Of a stretch of DNA of 64,000 bases, positions 1 through 64,000 are shown one piece after another (the first letter of the stretch is position 1; every line of letters begins with the position of its first letter). The position numbers and the translations under genes are program-made. Source of the stretch: Laetmonice hystrix. Lineage: Eukaryota. The stretch is from contig OZ249436.1 of the NCBI GenBank assembly GCA_965235115.1, positions 16,618,001-16,682,000 on the forward strand, written 5' to 3'. The notes under the pieces were generated by a model. The model saw only the letters and a list, made by a program, of their open reading frames with translations, was not told the origin of the DNA and made no database searches.

Positions 1-600
1 CCACGTCAGTAAACAATCTCCAACGTCAGTAAACAATCTCCAACGTCAGTAAACAATCTCCAATGTCAGTAAACAATCTCCCACATCAGTAAACAATCTC
101 CAACATCAGTAAACAATCTCCAATGTCAGTAAACGATCTCCCACGTCAGTAAACGCTCTGCCATGTCAGTAAACAGCCATGTCGGTAAACAATCTGCCAC
201 ATCGGTAAACAATCTCCCACGTCAGTAAACAATCTCCCACATCCCTGCAATACTGGACTACTGGGCAGCACTGACGCCTGCAATACTGGACTAGTTTGTG
301 GGACCGACGCCTGCAAAACTGGACTACTGGGCAGCATTGACGCCTGTAACACTGGACTACTCGACATCAGTGACGCCTATAATACCGGACTACTGGGCAG
401 TAGTGACGCCTGTCACACTGGATTATTGGCAGCATTGACTCCTGTAACACTTAAGTACTGGGCAGTACTGACGCCTGGAATACTGGAAGACTGGGCAGCA
501 CTGACGCCAATAATACTGCACTAAATACCGACGCCTGCAACCCTAAGGCCTGAAACACTGGGATCCCAACAGCATCACTGACGCTTGTAACCCTAGAGTA
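1..600. repeat. 20-bp minisatellite (1-240) followed by a degenerate ~31-bp minisatellite (243-600)
   Basis: Units CCACGTCAGTAAACAATCTC and GACGCCTGYAAYACTGGACTACTGGGCAGYA. Confidence 0.9.
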
Positions 601-754
601 CCTGGCATGATGTTACGCTATCACAACACCCCTCTACACAGTAACACGATCATCTCAACCCGATAAATCATGCATGGAAACGGCAACTGGTGGCGCCCTC
701 TAACAGAACATGTGGTCTCATATTTTGGGCATGGTTCAACTTTACAAGGCTTCT

Positions 755-1430
755 TATTCACTCAGTTGTGTCACACACCTAGACCAGCCTAGTACATTCA
801 CCCAGTTGTGGCATATGCCTAGACTGGCCTAGTACATTCACCTGTGTTGTGTCACACACCCAGACCTGTCTAGTACATTCATCCTGTTGTGTCACACACC
901 CAGACCTGTCTAGCACATTCACCCTGTTGTGTCACACACCCAGACAGGCCTATTACATTCACCCTGTTGTGTCACACACCTAGACAGGCCTAGTACATTC
1001 ACCCTGTTGTGTTACACATCCAGACAGGCCTAGTACATTCACTCTGTTGTGTTACACATCCAGACAGGCCTAGTACATTCACCCTGTTGTGTCACACATC
1101 CAGACAGGCCTAGTACATTCACCCTGTTGTGTCACACACCCAGACCTGTCTAGTACATTCATCCTGTTGTGTCACAACTAGTACATTCACCCTGTTGTGT
1201 CACACATCCAGACAGGCCTAGTACATTCACCCTGTTGTGTCACACATCCAGACAGGCCTAGTACATTCAGCCTGTTGTGTCACACACCCAGACCTGTCTA
1301 GTACATTCATCCTGTTGTGTCACAACTAGTACATTCACCCTGTTGTGTCACACATCCAGACAGGCCTAATACATTCACCCTGTGGTGTCACACATCCAGC
1401 CAGGCCTAGTACATTCACCCTGTTCCTGTG
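755..1430. repeat. 40-bp minisatellite
   Basis: Unit TAGTACATTCACCCTGTTGTGTCACACATCCAGACAGGCC. Confidence 0.95.
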
Positions 1431-1929
1431 CCAACAATGCCATCTCATCGATAAGATCTTGAAAGAATTGTGATATAATTCTCCCAAGATTAGATCAAAC
1501 CCCTCAGCCCTCCACCACAAATTACATTTTCAATATCATTTCACAAGTAGCCTACCGGCACACACACCATTGCGAATTTCTACCCTACCATATGGTCACA
1601 TACTGCCTGTGTGTGATATGGTCACACACTTCCTGTGTGTGACCATATAGTAGGCAGGAATGAGGCACTGTGTGTTGTTTCAGTACCTCGACTACAAGGA
1701 TGTAGGTTTGACAACTCCGCGTATTTTTAACCTTCGGTCTTTTCTCCTGAGACGGACTCACGGGCCAAGTACAGGCGGGCTGGGTGGGGGACTCGTTCGA
1801 ACCCTGATCGATTCAATGCCACCGGCACCTGGGCTGAGGTAGTCGTGCCTGCCTCAAACCATTGCCTGCCACTAGACAGGCAGCGCCAGGCCAGGCAGGT
1901 TAAACATGCACTAGCGACGGCTGTACTGC

Positions 1930-2648
1930 GCACCACCCTATCACAGGGTGAGCACCCGTCCCACACCACCCTATCACACAGTGAGCACCCGTCCCACACC
2001 ACCCTATCACACAGTGAGCACCCGGCCCACACCACCCTATCACACAGTGAGCACCCGTCCCACACCACCCTATCACACCGTGAGCACCCGGCCCACACCA
2101 CCCTATCACACAGTGAGCACCCGTCCCACACCACCCTATCACACAGTGAGCACCCGTCCCACACCACCCTATCACACAGTGAGCACCCGTCCCACACCAC
2201 CCTATCACAGAGTGAGCACCCGTCCCACACCACCCTATCACACAGTGAGCACCCGTCCCACACCACCCTACCACACAGTGAGCACCCGTCCCACACCACC
2301 CTATCACACCGTGAGCACCCGGCCCACACCACCCTATCACAGAGTGAGCACCCGTCCCACACCGCCCTATCACACAGTGAGCACCCGGCCCACACCACAT
2401 TATGATACAGTGAGCACCCGTCCCACGCCACCCTATCACACAGTGAGCACCAGGCCCACACCACCCTATCACACAGTGAGCACCCGTCCCACACCGCCCT
2501 ATCACACAGTGAGCACCCGGCCCACACCACATTATGATACAGTGAGCACCCGTCCCACGCCACCCTATCACACAGTGAGCACCAGGCCCACACCACCCTA
2601 TCACACAGTGGGCACCCGGCCCACACCACCCTATCATACAGTGAGCAC
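1930..2648. repeat. 36-bp minisatellite
   Basis: Unit CACCACCCTATCACACAGTGAGCACCCGTCCCA-like, about 20 copies. Confidence 0.95.
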
Positions 2649-3184
2649 CCCCCCCCCCCCCCCCCCCCCATTACCGAATGTTACCATGCAGGGGTAATCC
2701 GTCAACCAGCCACCCACCCGCCGAACCCAAACCTATTGGCCCATGGATACGTTTATGGATACTGGGTGACGACAATGTATACAGTTCACTTAGCGACGCT
2801 GATCTGCTGTCCACGGATGGGTGCACACCCAGCAGTGGAGGGTGACCAGGCAGGAAGGATTGATCATACCGTGCTCACCCAACCGTGACCTTCAGACCTC
2901 CACTCACACACATTGATAGTCCTCCAGTCCCAGCACAACCCTATTATTCCGACAACACTCGTGTTGGTTTTTGATATCATTATCGTTTTAATTGTCATTC
3001 ATGTTACAAAGGACTCACACAAACAAATGCCTTGATCCTGTAAAACCACCAGCAGTGGCAGTCATGCAGTAACAAAGTTATATCTTGGACACTTCCTTTT
3101 TCTTTGCAAAAGGAGTTTTCCTGGCTAACCTATACAAATACTTATCTGACAGAACGCCGTCCGGTCAGCCAGCCCCCCACCCCC

Positions 3185-4080
3185 ACCACCCTCCACCCTG
3201 GCCCAGACAGACCGCCGCCCGGTCAGCCAGCCACCCTCCACCCTGGCCCTGACAGACCGTGGCCCGGTCAGCCAGCCACCCTCCACCCTGGCCCTGACAG
3301 ACCGTGGCCCGGTCAGCCAGCCACCCTCCACCCTGGCCCGGTCAGCCAGCCACCGTCCACCCTGGCCCTGACAGACCGTGGCCCGGTCAGCCAGCCACCC
3401 TCCACCCTGGCCCTGACAGACCGTGGCCCGGTCAGCCAGCCACCGTCCACCCTGGCCCTGACAGACCGTGGCCCGGTCAGCCAGCCACCCTCCACCCTGG
3501 CCCTGACAGACCGTGGCCCGGTCAGCCAGCCACCCTCCACCCTGGCCCTGACAGACCGTGGCCCGGTCAGCCAGCCACCGTCCACCCTGGCCCTGGCAGA
3601 CCGTGGCCCGGTCAGCCAGCCACCCTCCACCCTGGCCCTGACAGACCGTGGCCCGGTCAGCCAGCCACCCTCCACCCTGGCCCTGACAGACCATGGCCCG
3701 GTCAGCCAACCACCCTCCACCCTGGCCCGACAGACCCTGGCCCGGTCAGCCAGCCACCCTCCACCCTGGCCCTGACAGACCGTGGCCCGGTCAGCCAGCC
3801 ACCGTCCACCCTGGCCCTGACAGACCGTGGCCCGGTCAGCCAGCCACCGTCCACCCTGGCCCTGACAGACTGTGGCCCGGTCAGCCAGCCACCCTCCACC
3901 CTGGCCCTGACAGACCGTGGCCCGGTCAGCCAGCCACCCTCCACCCTGGCCCTGACAGACCGTGGCCCGGTCAGCCAGCCACCCTCCACCACGGCCCTGA
4001 CCGGCCACCGTCCGGTCAGCCACCACCCTGAGCCTCCACCACGGCCCCGTGTGACCGCCGTCCGGTCAGCCACCACCCGC
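3185..4080. repeat. 45-bp GC-rich minisatellite
   Basis: Unit CACCCTCCACCCTGGCCCTGACAGACCGTGGCCCGGTCAGCCAGC. Confidence 0.95.
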
Positions 4081-4207
4081 CACCATGGGCAAGCGGGTTT
4101 GGTGTATCAAACGTACACGTGTCTACCCGTGCAGTATGTATTCACAGGCCCACGCTATACACCAGCGCATGTCATTATCACAGTTCCACAGTTCGGTCAA
4201 CTATTAT

Positions 4208-4745
4208 GGTCCCCGTACTTGTCAATACCACACACGTATCACAGGCCCAGGCTAGGGTCCCCGTACCTGTCAATACCACACACGTATCACAGGCCCAGGC
4301 TAGGGTCCCCATACCTGTCAATAGCACACATGTATCCACAGGCCCAGGCTAGGGTCCCCGTACCTGTCAATAGCACACATGTATCCACAGGCCCAGGCTA
4401 GGGTCCCCGTACCTGTCAATAACACACATGTATCACAGGCCCAGGCTAGGGTCCCCGTACCTGTCAATAGTACACATGTATCAACAGGCCCAGGCTAGGG
4501 TCCCCGTACCTGTCAATAGTACACATGTATCAACAGGCCCAGGCTAGGGTCCCCGTACCTGTCAATAGTACACATGTATCAACAGGCCCAGGCTAGGGTC
4601 CCCGTACCTGTCAATAGCACACATGTATCACAGGCCCAGGCTAGGGTCCCCGGACCTGTCAATAGCACACATGTATCACAGGCCCAGGCTAGGGTCCCCG
4701 TAGCTGTCAATACCACCCATGTATGTACATACATCCACAGGCCCT
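4208..4745. repeat. 48-49-bp minisatellite
   Basis: Unit AGGCCCAGGCTAGGGTCCCCGTACCTGTCAATAGYACACATGTATCAC. Confidence 0.95.
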
Positions 4746-4945
4746 AGACTGCTGAGTGATGCCCGGGACGCGCCTGCTGCACAGGATCATTTTCATATAC
4801 TACTGATGGCGATTTTCCCACCCGCCACAGCACCGTTCTGTAGACCCTTCCACTCCACCCCAAACTGCCCCGTTTGGCAGACCCCCAATTCCAAGGCGAT
4901 CAGACATGTATGGACTTTGTAAGTTAGTACAGTATTTATTGCTGA

Positions 4946-5107
4946 CCAGGGGGGCGTTGCACTAACATAGGACCGGTCCCATGTAGGACTGGTCCTACAG
5001 TAGGATCAAAGACCGTTAGTCCATCACCCCACGTTGGGTAGAGATTTCTTCATTCTTACACTGTAGGACTGATCCGGTCTTAGGACCATTAGTGCAACGC
5101 CCCCTGG
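4946..5107. mobile_element. Short MITE (probably Harbinger-like)
   Basis: TIR CCAGGGGG(G)CGTTGCACTAA / TTAGTGCAACGCCCCCTGG, with internal TAGGAC motifs. Confidence 0.65.
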
Positions 5108-7145
5108 ACTGGATCCTCGGGACTCAGTCTCATATATTTCACCAGGGGAGGCACTGTGTATTTACAGGCCCATTTGAAGTATTAGTTTGTAACTAATGTG
5201 ACGATTTACTGTCAGGTCCTGCATGAAGTTTGTAACTAATGACAACAATTTATCGGCAGGTCCTGCATGAAGTTTATGACTATGATTTATCGTCAGGTCA
5301 TGCATGAAGTTTGTAACTTATGATGATCATTTACCGTCAGGTCCTGCATGAAGTTTATGACGATTTATGGTCAGGTCCTGCATGAAGTTTGTAATAACTG
5401 GAGACATTTTACCATCACACGATGTATTCATGGATGTACAACAGTCTTCTATGTAATTATCATTACCACCATCGATTTTCTGTTGCCTAGCAACTGTTCC
5501 GACTAAGGCTATCGGCCAACTGCCACTTAATGTCGAGTCATCAAGGACCAGGGCTGTGTGGATAACGGTGTGGGCAGGGATAGAATGGTGCAACTAGAAT
5601 TTACCAACGAGTATCCGAGTATCCATTGAAGAAAACGGGAGGCTGTCAGTGTTGAAGACAAAACGGGAGGCCATAAGTGTGGCCGTCAGTGTTACAGACA
5701 AAATGGGAGCCCGTCAGATTGGCGATGGGAATACAAGCGACTCGCGCCAGCTGTCAGTCTGGTGTGGCATACAACTACAGATATGTTTGTGTCTGTCATC
5801 AGGACCAGACTACACCAAGACAGCCGCAGGGAGCGAGGGTATGGGGAGGGGTAGAGTTGGGAAAGGGCTGGAGTATGGGGTATGGGCAGTGGGGTGATGA
5901 TGAGGGCATTTCATCACTGTAAGCTCCGCCAGACACCAATTCAATCCCTGTCCTAATACATCAAGTTAATTAGTTAGCCGGTAAGAAAACATCCATTATT
6001 ATGGTTGTAATTTTCAATGGGAATGTCTCCTTCTAATGTGCAATTTACTGATAATTACTTGATTAATCTTTGTTCTATTTATATCTTAAATCAATAGACG
6101 GATTCCCCTGGTAGCGTTATGGTTCAGGACCCAGGCAGTGAGCTTATAACATTAACTTTGACAGAACATCAGAACTCCTGTCCTAGTGACGTTAGAGTCA
6201 CTCTGTAGTCAGACCTGGGCCCTGTCTTAGTGACGTTAGTGTCACTCTGTAGTCAGACCTGGGCCCTGTCTTAGTGATGCTAGTGTCACTCTGTAGTCAG
6301 AACTGGGCATAGCATGCTCAACTCTGAGCACCATCATCTAAAATTAAAATTAACTCATCTTCCACACTCCAGTTAGCAGCCCTCTTCCTTCCTTTCCCAA
6401 CTTTGCCCTTCATGAGTGTCTTTGTGAAATAATAATGTGAAAAAACGACCACAAAAGTCGGCAGGAACATTTGCAAGTCGTGTATAAAAATACGCGCCAG
6501 CAGACAATCGCTCAAACAACTTGACACACTTATTGTTATTGTGACGTAATCTATTGTCACCAGTGACGTCGTTCATTGTCGTTAGTGACGTCGTTCATTG
6601 TCATCAGTGACGTAATAGAATCTTGCATTGTCTAGAGTTGAGAACGGGTTCTCAAGCCTGAGATGCTTGGAGAAACGGCTAAGAACCGCTGAGTACGCCA
6701 TTGAGCACGCCAGTTGAGCATACGTTCTCAAAAATCCTTGAGATGTTTCGAGAAACCGGGCCCTGGGGTCTGCATTAATCCAGGGGTTACACTCACAATC
6801 TATATGAAACAACAATATATTTTAAAAGTCTATTGAACATTCGATCGAAAAATGAGTCTGTTTTAAGTTGCAGGTAAAACCTGAAATAAAATGTCACAAC
6901 CATAACCCTTGAAACGCTTGAAATGACTACTCTACACTGACCAGAGGACCAGGGCGTACCAGGGCCAAGACCTGCCATGGCATGCCAGGGCACACCAAAG
7001 CCTGCCATGGTATACCAGGAGCGACCAGAGCCTGCCGTGGCGTACCAGGGCCAAGCCACATGCCTTCACCACTTACCAGTAATAAGTTGATAATAAACAG
7101 CTAGTCTCCTGGACAAACTGGACTCTGATGAAATCAAGGTTATTC

Positions 7146-7343
7146 CTCCATGATAACTTCCCCACAAATTTTTTTGGGTAGGGGTTCGGATTACGGTCAG
7201 GGATAGGGATGGGGATAGGATAGGGATATATATATATGTTTTTGGGAGGTGTAGGGACCAGGGTTAGGGGTTAGGGATAAGGTCAGGGTTATTGATCTTT
7301 ACTTTCGACCAAATTTTGTGGGGTTTAACTAAGTTATCACGGG
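7146..7343 (-). mobile_element. MITE with degenerate TTAGGG/ATAGGG core (copy 1)
   Basis: Termini CCATGATAACTT-CCCCACAAATTT / AAATTTTGTGGGG...AAGTTATCACGG; homologous to 58108-58617. Confidence 0.65.
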
Positions 7344-7734
7344 CGCTGTACCAAAATCAATTGCTGCCAGTCTTCTGACTAAATGTTCTCATTGTGATAT
7401 TACTTGTGACCTGACTGGAGATACCCGGTGTATTCCTTCAGCTTCTACAGAATTGTAAGGCGGGGGACTCACACACAGGAGGACCAACCCTTACTTTTAC
7501 CCTAGCCGATATCTCTTGTTTAAAAATTCACTAAATTTTATATAGGCAAAATTAAATTGTTATACATGTACAGGACCTTCACACTGGGAGAATCCCCCTG
7601 ATCTCCGGCCTGCTGCTGATAACTACCAACAGGGCCGGAATCCCCCTGATCCCCAGCCTGCTGCCGATAACTACGCCAGGGGAATCCCCCTGATCCCCGG
7701 CCTGCTACTATGTGTACACAAAACTGACACCTAC

Positions 7735-7989
7735 CTGGTAACAGGTGATGAGGAGTGCAGCGAAGGTGAAAGCTCCGGTGATTCCCTGCGCGGCACTGGT
7801 TTGTAGGAAGATCTTGGGAAGCTGGTGGAACGAGCCGTTATGTATTGGGCTGAGAGAGCTGAGCAGGGAGTCGTTGAGGGCAGTTGTGGTGGTGATCTCC
7901 GCCACCCCGCCGGCAGCCGCAGAGCTCCCGCTGGCCCCGGGCCCGCCCCCGGCCGCCGGGGGACTGTGAGGGGTAACGGTGTCGTTCAT
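7735..7989 (-). CDS. TMEM184B: TMEM184A/B-like transmembrane protein, first coding exon (85 codons); downstream exons not found in window
   Basis: Translation MNDTVTPHS...IFLQTSAAQGITGAFTFAALLITCYQ resembles the TMEM184B motif FLxTxAAQxIxGxFxxxALLITCxQ. Acceptor TTCCAG ends next to 8013 and a phase-0 donor CAG|GTAGGT lies at 7734. A versus B paralog assignment is uncertain. Confidence 0.85.
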
Positions 7990-10097
7990 ACTGGTGGTGG
8001 TGGGGGAACTCAGCTGGAACCACAACAATGACAGCGTGAGAGACCAACACTCACTGACCTCACAGTCAGCCAGGGCTGACCTCACAGTCTGCCAGGGGAG
8101 TGGGGATCAAGTTGCTAACTGAGTTCTACACTTTCATGTCAGGGACTGAAACAGTTCAACATTAAGAAAATTAAAGACACACAAATAACAAACTAACTAG
8201 CGTTAAAACATAAAATATAAAGTATCATACACTCATTCACTGACACAGTCGGCTTCAAAATGTAAGCATTCATTCACAATGTCAATGTCAGCATTACATT
8301 CGTGAACAACATTCACAATGAAAGCATCATTGACACATTGACACTGATACATTTACAACGAAAGTTCATTGACACATTGACATTGATTCACAATGAAATA
8401 GTATCACTGACACATTGACATTGACACTAATACATGCAGACATGCCAAGTCTCACACATTGAACGTGAGACTCACGCATTTGGCCCTTTACTCCCGCTCT
8501 CACTCCAAGGGCCATAAATCTCACGCATTCTTCCTTCTCCCCAACTATTCTGTAGCCATGCACGTTACCAACATCACCTTTGTCCAGAGCAGAAAGGAAT
8601 TTGTTTCAAGTCACTTAAAGAAGGTTAAAAGGGCATTTTTTGTGAGTAGGCCTAAAACCCAGGCACTATTTTGAGCAGGAAATATTCGCAAAATGCACTA
8701 TTTAGTGATTAATTTTCAAAAATTTGAAAATTAAGTCCGGAACGTGCCCCCGGACCCCCTCCTCCTGAAGGGTGGCGGCCGAAGGCAGGTGTGACACGCC
8801 GACAGTACTTGGAATCTCACTCTTTCAGGGCGCAATAACTTGGCATCTCTGTACATACATGTATTCCCAATGAAAGCACAACTTGAAAATTCACTGAGTT
8901 ACCTGCATGGGTCTGTAACGTGTAAGTGGTCTACTACCTCCCTGACTTGGATTTTAAAAAAGACAATAAAAAAAAGATGCACCTAGCCTGCTTTGAATTT
9001 ATTAATTCAGTATCCACGAATAAAAAAAAGTGTGTAAACTGGCATGCTTCAGTTGACTTAAATGCCTTTCCGATAAAAACCAGCACCCCACACCAAGCAG
9101 CCACTTCATGGCACATTCACATACATATTGATATATGCAAATATTGCCCATCTCTTATCCGTGCATATTAACATTGTGAACCGATTATAATGTTGAAAAC
9201 AATATTGGGAATATTCATAGACCTGTATTAACAATACTGACTACAGCCAGACCTTATCTATCGCCAACTGGTATTCTTAGGTCTAAAACAAGTCAATACT
9301 TCAACAGTATTCTTAGAGCTCTATAAAATAATACTAATTAATATAAAATAATGTTGACAGAACAGAAATATTCTTCAGTAACAAACAAATTAACAATACT
9401 GAGAGTAGCTTATCCTAAGGTATTAAACTTAAAGGGAAACTAAATCAGAGTTCCATTATAACTTAGATGTACCTTTTTGCCTTATTACAGATACATCGCT
9501 GATTAACAAACGAGGTTAGGTATTGCTGAGCTGGGGTTTGAGGCTAAGATACTCAGCACGATACACAAGGATGTTGAAGGCTGGGAAATTACATTTGTAA
9601 TATGTATGTGTACTTACTAATTGTGTGTCACTGTGTGTACCTCAACTCTGATTACGGGTACTTACATAAACAATAAATTAATTTGGTATGTGTACAATAA
9701 GGAAACCCACACAATGAAAGCAGTTCTAACTTCTTGCCGTCACACTTAAAGCCAACTGCCACCAATTAAATGTTGATATTAAAGTGATCTTCCTGATGCA
9801 GCACGGTCAGGTTTGTAAACTTAGCAAACCTGAATCTACCAGTACCTGGGGTAGAAGGGTGGTGAGAGCTCTGCCCAGTGTGCTGACCACGGTTACATAG
9901 GAAGACTTGGTAGTATTGTGTGTGTCATTCATGGTGAACGTGTGTCTACAGCTCACACCTCATTCACAGTCTGGACGGTGCTGCCGGACAAAACATAAAC
10001 AACCACTACCCTTCAGAACACCTGGACAGGTAACAACACATCAACTCAACCTGCTCCAACTCCAAACTTATCTTGAGAATTTATTACTTGCACTCAC

Positions 10098-10229
10098 CGG
10101 GTACAGTAACACTCTCTTATCTGGCAGGCAATATGGAGTCAAAGTCTCACCTGATATCTTTAAAGTTTATACCGGTACAGGGTCGAAATACTTTAAAAAT
10201 GTTGATTCACAATTAACTACTGAGTAGAT
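10098..10229 (-). other. Possible 5'UTR exon of the TMEM184-like gene
   Basis: Minus-strand acceptor ...aaaccag| and strong donor CCG|GTGAGT at 10097, with an alternative donor CAG|GTGAGA near 10150. No transcript evidence. Confidence 0.3.
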
Positions 10230-10614
10230 CTGGTTTGTATTAAAAAGCACTATTTTGCGACTCATCTCTTTTAAAATTTGATTTGAAAAAAAGTTAAGTT
10301 GCCTGAAAAACACACATCGTGGACCAGTCACCTGAACTGAATGAACAGTATGTTGTGCATGCATAATTTGTCTTCTCGTCCAGATGCAGAACTGGAATAT
10401 TTGACTTTTTGGACAATGACTGCCTTGGACAACTGAATTAATTACTTTATTGTTCACTGGTCATTCAAAGTTTGAAGTATGGAGACCTATGTCAGGGAGC
10501 CCTGTTTATCCATACTGAGGAACTTTGTTACCAGTATCGAGCTAACTCCAGTATCAGACTTGACCTGCATTCTCACTGATATCATAAGGACTACCGGTAC
10601 TGATCCTGTCTCCA

Positions 10615-11560
10615 CCCCTCTGACTGCTTGAAACATTACCAGCCATCTGACTGCTTGATCAGCCCTACGACTGCTTGCTACCACTACCAGCCCTCTGAGT
10701 CTGACTGCTTGCTACCAGCCCTCTAACTGCTTGCTACCAGCCCTATGACTACTCGATACCAGCCTTTTGACTACTTACTACCAACCCTCTGACTGCTTGC
10801 TACCAATCATCTGACTGCTTGCTGGCCATCCCTCGGACTGCTTGCTACCAACCACCTGGCTGCTTGCTACAATCCCTCTGACTGCTTGCTACCAACCCTC
10901 TGACTGCTTGCTACCAATCAGCTGACTGCTTGCTGGCCATCCCTCTGACTGCTTGCTACCAACCTTCTGGCTGCTTGCTACAATCCCTCTGACTGCTTGC
11001 TACCAACCCTCTGACTGCTTGCTGGCCATCCCTCTGACTGCTTGCTACCAACCTTCTGGCTGCTTGCTACAATCCCTCTGACTGCTTGCTACCAACCCTC
11101 TGACTGCTTGCTGGCCATCCCTCTGACTGCTTGCTACCAACCTTCTGGCTGCTTGCTACAATCCCTCTGACTGCTTGCTACCAACCCTCTGACTGCTTGC
11201 TGGTCATCCCTCTGACTGCTTGCTACCAACCCTCTGACTGCTTGCTACCAACCATCTGACTGCTTGCTGGCCATCCCTCTGACTGCTTGCTACCAACCAC
11301 CTGGCTGCTTGCTATAATCCCTCTGACTGCTTGCTACCAACCCTCTGACTGCTTGCTACCAACCATCTGACTGCTTGCTGGCCATCCCTCTGACTGCTTG
11401 CTATCAACCTTCTGGCTGCTTGCTACAAATTACAATCCCTCTGACTGCTTGCTACCAACCCTCTGACTGCTTGCTACCAATCAGCTGACTGCTTGCTGGC
11501 CATCCATCTGTCTGCTTGCTACCAACCTTCTGACTGCTTGCTACCAACCCTCTGACTGCT
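10615..11560. repeat. 22-bp minisatellite with higher-order variant cycling
   Basis: Core CTGACTGCTTGCT alternating with ACCAACCCT / GGCCATCCCT / ACCAACCTT / ACAATCCCT variants. Confidence 0.9.
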
Positions 11561-13195
11561 CAGTGTCAGTAGACCTTCTGATCACTACCAGCCCCCTGAC
11601 AGATCACTACCCCTGCCCGGCTGATCACAACCAGTCTCTGACTTTTCACTAGTACCAGGCCTGACTGAGCACTACCAGCCCCCCTGGCAGATCACTAACC
11701 CCCCCCCCCAACCCCCAACCCCCCCCCCAACCCCCCGCCTGTCCAGCTGATCACTACCAGCCCTCTGACTAATCACTACCAGCTCCCTGACTCCTTGCTA
11801 CAAGCCCCTCCTTTTTTATAAATACCTCTTATAATTTATGTTATGACCCCTCAAAGTTTGTCGACGACACACTCAAAAGGACCCCTGGAGATGGACAGGA
11901 AACCCTAGTAACTAAAAGTACTGACTGGGAATGATCATGCAGGCAAGCGTGTCTTCACAGACATTGGCATTATATAACCTGGAGTTAATGATACGACAAG
12001 TTAACGTCGTAGAACTTAAAGACATGTATGATAAGAAATGATTATGCACCCCTGGCCCTGGTTTTTAGTTTGCAAACCGAGTCTTAAGACTAATCTCTTG
12101 TTTCAGCGCTTCTGATTGGTCTTTCAAATGAAGTCAGCCAATCAGAGACCATAACACAAGTCAGTATTAAAATTCCAGTGTTAAGATTGGTAAAATGACG
12201 AACTAAAATCCGTGTCAGGACTGGGTAGATCTAGAATTTGGAATGGGGGGGGGGGGGGAGAATCTGACTAATGGGCAGAATGAGCAGGTGGGCGCAACCA
12301 CGCCCCCCCCCCCTCTCGGATTTGCCACTTAGAATATACTTGTGATAACAAATGGAATTCATGGGGTTTTTTTGGCTCGATACTAGATCTATACTAGATA
12401 AATCAATCTTCATTGTCATATCTCATGACAGTGATGACTGGTGCAGTGGTGAGAGTACCTACCACAGGACGCCACTGACTCAGTCATCACAGTCAGACAA
12501 TGGCCATCAGCAACATAAAAAATAAAAAATTCAGTTGTAGACCTCTAATCAGTCTAGTCATTGTCATTGTCGTTGACATGATTGTCAAACTCAAAGCCAA
12601 AGGGAATTGTACTTGGCGTAGAGGGCACCACAGAGTCGTCTGATTGCTGTCTACAAAAATAATCGCAGTGACATCGTAAGAGTACTCAGACTGTCTCAGT
12701 ATTTTTGTATTATTGTCACACTCATACTCATAGACATAGTCACATAGTACTGTACCATACCAACGTCGACTACTGTGACTGTAGTGTAGTACTAGTCTAG
12801 AGTCTAGTGTAGCCTGTACCATACTATAGTCGTGTAGAGAGGTCTAACCTACCGTCTAACCTAACGTTAGATCATTAGATGTACCCGGTACTTGTTAGTG
12901 TCTGAGAGTAGTGACAGCAGATACGGTCCGGGCTGGTCGCCCCTGGAAACCAGTACGCCATAGGCCTACCGTATGTACTAATGGACCGGCCCCTGAGAGC
13001 CCGCGGTCCCTGGCCAAACTGGGTGGGACGGCCCCCCCGGCTCCACGTCCCGAGGCTGTACCATGGTCGGCCCCCGTCAACACCAGACACCGCCAACAAC
13101 ACAGCCTACACCGTCCCCACTCGACCACCCCCCACCACACATCACCATCACGATCACTCAGTCACTCACAGCATTGTCAAGTAAATGAGCCATAC

Positions 13196-13647
13196 CTCCT
13201 TCTCCCAGGCCTTGTCCTTCTAATATTGTAGTTGATACAGTTCTCTTAGTTTGTTAAATGTAAATTCCAGCAGGTTGTGTGGCTCTTCGTAACGTTTCAA
13301 TACCACATATGACAGGGGTTTCCTGGAGAAAATCTAAACCCATCCCTCCATCAAAACAAAATGGCACCAAACTCACGACGCATGCGTCAATCACGATGAT
13401 GTCATAATTGGCATTTTTAATGAAAATAGAGACTCTTAACAACTATTTTCCGACAGGAGTGATCATAGGGCTTCGATACAGACTTCTTCTTCGTCAGAAT
13501 CAGGCTCAAAAGACAGATAGCGTTGAATTACGCGCCTACATTAAACGATACAAAACTGTCACTCGACTGTCTTTGGCTGCTGCAGTCACCGGATAGGTTC
13601 TCCTGTCGTGGAGGTAAAATGTCCACCGGATGTGGCCACGAACAAGG
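13196..13647. promoter_or_regulatory. Probable original bidirectional promoter and first non-coding exons of TMEM184-like (-) and INTS1 (+)
   Basis: CpG-containing unique DNA between divergent genes. It has a minus-strand donor GAG|GTATGG at 13195, a plus-strand donor GAG|GTAAAA at 13614 and an ETS-like CCGGATGT near 13626. Confidence 0.45.
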
Positions 13648-14102
13648 ATGAAGGGAGGTAGATGTTCTTTGGCAACAAGCGAGGTCAGGCAACGACTGGA
13701 GTCTGGTGTCAATCACCCACGAGGCTCCGCCCACCAAGGCGGAGTTCTATAAATAGTCCTGGGGATTTCCCCGTTGTTGGCTCTGCACACTGACAGGGCC
13801 GGGCCGTGTGTGTCCTGGCCGGGTGCCCATGCAGCCCCCATGCAGCCGCGGTATCCACCCATACACCTGTCGGGGGAGGTTTTTAAACAAAAAATTATTC
13901 TAATAGGGCCTACTATGAATGAAGTGGCGGTGTGGCTGTAGGAAGAAGCCACCCATGGATGCGATGGTATTCATGCTCAGACGGCAAGTTGAGAATTTGG
14001 TGAAGAAAACATGAAAATTCTATTTAAGTCTGTGTTCGAGTGAAAGTTAAACTTGTGCACATGTATTTTAAAATGAAATTTTGTCACCATCATACAACAC
14101 AA

Positions 14103-14365
14103 CAGGGGCGGATCCAGGATTTAGGAAAAGAGGGGCCGGTTGAAATTAAAGGGGGGCCGAGCTGTAGGGTGTCCGGGGGCATGCGGGACAATTTTGGCAT
14201 CTAGAGTATCTGAAATGGCATTTCCTGAAATTTCCTGCATTCTGAGAAAGCAAAATGTTTGCTTTTACAGTTGCAAACAACAAAATTTTGTTTTTTTTTC
14301 TGATTGGTACCCTGACGAAAGGGGGGGGGCGGCCCCCTCGCCCCCCCCCCCTAAATCCGCCCCTG
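14103..14365. mobile_element. Short MITE of the CAGGGGCGGATCC family
   Basis: Termini CAGGGGCGGAT.../...ATCCGCCCCTG with internal poly-G/C. TSD not clearly resolved. Confidence 0.7.
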
Positions 14366-14844
14366 ACACAGTTCGAAGTGACACTGCTGGGACTGTTTTA
14401 GAACCAACTTACTATCGTTAATGGGTTTACAAAGCGCATTATAGGGCTTTGTAAAGGGCTCGCTTGTTGCCTACACTGTTCTTAGGCGGGAAGACGTTGT
14501 TTTGACAGTTTTACACTTCTTTTATTGAAAAATAAAAAATAAAACAAATTTCCAGGTCGGGGGAATTTCAGAGGTCGGGCGGGGACGCTAAATAAGTAAC
14601 TTTTTTATTTGCCCTAACTACAGTCAGTTAGGCAAAGTATTGATTTAAATATAATACTGGACTAGGCCTACTGTAGTTGTTGGGTTACCTACAGACTCAG
14701 GGGCAGATCCAGAGGGGTCGTGGGGGGGGGGGGGGCACCGGACTTAGGCGAGTGCCGGGTAGGCCTACCTATAATTTCCTGGGGGTTCTCAGTTTGGCCG
14801 GGGGGGGGGGGAGGGAAGTACTTCCCTTCGGACTGTATATTATA

Positions 14845-16290
14845 GTTGTTAGGTTGGCATAAGTCACCAGACTGCAGTCGTTGCCTGATCTCGCTTGTTG
14901 CCAAAGAACATCTACCTGACTGTAGTTGTTACGTTGACGTCAGTCACCAGACTGCAGCCGTTGCCTGACCTCGCTTGTTGCCAAAGATCTACCTGACTGT
15001 AGTGGTTAGGTTGACGTAAGTCACCAGACTGCAGTCGTTGCCTGACCTCACTTGTTGCCAAAGAACATCTACCTGACTGTAGTTGTTACGTTGACGTCAG
15101 TCACCAGACTGCAGCCGTTGCCTGACCTCGCTTTTTGCCAAAGAACATCTACCTGACTGTAGTGGTTAGGTTGGCATAAGTCACCAGACTGCAGTCGTTG
15201 CCTGACCTCGCTTGTTGCCAAAGAACATCTACCTGACTGTAGTGGTTAGGTTGGCAAAAGTCACCAGACTGCAGCCGTTGCCTGACCTCGCTTGTTGCCA
15301 AAGAACATCTACCTGACTGTAGTTGTTAGTTTGACGTCAGTCACCAGACTGCAGCCGTTGCCTGACCTCGCTTGTTGCCAAAGAACATCTACCTGACTGT
15401 AGTGGTTAGGTTGGCATAAGTCACCAGACTGCAGCCGTTGCCTGACCTCGCTTGTTGCCAAAGAACATCTACCTGACTGTAGTTGTTACGTTGACGTCAG
15501 TCACCAGACTGCAGTCGTTGCCTGACCTCGCTTGTTGCCAAAGAACATCTACCTGACTGTAGTGGTTAGGTTGGCATAAGTCACCAGACTGCAGTCGTTG
15601 CCTGACCTCGCTTGTTGCCAAAGAACATCTACCTGACTGTAGTGGTTAGGTTGGCATAAGTCACCAGACTGCAGCCGTTGCCTGACCTCGCTTGTTGCCA
15701 AAGAACATCTACCTGACTGTAGTTGTTAGTTTGACGTCAGTCACCAGACTGCAGCCGTTGCCTGACCTCGCTTGTTGCCAAAGAACATCTACCTGACTGT
15801 AGTTGTTAGTTTGACGTCAGTCACCAGACTGCAGCCGTTGCCTGACCTCGCTTGTTGCCAAAGAACATCTACCTGACTGTAGTGGTTAGGTTGGCATAAG
15901 TCACCAGACTGCAGCCGTTGCCTGACCTCGCTTGTTGCCAAAGAACATCTACCTGACTGTAGTTGTTACGTTGACGTCAGTCACCAGACTGCAGTCGTTG
16001 CCTGACCTCGCTTGTTGCCAAAAAACATCTACCTGACTGTAGTTGTTAGGTTGGCATAAGTCACCAGACTGCAGTCGTTGCCTGACCTCGCTTGTTGCCA
16101 AAGAACATCTACCTGACTGTAGTGGTTAGGTTGGCATAAGTCACCAGACTGCAGCCGTTGCCTGACCTCGCTTGTTGCCAAAGAACATCTACCTGACTGT
16201 AGTTGTTACGTTGACGTCAGTCACCAGACTGCAGTCGTTGCCTGACCTCGCTTGTTGCCAAAGAACATCTACCTGACTGTAGTTGTTAGG
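14845..16290 (-). repeat. Left 80-bp TIR-derived tandem array, 18 units
   Basis: The unit end ...TCTACC recurs at 14916, 14993 (3-bp deletion) and then every 80 bp from 15073 to 16273. 52 bp of the unit match TIR positions 1-52. Confidence 0.95.
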
Positions 16291-17624
16291 TTGACATGAG
16301 TCCAGTTAAAATCAATACTTTGCGTAACTGACTGAAAAGTTGTTGGGTTACCCACCGTACTCCCCTCCTGACTGTAGTTGTTATAGGCTGACGTAAGTTA
16401 TGTTATTATTTATACTTTGGCTAACTGACTGTACCTGTTAAGTTACCTACAATACTCTCCTCCTGAATGTATATCGCTTTTAGGTCGACCTATCAGTCCA
16501 CTTAAAATTAACTCTTTTAATGCCATTTCGTAGCTAGGCCTATAGCCCGAAGAAGGTTAACGTAGACTACATTAAAAGTATAGGCCTATAATGTGCAGGA
16601 GACGGGCCAAAAGCATCCATCTTACAGTTACAAACGACTTAGGCCTATGATATTTGTAGTAACTTTAGAACATTTTTTTCTAGCTGGGGCGGACTGATGT
16701 TATATAGACTGATCTAAAAACTTTAAAGTAGGCCTACGTATGCCAAGGAGAAAGGGAATTCAAAACGTATAGATAGGCTGTAAATTGCATGAAAATGTAC
16801 CAAATAATATTTAGTTTTAGTCTATAACTAGGCCCTACCAATGACTATTAGCCTAAAATGTATAATTTTCTGGTGAGAACCAGCCGGCTGGCTCATTTCG
16901 GGAATGACAATTCTAGGTCAGACAGAGGCTGCCAACTGCAACCTGACCCACCACGATATCGGACGGCGTCACCGTCATGGTCAATTTGATGCCTTCAGGA
17001 ACTCATAAAGAAGAGATGCCGACAAATTCTCACTCTCTAGAGAGCTGTCCCTTGTACAACTGCAGCACACAACGTTGTTGAGTTCACCAGTTTTACACGT
17101 GTTGACAGAAGTGCAATACGTCCATGCTGTTTGTTGGGTCATAAAAAAAATATATAGGCTAGCCTATATTGCTCAAATCAATGGAAAAAAATAGTGAAAA
17201 CCCACCCCGATCATTATATATTTTTTATGACATGTCATAATATGTATAGGCCTACGGTGACCATGCCAAGCGTTTGACAGGCATGATTTTAGCAAATATC
17301 TTAAAAATATAGAATATAATTATGATGGAGGAGATCTCTGATAATGACAGGACCATCAAGAAGTGTGAATGCCGAGTGCATGGGTCAGTCACGAGAGTCG
17401 GGAAGAGGGTGCAAGCTTGTAGGCCCGATACTGTAGCAGAATATGGTCACTGCTGAGCTATGCTAGGTCAGTCGGTCGCCTCCCCACCAGCCTCCCTCCA
17501 TCCCTGCGTTATGATTCGTTCTGGTCAATTAGACGCCGATACACAGACGTGCCTGCATGTTACAACCGTTTGCGCGGGAACGCGCGTCTCCACCTAACGG
17601 TCAGAAGGAGATCGAGGCCAGTAA

Positions 17625-18700
17625 GGGGCAGACCATTTAATAGCGGGGGGGGGGGGGGAGGGTATGGTTTTTCCTTCTGACCAAACTTTTTTTTTTGCTT
17701 CCAACAAAAAACAAACAATTTTTTTTTATCCCTAATCAAAAGCAAACAATTTTTTTCCCGAGGTGGCAGAGACAAACTTTTTTTTTCCAGGACATAATTC
17801 TGCAGCAACCATTGTGTTATCCCGTAAATTTCTGTTCCACAGACATAGGCGCCGGAAGATATTCACAGGTGGGCGGGGGGCACCAAATCATAGGTCCCAA
17901 GTTCCAAGTTTTGAAATGCTGGTGATAAGAACGTCGAAGGCGCGAAGTAGGCGCGAAGTCTCGAGCGGGGGGTCTGGGGGCCCTCCCCCGAAAAAAAAAT
18001 TGAAAATTAAAGTGCCAAATACACGTTTTCCTGGCATCTGGGAACAAAATCTAGGCCCTCTGTCGACGGTCTGACCATCTCCTGCCACCTTGGAGCTGGG
18101 GGGAGGGGAACTATATGCTTGCCCCCCAGCTTTTGAGCTGGGAGTGGGGGTGGGGGTGGGGGGGCAACAGGCCGGTTCCTACATAATTATAACATCTCTA
18201 CCACAGCCTTAGGAATATATGATTGTACTGTATTCAGCTTTGAACCATGCAGTACTTTTATAATAGACTATGAAACGAATTGGAAGTTCTAATTGTCTTC
18301 ACAGATTTGTGGGCTTTCAAATATCTTGTAGTGCAAGCGAATGTCTACATAAAACAATTGATCAAGTTATACATACTAGTATTCAATTGCATGTCATAAT
18401 TGTTCAGACTGATATGTTTTACTCAGTATTGTATAGAGTATGCCTAAATAAAACTGGTGACCGAGCGGAGCGAGGAAAATTTTTGGTCTTCTTTTAATTT
18501 TTTAGCAGTTTCGGGCAGATTTTTTTTTATAAATCTGCTTCCTGTCAACAATCTATTTTTTTTCACACACATTGCTAAACAAACTATTTTTTTCACACAC
18601 ATTTGAGAGCAAACTATTTTTTGGGGTAAACTTGGCAAACAAACTTTTTTTTTACGAAAAAACCATACCCCCCCCCCCCAGCTATTAAATGGTCTGCCCC
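17625..18700. mobile_element. PIF/Harbinger-like non-autonomous element, containing a further short insertion at about 17845-18180
   Basis: TIR GGGGCAGACCATTTAATAGC...GGTATGGTTTT mirrored at 18659-18700; TSD TAA at 17622-17624 and 18701-18703. Confidence 0.8.
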
Positions 18701-19347
18701 TAAATGGTTGTTACAGTATAGGCCTAGATCTACATGGTTGGGAGCCATTCTAATCAATTGGATCCAACATATTGATACGACTGTTCTTGTCCGCTCCCTG
18801 ACGAGCTGTATCATAACATAAATATAGAGTTTATAGTAGGCCTATTCAGGGGGCTATTGAGGGGACTCGACGAACAGATCCAAGGTTGTCCCTGGTTAAG
18901 TAGGATAATTGTTAGGCAACACTGAAAATATTGGGGGGGGGGGGGGCTTTAGCCCCGTAGCCCCCTCCCCTTGAATTACGGCCCTGATATAGTATCTATC
19001 ATGCATACATGTGTGCTATCGGGGGGGGGGGGAGACTCCCCTCTCAGCTGTGAAATATGCATTGTGCAGTCTGGGCTCAAAAATTTTTTTTCACTGAAAG
19101 GGGGTGTGCGCCCCCGATCGACCTATCCCCTCCATCCCCTCTTCGATAATTCCTTTAGGCCTAGTGTGTCAAATTGTAAATACGCCAGACACGTTTCAAA
19201 CTCTGCAAAATTGTGGAATTTCTAATAATTATTCTTTAAATTACAGGTAAATGTAATTACAATTTACATGGGATGAGACATGTATACATCGACCAAAGAT
19301 GTATCATACATTGACATACATACATTTGGACATTGGGACATACATAC

Positions 19348-19607
19348 CAGTGGCGGATCCAGGATTTCAGAACAGGATGGGGGGCAAATTTTGTTAGATA
19401 ATCAGTGGCCCATTTGGGTCTGTGGGCCCTTCCCCTAGAATTTATTTTTCAGGAACGTCGGAAACATGTTTTCTGAACATGTAGAGTAGAAATTTCTTCC
19501 AAATTCTTTAACGAAATTCCATTATTTTTAAGCATGAAACATAGAAAATAGACAAGATTTTGGAAAAAGGGGGGCCGGGCTGGGTGCCCCCCCTGGATCC
19601 GCCACTG
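19348..19607. mobile_element. Short MITE (CAGTGGCGGATCCAGG TIR)
   Basis: 16-bp TIR CAGTGGCGGATCCAGG/CCTGGATCCGCCACTG. Confidence 0.75.
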
Positions 19608-20125
19608 CATATACTGTCCTCTTTGGGTGCAGACGTTTGAACGTTACGAATGGACCTGTTTGGTCCAGGCGTACGGTTCGCACCAAGGCTGCATGGATTG
19701 AAACTTTATCTATACATGTTTGCCCTCTCGCTGCAGCCTTCGGAAAATATTACGGATATTATGTTTTTTTTATTCAGAATCGCGGAATTTTTTATTTTTG
19801 TATTTGTATTTTGTATTTTTTTACGGATATTCCGTTGGCAGTTTACGGAAACAATATTACGGAACTCGTTATTTTTACGGAAAATATCCGGTTCCTTTGT
19901 TGCCAGACATTTTCCGTAAATTTAACGGAATTTTCCTAACAGTGTACGATGCACCTATAAGCTTAGCAGTTGACCAGCTATCCGATATTCTGGACTGTAT
20001 TGCTAAGAGTAGGAAACCTCAGGTAGAAGTCTACTCCTCGCCGTAGTGTTTTGCACCTGTCAAATTGTTGCAACATGCACCTCCTTGAAAAGAATCCTGG
20101 ATCCGGCCCTGCTACGCCAGACATT

Positions 20126-20326
20126 CCGGTGGCGGATCCAGCAGGGGGATGGGGGGGGGGGGGCTTAAGGCCCCCCCCCCTATAGCTGACTCCAGGGTTA
20201 TCAGTTTGCATTATGTCTACGGCACACCTAAGAGGTTTGATATAGGCCTACATATACATCAAGCGCCCGGCCCCATCGCAAAATCCTGGATGTATCCCCC
20301 CTTCCAAAATCCTGGATCCGCCCCTG
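20126..20326. mobile_element. Short MITE of the GGCGGATCCAG family, adjacent to another truncated end near 20095-20111
   Basis: CCGGTGGCGGATCCAG...CTGGATCCGCCCCTG termini. Confidence 0.6.
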
Positions 20327-20559
20327 CATTCTTGCATCAGTGGTTTTATCTGTTGCCTGCGTCAGCAGTCACTTTCATGGCCGACTGTTATGTGATCGGT
20401 AGTTAGGTGTGTCTGGGTAATTGGGCGCGATTCACGCCGATTTCGAAGGCCCTTGCGGCTAATTATGGATGTGTGTACTTTATGTAGACGTCATAAGTTA
20501 TTTGTTATTTTTGTCGATTTTTCCAAGGCATGGACCGAGTACCAAGAACCCTACTGTGT

Positions 20560-21240
20560 TGCCGCTAGCATCCTTCGATCATGTGTCTCACAGTTATATT
20601 AGGGGATGCGGCTGATAGACAAACGATAGTAGTGGGGGACAACGAGGAGCTGGCTATTCAATATTGTGAGATGTATACATATTTAGGCAGTATTTTCACA
20701 TGTGATGGGAGAGTAAGTACTTATAGGGAGCATGCTAGGAGTGTCAAGAAGCATCTTATGAAGTTGGTTTCATTTCATAGACGAAACGCGGATATATGTC
20801 TTTTATAGAAGAAGGTAATGGACGCAGCGTTCTTGTCAGCTATTTTGTATGGCTGTGAGAGCTGGTTAAATGTTTCTCATACAGAGATGGACAAGATTTA
20901 CCACTCAGCACTAAAGGCATTAAGTAATATGTGTAAGAACCACGACTGTGAATGATTTGTGCCTGGCAGAGTTAGGGTATCCGCCCCTTAGATACTTCGT
21001 GTTACAGAAACAGAGGCTCTACTTTGAGAAGATGATTAATTCAAGAAGTGGTTTAGATGATGACCCTCTAATGATCGCTATAGATCTAGCACGTAGGGAG
21101 GGTATCTAAAATGGGGGAGGAAATTGTTAGAGGTATAGTATACCGAGTCTGGCGACTATATGACTACAGGGATCAAGTAAGTCAAAGTACGCTACATATA
21201 GAATAACTAACCCTACTCTTGAGGTGTATATATTTGCGTT
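20560..21240 (+). pseudogene. Degenerate non-LTR retrotransposon (LINE) ORF2 fragment, RT C-terminal region
   Basis: Broken translation YTYLGSIFTCDG...AAFLSAILYGCESW...ELGYPPL contains the typical post-RT thumb motifs (YxYLG, LxYGxExW), with stops and frameshifts. Confidence 0.7.
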
Positions 21241-21827
21241 GTGGTGACACATTAAAACCCGGAACATTTGAGAATGCAGTTATTGATAGTTTACTTTTGA
21301 AGAAATATTTTACCGATGTGAATGAGGTAATAAAAATACCCTTAACACTATAAATTTCTCTTGTGTTGGATTCATATGTATCAATTAATATTCACCATAT
21401 ATATAGAAGTACATTATGTTGTTCACGTTTTGATACGAAATTATAGGTTAATATATATCATTTTCCTTCAATTGAGTATTGTCTCTGCAGCCAGAAAGCA
21501 TGGCTCTGCATTGACACTCCCATTTGGACATTTGGACGCCATTTCGTGGTGAAAACTTAGACAAAATTTATCACTGCTAAGGGAAAATTTTAAAATAACG
21601 GTCATGATACAAACATAACAGACGTATGAATAAATGGCATATTGGTATTGATAAGGAATTTTACGCAGGCTACAGCTTGATGTGGCCGTAATTAAAGTAA
21701 ATAAATTATAGGCCCCTGCATAATTAGGCCTATCATACATCATACATCTAGGCAGGTTTAAAGGATGGTATGTTCATGTATATGTTAACCTAACAACCAC
21801 GCTCAGGAAGACAGTATACCCCCCCCC

Positions 21828-23511
21828 CCTACAGGTAACACGCAGTATTCCAGCAATATTACTGGATGGTTGCACGAGTATTGCACTTTGGGTAACATTG
21901 CTGCAACACTATTAGAAGATAGTTAAAGGTAAAAGATTTCAGCAATATTGAGTCAATGTTAGATGCCAGCATAAAGTATACAGTCCTGTTTTACACAGTT
22001 TGAATGTATGTTGATACAGTATTGTAGCAATATGCAGGCGCGTGTCCAGGATTTTCAACAGGGGGGGGGGGTCTCAGAAAAAAAAATTAGGAGCTCTGAG
22101 ACGCGATTCCCCGCCATTTAGGGCTCATTTTAGGGCATATTTTATGGATTCATCGCTCAAGGGGTTCAAAACGGCGGGAATGCTTAGAAAAAATCGCTCA
22201 ATGGGCTCAAAACGGCGGGAATGCTTAGAAAAAATCTATGCTGTGTGAAAGCAGGGGACCCCTGGACCCCCCCCCCCCCGGACACGCGCCTGAGAGTTCA
22301 ACAGAAATTTAATGTATGTTGCCACAGTATATTGCGGCAATATGAGAGTTCAACAGAAATTTAATGTACGTTGCCACAGTATTGCAGCAATATGAGAGTT
22401 CAACAGAAATTTAATGTATGTTGCTGCAGTATTGCAGCAATATTACAATTCAACATTTAGGCCTACATGTAATGTACGTTGCTGCAGTATTACAACAATA
22501 TTACAGTTCAACAGTATTTATATGAAGGCCTATTGCTGTAGTATTGTAGCAATATTATGCTACGGTATTCTGAATGTATGTTGCTGCAGTATTGCAGCAA
22601 TATGAGCAATGATGTAATGATTGGTGTATTTCTCGTGGAACACACATGGATATCTACACGTGGAAATGATCGGTGTATTTTCTCGTGAAATACACGTGGA
22701 TATCTGGGTCCCATGGAAAGAAAAAGTCATATTAAAATATGTAAATGTCTATGATAACATTTTCCCAAAGAAAAACTGGCTAGCTCTGTACGACGATTGA
22801 CTTTGAGAAAGAACCGTTGTGAGAAGCTGAAAGTTTAACAGTACTGGCAACTGGATCAATCGTAGCCAACTTGTCAGCTCTGTGTGTATACAGAGCTGAT
22901 GCTAGGGTGACCCAAAAATCTAGTGAATTTGTTATATTACAATTTCAGAAGCAAAAATTATATCACGAAGTTAGGAGCTTTGCGGTGGTGTAAATCTTTA
23001 AGGCGGTGGTGTAAATCTAGATGAATCTAGATGGTTTTCCGGACGATTTCTTTTTCTAGCGAAATACCCCTTATTACATATGTGGATATGTCCGCAGAAT
23101 GTCACCTGGAGAAATGGAAAACTGGGTGATATGACATGGAAAATGACACTTGTAATGCACATGGATTACTCTGGATATCCACGTGTATTCCACGGGAAAT
23201 CCACGAGTTGTGCCTGCTGGGTATTAGGCCTATAATATTAAGATGATATTGTTTAAATATTGTTCCAGTATAATATCACAATATTATGAAAACACAACTT
23301 GCGAATGTTGCTGCCATGGTACAACATTGGTGCAACAAAATGATCATGCTGCAATAATATTAAAATAATATTGATGGAAAGTTGTGCCAATGTAGGCTAA
23401 TCATAATATTACTGAAAACATTACTGCAACATTCCTGAGTCTTCACCAACATTGCTGCAACGAAATGATCATGTTGCTGCAATGTTACTTGAACATTGCT
23501 TTGTTAGCTGG
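21828..23511. mobile_element. Degenerate CCCAG-terminated (CMC/EnSpm-like) element or elements with (A/G)TTGC-GCAA(T/C) subterminal repeats
   Basis: Right ends ...TGTTAGCTGGG (23511) and ...GCCTGCTGGG (23221); many GCAATATT/ATTGCAGCAAT repeats; the left end is decayed. Confidence 0.4.
22035..22292. mobile_element. Short MITE (CAGGCGCGTGTCC TIR)
   Basis: TIR CAGGCGCGTGTCC/GGACACGCGCCTG, interrupting a local repeat unit GCAATATG|AGAGTTC. Confidence 0.7.
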
Positions 23512-24174
23512 GCCAGCAACTGAAACCAAAAGGTTAACTGAACAACAGTTATAGGAGGGGAGTATTGTGGGTAACCCAAGAACTACAGTCAGTTCGGCAT
23601 AATATTGATTTTAACTGGATTCATGTCAACCAAACAACTACAGTCAGCAGGGGAGTAGGCCTACGGTTGGTAACCCACCAACTATACAGTCAGAAGAGAC
23701 AACTACAGCCAGGAGAGGAGTACTGTAGGTACCGGTGTTTTTTGGCAACACGTAAGGTCAGGCAACGAAAGCAGTCTGGTGACTGACGTCAAACTAACAA
23801 CTACAGTCAGGAGGGGAGTACGGTTGGTATCCCAACAACTAGTCTAAAGTCAGTTAGGCAAAGTATTGATTTTACCTGGACTCATGTCAACCTAACAACT
23901 ACGGTCAGGAGGGAAGTACCTGGCGGATCCAAGGGGGGGGGGGCATGGGGGCACGTGCCCCCTCCCGGCAATATTTCCCAGGAAATTAGGTAGGCCTGTA
24001 TCCGGCGCTCGCCCAGGCCGGGTCCCGCCCCCCCCCCCCCCGGCAACACCCGGTGCGCCCCCCCCCCCCCACGGGAACGACACCTCTGGATCCACCCCTG
24101 ATTAGGCCTACGGTTGGTGACACAACAACTACAGTCAGTTCGCCAAAGTATTGATTTTAACTGGACTCATGTCA

Positions 24175-27100
24175 ACCTAACAACTACAGTCAGGTAGATG
24201 TTTTTTTGGCAACAAGCGAGGTCAGGCAACGACTGCAGTCTGGTGACTGACGTCAAACTAACAACTACAGTCAGGTAGATGTTTTTTGGCAACAAGCGAG
24301 GTCAGGCAACGACTGCAGCCCGGTGACTGACGTCAACGTAACAACTACAGTCAGGTCGATGTTCTTTGGCAACAAGTGAGGTCAGGCAACGACTGCAGCC
24401 TGGTGACTGACGTCAAACAAACAACTACAGTCAGGTAGATGTTCTTTGGCAACAAGTGAGGTCAGGCAACGACTGCAGTCTGGTGACTTATGTCAACGTA
24501 ACAACTACAGTCAGGTAGATGTTCTTTGGCAACAAGCGAGGTCAGGCAACGGCTGCAGTCTGGTGACTGACGTCAAACTAACAACTACAGTCAGGTAGAT
24601 GTTCTTTGGCAACAAGTGAGGTCAGGCAACGACTGCAGTCTGGTGACTGACGTCAACGTAACAACTACAGTCAGGTGGATGTTCTTTGGCAACAAGCGAG
24701 GTCAGGCAACGGCTGCAGTCTGGTGACTGACGTCAAACTAACAACTACAGTCAGGTAGATGTTCTTTGGCAACAAGCGAGGTCAGGCAACGACTGCAGTC
24801 TGGTGACTTATGTCAACGTAACAACTAAAGTCAGGTAGATGTTCTTTGGCAACAAGCGAGGTCAGGCAACGACTGCAGTCTGGTGACTGGCGTCAAACTA
24901 ACAACTGCAGTCAGGTAGATGTTCTTTGGCAACAAGTGAGGTCAGGCAACGACTGCAGTCTGGTGACTGACGTCAACGTAACAACTACAGTCAGGTAGAT
25001 GTTCTTTGGCAACAAGCGAGGTCAGGCAACGACTGCAGTCTGGTGACTGACGTCAAACTAACAACTACAGTCAGGTAGATGTTCTTTGGCAACAAGCGAG
25101 GTCAGGCAACGACTGCAGTCTGGTGACTGACGTCTACCTAACAACTACAGTCAGGTAGATGTTCTTTGGCAACAAGTGAGGTCAGGCAACGACTGCAGTC
25201 TGGTGACTGACGTCAACGTAACAACTACAGTCAGGTAGATGTTCTTTGGCAACAAGCGAGGTCAGGCAACGACCAGGGATGAAAGTTTTCAGGAAATTTC
25301 CTGAAATCAGGAAATTTGAAAAAATCCCCCCCCCCCCCCAAGAAATAACACCCAAAAAAGAAAATAGGCCTAGATCTATAGGCAAAAGAGGTAGGCCTAA
25401 GCCAAGGCTAAGTATTGCCCTGGACTGTGTGGTGGGCAATTAATATCAAATGAAACAATATCCCCTTCCAGGACGTTTTTTAACACCATGCAGCTCAATA
25501 TATCTCTACCTGCCAAAGTTCGTTTATAGATGGGGATATTAGAGTGTCTCAAACCCGTTCAGTGTCACGGGTGCCACCGTGCATAGGCCGGTCTGCCGGG
25601 GGTGCTGGTCCCTGTAGCTGTGGTGACATCGCTCACATAGACCGGCCCGCGTGGGCTGACTTCTACCGGCACGCGGTGGCGTCTGTCCCGTCTGGCAGGC
25701 ACGGCCCCGTGTCGCTGTGGTGAGAGCGACTCACCTCAGGTAATGACTTCAGGCAAAATTGATGGTCAGGCAGCTGCGAAGCCCGTTGATTCAGGCTTGC
25801 CATTATGCCATATCCATGCGCGAGTTTTGCCTGAGCGCTCACTTAGTGAACGAGACTATAGTATAGACAGACCGGTCTGTCTAGTCCCGGCGTTGGTGAT
25901 AGTGATTAGGCTGACGAACTATGCACCATCACAATGTCACTCCTCACAGGAAACTGGGTCAATTTAGTTCTATGAATCTGCCTAGTATATATGTCAGTAA
26001 GTTCTCATAATGTGTTCTTGCATATAAATTTGAGGATAGTGGCATTACGTAAGTGGTTTTCACTGAAGTTTTGGGGTTGTCAGGACTTTTCATTACATTT
26101 GTCGATCAGTGCAGGTGTCCTGATAAGACCGGAAGTGACAATTTTCACAACAACATGAGTGGCACATGGACACACGGGCTGAACCACTCGACTCAGCGAA
26201 GCCTGTGTTGCTTGGCTGAGAGCCGCTGAGGGTCGTGACTGCTGAGGGTCAAGACTGATGGACAGCCTGTGTGGTCAGTCTAACACATGGAAGCTGTTTG
26301 ACAACGTAATCGGTTGCATTTTGGACGCTAAAAGCCGACTGGATTCCAATGTTGGAGAGAGACGGCAGAGCCAGGCAGAGGTTGACATGCACTGACTGTG
26401 ACTGAGTGACAGGCAAGCAACAGCCTTGAACAGGGGCATGGACTGATGAGTGATGGAGTCTATCCAGCAAATTTGCAGGGGTGGGGGGTTGAGGGGGGGG
26501 GGGGTGGCGACTAAATACTGAGGACTAGGCCCTATAATATATAATAGCTAGGAGGCCTTATCGGATCATGATTGTCTGCTGTTCCTAGCCTGACTTTTTT
26601 TAAGGGGGGGGGGGGGGGTAAGCCTTGGATGTGCGCATGAACAAATATTAATTATGGACATTGGCCCCCCCCGCTCCCCCCCCCCCCCCCGGTCAGAATT
26701 TCAGGAAATTTTACAGCTGGCCACTTTCATCCCTGAACGACTGCAGTCTGGTGACTGACGTCAAACTAACAACTACAGTCAGGTAGATGTTCTTTGGCAA
26801 CAAGTGAGGTCAGGCAACGGCTGCAGTCTGGTGACTGACGTCAAACTAACAACTACAGTCAGGTAGATGTTTTTTGGCAACAAGCGAGGTCAGGCAACGA
26901 CTGCAGCCCGGTGACTGACGTCAACGTAACAACTACAGTCAGGTCGATGTTCTTTGGCAACAAGTGAGGTCAGGCAACGACTGCAGCCTGGTGACTGACG
27001 TCAAACAAACAACTACAGTCAGGTAGATGTTCTTTGGCAACAAGTGAGGTCAGGCAACGACTGCAGTCTGGTGACTTATGTCAACGTAACAACTACAGTC

Positions 27101-28820
27101 AGGTAGATGTTCTTTGGCAACAAGCGAGGTCAGGCAACGGCTGCAGTCTGGTGACTGACGTCAAACTAACAACTACAGTCAGGTAGATGTTCTTTGGCAA
27201 CAAGTGAGGTCAGGCAACGACTGCAGTCTGGTGACTGACGTCAACGTAACAACTACAGTCAGGTGGATGTTCTTTGGCAACAAGCGAGGTCAGGCAACGG
27301 CTGCAGTCTGGTGACTGACGTCAAACTAACAACTACAGTCAGGTAGATGTTCTTTGGCAACAAGTGAGGTCAGGCAACGGCTGCAGTCTGGTGACTGACG
27401 TCAAACTAACAACTGCAGTCAGGTAGATGTTCTTTGGCAACAAGTGAGGTCAGGCAACGACTGCAGTCTGGTGACTGACGTCAACGTAACAACTACAGTC
27501 AGGTAGATGTTCTTTGGCAACAAGCGAGGTCAGGCAACGACTGCAGTCTGGTGACTGACGTCAAACTAACAACTACAGTCAGGTAGATGTTCTTTGGCAA
27601 CAAGCGAGGTCAGGCAACGACTGCAGCCCGGTGACTGACGTCAACGTAACAACTACAGTCAGGTCGATGTTCTTTGGCAACAAGTGAGGTCAGGCAACGA
27701 CTGCAGCCTGGTGACTGACGTCAAACAAACAACTACAGTCAGGTAGATGTTCTTTGGCAACAAGTGAGGTCAGGCAACGACTGCAGTCTGGTGACTTATG
27801 TCAACGTAACAACTACAGTCAGGTAGATGTTCTTTGGCAACAAGCGAGGTCAGGCAACGGCTGCAGTCTGGTGACTGATGTCAAACTAACAACTACAGTC
27901 AGGTAGATGTTCTTTGGCAACAAGTGAGGTCAGGCAACGACTGCAGTCTGGTGACTGACGTCAACGTAACAACTACAGTCAGGTGGATGTTCTTTGGCAA
28001 CAAGCGAGGTCAGGCAACGGCTGCAGTCTGGTGACTGACGTCAAACTAACAACTACAGTCAGGTAGATGTTCTTTGGCAACAAGTGAGGTCAGGCAACGG
28101 CTGCAGTCTGGTGACTGACGTCAAACTAACAACTACAGTCAGGTGGATGTTCTTTGGCAACAAGCGAGGTCAGGCAACGAATGCAGTCTGGTGACTGACG
28201 TTAAACTAACAACTACAGTCAGGTAGATGTTCTTTGGCAACAAGTGAGGTCAGGCAACGACTGCAGTCTGGTGACTGACGTCAACGTAACAACTACAGTC
28301 AGGTGGATGTTCTTTGGCAACAAGCGAGGTCAGGCAACGGCTGCAGTCTGGTGACTGACGTCAAACTAACAACTACAGTCAGGTAGATGTTCTTTGGCAA
28401 CAAGCAAGGTCAGGCAACGACTGCAGTCTGGTGACTGACGTCAAACTAACAACTACAGTCAGGTGGATGTTCTTTGGCAACAAGCGAGGTCAGGCAACGG
28501 CTGCAGTCTGGTGACTGACGTCAACGTAACAACTACAGTCAGGTAGATGTTCTTTGGCAACAAGTGAGGTCAGGCAACGACTGCAGTCTGGTGACTTATG
28601 TCAACGTAACAACTACAGTCAGGTAGATGTTCTTTGGCAACAAGCGAGGTCAGGCAACGGCTGCAGTCTGGTGACTGACGTCAAACTAACAACTACAGTC
28701 AGGTAGATGTTCTTTGGCAACAAGTGAGGTCAGGCAACGACTGCAGTCTGGCGACTTATGTCAACGTAACAACTACAGTCAGGTAGATGTTCTTTGGCAA
28801 CAAGCGAGGTCAGGCAACAA
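24175..28820 (+). repeat. Right 80-bp TIR-derived tandem array, about 40 units (14 + 26), interrupted by a hAT-like insertion
   Basis: GGTAGATG (or a variant) at 24193, then every 80 bp from 24274 to 25234 and from 26782 to 28782. Reverse complement of the left array. Degenerate units also near 23735, 28960 and 29160. Confidence 0.95.
25274..26735. mobile_element. Non-autonomous hAT-like element with 6-bp TSD (hAT6-like), nested in the right array
   Basis: 13-bp TIR CAGGGATGAAAGT/ACTTTCATCCCTG, TSD AACGAC on both sides and subterminal TCAGGAAATTT motifs. Removing it restores the 80-bp register exactly. Confidence 0.85.
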
Positions 28821-30389
28821 CTACAGTCAGGAGGGGAGTAAACCTGGCGGATCCAAGGGGGGAGCATTGGGGTCACGTGCCCACCCAGGCAAAACTGAGA
28901 CACCCCTTATTATTTCCTAGGAAATTAGGTATAGGCAAAGTAGTGATTTTAACTGGCGTGTTTTTTTGGCAACAAGTGAGGTCAGGCAACGACTGCAGTG
29001 ACTTATGTCAACCCATAGTACAGTTCTATGGTCAACCTAACAACTACAGTCAGGAGGGGAGTAGGGTTGGTAACACAACAACTGTATAGGCTATAATGCA
29101 GTCAGTTAGGCAACGTATTGATTTTAACTGGACTGATGTCAACCTAACAACTACGGTCAGGTAGATGGTTTTTTGGCCACAAGCGAGGTCAGGCAACGAC
29201 TGAAGTCTGGTGACTTACGTCAACCTAACAACTAGATCTACAGTCAGAAGCCGAGAAGGGGAGTGCAAAAGGTGAAGCCGGGGGTTCGGGTTGCTCGAAC
29301 CCCCCTCCCCCACCCAAAATTAATATAGATTGGCCTAATTATGGTTGGGACCGCCCCCGATCTCAGTTGGACCCCCCCATATAGGCCTACCCCAATCTCA
29401 GTTCTGCCTACATCCCTGGGAGTACGGGGTAATCTAATAAGTACGGTAGTTAGGCGAAGTATTGATTTTAAATGGACTGATGTCAACCTAACAACTACAG
29501 TCAGGAAGGGAGTATTGTAGGTAGGGGGCCTAACCTTACACTACCTACGGTAAGCTGCCGAGATATCTCGGTTGGAGGGAAGGAATCGCTTGGCGCAAGT
29601 AGATCTAAATGAGTAGGCCTATCACTGGGGAATCGGGGGGGGGGGGTCACATGGGGTCCGGCCCCTCCCTCTCCCTAAAATTTCGTGGCGCCTACGGCTG
29701 CTGATCATGCATGGCACCCGACGTCATTGTGTCTTTTGACATTGCCATTGGTCATTGAATAGCTTATTTTGTGCTCCAAAATGCATTAGATTTCACCAAA
29801 TGACACTTTGATTTTCAAAATTGTATTTTAGTGGGGCTTCGAAGTAGATCTACCCGCCCCCACCCCCTGGGACCAAACTCACACTCACTCTTGATCAGAT
29901 TAGGGCCTACCTTATGGAACAAACTATCTGTCCACATCAGAAAGTTAAGTGAGAAAAATGAATTTAAATCCGAAATTAAAAAATTTTAGGCCTAGATCTA
30001 TAGCCTACCAATCTCCTATAGGCCTGCATGTGTTTCTCTCTGATAATAATCGCTAAATGTGAAATGGATTAGATCTATGGTGGCTTACTTTGTTACAAGT
30101 TTGATTTTTAGATCTATATTTACTCTGTATGTAACGTAGGCCTAATTGTATTGTGAATATGAATTTGGATTCATTCTAAATGTAGGCCCTAATTATGTTT
30201 GTTGATTTCTAGGACCCAGGACCCGTAATCCTGGTTAAATATGGTCAATAAAAATTTAAGAAAAACTGCCTAACACACTGTAGCCTATACTCTTTTTTTA
30301 CCAGATTACTGGCAGATAATGAGTCAGTTAGGCCTAGGCTTAGCCGCGTGTTAAACAGCATAGATACGCCTAGATCTATGCCTATAATC

Positions 30390-30565
30390 AGGGGTGTAGC
30401 CAGGATTTTTTGAGGGGGGGGGGGGGTGCTTAGATCCGTGACAAGCGGAAACCGCGCACATGTGCCCGTCTTCATCATTCAAAATTCAATCTTTACTACT
30501 GGTGTAAGCCTGGGTGGGGGGGGGCGAGGACCCCCGAGCCCCCCCCCCCCCCTGGCTACACCCCT
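30390..30565. mobile_element. Short MITE (AGGGGTGTAGCCAGG TIR)
   Basis: 15-bp TIR AGGGGTGTAGCCAGG/CCTGGCTACACCCCT. Confidence 0.7.
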
Positions 30566-30844
30566 ATGCAGGCTATGCCTATGGTAAAATGCTGATGGAT
30601 GAAGATAACATGCCCCCAACACGTGGTGAATGCGGTATGAGGGAATTCCCAGTGACGTCATTATATGGTTTACTGGTCTTCTAATGTGAAGAGTTCCATT
30701 TGGGCGGAGCCTCGTGGGTGATTGGCACCAGACTCCAGTCGTTGCCTGACCTCGCTTGTTGCCAAAGAACATCTACCATGAAGGGAGCCTTTATTAGATG
30801 TGGCTGATAATTATTGTCTTTAAAGTTAGGAAACACTCCATACA

Positions 30845-33800
30845 ATGTCAAGGAAGCCCATCAAGGGCAAAGGTAACGCAATTGATTTCATCGAGTACCG
30901 GTAGATGTTATTTGGTCGTGTCCCGTCGCTCAAAATAGGAGGCCTGCCCTTCCTACACTGCTGCTACGCTAGTGCTACAGCCTACAGCACAGGCTACACC
31001 AGTCACACTCACTGACTTAGTATTTTGTTAGGCAGTGTAGGCCCCTATTTAGCCGGCAACGGCTTAATAAGATTGGGTATCTTAGTTTGACTAATCCAAA
31101 CGGATTGCTAGGGTTAGGGTCAGTCTTAGGGTTTTTATTTTTGTCTCAAATTGGGTGTTAATTGTTAATAGTCTGCTATTTTATTTAGCCATAGTACTGG
31201 CAGAGAGCCATTATGATAATTATCCAAAACGATTGAAGCCTAATGGTCACATGACCCCACCAAATGCCAGCTAAATATATCCTATGTTAGTATGAAGAGT
31301 AGGGGCCTTCCATAAGTTAAGGCCTTGATCTACTGCTGCGGCAGAGGACCGCAAGCGGCCGCAAGAGAACGCCTTGGGGTCGCTGCAGCATGACCGCAAT
31401 GCGACCACAAGGTAGCAGCAACACTTTTTTCACTGATTGACCAAAGCGGCTGCGTTGCACACAAGATGGCATATGCGTCGTCCGTTGTTCTGGTGACGTA
31501 ACAATGCCAATCTTCTGATTGGCTGGTTCCTTGCGGTTGAGCAAATCACGCCGCAAAATATCAAACATGCTAGATGCTGATCCACCAAAGCAGACACCTT
31601 GCGACTGCCCTGCCGCAAGCACGTCTGCAAGAGAATCGCAAGGAAATTGCAGCAGTGAATCAAGGCCTTTATGAGCAATTCTCAAAAGTAGCTTAGTACA
31701 AGGCCACCCCTTCTTAACATTCTCCTTTTTGGCTAAAAATCGTTAAACCAATTTCTAATGTGTTAAAAGTGTTAGGAGCAATTCATAAAGATGGCAAGTG
31801 TAGACAGTGAGCCTGTTAGACAGAGTATGCATCTCTGTACTACCGTATACAGAGACGGACGCCACTTAGTGCAAGTTCCTGGTGTGTTCGGTCAAATCAT
31901 TCGACCGCCATGAAAACCCCTCCCCTGCCCATATGTCTGGACTGAATATTGATAAACACGCTTAAAGTAACTTATCTCACTTATTTCCAAGTTTGGAAAG
32001 CATGACGAGACATAATAAGGGCAGCACAAAGTCTGGAATCAATGAATTTCACTCTCTGCCTATCGCGGCCATTTTGACCTCCCGGGTCAGGGAGTAGCCT
32101 GGTACCCTGCCTAACAGACGCGTCCGCTATGTTACGACATACGTAGAGCAGGGGACCTTGCTAGGTCAGAGAGATGCATGCTGGGACATAAACAGGCAAC
32201 AGAAGCCGCAGCTGTACGACACTTCGGAATTTGATGTTTTATCCTTAAAATGCTTGTCGAACCACTAAAAGAAGACGTGGCCCATGATAAATGGATGTCG
32301 GTGAGTTGATCGGTACATGAATTTGTGTTGCCAGTGACACACCAATTTTTAACATTGAGTGGGCGTAAGCCTCACTGGCTGAGGCTTACTACGTAGGCTA
32401 TGAGCCTGTGTATCAGACTGGGTGTCATATGCCTTGGCCACAACGCTGCCTGGCCCCTCCTCAAAAACCAGCCCCTGATGGTGGATTTTATGATCGCCCA
32501 CCATGATAGCAGCCTGGGTGGATTTTATGATCACCCACCATGATAGCAGCCTGGGTGGATTTATTGCCCACCTCGATGATAGTAGCCTGGGTGAATTTTA
32601 TGATCGCCCACCCCGATGATAGCAGCCTGGGTGGATTTCATTAATGCCCACCCCGATGATAGCAGACTGGGTGGATTTTATGATCGCCCACCCCGATGAT
32701 AGTAGCCTGGGTGGATTTTATGATCGCCCACCCCGATGATAGCAGCCTGGATGGATTTTATGATCGCTCACCCCGATGATAGCAGCCTGGATGGATTTTA
32801 TGATCAGCCACCCCGATGATACCAGCCTGGGTGGTTTTGTAAAAGCTCAGCCTAATGATAGCAGCCTGTTCTGGTATGGACCTAGCAAAATGAAATCATT
32901 CAGGTTTAGTTCAGTAATAAAGCTGATATGACATAAATTTCTCAACATTGTCAATTTCAGGCCATGCACCAGCAGGTGACCTGATTGCCTTAGGTAAGTC
33001 AGGCTTCAATATTGAGTTTTGTTTGACTTGCTTCAGAGGTCTGACATACTTAAAGAAAATGAAACAAAGTTTTGGGTACTTGATTCATTTTGCTATCTTG
33101 TATCGACAAATGTATGGCCTTCTACGAGCAGTTTCCATAGAAATGGTATTTACTGCAAAACTTTAATATATTTCCTTGAAATAAGCTCAGGATTTCCTCT
33201 GTTTAATAATTAGGATCTAAGGTTCGTGGGGCCGATGCAGAACCCAAGTTATTGCCATCTAAGAAGATCAGTCTGGCCCCAGTTGGAGCCAAGCGAGATG
33301 CCCCAGTCAGTAGTCAAAGTAGCCTTGCTGCCAAGAAACCCAAGGTGGGGCAACCATTTGCCCTCGGCCGGGCCGCTGAAGCAGAAAGCAGAAGTTCTCC
33401 TACTACACAACTACAGCAGTTTGAGGAAATTGCTAAAGAAGGTTTGGACCAAGTCTAATTAAACACCTCAATGTTTACTTTGTTAATAAGTCTGTATGAA
33501 GATTTTAGAAGCATAGCTTCAACATGTTTAAAAGTTGTATGGAGATAACCTTAACCACCACAACACTTGATTTTATTTCCATTTACTTTGAACAGTCGAG
33601 CCCCAAAATCTTCTCAATGCTATTCTTGATGCTGGTGAGGATGACGCCGAGATCGAGAAGCTGCTTTGTGGTGCAGTGCAGTACCTCAAGGTGAACAGGA
33701 TCAAACCGGACCCATCAATGTTTCTCACGCTCATGTTTCTAGCCAAGTCAAGACCCACCTTATTCCATGGTGAAGTTGTCATTAAGGTAAGTCAAAAAAA

Positions 33801-36800
33801 TGCCCTTTGAGTGATTAAATTTTAGACCAGCATCCATAACGAGTGCAGATATGCCTCCCTATCTTTACAATGATATTCAGAAAATTTTTGCCTTGAATGA
33901 ATGCATTAATGGAGTACCCTTTCTAACCATGCTTAAATGGCCAATATTGAAATCAGCGGAGAATATAATTTCGTAAATTTAACATCTTGCAGGCCTTCTG
34001 CAGTTTGTTAAAGCGTGATGTATCCCTCAACTTCAAGTCGAAGGGAAACCCTCTAGTGTCTGTTCTGACGTGCAATGTACTCATGGCAGCCTTTGCTGAA
34101 GAGATGCACTGGCCTGATGACTTTGTTATGGTAAGTTCTGGCCTGATGACTTTGTTATGGTAAGTACTGGCCTGATGACTTTGCTATGGTAAGTACTGGC
34201 TTGATGACTTTGTTATGGTAAGTTCTGGCCTGATGACTTTGTTATGGTAAGTACTGGCTTGATGACTTTGTTATGGTAAATACTGGCCTGATGACTTTGT
34301 TATGGTAAGTACTTGCAGCCTCCTATGGTATGTGTACTTTCATTTCAGTAAGTAATGTCATGAAATCAGTGTAGTTGACACAAATCCAATCTTGCGATAT
34401 CTTGTATTTTAATTTATTTGTTTATATGAACTTGATGATGTGTGTTCCTTTCGTAACTTGACAGTGCATGTTTTATTTGGACTTTCATGATGTGTTCTAT
34501 TCTTATCCTGACGTTGTGTATTTCAGGTATACCTTGACGATGGACTTGGAGAGAGAGTTTGGGTCGATCGACCAGACTGTAAAGCATTCGTTGACAACAT
34601 TGTCACTGGGTTTGGTACACACCTACCCAAGACCAGCATGTTGGCATTAGACCCAAGCAAGCCTGAACCAGCATCAGCAGGTATGTTACCACATTTTGAC
34701 ATGGTGTTCATTCTGTTAACACATTTTGACTTGTTAGGTGTTCGTCACATTGCCACATTTTGACGGGTTTTTTAAAGGAGCAAGTCCAAATCCCAGTGCC
34801 TGCGGTGAGGATGAGGAGCGTAGTTTGGAGTCTATGGAGAGTGGAGACAGGCCAGCTTCTGCTTTATCTGATGACACAGACACATATCCAGTCGTGAAAC
34901 GGTCAGTTATGTCTATCGTAACAGAACCTATTGCTGCTAGCAGCAGTACTGATTAAGTCATTGTGACCAGATGTAAGGCCATCTCCTTTTTGTAGCTATG
35001 CTTGCACTGTTAATGTTGTGAATAGTTTGGAGTGACCATTTTCTGTGAGTTTACTGTCCTCCCATGTGTTGTAAGCAATTCTCAAGAAAACCTGAATGGC
35101 AGAAAATCAGGTTACAGAGAACTGAGGTTAGGTTGAGAGTGTCAATTCAAGTTCTGACCATCTGGTGTTTTCCTTTCTCAGTTACACGTACCAGCAAGTT
35201 TCCATTGAGATGGAAGTAGTAGAAGTGATGAGAGAGCAGTTATCAAGACGCCAGGTCATGGACAGTGGGTCGCGTAACTTGGTGCGTGTCATGACAGCAA
35301 CATGTGCCTATAATGAGATCCGTATGGTGGCAGCGAGTCGTCTCGAGATGTGGTTACAGAACCCAAAGGTATTTGCCCAGTCCAACCTTGTGCTCAAATA
35401 TGTCCGGATTATTGCGATTCCTTCATTAGTATCATTAGTAAAAGCTTGCTACATGGTCCTGTGTATCTAGCATTATGTTTCCATTGACCTGGCAAGCACA
35501 AGAGCTTCTGGTGGTATAAACTGGCATTATGTATGTTTCAGCTAACCAGGCCAGCACAAGAACTCCTAATGGCACTATGTATGAACTGCGACCAGCACTC
35601 GCCTGCTGATGTTGAGGTCATGAGTCAACTTGCCAAGATACGCCTCAAGACCAAACCATTGGTCAACCATTACATTCTCGGCATCAGGTGAGAAACTGGT
35701 CTTGGTAATGGAGATTTTGATTTGGTTGCGGGTTTTATGCCTTCGCCACATATGGCACATATCATACCCTAGGGGGATTCAAACCGAGAGGGGAGTGGCG
35801 CTGTGGTCACAATCCAGAGGCTTAGACTACTGGGCCACTGAGGCCGCCCTGTTAGTGGACATGATCAAACCATTATGAGGGGATTGATTAGGGAATACCT
35901 TCTTTCAGCTGCTCGTAATTGTTTTAATTGAATAGATTTGACATGATGTGTCTGATTGTGGAGGCAGGTTAACTCAAGTTAACTCGGACATCCAATCAAA
36001 AGAAGTTTTTGTTTTGGCAGGGAACTGTTAAACCAACACCCTGACAACATGGGTACTCTGATGACCCACACCATCTACAATGAGCTGTCGACATCCCGCA
36101 ACCCTAACAACATGGCGTTAATAACAGTCATGTTCCAGCACAGTTCAGAGAATGCAGCAGGGGTAAAGAACCTGGACCTTTGTAACCATCCTCTAACAGA
36201 ATGTTTCTATCAAACATATCTCACGTTTGCTAAATAATGAGGTTGGTGTGGTCTTAGCTTATAAAAGGAAATTTGTACTAAATTTTCCATGTTTCAGTTA
36301 TTGGCAGAAATCTTCCAAGACCTACTGACAAATCGGGATGACTATCTGCGTGCACTGCGAACACTCCTGCGTGAAATTATGCGTGCAGTAAGGCATGACA
36401 TGAATTTCTCTGCATTTGCGCTGGGCTTGATGCAGGAACGAACTGAGCCTAAGTTCAGGAATATGGAACCACAGCACAAGGTCAGTAATGAAGTTCATTT
36501 TATGAGTAACTAAAGAAGATTACTTTTTCTAAATTATTCTTAAACTTTAAAAATGTAGTTTTTCACACAACCCATCATGAGTGACTGGTCCTGGGAATAG
36601 TAGCGGGTAAAGAGGCATTTTGTTAGAAAAGTAGAAAATGCCTTTAAGGTTAAAAGTAATTATTAAAGTGAGCCATATGGAGCCATGTTTGTCATCTAAT
36701 GTCTCGATTGTTTTAGGACCGCCTGCTGTTGTCGCTGACAGACCTTATATCCCAGACTGCCCTGCTAAGCGTCACTCCCAGTGTTCGTGAGGCCGCCTCC

Positions 36801-39800
36801 GCCCACTCCCGCGCAGATCACAAAGGTTGGTCAATCTCTATGCAGACCAGAGATCGTATTGTTATCCCACTGTTAGCTATAAATACTTACACAATCTATA
36901 ATTTGACCTATCTCTTGTCTGCATGTATAATGTGACCTGTAACATCTGCATGTATAATGTTTCAGACTTGGAGGTATTATACACCTTCCAACAACTGGTG
37001 GCAGTAATACAGCGTGATGCAACCTGGTGGCTGCATACAGTCGTTCCCAAAATGTTTGAGGTGAAACCTCTCGATTACATGCACTGGTAAGATATCGTAC
37101 AATTCTCTCGATTACATGTGCGGGTAAGATATACAATCCTCTCGATTACATGCACTGGTAAGATATCGTACAATTCTCTCGATTACATGTACTGGTAAGA
37201 TATCGTACAATCCTCTCGATTACATGCACTGGTAAGATATCGTACAATTCTCTCGATTACATGTGCGGGTAAGATATCGTACAATCCTCTCGATTACATG
37301 CACTGGAATAACGCCATAAAGAGGTGAAAATTACAGTCTTGTTGAAAAGCATCATTGAATGTTTTGTTTGAAATCTTTCAGCTTGCGCAAGCTTTTATTT
37401 GTGGAGAAGGCAGACCAATACTGTAAGCTTGACAACTGGCCTGCCGAGTCTGACAGAAGGTATGTAGAGTGATGAGTTTCTGATTAGATTGTACAAATGT
37501 CATGGGGAGTACATGTACATGGACTTGTGACCAGAGGAAATTCACAATCATTATTGGTTTCTCTCTTACCTCATGCTATAAGAATACCTACAGGTGTGAC
37601 CCTTTTGAAGAAATTATATGATAGCTGTCATTATGTTCTAACATGTCATGACTTGTCATGATGTATATGAGACTCCTGATGTTATTGCCCTCCAGTATGC
37701 TCCTCCGGCTTGTCTCTGAGGTTCCCGTACTGGAGGACACATTGATGCGGGTACTCATCATTGGGTTGACACGGGAACTCCAGCTCAGTGCTGGAGACAT
37801 CCTGGACCTGGCTGACACACTCATACGACGTGCTGCAGTTCTCCATGGTGACGGTGAGTAAACTTGAGAGGTGTCTATAAATGTACTCATCTTTCTACAT
37901 GTGTTTACTTTTGGGTCTAAATTAAGGAGACATTTGCACAACTGTATAGCGTGCTAACAGTTGATGAAGGGCAGATGATGAACAGGGCTGAATATTTGAT
38001 GACTTGTGATGAATTGCTGCAGGATTTGAGGTGCTGGCAGTGGAGAGACTAAAACTGTTTGACGCCATTTTTAATCTGTGTGCCTACAGACATCCTGAGA
38101 ATATCGCTTTGCCAAATGGGTAAGTCAGAACTTCAAAAGATAGAATGACAACTTGAATATTAGGTCTACGAGCAAGGGCCATCATGAGTAACACATATTG
38201 GGGGAATATCTTATGAACTCAGGTCCTAAACTTATTCTTAAGTGCACAAAAAACACTTCACTGTAATTAAACATCAACTGAATGATTTGTAATAATGATG
38301 AAGTTAAACCAGCAGACTCCCACTCACTGGTCAACCAATGGAAGACACTAGCCACATAATGCTAATTATTGTTTATATTGGTTATTTACAAGGCACATTT
38401 TGGTAGAAATCGCAAAAACAACTTCTTTCTGTGTTTTGTCATGTGGTCTTTCATTGAAATTGATTAATAAACAAAGGGTACAAGATTATCATTATGTACT
38501 TATGTTTCACCCATCTTCATTGCTTTCTGACTGCTGTACTTAATCATGAACAGTTATACACCACCAACCTTGGCCATCGCAAACCTGTACTGGAAGGCAT
38601 GGGTCATGCTGCTTCTACTAGCTGCCTTTAACCCAGCCACTATTGGTAAGTTAGGGACACCGGTCCATGCTAAACTTGTAATTTATATGAAACATGTAAG
38701 ACTCGCATTGCCCCCATCTTGCCATGCAGTCTGTAGGCCTATAAGGGTAAGACTCTCATATAGCTCCTGTCTCTATTTCCCAGAGAGTCACTGATGGTGC
38801 TTGTGTTGTTTTCAAAAGACAGGGTCTGCTTAATTGCAATATGACAATCATTTTTCTTAAAAGAAAAGTGTACATTAGAAGGTGATGTATGCGTTATGTT
38901 TGACCAGGTCTGTCTGCTTGGGAGAACTATCCAACCCTTAAGTGTCTGATGGAGATGGTAATGACAAAGTGAGTGATGATCTTTCTGGTAATCTTCCAAT
39001 GATTCTGAGTGCCATCTCGTGCCACTTAGTTCTCTGTCTTGATAGTTTAGCATACTTTTAATGGGACTCTAACCAAATGAGAGTGAATGGGAGAAAGTGA
39101 ATCCAGAGAGAAATATTCTTAAATTAAATCTTGATGAGAATTAACAGATGAGAAATAGTCAGTTTGGACAAAGATAGTATAATGTATTTCATTTTAAACA
39201 CAAAATTTCACAAACCTTTGATGGCCTGATGGTGCATGACTGTTTTCTTAATCATGGTCAGCCATCTTGTTTTCTGTTGCCAGTAACTTCCGCTTTCCAC
39301 CACCAACAATGGCCGTCGATGAGGCTACAATAGAAGAGATTCGTAACCGTGACAAACAGGTACTTTACTTTACAGTGAGGTTTATTCCAGGTTTTTTTTA
39401 TCAGTTACAATGACCAGAGATTTATATAGTACCATTACCAATATTTTCTCAATTACCTTGACCGAGATTGTATCAGGCACCACAACAATGTAATTTTAGG
39501 ATCTATGACCTGGCAGAGAACGTTATTATTGCAGATTGCTGAATTAGAGAAACAGGAGATTCTTGAGTTTGAAGGTCACCTTGCTGCTGCCTCCAGCACG
39601 GTTGCCATCACTGAGGCAAACAGTCTGCTACTAGCACAACTAACTACCATGGACCCGAGGTAAGAAATGCTACATAGTGTACACCATGTACTACATAGAA
39701 TTAACCATGCGCCCCAGATAATATATAAACTAGGTCAGAAATGTGACATACCATACACCATGGAATGTAGGTAAGAAATACTACATAGCATACATCATAG

Positions 39801-42800
39801 ACCCCAGATAATATGTACTACATCGTGTACACAATAGATCCCAGGTAAGGAGTATACACAATGGACCCTAGGTAAAATGTACTACATAGAGTACACCACG
39901 TATCCTAGGTAAAATGTACTGGTCTATATAGGGTACACAGTGGACCCTAGGTAAAATAGACATAGTATAATCCATGGACCATTGTCTCTGACTTGTACTA
40001 TGTGACTCCTGATTTTATTTGATAAATATCTGGTACTGAAGCTGGGCACCAAGGCTGTATGAACTCACATTCTCTATAACAACATCCAGTCCTGAGGTAG
40101 TCTGAAATAGGTCCACCTTGCCAATACTGTCCCTTCTCAATGGTAATGCTGTGCCCCTCCTCACACAGTGGCCTGGCTCGTAAACCACCAGAGGCTGTCC
40201 TCGCCCAGTTGAGAGGCATTAATGCTAGTCTCCAGCTCGGCCCCATGCTGTGTCGGTCCCGCAACCCAGACTTCTTACTTGACATCATTCACAGACAGGT
40301 GAGTACGTTACCAAATATAGATGTAAATTAAAGCTTTGGGTTAGGGGCAGGGTTAAGGGTTAGAGTTTGGTGCAGGGCTAAAGATTAGGGGTTGAGGCAG
40401 GGTTAAGTATTAGGGTTTGGTGCAGGGCTAAAGATGAGGGGTTGGGGCAGGTTAAGGGTTAGAGTTTGGGTATTGTAAGGGGCCTCAGAGTTGATAGATT
40501 GTAATAAGGTGCGTGTTGTAGGGAGCATCACAGTCGATGCCATGGCTGGCTGACCTGGTCGAGTCGAGCGAGGGTTCCCTGGACGTCCTGCCGGTCCAGT
40601 GTCTCTGCGAGTTTCTCCTGCATGATGTACCTCCAGAAGGGTTTGTTTATGATGATGAAGATGACAAAGGAGAACAACAGAAGAAAAAGCAGGTCAGTCT
40701 ACTTGTGACCTCTCAGGCCTAATAGCAGAAATTTAATCTTTTTAATTAATATATTTGAGTTGACGTTCTTTTTATGTTCTCATCACAGAAGTTGCGGAAG
40801 CAGGAGTTACTTCTGGCTCGCCTCCAGTCATTGCTCCACAGTGAATCCAGTGAACAGCATGCCATCATGGAGGTCCTCGGATACTTTCTCAAACGTCTCA
40901 CCTCTCAACAAACTGCTTCCAGACTTCTGGCTGTCAAGGTGAAAGGACGTTAGCAGGGAGGGTAGATCATTGAGGTCTTGAATAAATCAAAACACAAAGA
41001 TCCTGAGTGGAAGTAAAGGTTTATTTAGGGTAATAACTGACACAGCATGTACAAGGTATTGTATTGTATTGATGTGTTGCTGCAGGGTTTGTCCATGGTC
41101 CTGTCAAAGTCACACATCCAGGCTGCAGAGGGCACAGAGGAGATGGAGGAAGAGACAGAGGCCGTCCGCATCATTCCGTCTCACCGGTGGCTGCTGCAGC
41201 AACTTCCCTCTATTCCACACTTTGAGCTCATCAAACTAGAGACATGCACTACCCTCAGACAGGTCAGCACTGTGTCAGCGGCCTACCATAAGAAAAGACC
41301 TGTAAAGCATACAACTTAGTTTTAGTGGAAACCAACATATTAGCCAACAGATGATCAGATAATGTTGATCTGATATCAAAATTTTAACCGTACCTGTGTC
41401 CTATCCATGGTTTCTAGGCATGTCAGGTGGAGACAGACGCAGCCTCAGTGAGTGCATACATCGTCTTCTTGTCACAGTACACAGTGAACCTCCAGCTGCA
41501 AGCACTTGATGATCTTCTCCTGGTGAGTGACACCTGTCACCTCTTCACTCTCTGGTCGTCTCAACCAGGCACTGGCTTTTTGAAAGTTTTTGGAAAGATC
41601 CAGGAAGAAAATCAGATATCTCGCAATCCATACAATGAAAGGAAATTGAAATGTTGCAATACAAAAGTTACTCTGTTTCTTGTAGGACCTTGCCACACTC
41701 ATAGTTGAACGCCCCACACTGATCAACCATCTGCTGCCCACAGAGGGCGCTTCAAGCGACCGCTGTGAGCTGGTATTGACCGCCATGATCGATCTCTTCT
41801 ACACGTACCTGTGCAAGGCACAGCAGCCCAAGGAGGAGTACCTATGGGTGGGTAACGTTTAGGGTAGTGGTGGAGATCAGATGAGTCGTTATGATAAGGT
41901 ACAGCAGCCCAAGGACGAGTGGGTGGGTAACGTTTAGGGTAGTGGTGGTGATCAGATGAGTCGTTATGATAAGGTACAGCAGCCCAAGGACGAGTGGGTG
42001 GGTAACGTTTAGGGGGGTGGTGGAGATCAGATGAGTCGTTATGATAAGGTAAAGCAGCTCAAGGACGAGTGGCTGGGTAACGTTTAGGGTAGTGGTGGAG
42101 ATCAGATGCGTCGTTATGATAAGGTACAGCAGCCCAAGGATGAGTGGGTGGGTACCGTTTAGGGTAGTGGTGGAGATCAGATGAGTCGTTATGATAAGGT
42201 ACAGCAGCCCAAGGACGAGTGGGTGGGTAACGTTTAGGGTAGTGGTGGAGATCAGATGAGTCGTTATGATAAGGTAAAGCAGCCCAAGGACGAGTGGGTG
42301 GGTAACGTTTAGGGTAGTGGTGGAGATCAGATGAGTCGTTATGATAAGGTACAGCAGCCCAAGGACGAGTACCGTGGCATAGTATTGAGGACAGAAGTGT
42401 GTGAAAGGACCAGTCTCATGACAAGTTGTGACCCCCTATTTTCCTTAGTTCTGAAGATGACCATTGCTATGTCTTGCTGTCCACTGCCATGATCTAGTGA
42501 TAGTTGTAAATGGTGGTGTTTTGTTACAGTCAAACACACAGGATCAGATTCTGCTGCAGTGGGAGTCGGGAAAGTCGGCGACCATGAATGTGCTGGTGGT
42601 CCACGCCATGATCATCCTGCTTACATATGGAGAACCTAAAGGTCAGCAGATTATCTATATTTGAAATACTGGGAAAACTATTAGTCATTATGTCTGCATA
42701 AAATGACAATTTTGATCAAAAATATACTGTCAATAAGTAATTCCTGAATGCCTTTGCAGAGAGAAAAATGTACCTCATAGACCTACAATGGTAGATCAGA

Positions 42801-45800
42801 TACCAGTGTACTTGCACTGAACATTGATTGCTGAGTGTTAGGTAGGTCAGATACCAGTGTACTTGCACTGAACATTGATTGCTGAGTGTTAGGTAGGTCA
42901 GATACCAGTGTACTTGCACTGGACATTGATTGCTGAGTGTTAGGTAGGTCAGATACCAGTGTACTTGCACTGAACATTGATTGCTGAGTGTTAGGTAGGT
43001 CAGATACCAGTGTACTTGCACTGGACATTGATTGCTGAGTGTTAGGTAGGTCAGATACCAGTGTACTTGTGCTGGACATTGATTGCTGAGTGTTAGGTAG
43101 GTCAGATACCAGTGTACTTGTGCTGGACATTGATTGCTGAGTGTTAGGTAGGTCAGATACCAGTGTACTTGCACTGGACATTGATTGCTGAGTGTTAGGT
43201 AGGTCAGATACCAGTGTACTTGTGCTGGACATTGATTGCTGAGTGTTAGGTAGGTCAGATACCAGTGTACTTGTGCTGGACATTGATTGCTGAGTGTTAG
43301 GTAGGTCAGATACCAGTGTACTTGCACTGAACATTGATTGCTGAGTGTTAGGTAGGTCAGATACCAGTGTACTTGTGCTGGACATTGGTTGCTGAGTGTT
43401 AGGTAGGTCAGATACCAGTGTGCTTGTGCTGGACTTTGATTGCTGAAGGTGTAAGAGTGTTTGTTATACACTGATATTTCACAGGGTCAAGTCAGTACAA
43501 CGATCTCATCAACTCATGGTTCCCACCAGGCGGTGCGTCACCAACAGCGTACCTTGTTGATACTTCTGAAGAGGCTCTGCTGCTTCCTGATTGGTTGAAG
43601 CTGCGGATGATCCGGTCTAGCAATGAGCGTTTGGTTGATGCAGGTTTGGTGCATTCTTTCTGTGTTGTTAATAATTATTCATTTCATTCTTGGTATAAGT
43701 TAGATTTTCTGCTTGCTCTGTGTCCCACAGCCCTCCAAGATTTGGAGCTGGCCCAGTTTGTGATGTTCATCCAGTTGTTTGAATTACTGTGCTGTTTGAC
43801 CTGAGATGATCAGTTTCTCGGCTTGCTCTGTGTCCCACAGCCCTCCAAGACCTGGAGCCGGCCCAGTTAGTATTATTCGTCCAGTCGTTTGGTCTGCCCG
43901 TCAACAGTATGAGTAAACTTCTCACATGCCTGGACCGTGCCGTGTCGATAGACAGAATGTCGATGGAGGCAGCTGTTGTGGACAAGATGTACATGGCCCA
44001 GCTGGTTGACGTACAGAACATGCGGGGTGCTGTTGGGGGTGAGATGTTTCGTGTCCTGCTCCGCGGGGACACTCCGCAAGACCCAGGTACAGGAATCATG
44101 TACATACAAACCATACCCAATTATCTGAGGTCCTCTTCAATATCATGTTACTCATTACAGAGTAGTGTTTCTCTTGCTGTTTGACATTTGAGACATGATA
44201 CAAATTATACAAAATAGATTTTCTCCTCTTAAGCATGCAGATCAAATTCTAGAGTTGACTCAAAAGGATGAGCAGTTCATTATTGATTGTCTCAATTTAA
44301 GAATATAGTCAAATGATATTAATATTATTTTTGTTGGAAGCAGTGCTTGATGCCCCTATGCCCCTTGTGAAAAGGAAAACGCGTACACTGTCATCTGTGT
44401 GTCGGGCTCCAAACCTCCTGCCTGCACAGAAGGACAGTGCACAGCTTGCAAACCTCCTGCGTACCATGTTTGGAGAGGATGTCGACATAGCAGAGAGACA
44501 GAAAGCGTATCGGACCATCATGAAGGTAAGAATGGTGCACTGACTATATTCTCAGAGAACATGTACAACGAAAGTAAAGAGTTCTTAATTAACAAATGAT
44601 CTCTGTCCATCCTGTGTCAGATTAGTACTACCACTGTGTGTTAACAAATGATCGTTGTCCATCCCGTGTCAGATTAGTACTACCACTGTGTGTTAACAAA
44701 TGATCCCTGTCCATCCTGTGTCAGATTAGTACTACCACTGTGTGTTAACAAATGATCCCTGTCCATCCTGTGTCAGATTAGTACTACCACTGTGTGTTAA
44801 CAAATGATCCCTGTCCATACCGTGTCACATTAGTACTACCACTGTGTGTTAACAAATGATCGTTGTCCATCCCGTGTCAGATTAGTACTACCATTGTGTG
44901 TTAACAAATGATCCCTGCCCATCCGTGTCACATTAGTACTACCACTGTGTGTTAACAAATGATCGTTGTCCATCCCGTGTCAGATTAGTACTACCACTGT
45001 GTGTTAACAAATGATCGTTGTCCATCCCGTGTCAGATTAGTACTACCACTGTGTGTTAACAAATGATCGTTGTCCATCCCGTGTCAGATTAGTACTACCA
45101 CTGTGTGTTAACAAATGATCGTTGTCCATCCCGTGTCAGATTAGTACTACCACTGTGTGTTACAAATGATCCCTGTCTATACCATGTCACATTAGTACTA
45201 CCACTGTGTGTGTTTCTTCACGCAGAGTGTGACAAGGGAGTCATCAATGGCAGAGAAGATGAAGACCATACTTCACAAGGTTCTGAGTGGTGGCGACGGC
45301 ATGGCAATTTTTACCAACATGCAGGAGTTCCATACCATGTCCTCGCCACTACTCCGGACACTAGCCGCCAAGCAGGTATGTGTTATGCGACACCAACAGT
45401 ACGTCTCAGCATCAGATTTGACTGATACTGTCTGACCATTTACGTTGATATGAAGTAGCTGTTGACCTGATGCAATCTGCATGATGTTTTCGACACACAT
45501 GATCTGGACATTGACCTTGACACATTCACTTTGATATGATGTTGACGTTTATATAATATGACCATTTCATAGGACCGTGGCTCAGGACTCAAGTTTCCAG
45601 CCAAACTGCTGACGCCTCCTGATGAGTCTGCAGTAACTGCCCACTACAGTCACCAGGTGTCGCTGCTGGGCAGGCTTTTTGTTAAACCTCCAGAACGGCC
45701 AAGTCACGGAGCACGTGGAGGACGACGACGTAGTGGCCAGGACACGACGGGTTTCCATGCCGACATGGTCCTCAGACAGGGTAAGATTCTAGTCCCAACT

Positions 45801-48800
45801 AAATCTTGTCAACCTCTATTCACATGGATTCCTGTAATGATGTTTGGTGTTGGTTGCCTGTAATGACATTTAGTGTTGCTTGCCGTGTGTGTCGCCTGTA
45901 ATGAAGTTTGGTGTTGCTCTCTGTGTGTCGCCTGTAATGATGTTTGGTGTTTGGCGCTGTGTGTTGCCTGTAATGATGTTTGGTGTTTGGCGCTGTGTGT
46001 TGCCTGTAATGATGTTTGGTGGCACTGTGTCGCCTGTAATGATGTTTGGTGTTGGGCACTGTGTCGTCTGTAATGATGTTTGGTGTTGATCTCCATGTGT
46101 CGCCTGTAATGATGTTTGGTGTTGGGCGCTGTGTGTTGCCTGTAATGATGTTTGATGTTGGTTGCCATGTGTCACCTGTAACGATGTTTGGTGTTGGTCA
46201 CCCTGTGTCACCTGTAATAATGTAACCTGATGGCCCGGTCATGTTTCACAGCCTTGGAGGAGCCCAGCCCACAGAGTGAAGTGGCTGTCATGGAGGTGAT
46301 GAAGGAAAGCCTGAAGATGCGCGACTCGAGCGAACGCATTGCTACCATGTGTCACTTGTTAACACCTTCAGCAGCTCAGTGAGTATAGAAAGTACCTACA
46401 TGATACAGTCAGTGTCGAACAAACTTGTGCATCACAGTCACTATGAAACACCTCTCTGGTAGAATGGGCACCTACTTCTGTACAAACCACAGGATTCTAT
46501 AATATAGAACAGTTGACACGTGTTGATTGCTTTGTTTGTGTAGGCCCGATGCTCCGGCTGGTCTCGGCGCCGGTCTCCTCGTTGACTGGCTGGAGCTACT
46601 TGACCCAGAAGTAGTAGGGGCTGTCCCTGACCTCCAGCAGCGACTCCTGTTTGCCCCCACTCACTACCAGGGTGCATGGGATGAGATGCCAGCAAGACGT
46701 TCCAACCAACCATACCTGCTGGCCCTCCTCACGCACCTGTCCAGTTGGTCAAGTCTGCATACCTGTATTCAGCTGTTACTGGGTCCACAGGCACAACACA
46801 CGAGGTACTGTGTTCACAGATTATGACTAGTTCTGCTTTCAGACTATAGATTTCACATCAGTAGTCGGGTGCAAACATTCAGCAGATTGTAAATTGTACA
46901 AGTTGTAAAAATGTTACAGTTACAATGCCACAGCGGTGCTGGACTTCATCTGGGCCTGTTTACACATTCCAAAGATCTGGCAAGGAAGAGACAAGAAGCT
47001 ACCCAAGGTATGAACTAAAAAGGAGGCCAAGTATAATAAGCCAGCCACTTTTCTTTACATTGACGACTTCTAATTATCCCAATCAGAACTGACTGAAACT
47101 CAGGACCTAGAAATACTTAGGAAAAATTTTACATTTTTCCTGTTAGTACTGAAGTTCAGCTTATTAAGATTTGCTTATTAAGTCTTGGACTCATGAAGGA
47201 GTTCACATTAGAGAATTTATATGCTGCCTCCCCGTGTAATAGAAATAAGACATGTTTATTGAATTCACTCCAGAATTACGAACCTGAAGATGTCCTTCGG
47301 CTGACTGGACAGGAGGTTCAGAGTATTGTCCACTACATCCTGAATGAATCACTAGCCAAGAACCATGTGGTGCCCAGCACAAGTAGTTCATCAGAAAGTT
47401 CCCAAGTATCGCCAGAGTCGACAGCGAGCGTGGACCGACGTGTGCCACTGCTACTGCTGTGCTGTTGTGACCAGCCACAGTTGGTGCGGTCAGCATTTGA
47501 CCACCTCTACAACCAGCTAAAACTAAGCAGGTCAGCTCAACTTTTCTCTTCTCACAATACAATTAGAGGACCTGGAGATGAGCTATTCACCCTATCATAT
47601 ACAAGTGAGAAATATTTAGATTGTGAATGTGTAAAATGTTGAGAATGTTAACCTGCGATTTGTTTCCTTGTCAGTGTTGAGAGTGGCGTGGCTCACCATC
47701 TTTTGGTGCAGTTGTACCTGGCTGTGCCACAGGTGCTGAGAGCAGCTGAGCGGAGGGAAGGAAGCCTGATTGGTGGGGCAGATGGAACAATTGCAGGGAC
47801 TAGTCAGGTAAGCCATGACGGGTCATCGCGAACTGCTGTCTGTGGGTGGACGCCTGGGGGATGAGCCATGAACTGCTGTCTGTTAGCGGGTGGGTGGGGG
47901 CCTGGGGGATGAGCCATGAACTGCTGTCTGTTAGTGGGTGGGTGGAGGCCTGGGGGATAAGCCATGAACTGCTGTCTGTTAGTGGGTGGGTGGGGGCCTG
48001 GGGGATGAGCCATGAACTGCTGTCTGTTAGTGGGTGGGTGGAGGCCTGGGGGATGAGCCATGAACTGCTGTCTGTTAGTGGGTGGGTGGGGGCCTGGGGG
48101 ATGAGCCATGAACTGCTCTCTGTTAGTGGGTGGGTGGAGGCCTGGGGGATAAGCCATGAACTGCTGTCTGTTAGTGGGTGGGTGGGGGCCTGGGGGATGA
48201 GCCATGAACTGCTGTCTGTTAGTGGGTGGGTGGGGGCCTGGGGGATGAACCATGAACTGCTGTCTGTTAGTGGGTGGGTGGAGGCCTGGGGGATGAGCCA
48301 TGAACTGCTGTCTGTTAGCAGGTGGGTGGGGGCCTGGGGGATGAGCCATGAACTGCTGTCTGTTAGCGGGTGGGTGGGGGCCTGGGGGATGAACCATGAA
48401 CTGCTGTCTGTTAGTGGGTGGGTGGGGGCCTGGGGGATGAGCCATGAACTGCTGTCTGTTAGTGGGTGGGTGGGGGCATGGGGGATGAGCCATGAACTGC
48501 TGTCTGTTAGCGGGTGGGTGGGGGCCTGGGGGATGAGCCATGAACTGCTGTCTGTTAGCAGGTGGGTGGGGGCCTGGGGGATGAGCCATGAACTGCTCTC
48601 TGTTAGTGGGTGGGTGGAGGCCTGGGGGATGAAGTAGGACTGTACAATCTGTCGGTGTAATGTGGGGAATCATCAGATAAAACAACCTACATCATATAGA
48701 TGGTAAAATCTGAACCTCTCCTCTGTCTTACTCAGCTCGACGCCCTCTGTCACCGTCTGCTGAGTGCACTCGGACGAGCAGCGGCAGGGAAGGTGTCAGA

Positions 48801-51800
48801 GAATAGAATGAGCGATGCCAACATCACTTGTCGAAAGGTGGCCACGCAGCATCCCCTACTCATGCTCAGGTAAGTCCTGGGTGACGAGCTTCTCAAGGTT
48901 AGCCTGAGATGTCCAAGTGTCATGCCCAGTTTTTTTGTTTTTTTTTATTAACCATATTTAACCAGGATTACCCACTCGGCTCATAATGCCGTTACAAATG
49001 TAGGGTGCCGGGTAGAAATACAACAAACTTATTTACATTAAGAATGAATCCAAATTCATATTCACAATACAACTATACATACAGTGTAGATACACAAATG
49101 GAACCTTATACCCAGAGCCATGCTCAGTTTACCTAGGGCCATGTTCAGTTTACGTAGAGCTGTGCTCAGTTTTACCCGATAGTTGTGCTCAGTGTACCGA
49201 GGGCCGTGTTGATTTTACCCAGAGCTGTGCTCAATTTACTCAGAGCAGTGTTCACTCATGTTAGTAAAAAACCGTTCTCAGTTTACCCACTCCATCTGTC
49301 CACAGGCAGCTTCCCATGCTGGCTGCATTACTCCAGGGGCGAGCCCAGTTTACATTTGGCGAGATGCGTCATCGTAACCACATCCTCCTCTACACACACA
49401 CGCTGGGTGTCCTTGAACTCTTACAGCCTCACCTGTTCAACCCTCAGTATACGCAGGCCTGGCAGGCCATCGTCGAGAGCTACTGTCAACTCATCAGGGT
49501 CTGTTCACCTTCCACTACATCAACTAGTCCTGGAAATGATATTTCTGTATTTGAAAACATGTATGATGGCATAAAGTTTCAGAAAAAAAATCAGAGAACA
49601 CAGTTCTTGCTATGTTACACTGCAGCAGTTTGAGGAATAAGTACCCGGAATACTAGTCTGAAATACTCGAGTACCCGGAATACTACTCTGAGATACTCAA
49701 CAGTCTGTAAAGGATTACAGTCTGTTCACTCTAAGAAGAGCTCAACCTCGGCCTCATTATAAGCTGTGACCTGCCCCCTCCTTCCGTCTACCCACAGCTG
49801 GCGTATCACAAGTCGTCACCGCCTGTCACTCAAGAATGGCACCAAATTCCACGTGGTTCTGTATTACCCCAAATGTAGTACACTCACCCCAGGTTTACAT
49901 CCTCCCGTGACAGCCGTTACGGCCCGCGGCCTGTTATTGGACCCGCTGGAGGAGTGGGGCGGGAGGGTCATGAATGCGCTCGAGCTCTTCTTAGAGTGAA
50001 CAGACTGTAATTACCTAGAATACTACTCTGAGATACTCAAGTCTGTAGGGGATTAAATGGATAAAGATTAAGTGACAAATGCATACAGTGTAACGAATGA
50101 TTGATGATATTATGATCTTGTTTCAGAATCATGGATTGGAGAACAGATATTTAGCTTCACTGATCAATAAATTTATCCACATCCTTCACAATTTCTTAAC
50201 GCAAGATGCACTACGGGCTCACGCAATGCTCCATAAATATACTGGACTTTTGAGGTGAGATTCAGACACCCTTGAACTTTTGTTTACTGTAGAGATTAGC
50301 TATTAAAGTTTGCCACATTTTCTGCCTCGTGAAGTAATAATGTCAGTTGATAATGTATTCCCCTGCCCCACCAGCATGCTGTCGTCACTGTACCCAGACT
50401 TTGCCACACTAAAGTCATTGCTCGCCGGCCTGGCCTTGCCAAGGGGCGAGAAACCAGAGAAATTATCCCGATCAGCATCACCGTCATCAGAACTGGGAGC
50501 AGCAGACGGACTGACACAGCGACCGTCCTCACCCTGGCCTGCCTCACAACTCCTGCCATTCAAACAGAAGATCAGGAAGGACGCCCCCATGGAAGGTTGG
50601 TTCACCTCGTACCATTCACCTCGTACTTCTCAGACAGGTTCATCGCGAAGAAAGATTATAAGACGCCCCTTTACTCATGGTTAAGGACAAGGAAAACTAC
50701 CGCTTGACCTCGTCCCAGCTCTCAAAATCTTAAGGTCTTGCTTCAGCTTAAGCTTAAGACTTCTAATTGGCTTCTTGGAGCAGACCAACCATAGACAATT
50801 CTAGACGTGGGCCACAACCATTAAACACGTACCTGAGTGGGCAGCAGTTAGTGGATTATATAATCTAGTGTCTAATCCATTGTAATTGTACTTGTACGAC
50901 TGGTACAAATGTGTCCCAGGTACTTTTGATTTCTCATTTACTGATAAAGTGTTTCTTTCATTCAGATGTTTTGGAAGTCTTGCGGGATTTAGACGAGACG
51001 TCAAAGAGAAAAGTGGATATTTTAGACCATTTCAAGGTATTTATTTGTATTGCTTTATGAATGGAGAGTATTCGTCACAATGACCATCCCTCTCCTTTGA
51101 ACATTACAGTGCTGACTCTGACATTAGTTTTCCTCATTAGTATTGTACCTGGACTGTTGTCTTATGTTTCACTCACCATTAAGGAACCAGTTGCAGTACC
51201 ACTGGCGAGGAGTTTGAGAGATTTTTGTTGTTGTTACAGAGTGACTTGTGTCGGTTAATGACAGAGCGGAATGAAATGATACGCACTCTTACCCACAACT
51301 TAATCATGCGCTTCCTGCGACACAACCCAGGGTAAGTCACACAATGGATGAGATATAACTGTGAAGTTTACCATCGAGTCACACAATGGATGAGATATAA
51401 CTGTTCAGTGATAGCTGAGAGCTAACTGAAGTTTACAGTCTGTTCAATCATAGCTGAGGGTTAACTGTGAAGTTGACTGTCTGTTCAATCATAGCTGAGG
51501 GTTAACTGTGAAGTTTACAGTCTGTTCACTGATAGCCATGGGCTAACTGTGAAATTTACAGTCTGTTCAATGATAGCTGAGGGCTAACTGTGAAGTTTAC
51601 AGTCTGTTCAATCATAGCTCAGGGCTAACTGTGAAGTTGACTGTCTGTTCAATGATAGATGAGGGCAAACTGTGAAGTTGATAGTCTGTTCAATGATAGA
51701 TGAGGGCTAACTGTGAAGATTACTGTCTGTTCAATGATAGTAGCAGCTTGCAAGGATAATCAAGATAAATTTTACATATTTTGTGACCTGTAAATGTTAC

Positions 51801-52375
51801 CATTACAGATTGGCCATCGAGTTTGTGGCGACCTTTGCTCGTTGCCTGGACAGTTCCAACCAGGAGATCGTTCACACAGCACTGAAAAACCTAGCAGAGT
51901 TCACGCTGCTGGCTCAAGGTAAGCTCACCCCTCCCCAAGATAAGCTTGTCCCCTCCCCAAGGTAAGCTCGCCCGCTCCCCAAGGTAAGCTCGCCCCCTCC
52001 CCAAGGTAAGCTCGTCCCCTCCCCAAGGTAAGCTCTTCCCCTCCTCAAGATAAGCTCGCCCCCTCCCCAAGATAAGCTCGCCCCCTCCCCAAGGTAAGCT
52101 CGCCCGCTCCCCAAGATAAGTGCATCAAGATAAGTGCATCCCCTCCCCAAAATACATGTAAGGGTAAAATAAGCGTGTCCCCTGCTCAAGATAAGGGCGT
52201 CCTTTCCCAAAGGTAAAAGTTGTTACAAGACTTTCACCCCCCATATCGTTGTTTTTTAGAGCATGGCAGTTCACTGCTGAAGAAGGCATTCACAGTTGGT
52301 GTGACGATGAAGGTGGACACAACCTCAGCCATCAGTGATGCCATACAACTCCTCAGTTTGGAGACTCTTAATTGA
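30845..52375 (+). CDS. INTS1: Integrator complex subunit 1, 45 coding exons, about 2117 aa
   Basis: Phase-consistent GT-AG exons: 30845-30872,32961-32993,33214-33441,33596-33786,33993-34130,34527-34680,34778-34901,35182-35368,35542-35687,36021-36162,36298-36480,36717-36825,36966-37086,37382-37459,37696-37853,38023-38119,38554-38645,38908-38968,39284-39359,39535-39659,40169-40298,40522-40692,40789-40938,41086-41262,41418-41522,41686-41847,42530-42641,43485-43643,43841-44086,44344-44525,45226-45375,45573-45780,46252-46378,46544-46804,46920-47007,47274-47530,47675-47807,48736-48869,49306-49498,50127-50254,50375-50595,50966-51036,51240-51331,51809-51918,52260-52375. Recognisable INTS1 motifs: GHAPAGDLIALG, RLEMWLQNPKL, IYNELSTSRNPNN, MLCRSRNPDFLLDII, LLLPDWLKLRMIRS, GLLVDWLELLDPE. 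Confidence 0.96.
31320..31668. mobile_element. PIF/Harbinger-like MITE in the first coding-region intron of INTS1
   Basis: TIR AGGCCTTGATxxACTGCTGC mirrored at 31649-31668; TSD TTA at 31317-31319 and 31669-31671. Confidence 0.75.
32473..32870. repeat. ~40-bp minisatellite
   Basis: Unit ATGATAGCAGCCTGGGTGGATTTTATGATCGCCCACCCCG. Confidence 0.9.
34109..34311 (+). repeat. 29-bp minisatellite spanning the INTS1 exon 5 donor, 7 copies
   Basis: Unit CTGGCCTGATGACTTTGTTATG|GTAAGTW. Confidence 0.95.
35715..35849 (-). mobile_element. tRNA-derived SINE (short copy)
   Basis: Minus strand begins GGGCGGCCTCAGTGGCCCAGTAGTCTAAG (A box) and has GGTTTGAATCC (B box), then a non-tRNA tail ending CCAAATCAAAATC. 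Confidence 0.55.
37068..37306 (+). repeat. 37-bp minisatellite spanning the INTS1 exon 13 donor
   Basis: Unit CTCTCGATTACATGCACTG|GTAAGATATCGTACAATY. Confidence 0.95.
41815..42371 (+). repeat. 75-bp minisatellite spanning the INTS1 exon 26 donor, about 7 copies
   Basis: Unit AAGGTACAGCAGCCCAAGGACGAGTGG|GTGGGTAACGTTTAGGGTAGTGGTGGAGATCAGATGAGTCGTTATGAT. Confidence 0.95.
42793..43450. repeat. 51-bp intronic minisatellite
   Basis: Unit CAGATACCAGTGTACTTGCACTGAACATTGATTGCTGAGTGTTAGGTAGGT. Confidence 0.95.
44588..45212. repeat. 52-bp intronic minisatellite abutting an acceptor
   Basis: Unit TTAACAAATGATCGTTGTCCATCCCGTGTCAGATTAGTACTACCACTGTGTG. Confidence 0.95.
45830..46222. repeat. ~36-bp degenerate intronic minisatellite
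   Basis: Core GCCTGTAATGATGTTTGGTGTT. Confidence 0.9.
47810..48635 (+). repeat. 48-bp G-rich minisatellite starting at the INTS1 exon 37 donor
   Basis: Unit AGCCATGAACTGCTGTCTGTTAGTGGGTGGGTGGGGGCCTGGGGGATG. Confidence 0.95.
49718..50007. mobile_element. Tc1/mariner-like MITE in an INTS1 intron
   Basis: 26-bp TIR CAGTCTGTTCACTCTAAGAAGAGCTC, flanked by TA on both sides. Confidence 0.8.
51335..51742. repeat. ~41-bp intronic minisatellite
   Basis: Unit GCTAACTGTGAAGTTKACWGTCTGTTCAATSATAGCTGAGG. Confidence 0.9.
51915..52215 (+). repeat. 21-22-bp minisatellite spanning the INTS1 exon 44 donor
   Basis: Unit CAAG|GTAAGCTCGCCCCCTCCC. Confidence 0.9.
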
Positions 52376-52955
52376 GTTACCAAGTGGTCAGCATGTCCCT
52401 CTCGTACTTGGACGGCTTTAGTTAATTCGAACCACCGACACGCCATACAGAGTGGATGGAGATCTTTCATTTGTCACATCTTATCAGTTGACTGCAGTAG
52501 ATCAGTCAACCATAACACCATAGAGATGGTTCGGATGAATTAAATGGTAAAACCCAACTTCTTTCATATTATTTGGCTAAAATATTAGGCAGAATAATAT
52601 TTGTGCCACAAGAACACTTGTAAATATATCTATAGTAAAATAAAGATGTCCTACATCATATAAGAGCTTATCTTGTGAATGGAGTGAACCAAAAGCTATG
52701 ACAAGCTATGTTATAAACAAAAGAGTTGTCTCTTTTTTACGAGCCAATAGACATCTAAAAGGACGACTGCAAACAGAAATCTACTTTCCCAATTTTTAAA
52801 AACATTTATTTTGGTATAAAGTTACCTATGTACACATAAAACCTCCATGTCCATGTCCTTGTCCACTAGTCAGTAAACGTTCTTTGCCAAAAGTTCCAGC
52901 AGACACTTTTCTAGATCCAGATCTACTCTAAGCACAGTCCTTGTACAGAGGTATG

Positions 52956-55900
52956 CTATTTGATGACAACTCCAGGATCGAGGGATGTGAACAGTGTGTG
53001 CATTTTCTTTGAGAGTTCTTTTCCTACACGACGGTTTGTTTCCATGACCCCATACCCCCGGCGAACCTGAAAAAGCAAATGTCATTTTTAGAGCTAGGTT
53101 TACATGACAAAAGCGATTTAATAGTTCTTAACACCTGACCCCTGTTCTATTAGTCTTTGTTTACATTAAACATCTTTAATGACTCTTAAGATTCACAGAG
53201 TGGAGGAATTATTTTGTGTCTTTTTCAAAATGATCAGTGACCTTGATATGACCAATCAGAATGGTGTTATTCTGAAGGCTGAGAATAAGATACCTACCAC
53301 AATGTCCTCGAGCAGTCGACTGGCCTGGGTTTCTGACGAACACATTTCATAAGCCTGTTAAAGAAACGGGTAATAAGACAATTTATTTAGACTAACTGGT
53401 GTGAAAATTTACTCTTTCTTTCTCTACCTTTCTGGGGGTTTTCCCTGCCTACTGCCCTGTACTTTGGACATGCGTATTTCTAACTAATTATAGCAGAGCG
53501 AAATGGTCACCTGATAGAGATGTCTTGGTGTTGGGTACACAGCCATGATTGCGTTGGCGACCTCTGCCCCGATGCCCTTGAACTGTTGGATAATAGCCCT
53601 CCAAGCTGCCACAACACCATGACCTTCCTTGTCAATCTTCACACTCGACGATGATTCAATGTGGAGATTGAAGGCCACATTCAACCGATCCCGTCTGAAA
53701 ATAAACAATTATTTAAATTAATACAATGAAATAAACGACATGGGGAAATAGGTGGGGAAATATGACCTAGTTTTATGGATTATATATTTACTTAAATGGT
53801 GCCTCTGCCACTGCCTTGGCATACTGCAGAATGGTAGATGCGCTCTCGTTGTCAGTCTCAGTAAATCGGATATTACAACCTGTATGAAGCTGGACGTCTA
53901 CCAGTGCCTGCGAGACCAAACAAAGTCCGAAGTAAGCTATCTGAGAGAGAGGTGAAGGTAACACTGTCACAATATTAAATAATCTCACAACTAATCTGTC
54001 GAGAGCCTGCATAAGAGTTAAAATCTCTACCTCTTCCACTTGTAACCTGCTGACGTGCTGGCAATCTTCCAAGGGTTCTGTGTGCCTTTTGGCTTTCTTG
54101 CTTTGTCCTCGAGAATGCTGGTCCCTTCAAGAAATAGGATGTCTTATCAAACTATCAGTTAGAATGGAATATTTAATAATACCATGAATGTACCTAATAT
54201 ACTTGTCAGCCTGTCTGTTTTCTAATCAGGCCTTGACAGCAGTTCTATCAGTCCCCCCCCCCCCCCTGCAGGTCTATCAGCTCAACAATATATTTCCAGA
54301 TTTTTCCCAGCCTCAATGGCACCAATGTCCAATTGGCAGACTTTTTCCAGTTTGCTGGACTGACCGGTGATATTTTTCCATGCCCTGGACCAGCAGGGTG
54401 ACGTGTCTGTCCTCAAGGCGCCCTCTAACCACATCAATGTAACTCCTCAACGTGGGACTGCCACTTGCTCCAACTCCACACTTTAACTGTAACATTCACA
54501 TCAGTATTCCTTCTGATTATTTGTTTGCTTTAAAAAACTTATTTTTAAACCCATTACGTCTTGTCAAGATAAAAGAATAAACCTTAGGACAACAGTTTTG
54601 ACTGAATTAATTATTTTAATACCTTTTCACACATCAAAATTTAATTTTTAAGGTCCATTAACAGTCTGGGGTACAGATGAACCCTTACTAGTTTCCTACA
54701 CAATATAGCAGCTTAGTTTGGTTCCTGGGATCAATATAATGTAACAGTACACCTAAATTTAAATTATCAGCACTTACTTTGTGTTGTTGGTAAACGAGTT
54801 GCACAAATTCTTGCAAAGGTAACAAGGCAATAAGTTGATCTTCTACAACTTCTCTAGTGATAGTCTCCAACTGGAACACAGCACAATATAAACTGTATGT
54901 GGACATTCGCACATCTTAGTATTCTTACATACCAGTGATGTGGACATTCCCAAATCTTACATACTGGTTTTGTGGACATTGACATTCCTACATTTTACAT
55001 ACCGGTTATGTGGACATTCACACATCTTACATACCAGTTATGTGGACATTCACACATCTTTCACACCAGTTATGTGGACATTCATATATCTTACATACCA
55101 GTAAGATAAAAGTCACTGCAAACCTTACACCACATGGAAATCTTGATGAAATCCTTGGGAATCTTCTAGTTATATTTCTATGAGAACCTCTGCTGTACAC
55201 CCTGACATCACATAGTGATGCTAGGGTTACTTACTTTTTTATCCTGGGATTCCTTGACCTCCGTGACTTCTCTCCAGAAGGTCACAAGGTATGGGTGAGG
55301 CTGTTGGTGAATGTCATAGCGATAGCCTCTTTCCTGGATCAGCCCAAGGAGCCGAGCCCCACATGGCAGCCGCACCAGTTCAGAGTCCATCATTATGGTC
55401 AGATGCTAGTAAATAAAACATTTGACATGTCTTAACTCAACCATGCCATGATCATTTACCTGGGGGTTATGAGTTTCTGGTTTAAGTGACTTTATCTTGA
55501 ACCACAGTTTAGACACTTACCAGACCGTAAAAGGATGTTCTATGGCATAAACTACTTCATTGTACTGATAGAACAGTTAATACAAGTTTGTAATGTCTAC
55601 CCATCATTGTACAGATAAAACAGTTGATACTAGTAATGTCTACCCATCATCGTATGGATAAAACAGTTGATAGCTAGTAATTCTGACCTACTAATCAGGG
55701 ATACAAAACCACTTATGGTACCTTTGTACATTCTCCTGGTCGTGCTGCCTTCCTTGCCTGCTGGAGTGCACGTCGTCTCGCAGCCTCGATCTCCTTTTCC
55801 TTTGCCTTCTCCTCTCGCTCCTGCTGCTTCTTAATCTTTTCCTCTTCCCTAGCTTTCTTTTTTTCCTAATAAACCAAATCATGATACCTTTCATAGGTAA

Positions 55901-56641
55901 ATAAGTCAACATATTGGCCACCACCTGGTTTCTTTATGGAAACAAGGTCTGGTATGTATATTGTCAGATTTATTTGATAAATACTTCTGGAGTATAGATC
56001 CATAATAAATGGACCAGTGTAAATATAATCAAACCATGTTGTCGTACATGTATAAGAGTGACAGTAAGACTGACCTCAGCCAGCAGTTTGGATGCTGCAA
56101 TCTCCTCTGGTGTTCTTCGTTTCCGTTTGACCCCTGGAGAAGCAGTGACATTCCTGATGGAGTCAGTGCCTTGGTTACTTGATGAGACATTCCAGTGCTG
56201 CTCCACACCATGTGTGCCATCTGTGGAGTTGTCATCTGCACAGTTCACATCTGCACTGTCCTGACCTGTCAAGTTTACCCCAGCAAGGACTGACTCTCTC
56301 TGTCCCCACCTATCAAGACTGCCGAATGAGGAGAGAGGAACGGATTCCTGGTCAGAGTCAGAGCCATCAGAGTAAAAGTCACTCCGGACTGATGCCTGCT
56401 GTCTTAGACGGCCCTTGGCTGCAGCTTCCCACGATGTGAATGGTTTCCTTGAGACCGACTCATCGCTATCACTGAGAACCACTGCTTCTGTAACCTTCTG
56501 TTCCGAGTCTTCCATACCATCATCATCATCTTTGATGACTGTAATGTCATCAGTTATTACTTGGCAACCCTTGTATGTTGGACGGTGTAGAAAGTCTGTC
56601 ACACTTGGCAGGTCATCATCACTGCTACCACCTGTCTCCAT
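52956..56641 (-). CDS. EME1: Crossover junction endonuclease EME1 (MUS81 partner), 10 coding exons, about 552 aa
   Basis: Exons 56641-56075,55865-55722,55405-55235,54870-54778,54486-54365,54124-54031,53907-53792,53694-53511,53354-53298,53066-52956 are phase-consistent. Motifs: RPGECTK, EEALVDVQL, YAKAVAEAPFK, GHGVVAAWRAIIQQF, VRRGYGVMETNRRVGKELSKKMH. Confidence 0.93.
54895..55105. repeat. ~32-bp minisatellite in an EME1 intron
   Basis: Unit TATGTGGACATTCACACATCTTACATACCAGT. Confidence 0.85.
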
Positions 56642-57220
56642 GGTCCTTCACAATTTTATTGTTACTATAGCTGGAACATAAAATTCTGTGGTCAGAATGT
56701 CATGGATCAGGGATCATTGGCAGTGCTGAGACCAAGGGTGAGGGGGGAATATAAGGCCTATTTTTGTGACCTATGACATCATTGACATAATTGGATAATA
56801 AAAATAACCATGGTGGATTGAAAGTCACTCCCTAATCAATTTGTAAAATATTTAGACACAGTGCAGAACTGCAAGAAAAAATTCTCAGTTAGGCCTATAC
56901 TAGACTAGATAGTCCTGATGACATGTTCACAATCACAGGGCCGTAACTAGAATTTTTTGAGTGGAGGGGGGGGGGGCAGTGTGTGTGTGTGGGGGGGGGC
57001 AGTGGGGGGGGGCAGTCACGGGCATATCCAGGAATTTGGGAAAGGGGGTGTCCCCCGTGTGATCGCCGAAGTAGTCAGAGTGCTGCCCCCCCTGGCCCTG
57101 CCCCATTTTATTCCTAGTTTGAAAAAAAAAATTCGGGAGATTCTGCCCCCGAACTACAACACTCCACTCCAGCTAGCAGGACTTCAACAAGCCTGTGGAC
57201 GTTTCGAGCGTCGGCACCTC

Positions 57221-57548
57221 ACCCCAGGCTCGCTATGCTCGCTCGAGGTAGTCCCCCGTCCCTGTCCACCTGTCTTCAACTTCAAGTTCAACAATCGAAA
57301 CCTCCCGCGAAACGAACCACAACTTGCGGTCGACTGTCCGATGAAAGATGTAGATCTAGAGCCAAATCTGGGAAAGAATTTTTCAGAATTTCTCAGGAAA
57401 GGCGCTATACTCGGAGAAAAGATATTCACTCGTGTGAGTAAATGAATTTCTTTATCATTACTTTTAATATTAAGTATGCCTAAAGTGGCTAAAGGCAAGG
57501 GATGGTCGTGTACGTTTTCTCGCGTAGTAATTTCGAACTACATTCAAT
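57221..57548. promoter_or_regulatory. Compact bidirectional promoter of EME1/MRPL27, including a probable non-coding EME1 first exon
   Basis: CpG-rich DNA between divergent genes; minus-strand donor GGG|GTGAGG near 57220 and acceptor TTCCAG| near 56671; TISU/YY1-like CAATATGGCAGC at the MRPL27 ATG. Confidence 0.55.
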
Positions 57549-60500
57549 ATGGCAGCGCCCATGATATGGGGTGCGCTCAGCCGAGTGAGCAGTATTTCTA
57601 GGAATAATATTACTCAAATTTCAGGTATAGTGAATTTAATTGCGAACGAATCAAGGTTAAGTGAACCTAGATCTAGAAGCCTGACTTTCTCTTCGTCGGC
57701 GGCTACGCCTACGCTACGGTACAGGGCGGTACAGTACGTAGTAACGTTACGGCTACACTACTCTACTCACTGTCTACTTGTCAGTGTCAGTCACTGTCAG
57801 TGTCAGTCACTGTCAGTGTCACTGTCAGTCACAGTGTGAGTACTGACTACCAAGCTACTGACTGTAGGCTAGTACACGCGGTAACCTACACCGGCCCACC
57901 TACACGCCTATTTTATAAACACGGGGGCCGACGTCAGGGGACGAGGTGTAACTGTAAATTGTAATGCCTAACGTCTGAGTAACGACTACGTTAGGATATT
58001 GCGGAGACAGGGCAAGCCCCTGTTCGGGGTTAGGGGACTGACTGTGAGTGTGACAGGGACTCGGAGTGACCGGGAGACAGCTCAGGAGGTGGGGGGGGGG
58101 GGTATATCGCCCATGATAACTTAAACCCCAGGGTTCTCGCCAGCCATTTTCTGCGTAGCGGGCCGCTACGCTGTCTATCAGGGAAATTACGCTGTCTATT
58201 AGGCCGTTACGTTTCTCTTGAACAGCGTAGCGGTAAAGCCTTGTCTAAATTCAACAGAACCCACAGGAATACTGGTAAAATCGAAATCGTACTCATCTGT
58301 ACATAGGGCGGCCATATTTGTTTGTATTTACCACTAATATAGCCTAAATTACCAGAACTGGGGGGGGGGGGCGTCGCCCCTCCCGTACCCCTAACCAAGG
58401 CTCTACGCTTGGTTTGACCACTACGCTGTCAAAAATTTCTGGCGAGCACCCTGAACCCCACGAAATTTGGTGGAAAGTAAAGATCCATGGCCCTGACCTT
58501 ATCCCTAACCCCAGTCCCTACACCTCCCAAAAACATATCCCTATCCTATCCCTATCCCTATCCTTGACCTTAACCCTAACCCCTGCCCAAACATTTCGTG
58601 GAAAGTTATCATGGGGGAAGAACCGAGGGGGGTGGGGTGGGGTTGGCCATCATGACTGGCTGGGTGACAGGGAGTGAGGGAGTGCCGGGTGTTGCGATCT
58701 GTTTTCTCTGCTGTCAGACGGCAGATTAAATAAATTAGTTCGACTTATTACCGACATGAAACAATATGTTTGGGTTAGGGGTAAGGTTAGGCCTAGAGTT
58801 AGTGTTAGTTTAGTCCCTAAATAAATTGTTGCTCATTAGGCACTAATTAGATAATCCGCTATTCTGCCGTCAGACATCATCCAATAAGAATCCAGTATTG
58901 CAGTCACATGACCCATCCATATGCCCGCAGAATAACCACTGCCTATTATTTAATTAAGAAGCTGAACGAGACTAAGTGTGCATACGCGTGTTGCAGTTTG
59001 GCCGCTAACACCTCTGGTTCTCTGCTAGCCCATTAGCTAGCAGAGAACCAGGCAAGATCATGACTGGGCAACAGGGTTCGAATGTCTGGTAGACAGGGCA
59101 AGGCCCTGCTCAGGGCCAATCATAACTGGGTAATCACGGGATGAGGGGATAGTCCTGCAGTGTACTGTATTGCAAGAAAAAAAGAGTCTTCTTTGATTTG
59201 TCTTGCCATTGTCGCACCACAGATCATGTCATTGTTGTTGGCAGACAGGCAGGAAAGGCATAATAGAAATCAACAGGCTCATCTTTTTTTTGGTATTTGT
59301 ATTGTCTTGTAGGACCACTGATGCTGAACAAAGATGTCAGATTTGCCTCAAAGAAAGCAGGATCAACAAGCCGCAACAAGCGAAAACAGACGCCTGGCAA
59401 AAGTCGTGGTCCAAAGAAAGTTGATGGCCAGTATGTGGAGAGAGGCATGATCATCTTCAAACAACTTGGACTCAAGGTGTACCCAGGGCAAAATGTAAAT
59501 ACAATTTTTATTAAATTTATAGAAATAGTACAGAGTTTGACCTCTATTTGCCTCCTACTCTAATCCAGGGTGTAATTTTAATTATGTTTTAAACTCCTAA
59601 GAATTATGGACTAAAAATACAGTCCAGGTTTTTCTGGTAGTGAACAAATACATATCCCCAATAGATCACAGCATTTTTTCCCCTGTACTTTCCAATATTA
59701 CTTTTTAAATCTGGTCTTATTTATGAAATTGATTTTATACTGCTGCAATTTTATCTGGCACGTAAGTGTTTTCAAAAGATGTTTTGAAAAGCAGCGAAAG
59801 CATATTGTGGCTGTGTATGGTTGGTCTAGACAGTGCCTCATACATGTTCATGACCCGCCGACCCACATACTCCATCAGGGTCAGTGGTAGCCCATGAGAG
59901 GTTCCGACAGTTCGAGTCGGCCCAACAAGCTGAGAACAGCTCCCTCCTGGTAGGCTCACTGGTCTTGGGGGGGGGGGGGCGGATCACTATTGTTCATGAG
60001 ACAATGTTCAGTCGGCCCCAATTTGGAGTTTTAGATTATCGTACGGTTACATGTGGTAAGCTTGGAGGGGGAGGGGGAACAGATCAGTCATTCCAGGAAC
60101 CTTTCTCCCTGACCATGAGATCCAAATCCTCCCTGCGGCTGTGTTTTGGGTGTAGCCTCATATACACATTGTTATGTGGTGCTACGTTGTGTAGGTAACT
60201 TTTCATTCCAATCTAACTGAGTCCTTGTTATAAATAATTTATAATGTTGATGGCTGTTGACTGTTGGCTGATGGTGTTACATACATTGGGTACAAGTAAC
60301 TTTTAATTCCAATCTAACCAAGTCCCTGTTATGATGTTGATGGCTGTTGACTATGGTGTTACATTGGGTACAAGTGACTTTTCATTCCAATCTAACCGAT
60401 TCCTTGTTATAATGTTGATGGCTGTTGACTATCATGTTACGGGCGATTCCATGAGGTGTCGTACGGGACAATTGTAGGATATTTTTACTTATGGAGCCTA

Positions 60501-63186
60501 GGTTTCCTAAGAAATATAGGATTAAATGTATTACAGAGATGTGGTCAGAGGTGAGTTACACAGGAACACCAACTCCTGGAATGGGAACTGTTTTATAGAT
60601 CGGTATTTTTAAAAAGTGTGTGGTGTCGTACGGGACAACAAAACGGACACCACCTTTGATACTAGATTACACATCTAAAAAAGTCTGTGAATTGGTATTA
60701 GTAACAAACTTTACATGAACATTAAAACATCATCCGATAGGTCCTCTAGCTAACTGATAGTCACTTTTCCTTTTCCCTATTTATTTAGTTTAGGCAGGCC
60801 CAAAAATGTGTGGTGTCGTACGGGACAATTAAAAAAGTGTCGTACGGGACGTATTTGTCCACACCCCTAAAACATAAATAATCTCTCTTCTTGGCAATAA
60901 CAATGTTGATACAAGATGAAATTTAGCTAGAAAGATATAAAAATGAAGTGAAGTGAAGTAATAAATCACTTATTTTATTTTATTTGATCAATTTATGAAG
61001 AATTTAGCACAGCAGCAAAAAAATATGCAAATTCATAAATCTATTTTACAAGATGGCAACGATATTTTTTATAAACACTACTTTTTGAGTACCTTTTGAG
61101 GGTTTCTCCGGAGATGTTTACTAAAACCCGTTGGAACTGAACAGTCTGCTTCTATGTCCTTATAACAAAACTATTCAACAAGAAATCCTAAAACATTTCT
61201 CACAATGTTCAGAGCAGTAAAAATATGACAATAGTATGGCTTTCTGAGATCTGAAGTCCTGTATAACACAAGCCCCAATTTTACCACAAAAGGCATACAA
61301 TTTATATGAACATCAACTTTTTTTTGTTATTTTCGGAGATTTTTATACCCAAATTTGTAGCAACTGAGAAGATAATCAATTTTTAAAGTGTCCAGTAATA
61401 ATCAGGGAAGAGGAACTGGCCTCTGTCCAGCAGCTTCAGATGGCTTTATTTTTCTTTCAATGTTTTCTAAATATCGTAATAGATGCTGTCGACAGGGCTT
61501 GGCCATTGAAAATGTTTGCCAGATGTACATGCATTACTGAAACCTCAACTTCATCATCCTTTACTTCCATGATTTCGCAAGGGAACTGATCCCCCCCCCC
61601 CCCTGGTAGTTCACAACACACCAGTTAGCAACTTTGTATCTTCAACTACAAGTGCTTTGGAATCTGGTGAAGCAGACATAGCAGCAGCCCAGAGTAACTG
61701 TGGGAGCTGTTTCCATAGCATCCAGCCACAACCTGGTTACTCTACTTTCTAAATCATGATTTGAATAACATGAATTTTCTCAATGCCTGTAATTGCATCT
61801 GGCTCAGTATCCCAAGGATTCAGACTCAGAACTTCAACTCTTTCATCAATCTCATTCTGTGACAGATGTAAGACCACATGGCTTAGTTTAGTAACCGTCT
61901 TGCTACATCAGCAAAGTCCTTTGCAGACTTTTATCAGCTGGAAACTGTTGTGGTGTCGTACGGGACAAAGGTGTTGTACGGGACAAAATGTCGTACGGGA
62001 CGGATAAATAATTGCTTTTTAATCATCTTGCAATAAGTAGAATTTATTGAAATATGGTTAATATTGTTGCTCTGGACTAACACTCAGAAAAATTTTATTA
62101 CCACTGTTGTACAGCATTATGGACAAATGGCAATGAAATAAATTTAAAATTTGGGTGTCGTACGGGACACTGAGGCTCGGCAAATTTCAAGCCAAATTTC
62201 GGAAATGTGAAAAAGGTCCAAGTTCAATATACAAGTGATGGCATTGAGACCTTACTATAAACTATCAATTCAGGTTGGAAGATAGTTGCTATATCAATAC
62301 CAATGAGAGACAGCCTATATAGCAAGTTATGCCAGATTAACCATTTGTTTTCCGAAATTAGGTACTAGCAGAGAAAGGGTTAAAAAATCATACATACAGG
62401 ACTACCTGATCACAGATCTTTTGACTTTCTGAGAACAATAATGTAAACTTATGAAAATTATCAACAAATCATGAATTGGGGCATTTTGAATTTTTACTGA
62501 TCATGTCCACATTTTCATGGAATCGCCCTTACATACATTGGGGTATACTTTTCATTCCAATCTAACCGAGTCCTATAATGTTGATGGCTGTTGACTATGG
62601 TGTTACATACATTGGGTACAAGTAACTTTTCATTCCAATCTAACCGAGTCCATGTTATAATGTTGATGGCTGTTGACTATGGTGTTACATACATTGGGTA
62701 CAAGTGACTTTTCATTCCAATCTAACCGAGTCCTTGTTATAATGTTGATGGCTGTTGACTATGGTGTTACATACATTGAGTACGAGTGACTTTTCATTCC
62801 AATCTAACCGAGTCCTTGTTATAATGTTGATGGCTGTCGACTATGGTGTTACATACATTGGGTACAAGTAACTGTTCATTCCAATCTAACTGAGTTCTGG
62901 TTATAATGTTGATGGCTGTCGACTAAGATGGGAACTATCCAATTGTCATGTATCTGCCATGTACCTCAGCATGTTATATTTCTGTTTGTAGGTTTGTTTC
63001 GGGAAGGACATGACACTAGTTGCTATGGAGCCTGGTCGTCTGATAATGTCAGCCGAGCGTTTGTGCCCCTACCCGAACAGCCCTCTCTACCCGGCCGTCA
63101 AGGCTGGACGTGTCTTCTACAAAAAGTTTTACAACATCATCCCAGAACCCCAAGAGCCTCGCTTCAAGCTCATTTCAAGGACATAG
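57549..63186 (+). CDS. MRPL27: Mitochondrial ribosomal protein bL27m, 3 exons, about 150 aa
   Basis: Exons 57549-57624, 59313-59494, 62992-63186. The bL27 motif VRFASKKAGSTSRN...PGKSRGPKKVDGQYVERGMIIFKQLGLKVYPGQNV follows a presequence-like N-terminus. AATAAA near 63379. Confidence 0.93.
58108..58617 (+). mobile_element. MITE with degenerate CCCTAA/CCCTAT core (copy 2)
   Basis: Termini CCATGATAACTT.../...AAGTTATCATGG; reverse-complement homologue of 7146-7343. Confidence 0.65.
58129..58453. mobile_element. hAT-like MITE with 5-bp TSD (hAT5-like), nested in another MITE
   Basis: TIR CAGGGT(T/G)CTCGCCAG and TSD AACCC. The empty site is preserved in the paralogous host copy near 7310-7340. Confidence 0.75.
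60195..62925. repeat. 82-bp minisatellite in MRPL27 intron 2, split by the transposon at 60441-62528
   Basis: CATTCCAATCTAAC recurs at 62631, 62713 and 62795; further units at 60195-60440. Confidence 0.9.
60441..62528 (-). mobile_element. Sola2-like internally deleted DNA transposon inserted in an 82-bp minisatellite
   Basis: Perfect 14-bp TIR GGGCGATTCCATGA, 4-bp TSD TTAC and about 8 copies of (GT)GTCGTACGGGACA. Decayed minus-strand coding remnant ...ITGIEKIH...WCVVNYQG-DQFPCEIMEV...GKHFQWPSPVDSIYY. The superfamily call rests on GRG termini plus 4-bp TSD. Confidence 0.7.
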
Positions 63187-64000
63187 CTTTCAGCATCACA
63201 ATACATAACTTCAGTTTGTGGTAGAGAGAAAGCCAGTTCGCATCCATCATTTCGTGAAGGGTTATATGGGTTGTGAAAGGTTATATGGAAAACTAGGGGC
63301 AAATATGAAATGGAATGAACAGTGGTGGAGCTGTTACATTTGTACATAAACGCGCATAGGTGATTTGTACATAGTGGAAATAAAAAGTTCAAAAATGTAT
63401 TATGCCTTAAGTATTTTAGTATTTAAAATGTATTATGTTGTAAGTATTTAGTTTTTAAAAGAAAATATTGATGGCGTGGATCCAGCCCAAAAATCCGTCG
63501 GAATTTCGTTTTAAGCGGGAGACGCCTTAATGTGTCAGTCGGCCACTAGGCGGCTCTCCCTACTAGATTTAGCACATGGTAATCTGTGGATTTAGTTATG
63601 ATGTCCGTCAACTGCCGCTAGAGTGCTGTCTAGTGGGGTGGTTCCAAAACAGCCTCTATGAGTAGACTCTGGGAGGCACACTTGTAATTCCCACACCTGG
63701 AGAAAATGATCAAACAGTGTCATTGTGTGTGCCGGGGGGGGGGGGGGGGTGAGTATGTACACGTATTTGGCAGGAGTCTAATAGGGGTTCATACTTAGGC
63801 GCTGTATTATTGGGCCTTTTGTTTTGCGACTCACTGACATGTGAAAAAATGCAACCCAGATAGCACACAGGCTGTCACAGCCAATGGCCCACTGTTGGGC
63901 CACCCATCCAAGCAGCGGCAGCCGTTGGTGGCCCACTGGTGGCGTGACCAGCTGGTATGGCGTGACCAGCTGGTAGCCTTTGGCCTATCTACACCGGTGG

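Follow-up and report, generated by a model that had tools for sequence, protein, structure and literature searches.

The eight-base words TAGGCCTA and TAGATCTA, which crowd one mobile element in the stretch of DNA analysed here (64 kb in all, hereafter the window), are probably excision footprints of TA-specific cut-and-paste transposons of the IS630-Tc1-mariner/pogo type. The words are inserted at TA, the insert is fixed whatever the flanks, they are present in some homologues and absent from others, and they have decayed little. That excision leaves footprints is already known; a literature search returned no report of these two words in that role. The literature on TACATGTA, judged by its listing, concerns plant-pathogen promoter motifs, and there was no scar account for five related words.

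Two enriched words and their host element

The features of the host element and the positions of its motifs are as follows.

13657..30777: host element, 17.1 kb, non-coding, MULE/foldback-like, with GG..CC ends and terminal inverted repeats of about 77 bp
14843..16302, minus strand: left 80-bp tandem array, inverted, motif-free
24164..28828, plus strand: right 80-bp tandem arrays, interrupted by a 1.46-kb insert at 25274-26735
16531..16855: cluster with TAGGCCTA at 16535, 16581, 16640 and 16729, 7-mers at 16563, 16818 and 16849, and a 9-mer at 16829
29382..30378: densest cluster, with TAGGCCTA at 29382, 29614, 29987, 30137 and 30329; TAGATCTA at 29600, 29845, 29993, 30070, 30109 and 30371; 9-mers at 29901 and 30183; 7-mers at 30001 and 30281
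14663..23232: scattered TAGGCCTA at 14663, 14760, 17247, 18837, 19156, 20243, 21725, 22458 and 23225
21081: scattered TAGATCTA, common to the window and an alternative contig

The host element is bounded by long inverted repeats and by a target duplication of 9 bp (13648-13656 and 30778-30786); terminal inverted repeats and a duplication of 8-10 bp are MULE features (PMC5225508). For a MuDR-type transposase, a Pfam scan of three of the 21 frames of at least 90 aa in 11500-33000 gave zero matches. Because MULE excision is either precise or deletes flanking bases, the host element cannot itself be the scar maker. It was also considered as a GA-tipped donor, given the TA-GATG..CATC-TA in its ends, and was rejected since the 9-bp duplication is found another four bases outward.

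The earlier note had counted by hand about 23 and about 10 copies of the two words in the 17-kb element, and the recount returned 23 TAGGCCTA and 10 TAGATCTA. All 33 sites lie outside the tandem arrays, the three of which contain 0 motifs at 180 TA. The density in the element is 2.65 motifs per kb, and about 7% of the TA dinucleotides in its non-array DNA fall within one of the two words. The interval 12220-30380 has 24 and 12 copies, and the whole window 28 and 14 (42 motifs in all). Under Markov models of order 1 to order 3, the non-array part of the element should hold 0.16-0.38 TAGGCCTA and 0.10-0.14 TAGATCTA, and the entire window 0.8-1.4 and 0.7-0.8, in keeping with the prior estimate of roughly one of each per 64 kb. 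Enrichment above 50-fold is restricted to exactly these two words; likewise, among 16 palindromic TA-N4-TA words compared in 12220-30380, they alone exceed three copies. For TACATGTA the element shows no excess (one copy against 0.3-0.6 expected), and 12 of the 13 window copies of TAGTACTA come from one tandem array, which places that word outside the signal.

Variants of other lengths accompany the two words. The 7-mers TAGGCTA/TAGCCTA occur seven times in the element against 1.2-1.7 expected and the 9-mers TAGGCCCTA/TAGGGCCTA five times against 0.13, an excess that fits end-joining repair. Compound forms stand where they had been noted before (18719, 25365, 29987 and 22458), the last being TAGGCCTA compounded with TACATGTA. 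The insert at 25274-26735, flanked by a 6-bp duplication, bears motifs at 25365, 25371 and 25392 and a 9-mer at 26526. The data allow slight motif decay (point estimate about 2% per base, upper bound 4.4%), with 12 one-mismatch relatives against 7.2 expected from a background in which the motifs had been collapsed; a calculation showing no such enrichment (7 against 9.6; 5 against 6.0) was dropped, its background model having been trained on the motifs.

Filled and empty sites

Homologue comparisons cover seven of the 33 element sites: five (23656, 29233, 24103, 30137 and 18725) have an unscarred homologue, and two (18719 and 21081) are present also in other copies. The informative sites, together with one 7-mer variant, are these.

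23656..23663: TAGGCCTA, a 6-bp insertion at TA in a degenerate array unit; three empty paralogs (16347, 23808, 29051)
29233..29240: TAGATCTA, a 6-bp insertion at an array-unit TA; 14 empty paralogs
23840..23846: TAGTCTA, 7-mer variant, a 5-bp insertion; five empty paralogs
24103..24110: TAGGCCTA at the unit TA directly right of an inserted MITE; plain TA in other unit copies
30137..30144: TAGGCCTA within a 9-base block that is absent where the repeat recurs in INTS1 (intron, about 48950-49100, minus strand)
18719..18732: compound TAGGCCTAGATCTA; in a contig of depth 1208 from run X1 the GGCC motif is present and the GATC motif absent

The three paralog comparisons first put forward as insertions (23656, 29233 and 23840) hold, and the motifs behave as context-independent insertions at TA rather than as conserved sites. 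Empty sites read G-TA-C and C-TA-C. As in known footprints, an empty site consists of a single TA, and in a filled one the added bases lie between two TAs; the insert consists of two to four fixed bases independent of its flanks; and the filled state is derived, polymorphic and accompanied by repair variants (in the seven of 33 window sites compared). Given that the TAGGCCTA at 18719 is common to a high-depth repeat contig, not every motif represents an independent local visit. The 9-mer at 30183 was left uncounted as an insertion: BLAST gives a 7-base gap there, but the flank diverges in a MAFFT alignment.

As far as is testable, the motifs are not an assembly artefact: a 286-base contig identical to 16482-16767, with four TAGGCCTA, appears in all three public runs, which derive from one sample and may be the window's own. 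Across the cluster at 16531..16855, alternative contigs are shorter by 27 and 24 window bases over two intervals. In a weak comparison drawn from 24 of some 19,600 pieces, the window exceeds the alternative contig in length over seven of eight intervals and equals it over one; two motif-free intervals likewise have 12 and 18 extra window bases. Among the 12 of 240 read-contig indel rows listed, none lies at a motif.

Similar events are found in other organisms, in metagenome loci picked because they carry the motifs; blastn of these loci against the window gave zero matches. A clean partner shorter by 6 bp exists for 15 of 41 motif site rows, which reduce to eight distinct sites in two homology groups with differing flanks, whereas the TA-N4-TA control yielded one of 139 rows, itself adjoining a GGCC indel, and hence no independent case. 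Of 15 six-base indel records, 11 are these motifs. Between L062 and L071, which are 96.6% identical, all three six-base indels are GGCCTA and run in both directions, and in a palindromic element one arm is without the motifs borne by the other.

Probable excision and its alternatives

The proposed course of events is simple. An element would enter at TA and duplicate it; on excision it would be cut out by a staggered break, so that some of its terminal bases stay behind on both flanks, and sealing by end joining would then turn TA into TA-GGCC-TA or TA-GATC-TA. The 7- and 9-mers would then be trimmed or longer joins, and the new TAs could be attacked again to give compounds. A transposase is the presumed maker, and two donor families are envisaged. 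The cut geometry may take several forms, all compatible with the 8-mer: GG and CC contributed by the two ends, three bases annealed over two, or a four-base cohesive GGCC/GATC tip. Scars might gather in the host element because its interior, non-coding and CpG-richer, is more readily hit, tolerates insertion better, or both.

Precedents are close in form. The Tc1 footprint is TACATGTA and that of Minos is six bases; each represents a six-base gain at TA, as here, although the inserts differ. Some pogo-like families begin TA|GGG. Canonical footprints, as described for Sleeping Beauty (TACAGTA/TACTGTA; PMC6943129) and ZB (PMC7913693), retain the first or last two to four transposon bases between TAs. 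Both systems resemble the present one in replacing a single TA by TA, two to four fixed bases and TA, and in their heterogeneous shorter end-joining variants; they differ in that the inserts here are the palindromic GGCC and GATC, that the material is dense natural polymorphism rather than a transfection assay, and that the donor is putative. The pogo element Passer (PMC9976928; see also PMC7386202) shares the TA duplication, footprints of 0-4 bp and a bias towards active promoters and the 5' ends of genes; the portions of those accounts drawn on here give no GG or GA tips, and no transposase was found among the frames scanned in the present material. In a genome-wide rice survey that likewise recovered scars by homologous comparison, the part consulted reports mostly deletions and fillers with eight of 94 excisions perfect (PMC4423477), whereas the present scars mostly take the form of one or two stereotyped words; such uniformity is consequently not universal.

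The earlier note had attributed the motifs to TA-targeting elements with GG..CC and GA..TC tips. The insertions at TA and their Tc1/mariner footprint shape agree with this, but the search for intact copies bounded by TA|GG..CC|TA or TA|GA..TC|TA found no credible one in the 64 kb of the window. One candidate lies in a motif-rich contig of another organism (L036): it is 1572 bp long and flanked by TA, has GGG..CCC tips and lacks a transposase, and a viral scan gave one match to its end. No GA-tipped donor was found in the window or the metagenome contigs examined, nor any transposase family among 55 frames scanned. An element in L045/L048 first taken as TA|GGG was rejected as a donor, a TWA duplication of three bases being the better reading. 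ISL2EU, Harbinger and Spy (PHIS) donors were also set aside, as their targets AT, TWA and AAATTT do not match the observed empty sites: ISL2EU is described as duplicating AT (A|AT|T), Harbinger as duplicating TWA, and Spy as targeting AAATTT with no target duplication (PMC4482050). The window does contain hAT-like, Harbinger-like and TA|CAG elements.

Other makers and origins have to be weighed against excision. It is unlikely, though conceivable, that the inserts stem from abortive target attack by a transposase or other nuclease, or from a T^A cutter without duplication and with AGG..CCT / AGA..TCT tips. The 8-mer can equally be read as T-AGGCCT-A, no donor was found in the window despite its 42 motifs, and Spy elements are described as inserting without target duplication (PMC4482050); yet both TAs are kept in the 7- and 9-mer variants, plain TA to TATA gains occur in the same array units (16382 and 23552), and the Spy, ISL2EU and Harbinger targets described there fit neither G-TA-C nor C-TA-C. 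It is highly improbable that selection near promoters has kept or created the motifs as binding sites for transcription factors or as structural sites, the way TACATGTA is read in Phytophthora. Two of three promoter-like segments do carry them, and an oomycete MYB protein is described as binding TACATGTA (PMC11134190). Against this, near-identical alleles differ in having or lacking the motifs, the density is highest in a non-coding mobile element, homologous repeat copies are without them and one-mismatch relatives are few; a factor may nevertheless make secondary use of them. There is just as slight a chance that most motifs are passengers, copied with MITE or satellite families or made by slippage or flank hairpins. 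The contig sharing 18719 speaks for copying, as does the single cluster formed by 14 metagenome loci, mostly TAGGCCTA-rich and satellite-like. However, the flanks of all 42 motifs are mutually unrelated and show no preference around the motif, the insert is neither a copy nor an inverse of its own flanks in alignments, and paralogous copies exist without it.

Distribution along the window

Outside the element, motifs stand in the following segments.

12226..12968: promoter-like segment (putative) left of the element, TAGATCTA at 12226 and 12384, TAGGCCTA at 12961
32901..52400, plus strand: INTS1 gene body with Pfam INTS1 domains, a motif-poor control with TAGGCCTA at 38734 only and intron-like CpG o/e of 0.33
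56890..58795: intergenic, between divergent EME1-like and ribosomal L27 genes, 8-mers at 56890, 57351, 57668 and 58788

The single INTS1 motif and the few near promoters (three and four) are as the earlier note had described; all gene bodies in 32901-56650 (23.7 kb) share that one motif. INTS1 introns also hold arrays and a TA|CAG MITE (49718-50007). The same note had proposed that the scars map germline open chromatin. Their density in the element and their presence in two of three promoter-like segments favour this, and they follow higher CpG o/e coarsely, but none of 112 TA sites upstream of INTS1 carries an 8-mer and the correlation with CpG o/e disappears outside the element (0.07, P 0.68, 39 bins). 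Germline accessibility is a candidate explanation of this distribution, which could also have arisen through local hopping or through selection.

Local hopping combined with purifying selection against transient gene insertions has, for the distribution only, almost an even chance of being correct. The INTS1 upstream and CpG results are in its favour, as are the mild clustering within the element (10 gaps of at most 60 bases against 5.3 expected, P 0.02) and the local hopping described for ZB and SB (PMC7913693). Against it, INTS1 introns accept arrays and a MITE yet have one motif at about 609 TA (33 at 923 TA in the element, P 5e-7), and Passer is described as favouring active promoters and 5' gene ends (PMC9976928).

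A more tentative reading, less likely than not, is that in this and other invertebrate-like genomes TA elements with GG and GA tips, inserting and excising one after another, account for a main class of small germline mutation. They would add TAGGCCTA and TAGATCTA to unmethylated, accessible DNA, and the rate would differ from that of point substitution by no more than one to two orders of magnitude. If so, the density of the motifs would document germline open chromatin from sequence alone and would give rise to seeming promoter 'motifs'. Footprints have mostly been met a few at a time in assays; if general, these would form an overlooked, countable mutation class able to date and map past transposition after the elements are gone, and an excess of TA-flanked palindromes close to promoters would not have to mean factor binding. 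In an allele pair of another organism, three such indels stand alongside 43 substitutions, a ratio biased upward at a motif-chosen locus. Viral scans add 17 loci with triple TAGGCCTA, at three to nine copies each and mostly in tandem repeats.

Motif abundance and setting in the window

The window consists of animal-type DNA in which genes are spliced: INTS1, EME1-like and ribosomal L27 genes have Pfam matches within single exons, with named matches to these families in 8 of 23 frames plus one further INTS1 exon.

Features of the window (window positions)
13657-30777: host element, GG..CC ends, inverted termini, 9-bp target duplication
17625-18700 and 31320-31668: Harbinger-like short elements, 3-bp TAA and TTA duplications
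about 32900-52400, plus strand: INTS1, from Pfam matches
49718-50007: intact 290-bp TA-CAG..CTG-TA element, 30-bp perfect inverted ends, in an INTS1 intron
60441-62528: 2.1-kb Sola2-like element, GGGCG..CGCCC ends, 4-bp duplication

The 17.1-kb host element contains inverted 80-bp arrays and numerous nested short elements. As judged from sequence its anatomy is MULE/foldback-like, since MULEs are characterized by 8-10 bp duplications (PMC5225508) and the element likewise combines a 9-bp duplication with inverted termini; no transposase was seen within it.

The palindromes TAGGCCTA (TA-GGCC-TA) and TAGATCTA (TA-GATC-TA) occur 28 and 14 times in the 64 kb. Recounting bore out the earlier hand count of about 23 and about 10 in the element, with exactly 23 TAGGCCTA (0.16-0.38 expected) and 10 TAGATCTA (0.10-0.14 expected), every one within the 12.5 kb that lie outside its arrays, while remaining palindromic TA-N4-TA words reach at most three copies each within 12220-30380. 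Enrichment extends to shorter and longer relatives, namely TAGGCTA/TAGCCTA (7 versus 1.2-1.7), TAGACTA/TAGTCTA (4 versus 1.1-1.3) and TAGGCCCTA/TAGGGCCTA (5 versus 0.13), unlike TACATGTA, which shows no enrichment. Compound 14-mers number four against a crude expectation of 1.2. One-mismatch relatives are raised only slightly (12 versus 7.2), an excess that bounds decay at about 4% per base, and the motifs are therefore young.

Presence and absence at motif sites

The paralog comparisons from which the earlier note had argued for insertion hold up: the 23656 motif, the 29233 motif and the 23840 7-mer are matched by plain TA in 3, 14 and 5 paralogs, respectively. The 24103 motif occupies the same position of the degenerate unit, and a repeat that lies in the element at about 30117-30268 and recurs in an INTS1 intron has a 9-base block with a motif in the element copy only.

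Window positions 16310-24160 were also compared with three public sequencing runs (X1-X3) from one sample, which may be that of the window itself. Each run includes a contig that matches 16482-16767 without a difference, so the motifs are real DNA. At the compound 18719-18732, a contig of depth 1208 has TAGGCCTA without the subsequent GATCTA; the GATC unit is therefore an addition and the GGCC unit is common to that repeat family. Contig depth is very high at 17625-18700 as well, and the 21081 motif recurs in an alternative contig. In two motif-rich intervals alternative contigs are short of 27 and 24 window bases, where motif bases amount to 33 and 17; the shortfalls are totals per interval, without the positions of the gaps. 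Differences of 12 and 18 bases also occur in two motif-free intervals, and none of the 12 indels listed between window and alternative contigs lies at a motif. Only 7 of the element's 33 motif sites are comparable, five having an empty homologue and two being shared. Where comparison is possible, the window motifs are insertions.

Metagenome sequences of other organisms were scanned for three motifs at most 30 bases apart. The resulting 76 loci have no similarity to the window and are heterogeneous: many are non-coding with abundant inverted-repeat elements, some resemble satellites, and a few are gene-dense and protist-like. Once 19 loci had been removed, of which 16 were satellite-like or low-complexity and 3 were AT-rich tandem, together with alignments above 99.2% identity, a clean six-base-shorter partner was found for 15 of 41 motif site rows versus 1 of 139 control TA-N4-TA rows, the single control row adjoining one of the motif indels. 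The 15 rows represent eight distinct sites (seven GGCC, one GATC) in two homology groups, so that in these organisms the motifs behave as six-base indels and not as the fixed sites that the earlier note had set as its refutation. Two loci, L062 and L071, align at 96.6% identity with 43 substitutions and three indels of six bases; each of the three is GGCCTA, with one allele carrying two of them and its counterpart the third. The L023 group includes a palindromic element with motifs on one arm that are missing from the opposite arm. In a broader tally of 60 loci, motifs account for 11 of 15 six-base indel records. Loci picked for carrying motifs give biased rates, but the indel nature of the motifs is unbiased by that choice.

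Ten satellite-like contigs (L019, L037, L039, L040, L070, L074, L076, L079, L085 and L086) carry 17-116 TAGGCCTA each, with mostly very low CpG o/e, and scars possibly seeded a satellite there. Gene-dense, protist-like contigs (L043, L058, L083) abound in TAGATCTA, TACATGTA and TACCGGTA, and the oomycete TACATGTA promoter motif may be of similar origin.

Distribution along the window

The element carries 2.65 motifs per kb and two promoter-like segments 1.4-1.5 per kb, with none upstream of INTS1 and one across 23.7 kb of gene bodies. Per TA site, motifs occur at 33 of 923 in the element versus 1 of about 609 in INTS1 intron-like DNA (P = 5e-7), and CpG o/e is 0.61 in the element, 0.56-0.65 in the promoter-like segments and 0.33 in the intron-like DNA, which was delimited by a heuristic exon mask. 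This pattern would fit avoidance of methylated gene bodies, taking CpG depletion as the sign of methylation. The proposal that the scars map open chromatin would agree with the rich element and promoter-like segments and the poor INTS1 introns, but not with the segment upstream of INTS1, where CpG o/e is 0.64 and motifs occupy none of 112 TA sites, nor with 39 bins of one kb outside the element, where motifs and CpG o/e correlate at 0.07. Both observations run contrary to a simple accessibility map and favor local hopping combined with selection against transient insertions, an explanation given slightly less than an even chance. The element's own arrays have no motif at 180 TA sites, which could reflect array homogenization. 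At 25274-26735 an 80-bp array is interrupted by a 1.46-kb insert that has CAGGG ends, is bordered by a 6-bp duplication and holds four motifs; the array itself has none.

Probable excision mechanism and candidate donors

The motifs are very probably transposon excision scars. The insert is a constant set of four bases with TA on either side and is independent of its flanks. This is the form of the canonical Tc1/mariner footprint, in which 2-4 bases from the start or end of the transposon stay between the TA copies after end joining (PMC6943129, PMC7913693, PMC2874221, PMC5224488); excision of the pogo element Passer leaves behind 0-4 bases, and Passer favors active promoters (PMC9976928). The same 8-mer could arise from three geometries: each end leaves two bases, three bases are left and anneal over two, or the tip is a four-base cohesive GGCC or GATC. 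The 9-mers would indicate G or C as third terminal base. The mechanism itself is textbook knowledge, and no description of TAGGCCTA or TAGATCTA as scars was found in the freely available papers searched; the motif observation is real, and the analysis adds direct presence/absence evidence among alleles and paralogs. The 14663 TAGGCCTA lies exactly at an inversion junction (14605-14710) between two opposite degenerate-unit copies, which suggests rearrangement at an excision break.

The search for intact elements bounded by TA-GG..CC-TA or TA-GA..TC-TA, as the earlier note proposed, yielded no credible one within the 64-kb window. It contains hAT-like and Harbinger-like elements, one TA-CAG element and one Sola2-like element whose short frames gave no Pfam match; the hAT-like, Harbinger-like and Sola2-like labels are our presumption from tip and duplication type. 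Four bases in from its true tips, the host element has TA-GATG..CATC-TA at its ends (13657-13680, 30754-30777), a likeness to GATC scars judged coincidental. GG-tipped PHIS elements, as described in PMC4482050, are unfit as donors, duplicating AT or TWA or nothing. In another organism, metagenome locus L036 contains a non-coding element of 1572 bp that is flanked by TA and tipped with GGG..CCC; such tips therefore do occur alongside motifs. On the right flank of this element (L036 1985-2001), several TA-bounded words of CCGG, GTC and CATG types are stacked.

Follow-up and report, generated by a model that had tools for sequence, protein, structure and literature searches.

What becomes of a housekeeping gene when a 17-kb transposon stands between its coding region and its promoter? 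The question is raised by INTS1 in the window studied here, a stretch of 64,000 nucleotides from Laetmonice hystrix (contig OZ249436.1). The INTS1 frame is intact, and its ATG at 30845 lies 67 nt past the last base of the element (30777), as the sequence-only reading of this DNA had stated, and 58 nt past the target-site duplication. According to an excerpt of PMC11381918, mouse embryos die when INTS1 is lost, and in zebrafish and human its loss behaves as a recessive trait. The features of the locus are listed in Table 1.

Table 1. Features of the INTS1 locus and of the inserted element (positions within the window).
Feature	Position	Strand	Remarks
Divergent TMEM184-family gene, first coding exon	7735..8013	-	ATG 7989; PF03619 family
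Probable non-coding 5' exon, divergent TMEM184-family gene	13196..13344	-	predicted donor 13195, 7.71 bits
Likely shared core promoter	13345..13430	.	YY1-like 13358, NRF1-like 13379, CCAAT 13407
Putative INTS1 non-coding exon 1	13430..13613	+	start approximate; inferred
Putative 5'UTR intron	13614..30825	+	82 nt on empty allele, 17,212 nt on filled allele
TSD, left copy, 9 bp	13648..13656	+	identical to 30778-30786
Non-autonomous foldback-type DNA transposon	13657..30777	.	17,121 bp; arrays 27% of length
Left TIR, 77 bp	13657..13733	+	first 52 bp = array-unit core
Left array, ~18 units x 80 bp	14843..16302	-	orientation opposite to adjoining TIR
Probable broken LINE reverse-transcriptase remnant (cargo)	20569..21111	+	
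Right array, ~14+26 units x 80 bp	24164..28828	+	interrupted by nested insertion
Nested insertion, 1,462 bp	25274..26735	.	13-bp inverted ends, 6-bp duplication
Right TIR, 77 bp	30701..30777	-	
TSD, right copy, 9 bp	30778..30786	+	opens with an upstream ATG; 9-codon uORF if unspliced
INTS1 coding region	30845..52375	+	2119 aa encoded in 45 exons without internal stop

INTS1 is arranged head-to-head with a gene of the TMEM184 family. The first exon of this left gene gave nothing in Pfam or PDB, and the family assignment rests on its best match, P0018 (73% identity), which carries PF03619, a family that we take to be TMEM184/OST-alpha. Contigs from four runs (one sample of one study, possibly the animal that was assembled) were compared over 11800-14830. 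Record 31 of run X4 matches 13196-13344 without difference and ends at that exon boundary; from this one contig boundary X4 is probably RNA. The 5'UTR intron that would follow in the divergent gene measures 5,182 nt. The CpG observed/expected ratio reaches its maximum of 1.07 at 13400-13599, compared with 0.33 in introns, and the motifs between the two genes, whose names are our presumption, point to a likely shared core promoter. By the usual limit of 1 kb between divergent 5' ends, the pair would have a bidirectional promoter: on the empty allele, 371 bp separate 13344, the predicted 5' boundary of the divergent gene, from the INTS1 ATG. Among nine related loci only one (L001) reached the INTS1 start; it keeps the head-to-head pair without the element, with the two ATGs about 1.6 kb apart.

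The two terminal inverted repeats of the element are complementary at 76 of 77 bases, and a direct repeat at its flanks was found with length 9 only, out of 11 lengths tried (4-14). The right array is complementary to the left one over up to 1319 nt at 94%, while the spacers behind the TIRs (1.1 kb and 1.5 kb) are unrelated to each other. The 25 bp that follow the array core are confined to the two extremities of the element. Two independent small elements were rejected on these grounds, as one 9-bp duplication brackets the full 17 kb and the end-specific 25 bp are present at both ends only. An assembly artefact of the arrays was likewise rejected, since unit-to-unit joints occur in the read-set contigs; the array lengths given are those of the assembly. 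The reverse-transcriptase remnant had RVT_1 as its nearest named cluster (score 0.90, a weak lead only) and neither a Pfam nor a PDB match; its assignment to LINE is our presumption from recognised motifs. None of the 123 stop-to-stop frames of at least 48 aa in the element had a credible Pfam match (two unrelated hits stayed below threshold), and no transposase was found in the 123 frames of this copy. Rfam gave no match within the window, nor did a 23-nt TIR pattern in metagenome_contigs.

Long inverted arms with tandem repeats flank a variable non-coding middle, which is the architecture of foldback elements. The family appears to be dispersed and mobile: contigs depart at 13657, contig depth is 396 over 13673-13759 and the summed depth over 13709 is 1091-1738, against 37-58 in the flank, all of them rough figures since depth is not a copy count. 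LTR, DIRS or Polinton identity was excluded by the missing coding capacity, the 9-bp duplication and the inverted ends, judged against the diagnostic features of these groups. Duplications of 8-9 bp also occur in other superfamilies such as Merlin, to which the element may likewise belong. The 9-bp duplication fits the 8-10-bp range of the Mutator/MULE superfamily, and the 77-bp TIR is shorter than is typical there, Aedes MULE TIRs being usually long (more than 100 bp in 12 of 14 families; excerpt of PMC5225508). The element is most likely Mutator/Foldback-like and non-autonomous, an insertion of an already known kind. Searches of open-access full text listed no publication that treats this element or a promoter shared by INTS1 and TMEM184.

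The read-set contigs also bear on whether every chromosome carries the insertion. Record 4 of X1 and record 20 of X3 align up to 13657 and continue with 150 letters unlike the element, and record 13 of X2 stops at 13657, the final base common to filled and empty sites. In a filled-only genome, a contig built from 31-letter words would be expected to reach about 30 bases into the TIR. Contig depth, which is not copy number, is 48, 37 and 58 in the flank and about half as high, 28, 24.9 and 24.5 (X1) and 31 (X3), for exact element-specific sequence. The contigs also show SNPs at 13507, 13533 and 13534. Very probably, then, the sampled animal also has an empty allele, deduced from the point at which these contigs depart and from the depths, and the insertion most likely sits on one haplotype only. 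INTS1 therefore need not tolerate it. Contigs bridging the filled junction were absent among the matches listed.

The element was proposed earlier to lie in an 82-nt intron of the INTS1 5'UTR. The coordinates were confirmed: a donor GT at 13614, a YTRAY branch-like motif 19 nt upstream of the acceptor AG ending at 30825, and an empty-site segment of 43+39 = 82 nt. Splice-site matrices were built from the 44 coding-region introns of INTS1 itself. The donor scores 5.87 bits, higher than 7 of the 44 real donors and matched by 86 of 1550 decoy GT; the acceptor scores 3.96 bits, higher than 8 of the 44 real acceptors and matched by 174 of 1422 decoy AG. Both thus rank within the real sites, though among the weakest fifth of them, and a rival acceptor at 30797 outscores the native one (5.08 bits). 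An equally good pair was found at 161 of 2130, 107 of 1108 and 29 of 1108 control positions (3-10%), whereas 30 of the 44 real introns lie above both thresholds, giving a likelihood ratio of about 7-25 with thresholds set post hoc. The branch-like motif is short and present in the last 60 nt of 29 of the 44 real introns. Splicing 13613 to 30826 would leave no upstream ATG, compared with four unspliced, all inside the 82-nt segment, and 13421-13618 is free of ATG. In L001, a GC-donor-like site lies 78 nt and acceptors lie 5-10 nt before the INTS1 ATG with two ATGs between; such a donor-like site is found in 21-29% of L001 90-nt windows, and the empty-site leader aligns with L001 no better than shuffled sequence does, scores as high being reached in 12 of 200 shuffles and in 249 of 500.

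On these signals, the insertion target was probably an intron whose splicing normally takes out all four upstream ATGs. The proposal thus stands as probable, with weak sites and a chance level of 3-10%. Its resemblance to the shortest INTS1 introns holds roughly: 82 nt is below all 44 (96-2088 nt, median 236). If no such intron exists, INTS1 would start to the right of 30798, at a distance of 15-45 nt from its ATG, GT and AG would be there by chance, and the element would sit in the promoter and separate INTS1 from the shared upstream motifs. This seems distinctly improbable. It would suit the short length, the frequency of comparable pairs, the GC content of the segment (0.415, above all 15 short introns at 0.31-0.405) and the base rates, as ATG-free 198-nt windows occur at about 10% and at least four ATGs in 82 nt at 7-9% of positions. 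It has to accept, however, that site pair, ATG-free leader and ATG cluster all coincide, that, counted on the empty site, the CpG maximum and the promoter-like motifs are found 250-350 nt further upstream, and that L001 has a similar layout. The first exon of human INTS1 is non-coding, which also counts against this rival. An excerpt of PMC12470242, which assigns residues 382 and 399 of the human protein to exon 9, does not tell whether exon 1 is coding. Taken together, chance does not remotely account for the element or for where it lies, and the putative intron is favoured only. A location in a 5'UTR intron puts both start sites left of the element and therefore leaves the bidirectional promoter unsplit; of the earlier claim that this promoter is divided, the head-to-head pair stands, and under the intron reading the split is between INTS1 leader and coding exons.

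The element brings many processing signals of its own. Of its 1185 donors, 109 score at or above the native site, as do 118 of its 1123 acceptors, and it contains 7 AATAAA on the sense strand and 9 ATTAAA. The left TIR holds donors at 13658 (4.61 bits) and 13684 (7.88 bits), the latter better than the native donor, and is followed by a strong acceptor at 14270 (10.4 bits) and polyadenylation signals at 14531/14538. A GC box at 13727 and, just inside the TIR, an inward-pointing TATA-like site at 13748 mark the left end. The right TIR contains a GC box (30702), a CCAAT box (30721) and a sense-strand donor (30718, 4.72 bits), with a CRE-like motif at 30653 and donors at 30584 and 30635 just inside; the GC, CCAAT, TATA-like and CRE-like names are our presumption. 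At 17.2 kb the intron would be eight times as long as the longest INTS1 intron. Depth of X4 was found in 14 of 30 bins, among them 13636-13839, so the ends of the element family may be transcribed; the X4 contigs identify neither the strand nor the copy concerned. Its absence at 13432-13635, the putative exon 1, is uninformative either way.

As a whole, we hold it an even call that the locus records a recent polymorphic insertion into the TMEM184/INTS1 5' region with a disrupted filled allele. The Mutator/Foldback-like element would have entered open, promoter-proximal DNA of the pair and would still be polymorphic. RNA from the host promoter would enter the element on the filled allele and, with about equal chances for and against, be mostly lost by cryptic splicing (e.g. 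to acceptor 14270) and polyadenylation at 14531/14538. The filled allele would then be weak or null and covered by the empty one, hence its persistence, and the divergent gene would retain its own promoter. In the excerpted maize study, 20 Mu alleles have a 5' transcript, and in 17 of them it enters Mu and terminates inside it (bioRxiv 10.1101/2023.06.05.543741). Against the analogy, maize is a plant and the insertions were mostly coding (22 of 35); against disruption itself, introns in general abound in AATAAA and AG-rich decoys, and this genome already splices introns of several kb, such as the putative one of the divergent gene.

Transcription could instead start in the element. The GC and CCAAT boxes in the right TIR (30702, 30721), together with motifs just inside it (30653; all names presumed), would fire outward as in Mu, and a short intron from 30584, 30635 or 30718 to 30825 would leave the INTS1 frame normal. 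Donors of 4.7-5.1 bits lie at 108-242 nt from the acceptor, splicing 30718 to 30826 leaves no upstream ATG, the X4 depth at 13636-13839 is in keeping with transcribed family ends, and Mu-initiated transcripts were seen in 20 of 33 maize Mu alleles (excerpt of bioRxiv 10.1101/2023.06.05.543741). Such a rescue is nevertheless unlikely: the sole match of the tested TATA pattern (13748) faces inward, an unspliced outward transcript has two upstream ATGs, one overlapping the start, right-end CpG o/e is 0.56-0.63, near coding-sequence level, and strand and copy are not revealed by X4. Rather unlikely, too, is that 13613 to 30826 stays the main junction of the filled allele, with the inverted arms pairing in pre-mRNA to join donor and acceptor, which lie outside the element, 43 and 48 nt beyond the terminal duplex. 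Predicted pairing would favour it, at -169.7 kcal/mol for the 77 pairs that the two TIRs form with each other and about -109 for TIR:array-unit duplexes, the left TIR is modelled to fold onto the first array unit and bury both TIR donors, and bridging or looping-out by complementary intron sequences is known (excerpt of PMC7404189). However, the native sites are weak, acceptor 14270 and the signals at 14531/14538 would be transcribed before any array and some 16 kb before the right TIR, the fold covers 1.4 kb only and lacks a shuffle control, and the selective argument is gone with the probable heterozygosity. In its full form, termini and nested inverted arrays would pair in nascent RNA, hide the element donors and bring the native sites to within about 90 nt of each other, so that the 17.2-kb intron is removed from an 82-nt site, INTS1, which is essential and encodes the Integrator scaffold, is expressed as usual and kb-long dsRNA is shed; this we regard as improbable. 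Double-stranded RNA, editing and siRNA are possible, conditional on array transcription. The headline of the sequence-only reading, that INTS1 tolerates the insertion through 17.2-kb splicing, consequently no longer leads, in view of the probable single haplotype, the better donor 13684, the 118 acceptors and the 7 AATAAA; its own alternatives, a low-expression allele or a promoter in the element, are jointly more likely.

With disruption as the preferred reading, the likely state is that of a large non-autonomous foldback transposon in the 5' region of a housekeeping gene, heterozygous and probably harmful. Annotation calls for caution: the assembled haplotype has 17 kb between INTS1 and its promoter, the other allele very probably not. 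Should the filled allele be expressed, either a 17-kb cut-and-paste element would be hidden in a minimal intron by RNA pairing or the element would supply a replacement promoter in an animal. If the element did neutralise itself, the natural filled/empty heterozygote would permit direct allele-specific comparison.

Parallels are found in excerpted descriptions of four known systems. Maize Mu (bioRxiv 10.1101/2023.06.05.543741) shares the preference for 5'UTR and promoter and is a model for two of the three outcomes considered, host-transcript termination and element-initiated transcripts; it was measured by RNA-seq in a plant and has no foldback arrays, whereas the present case is read from DNA sequence. 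Muta1 and other Aedes aegypti MULEs (PMC5225508) likewise show 8-9-bp duplications, subterminal tandem repeats and non-autonomous derivatives with heterogeneous interiors, but their 9-15-bp repeats lie directly inside the TIR of 3-kb elements and their transposase was shown to be active. The Mutator/Foldback family Tm1 of root-knot nematodes (PMC3169594) agrees in duplicating 9 bp, in composite inverted ends whose tandem repeats vary in number, and in having non-coding members and nested insertions. Its sized element measures 1,080 bp with 14-bp repeats, compared with 17 kb and 80-bp units here, and the family includes a member with a Phantom-type transposase, of which no counterpart was found in this copy. 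Tetris, a foldback element of Drosophila virilis (PMC4079207), likewise has an outer domain, a non-coding middle and a tandem array that arose from a portion of the outer domain, with arrays reaching kb size. In contrast to Tetris, the true terminal repeat is here only 77 bp long, the spacers of 1.1 and 1.5 kb are unrelated, and each array repeats the adjoining terminal tip in reversed orientation.

The element upstream of INTS1 extends from 13657 to 30777 (17,121 bp), is bounded by 77-bp terminal inverted repeats (TIRs; 76 of 77 positions matching) and is flanked on both sides by a 9-bp direct repeat. The INTS1 ATG lies at 30845, 67 nt past the right TIR. When the element and one duplication were removed, the GT at 13614 joined the AG at 30825 across 82 nt, compared with 17,212 nt with the element. 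Recomputed coordinates thus reproduced the element position, the ATG distance and the 82-nt GT-AG joining of the earlier sequence-only reading.

The INTS1 model comprises 45 coding exons (2119 aa, no internal stop) and 44 introns of 96-2088 nt. One exon matches human INTS1 in PDB (E ~2e-19) and named invertebrate INTS1 proteins at 66-72%. Three homologues align with the model from its N-terminus onward, which makes 30845 the likely start. Within the gene, the units of four minisatellites (34108-34313, 37067-37306, 41845-42370, 51915-52120) contain INTS1 splice donors. At 43700-43900, the acceptor and the beginning of one exon are apparently present twice, a degenerate copy followed by the one taken into the model.

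The 82-nt segment was scored with matrices built from INTS1's own introns. Its donor (5.87 bits, equalled by 86 of 1550 decoys) and acceptor (3.96 bits, equalled by 174 of 1422) both rank within the bottom 20% of real sites. A donor-acceptor pair of equal quality surrounds 2.6-9.7% of control positions versus 30 of 44 real introns. Splicing would remove all four upstream ATGs, and the preceding 198 nt are free of ATG; the ATG cluster and the ATG-free stretch each occur alone at 7-11% of positions. Against an intron, the segment is shorter than every other INTS1 intron, its GC content slightly exceeds all 15 values for short introns, and a rival acceptor at 30797 scores better, its use leaving an overlapping upstream ATG. 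In L001, a related locus from a relative, a GC-donor-like site and acceptors bracket two ATGs at a similar distance; its leader has no sequence similarity to that of the window, and donor-like sites are common there. Taken together, the segment is probably a 5'UTR intron.

A divergent gene lies to the left: its minus-strand exon with ATG at 7989 matches a protein with PF03619, the TMEM184 family. A donor predicted upstream of this exon, at 13195, falls where a 152-nt contig ends; this contig, from X4, one of four runs (X1-X4) of one sample, aligns to 13196-13344 with zero differences. Because of this coincidence, 13196-13344 is probably the 5' exon of the divergent gene and X4 probably an RNA set. 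In the empty allele, only 371 bp would separate 13344 from the INTS1 ATG. L001 carries the same two genes head-to-head (4458-6345, ATGs ~1.6 kb apart), shares the first INTS1 coding introns and has no match to the element. Together with the human INTS1 and TMEM184A genes, which lie close together on 7p22, this suggests an old linkage. The first intron of the divergent gene also contains a very high-copy short element (12050-12212; summed depth >600,000 in X1 and X3, opposite-strand joints). A second apparent head-to-head pair lies at 56640-59330, where the first exon of the plus-strand gene resembles, by eye, mitochondrial ribosomal protein L27.

The element had also been proposed to split a bidirectional promoter region. 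Promoter-like motifs were located at 13358-13407 and the CpG peak at 13400-13599. With a real intron, the two start sites would lie, like these features, left of the element; the promoter would then be intact and no effect on the divergent gene is expected. The proposal would hold only with no intron, the one case in which the promoter is cut off from INTS1.

The alleles were assessed by comparing contigs of the four public runs with 11800-14830. In X1 and X3, contigs follow the flank up to 13657, the last base common to filled and empty sites, and continue with 150 letters not fitting the element; an X2 contig ends at 13657. The filled allele alone should carry a contig ~30 bases into the TIR. 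Flank contigs have depths of 48, 37 and 58 versus 24.5-31 for contigs that match the left spacer of this copy exactly, depth being a rough measure, and none of the contigs listed bridges the filled junction. The insertion is thus very probably heterozygous, the empty allele being deduced from contig ends and depth rather than read as sequence. On a heterozygous reading, this essential gene need not be tolerating the insertion, INTS1 loss being described as recessive in zebrafish and human (PMC11381918), and the argument that it must do so falls away. The value of the locus is a filled/empty pair in one animal, which is testable.

In the filled allele, a host transcript would run into a donor inside the element that outscores the native one (13684, 7.88 bits) and whose use leaves four upstream ATGs; a 10.4-bit acceptor (14270) and two AATAAA signals (14531, 14538) follow, likewise ahead of the first array. 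Within the element, 118 acceptors and 109 donors score at least as high as the native sites. For maize, most Mu alleles are described as giving a transcript that ends in the element, often with a second one starting in it (bioRxiv 10.1101/2023.06.05.543741). From these signals, we give about even chances to a disrupted filled allele, weak or null. Rescue by an outward promoter and a new short intron from 30584, 30635 or 30718 appears unlikely. Clean removal of the 17.2-kb intron is slightly less probable: by computation, the TIRs could form a 77-pair duplex that stops 43 and 48 nt short of the splice sites, and the left TIR could bury its donors by folding onto the first array, while complementary intron sequences are described as able to bridge (PMC7404189); timing is adverse, the competing signals being transcribed earlier. 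The case without any 5'UTR intron, on which the length, GC content and rival acceptor of the 82-nt segment bear, is the least expected.

The element consists of TIR, unique spacer, reversed array, 7.9-kb middle, array, spacer and TIR. The core of the array unit corresponds to the TIR's first 52 bp. Each array runs opposite to the TIR next to it, which makes the whole element symmetric, and the two arrays can pair with each other over as much as 1319 nt (94%). For the hAT-like ends of the nested insertion, the duplication length is unusual.

Arrays and nested insertion of the foldback element
Feature	Position	Description
Left array of 80-bp units	14843-16302	~18 units
Right array of 80-bp units	24164-28828	~40 units
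Nested insertion splitting the right array, inside an array unit	25274-26735	1,462 bp, non-coding, 13-bp inverted ends, 6-bp duplication

None of 123 element frames of at least 48 aa gave a credible Pfam match; a broken frame at 20569-21111 weakly resembles a LINE remnant. In structure it is a non-autonomous foldback element. In the runs, the TIR region is present in many copies (one 87-nt contig has a depth of 396, and the sum at 13709 is 1091-1738). At 13709, the only TIR mismatch, all listed X1-X3 contig depth has the right-TIR base, which identifies a private change or consensus error. X4 has a depth of 55 at 13738-13839, just downstream of a TATA-like site (13748) that points inward; should X4 be RNA, transcription from the left end occurs in some members of the family. 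A right-spacer stretch (30117-30268) matches INTS1 intron sequence (48927-49092) in inverted orientation at 76-87%; the two are copies of one dispersed repeat, and in a read-through transcript they could pair as well.

The insertion is real and well defined, a known kind of element in a known preferred place, as the 5' ends of genes are for maize Mu (bioRxiv 10.1101/2023.06.05.543741). The 9-bp duplication fits Mutator, which is a candidate superfamily only, no transposase having been found in the element's 123 frames. Among the systems described in the sources consulted, Tm1, Tetris and Aedes MULEs come closest to this anatomy, and at 17 kb the element is large compared with plant Pack-MULEs, for which a review gives none above 7 kb (PMC6431247).

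Follow-up and report, generated by a model that had tools for sequence, protein, structure and literature searches.

Foldback-type transposable elements are common, but to our knowledge very few tests have been made of what their repetitive arms do (in Muta1 and Galileo). The TSD of Galileo is 7 bp, and P/Galileo elements are characterised by TSDs of 7-8 bp. Bacterial Tn5 and Tn10, with their outside and inside ends, and the double-Ds and reversed-ends Ac/Ds configurations of maize combine outward-facing real ends with inner ends of opposite polarity. Tetris, a foldback element of Drosophila virilis, carries tandem repeats that share 37 bp (~80%) with its terminal domain, has TSDs of 8-9(-10) bp and is described as having no ORF (PMC4079207). 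The MULE-related foldback Rehavkus is reported to have a 9-bp TSD and, in Tribolium, up to 50 subterminal monomers (10.1101/2024.12.02.626372; PMC6446971). In Muta1, an Aedes aegypti MULE classed as a "type 2 foldback", subterminal repeats are reported to strengthen transposase binding, to be required for cleavage and to raise the frequency of excision (PMC5499845). Galileo, of the P superfamily, is described as holding secondary transposase (THAP) binding sites within tandem repeats (PMC3688188).

We analysed 64,000 nucleotides of contig OZ249436.1 (positions 16,618,001-16,682,000) from the Laetmonice hystrix assembly GCA_965235115.1 (627 Mb), hereafter the window. It contains an element of 17,121 bp at window positions 13657-30777, with TSD and TIRs read directly from the sequence (Table 1). 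The near-perfect 77-bp TIRs, the perfect 9-bp TSD and the length given by the original prediction were all recovered (76/77 TIR bases match, and ATGAAGGGA is found on both sides), as were its two mirror-image 80-bp arrays of 18 and about 40 units carrying TIR bases 1-52 in reverse. Altogether ~58 units face backwards relative to the nearer end: In a BLAST search with the TIR, the left side gave 18 units in reverse and the right side 14 + 26 in forward orientation, mostly corresponding to TIR bases 1-52; three isolated or partial units were also recovered, and TRF delimited the same arrays. An isolated forward unit lies inside the centre at 23736-23787, and degenerate forward units occur in the right arm at ~28965 and ~29172. 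The two parts of the right array constitute a single array, because a nested 1,462-bp element with its own 6-bp TSD splits it. Nested repeats also support the description of the interior as cluttered; the left arm spacer includes a high-copy repeat (~13997-14600, word depth up to ~65,000), and the repeat at 17622-18703 shows 93-96% identity to at least 38 loci among the matches listed, with 4,758 first-look candidates in the genome. The left subterminal domain contains a GC-box-like CCGCCC and the TATA-like TATAAATAG (13748-13756), a stretch that might act as a promoter. An Rfam scan of the window gave no matches. The window is also rich in unrelated minisatellites (86 TRF rows).

Table 1. Features of the window copy (positions are those of the window).
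Feature	Position	Strand	Remarks
Left TSD copy, 9 bp, ATGAAGGGA	13648-13656		Same letters as at 30778-30786
Left TIR, 77 bp, tip GGTAGATG	13657-13733	+	76/77 match to right TIR (98.7%)
Left-end-specific subterminal domain, reaching ~125 bp from tip	13734-13781	+	Conserved at 10/10 left-type ends across both subfamilies; differs from right-type ends
Left arm spacer, asymmetric relative to right arm	13782-14842		Inverted matches are unit-like pieces only
Left array, 18 80-bp units, each composed of reverse-complemented TIR 1-52 and a 28-bp spacer	14843-16302	-	TRF 18.3 copies, 93% matches; 18 reversed TIR matches (BLAST)
Non-coding centre ("7-kb loop" of the original prediction)	16303-24163		Common to the C8 copy, 88-94% identity
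Nested 1.08-kb high-copy repeat, foreign to the family	17622-18703		Missing from the C8 copy
Right array part a, 14 forward units	24164-25273	+	TRF 13.9 copies
Nested TIR element, 1,462 bp, ends CAGGGATGAAAGT...	25274-26735		6-bp TSD AACGAC at 25268-25273 and 26736-26741, read at the junctions
Right array part b, 26 forward units	26736-28828	+	TRF 26.2 copies
Right arm, with right-end-specific subterminal domain (last ~130 bp)	28829-30700		BLAST and end comparison
Right TIR, 77 bp	30701-30777	-	Reverse complement of left tip ends at 30777
Right TSD copy, 9 bp, ATGAAGGGA	30778-30786		Read directly

The prediction could be checked against further TIR-paired copies, and these exist: the assembly holds ten copies of 4.5-31.7 kb, eight of them with perfect 9-bp TSDs that all differ from one another, and two with no TSD. 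The layout TIR> ... <units ... units> ... <TIR recurs in all ten, and since these are spread over eight contigs an assembly artefact is unlikely. Every copy has TIRs of 76-77 bp set within asymmetrical conserved end domains of ~125-130 bp, left and right domains being unlike beyond base 77 and each conserved family-wide. The ends of the other nine copies share 96-99% identity with the left TIR of the window copy. The 16-base tip, where not preceded by A, matches ten sites in the genome, all of them ends of family copies (backwards control, 0 forward and 1 reverse). Tip-pattern searches found neither an unpaired TIR in the genome nor the tip elsewhere, and one further locus alone is related, a left-end relic of 116 bp. 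Searching for the unit junction gave 383 occurrences genome-wide, compared with 0 for the control, and 383/383 lie inside the ten copies; in this genome the 80-bp minisatellite is wholly transposon-borne. Because tip and unit-junction counts exceed those of the backwards controls, the backward-facing arrangement is not due to chance. With tips and junctions confined to the ten copies, the genome contains neither sub-elements nor free arrays, and no resident autonomous partner sharing the tip; the suggested release of sub-elements is not supported.

Two subfamilies, A and B, were distinguished. Between them only the arrays, the 125-130-bp ends and a few 250-350-bp stretches resembling nested repeats are common, and their consensus units differ at 4/80 positions. 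Subfamily B comprises eight copies with arms mostly 96-100% identical (92-94% in the right arm of C13). Copies of one subfamily have a conserved centre. A flip by recombination between the mirror arrays was sought among subfamily-B copies: the centre was collinear in 7/7 comparisons and inverted in none, so the predicted rearrangement of central cargo was not borne out. Array length changes fast. Units per side range from 1-2 isolated units up to 50 across copies; three copies with left arms 99.8-100% identical carry 15/16/17 and 14/14/16 units, and another pair, with left arms 99.8% identical, carries 10 vs 26 and 22 vs 49. In two copies a real array is confined to one side, the other holding two isolated units in C8 and one partial unit in C10. 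Both nonetheless have a perfect TSD, and arrays are therefore not needed on both sides at once.

Single units of the window copy are 90-98% complementary to its left TIR, and its mirror arrays are 93-94% complementary to each other over 1,319 nt; in a single-strand fold the terminus pairs with the first unit over ~51 bp. Identity of the units to TIR bases 1-52 is 96% in the window copy and ~90% in subfamily B (to its own TIR). Units contain no TIR bases 53-77, and array borders fall within the spacer and not at a tip. The minor-base fraction across 308 full 80-bp units is 0.020 in unit bases 1-52, 0.045 in the 28-bp spacer and 0.007 in the 8-base tip, and bases 1-52 are less variable than the spacer in 10/10 copies (Mann-Whitney p = 0.02). 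This contrast is modest. It is drawn from 308 full-length BLAST matches selected from 485, and concerted evolution could contribute to it.

No Pfam domain was detected in the 47 ORFs of at least 65 aa across the whole window element. A DNA-transposase domain was likewise absent from every copy (47 + 96 + 17 + 107 ORFs scanned), and credible domain matches in the copies derive solely from nested LTR retroelements. The transposase-bearing copy that the original prediction proposed to look for was thus not found among the ten, and because no copy has one the transposase must act in trans. The proposal that the element inserted as one unit with transposase supplied in trans is supported by the TSDs and by the lack of a transposase in any copy; the family is real, its copies entered their sites as single units, and it encodes no transposase itself. 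An autonomous partner under the same tip is absent from the assembly, where tip-pattern searches matched only the family. The genome has 40 matches to MULE genes, and the two loci of these 40 examined as candidate partners show no similarity to the family TIR: the PHD-bearing L065 has unrelated TIRs, and the other shows none within the 10 kb examined. A resident Merlin partner was sought at 18 loci with PF12762 matches, none of which resembles the 77-bp TIR beyond 10-11-mers (BLAST).

Several features place the family close to the foldback class (FB, Tetris, Galileo, Rehavkus and Muta1). Mirror-image tandem subterminal repeats are present on both arms (two copies having only 1-2 isolated units on one side), repeat number varies among copies, and the units are related to the terminal sequence, but in reversed orientation. 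The arms are not inverted repeats over their whole length, only the 76-77-bp TIRs and the arrays being symmetrical. The TSD in 8/10 copies agrees with the 9 bp (9-11 bp) of MULE/Rehavkus elements, and a TSD of 8-9 bp with a TIR starting GG agrees with Merlin, a feature not exclusive to that superfamily. No relation was found between the TIR and an IS1595-type transposase-bearing element. All 8/8 TSD-bearing copies have 9 bp, outside the P/Galileo range, and no solo short elements occur that would mark the flanking modules of a composite transposon as moving independently. The 9-bp TSD and GG tip would fit either MULE/Rehavkus-Foldback or Merlin.

Tetris, as far as its description extends, resembles this family in being non-autonomous and without an ORF, with few structurally complete copies and no autonomous partner found. 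In both, each arm runs from a terminal domain through a tandem array of variable length to an inner part, and a portion of the array unit is also found in the terminal domain. Unit length is 80 bp here versus ~220 bp in Tetris. The unit here contains all of the terminal 52 bp, tip included, with 90-96% identity and reversed relative to the nearer end; the description of Tetris leaves the orientation of the shared stretch unstated. The Tetris TIR-220 is reported to form kb-size arrays, while here no free satellite arrays exist outside elements. Rehavkus repeats, by the published account, similarly evolve in concert with the element; the defining feature of Rehavkus, a MULE-like transposase carrying a PHD finger, is however absent from these copies, and the likeness concerns TSD and monomer number. 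Muta1 shares the 8-9-bp TSD and GG tip (Muta1 tip, GGGTCTACCC), but it is autonomous and its repeats are described as 12-bp motifs in a 145-bp TIR, compared with the 80-bp reversed-terminus units here (PMC5499845). Galileo shares long, internally repetitive arms as described (PMC3688188), but no THAP or P-type gene is present in this family, and the TSD is 9 bp here. The resident Merlins (IS1595-like) also have a GG tip (Merlin end GGGTAGAG vs GGTAGATG in the family) and differ in their 8-bp TSD, read in the flanks of two intact copies, and in TIRs without BLAST similarity beyond 10-11-mers. Tn5/Tn10 and the double-Ds and reversed-ends Ac/Ds configurations have the same geometry of ends as this family; they differ in that neither flanking module here is an element in its own right, and no products of inside-end use were found. 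Reversed whole-end arrays with a complete tip do not appear in the published foldback descriptions examined, in the parts available, which is not proof of their absence. The statement that no described family has this layout was nevertheless too strong, as Tetris, Rehavkus, Galileo and Muta1 are described as carrying variable tandem arrays, those of Tetris arising from its terminal domain. Foldback arms with variable tandem arrays are known; what is unusual here is the reversed orientation and the complete tip, and this is not a new kind of element.

Taken together, these results favour a model in which a small non-autonomous, foldback-type cut-and-paste family resembling Tetris, Rehavkus and Muta1 carries arrays that probably provide extra transposase-binding sites. 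The 80-bp units may bind a transposase supplied in trans, in the way demonstrated by experiment for Muta1 and Galileo subterminal repeats. They would be bound but not cut, since TIR bases 53-77 are missing from them and unit tips do not form the end of any junction or sub-element in the genome. Changes in array length would come about through unequal exchange or slippage. Several observations sit less easily with this model: the one-sided C8 and C10, the ~90% unit-TIR identity in subfamily B, arms that are not full inverted repeats, the 2/10 copies without a TSD, and the Muta1 subterminal repeats, described as short motifs and not as reversed whole ends.

The one-sided arrays of C8 and C10 are fitted equally well by a hitch-hiking satellite, or by loss after insertion. 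Under the former explanation, which we consider possible but unlikely, the terminal 52 bp together with 28 bp were by chance duplicated in inverted orientation and grew into a minisatellite that now lengthens and shortens through unequal exchange, and the arrays are neutral passengers with no role in transposition. The perfect TSDs of these two copies agree with this, as do the spread of unit numbers per side (1-2 to 50), with two- to three-fold differences between copies whose left arms are 99.8% identical, and the ease with which this genome makes arrays, judged from the 86 TRF rows of unrelated minisatellites in the window. Satellite growth from foldback arms is also documented for Tetris and Rehavkus in the accounts available (PMC4079207; 10.1101/2024.12.02.626372). 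Neutral passengers would not, however, be expected to persist in both subfamilies when practically everything else in the interior has been replaced, nor to be less variable in the TIR-like 52 bases, and above all in the tip, than in the spacer in 10/10 copies; free arrays outside elements are moreover absent (383/383 junctions inside). It is very unlikely that the arrays instead restrain the family, either as the transposase decoy raised in the original prediction or through hairpin RNA from the 1.3-kb mirror arrays feeding small-RNA silencing. The complementarity of these arrays (93-94% over 1,319 nt) and the ~51-bp pairing of terminus and first unit would suit such a role, and the TATA-like and GC-box-like stretch, found in 10/10 left ends, appears to point inwards. 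Precedents are piggyBat, whose activity is described as held down by its own subterminal sequences, and an inverted-repeat Ac allele reported to yield small RNAs. Subfamily B has nevertheless moved recently despite arrays of 8-50 units, because its copies are 97-100% identical and have different TSDs.

The order of outside end, inside ends, centre, inside ends and outside end would also be that of a composite transposon, in which two short elements, mirror images of each other, flank a passenger as IS elements do in Tn5 or Tn10, and their inside ends are multiplied and active, giving inside-out events or releasing the short elements, an idea already raised in the original prediction. The nearly unchanged 8-base tip of the units (minor-base fraction 0.007) is compatible with this, and the 2/10 copies without a TSD are what aberrant events might give. 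We regard it as highly improbable: no solo short element exists, all tips lying in the ten paired copies apart from the one 116-bp left-end relic, and the left and right end domains differ beyond base 77 while each is conserved, so the arms are not two copies of one short element. The conserved centres, collinear in 7/7 comparisons, and array borders that sit in the spacer rather than at tips argue in the same direction. A decidedly doubtful variant treats the units as working reversed ends, making the family the eukaryotic equivalent of a composite transposon whose inside ends have multiplied, in which the real terminus would synapse with a neighbouring unit, throttling transposition as a sponge or abortive-synapse brake or driving hairpin or inside-out events. 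Working reversed ends would explain why whole tips, and not short motifs, are near-invariant in ~480 units across two otherwise dissimilar subfamilies.

The family offers a clean natural experiment, with ten copies in two subfamilies whose retained sequence is limited to the ends and a reversed, tip-complete 80-bp unit, occurring 1-2 to 50 times per side. If a partner transposase were found, one could ask whether the orientation of subterminal sites matters, whether a site with a cleavage tip can be bound without being cut, and whether such arrays promote or slow transposition. As regards annotation, the 80-bp minisatellite is in this genome carried entirely by transposons.

The 400-bp left flank of the window copy is unique in the genome, and a paralogous empty site is therefore lacking. 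The proposed check for an empty allele, made at the left junction with reads, gave a hint, but not proof, that the insertion is heterozygous in the read sample. Three runs of one sample, which may be the assembly's own, were compared as contigs with positions 12657-14656. Flank contigs of all three runs extend exactly to 13657; X1 record 1 and X2 record 9 run on for another 150 letters, which do not match the element, and X3 stops at 13657. Depth over the arm-unique interval 13731-14031 was 28 and 31, compared with 48 and 58 in the flank, and the corresponding bin of X3 gave 4.76 versus 37.3.

The structure described in the original prediction proved accurate: the 17,121-bp element of the window (the window copy) carries terminal inverted repeats (TIRs) identical at 76 of 77 positions, a 9-bp target-site duplication (TSD) and mirror-image arrays. 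Each 80-bp array unit comprises TIR bases 1-52 and a 28-bp spacer, facing opposite to the nearer end. With the TIR as BLAST query, the left side yielded 18 reversed units and the right side 14 + 26 forward ones; TIR bases 1-52 were spanned by most matches, and three isolated or partial units were also present. The right-hand arrays are a single array split by a nested TIR element, and the 6-bp TSD of this insertion points to a superfamily other than that of its host.

Coordinates of features in the window and at related loci. Contigs (C) belong to assembly G000, in which the window occupies C1:16618001-16682000; L numbers denote fetched genome stretches.
Feature	Position	Details
TSD of window copy, ATGAAGGGA	window 13648-13656 and 30778-30786	9 bp
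Window copy	window 13657-30777	starts GGTAGATG..., ends ...CATCTACC
TATAAATAG	window 13748-13756	92-100 bp from left tip, pointing inwards; preceded by GC-box-like CCGCCC
Left-arm repeat	window 13997-14600	word depth up to ~65,000 in public contigs
80-bp array, left	window 14843-16302	18.3 copies, 93% matches (TRF)
1.08-kb repeat nested in centre	window 17622-18703	93-96% identity to at least 38 loci on many contigs
80-bp array, right	window 24164-25273	13.9 copies, 93% matches (TRF)
Nested TIR element	window 25274-26735	1,462 bp; ends CAGGGATGAAAGT...; TSD AACGAC
80-bp array, right	window 26736-28828	26.2 copies, 93% matches (TRF)
C3a copy (L037)	C3:27057960-27064301	TIRs intact
C2 copy (L039)	C2:36108931-36113933	TIRs intact
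Relic (L021, C8:26910346-26913405)	L021 about 1468-1569	116 bp of left end, solo
Retroelement pol frame in C13 copy centre	L042:3276-6953 (-)	uninterrupted, 1,226 aa (RT, RNase H, integrase)
Merlin, open 437-aa frame (L048)	C2:255269-258655	
Merlin, open 437-aa frame (L049)	C3:32687511-32690897	
Merlin, open 437-aa frame (L050)	C18:14150070-14153456	
Merlin, open 437-aa frame (L051)	C7:29465109-29468492	
MULE transposase (L065, C1:33427500-33434500)	L065:2121-4151 (+)	677 aa; PHD and FLYWCH fingers
Weak MULE match (L066, C6:28194500-28204499)	L066:2559-6029 (+)	1,157-aa open frame
Minisatellite after this frame	L066:8497-10000	52 bp, at least 28 units

When the 84-bp left end was searched against the 627-Mb assembly (35 contigs), eight contigs proved to hold ten paired copies, ranging from 4.5 to 31.7 kb, and one relic was recovered as well. 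The layout TIR> ... <units ... centre ... units> ... <TIR was present in all ten, with up to 50 units per side; the two sides are strongly unequal in the C8 copy (2 isolated units against 40) and in the C10 copy (9 units against 1 partial unit). Perfect 9-bp TSDs, all different, flank eight of the ten copies; none was found at the C3a and C2 copies. The C3a arms are 99.8-100% identical to two TSD-bearing copies; the missing TSDs could reflect a flanking deletion, recombination or an aberrant event. The relic has a 15-bp deletion inside its TIR and adjoins unrelated repeats.

Stop-to-stop ORFs from the window copy (47) and from the other copies (96, 17 and 107) were compared with Pfam, and none contained a DNA-transposase domain. 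Together with the TSDs, this supports the proposal that the element moved as one unit and depends on a transposase supplied in trans. Nested LTR retroelements account for the credible Pfam matches (RVT_1, RNase H and rve in the C13 copy; copia-type gag and integrase pieces in the C30 copy), while weak matches to DUF2937 and PAZ_2 lie within tandem-repeat ORFs and look spurious. Rfam gave no matches across the window. The centre of the window copy, 88-94% identical to that of the C8 copy, is old non-coding filler rather than host cargo. Protease and gag-like frames lie upstream of the pol frame in the C13 copy. The TATA-like TATAAATAG and CCGCCC stretch is kept in all ten left-type ends and may be the leftover promoter of a lost transposase gene.

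Family ends and units were then counted genome-wide. A 25-base tip pattern (the outermost TIR bases; up to 2 mismatches, in a context barring array units) occurred at 25 sites and at none in the control. Nineteen of these are ends of the ten copies, and the remaining sites are six relics internal to subfamily-B arms; the 20th family end, on C8, has a small insertion and was missed. The exact 16-base tip without a preceding A occurs ten times, always at family ends, and all 383 spacer-tip junctions of the unit (up to 1 mismatch) lie within the ten copies. The assembly, possibly incomplete, therefore holds no sub-element, free satellite array or autonomous element with the same tip. The suggestions that array units release sub-elements or rearrange the central cargo find no support in this genome, the centre being collinear in 7/7 comparisons.

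The ten copies fall into two subfamilies, with the window copy and C8 forming A and all eight others forming B. Megablast matches between them are confined to the arrays and a few 250-350-bp stretches resembling nested repeats. In an alignment of all 20 ends, ~125 bp are kept at every left-type end and ~130 bp at every right-type end, the first 76-77 bp being common to both. Between the two subfamilies, the consensus unit shows 4 differences over its 80 positions. Among 308 exact-length units (out of 336 near-full-length units and 485 BLAST matches), the minor-base fraction was 0.020 in bases 1-52 compared to 0.045 in the spacer, and 0.007 in the 8-base tip. Bases 1-52 were less variable than the spacer in every copy (10/10, p = 0.02; a modest test). 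Cis-acting sequence would be expected to show this pattern, and concerted evolution may contribute to it. Units of subfamily B match their own TIR at only ~90% identity. Among the B copies, arm identity is mostly 96-100% (C13 right arm, 92-94%), indicating a recent spread of this subfamily; the nearest relative of the window copy is only 88-94% identical. The word depth of the left-arm repeat marks it as very high-copy, and its presence may account for the greater arm length in subfamily A than in B.

We regard the element as probably a non-autonomous foldback-type transposon whose arrays provide additional transposase-binding sites. Subterminal repeats of Muta1 give tighter binding, are needed for cleavage and increase excision (PMC5499845), and Galileo has THAP-binding sites within tandem repeats (PMC3688188). 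Alternatively, the arrays may be a passenger satellite, which we consider unlikely but worth weighing. Three copies with 99.8-100% identical left arms have 15/16/17 and 14/14/16 units, and a near-identical left-arm pair has 10 vs 26 and 22 vs 49. Array borders fall within the spacer, never at the tip, and each array lies inside a family copy.

Self-restraint, with the arrays acting as a sponge (as had been suggested) or through hairpin RNA, appears improbable. In a single-strand DNA fold, the outermost 52 nt of the window copy pair with the first unit, and piggyBat activity is restrained by its own subterminal sequences. That the element is a composite transposon is very doubtful, no short element standing alone in the assembly. 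Within a given copy, units taken from opposite arrays differ no more than units of a single array do.

The layout had been thought undescribed, and this holds only in part. Tetris, a foldback element that is likewise non-autonomous, has 8-9-bp TSDs, no known partner and arm arrays with 37 bp in common with the terminal domain (PMC4079207); in Rehavkus, TSDs of 9 bp accompany long inverted termini and as many as 50 subterminal monomers (bioRxiv 10.1101/2024.12.02.626372; PMC6446971). With Muta1, Galileo and piggyBat, these precedents make the general design already known; the reversed, tip-bearing units remain. The literature search, which covered papers rather than Repbase or Dfam entries, found no described case with tip-complete, backward-facing units and otherwise asymmetrical arms.

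Both the 9-bp TSD and the GG tip are compatible with MULE/Rehavkus-Foldback or Merlin. Among the resident Merlins (18 PF12762 matches, including four with a 437-aa frame), the tips are GGAACTAGTGCAC and GGGTAGAGTGCAC, and TSDs measure 8 bp in both copies whose flanks were read (L048, L050). These Merlins were rejected as partners, showing no BLAST similarity to the family TIR; the 437-aa-frame family may still be active. Two of the 40 MULE matches in the genome were examined. L065 is a type-2 foldback MULE whose TIRs consist of 17-bp tandem subterminal repeats (CCAGTTCGAGCGC...), and its frame was also matched on C4; these TIRs are unrelated to the family TIR, and it too was rejected. The L066 frame contains internal coding repeats of 75-87 bp, and a search of the 10 kb examined revealed no TIRs.

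With 4,758 first-look candidate loci in the genome, the 1.08-kb repeat in the window-copy centre has the appearance of a highly abundant and rather young non-autonomous element. Public contigs hint that the window-copy insertion is heterozygous. Unrelated minisatellites are unusually plentiful in the window (86 TRF rows, units of 20-148 bp), many forming arrays of 0.5-1.5 kb.
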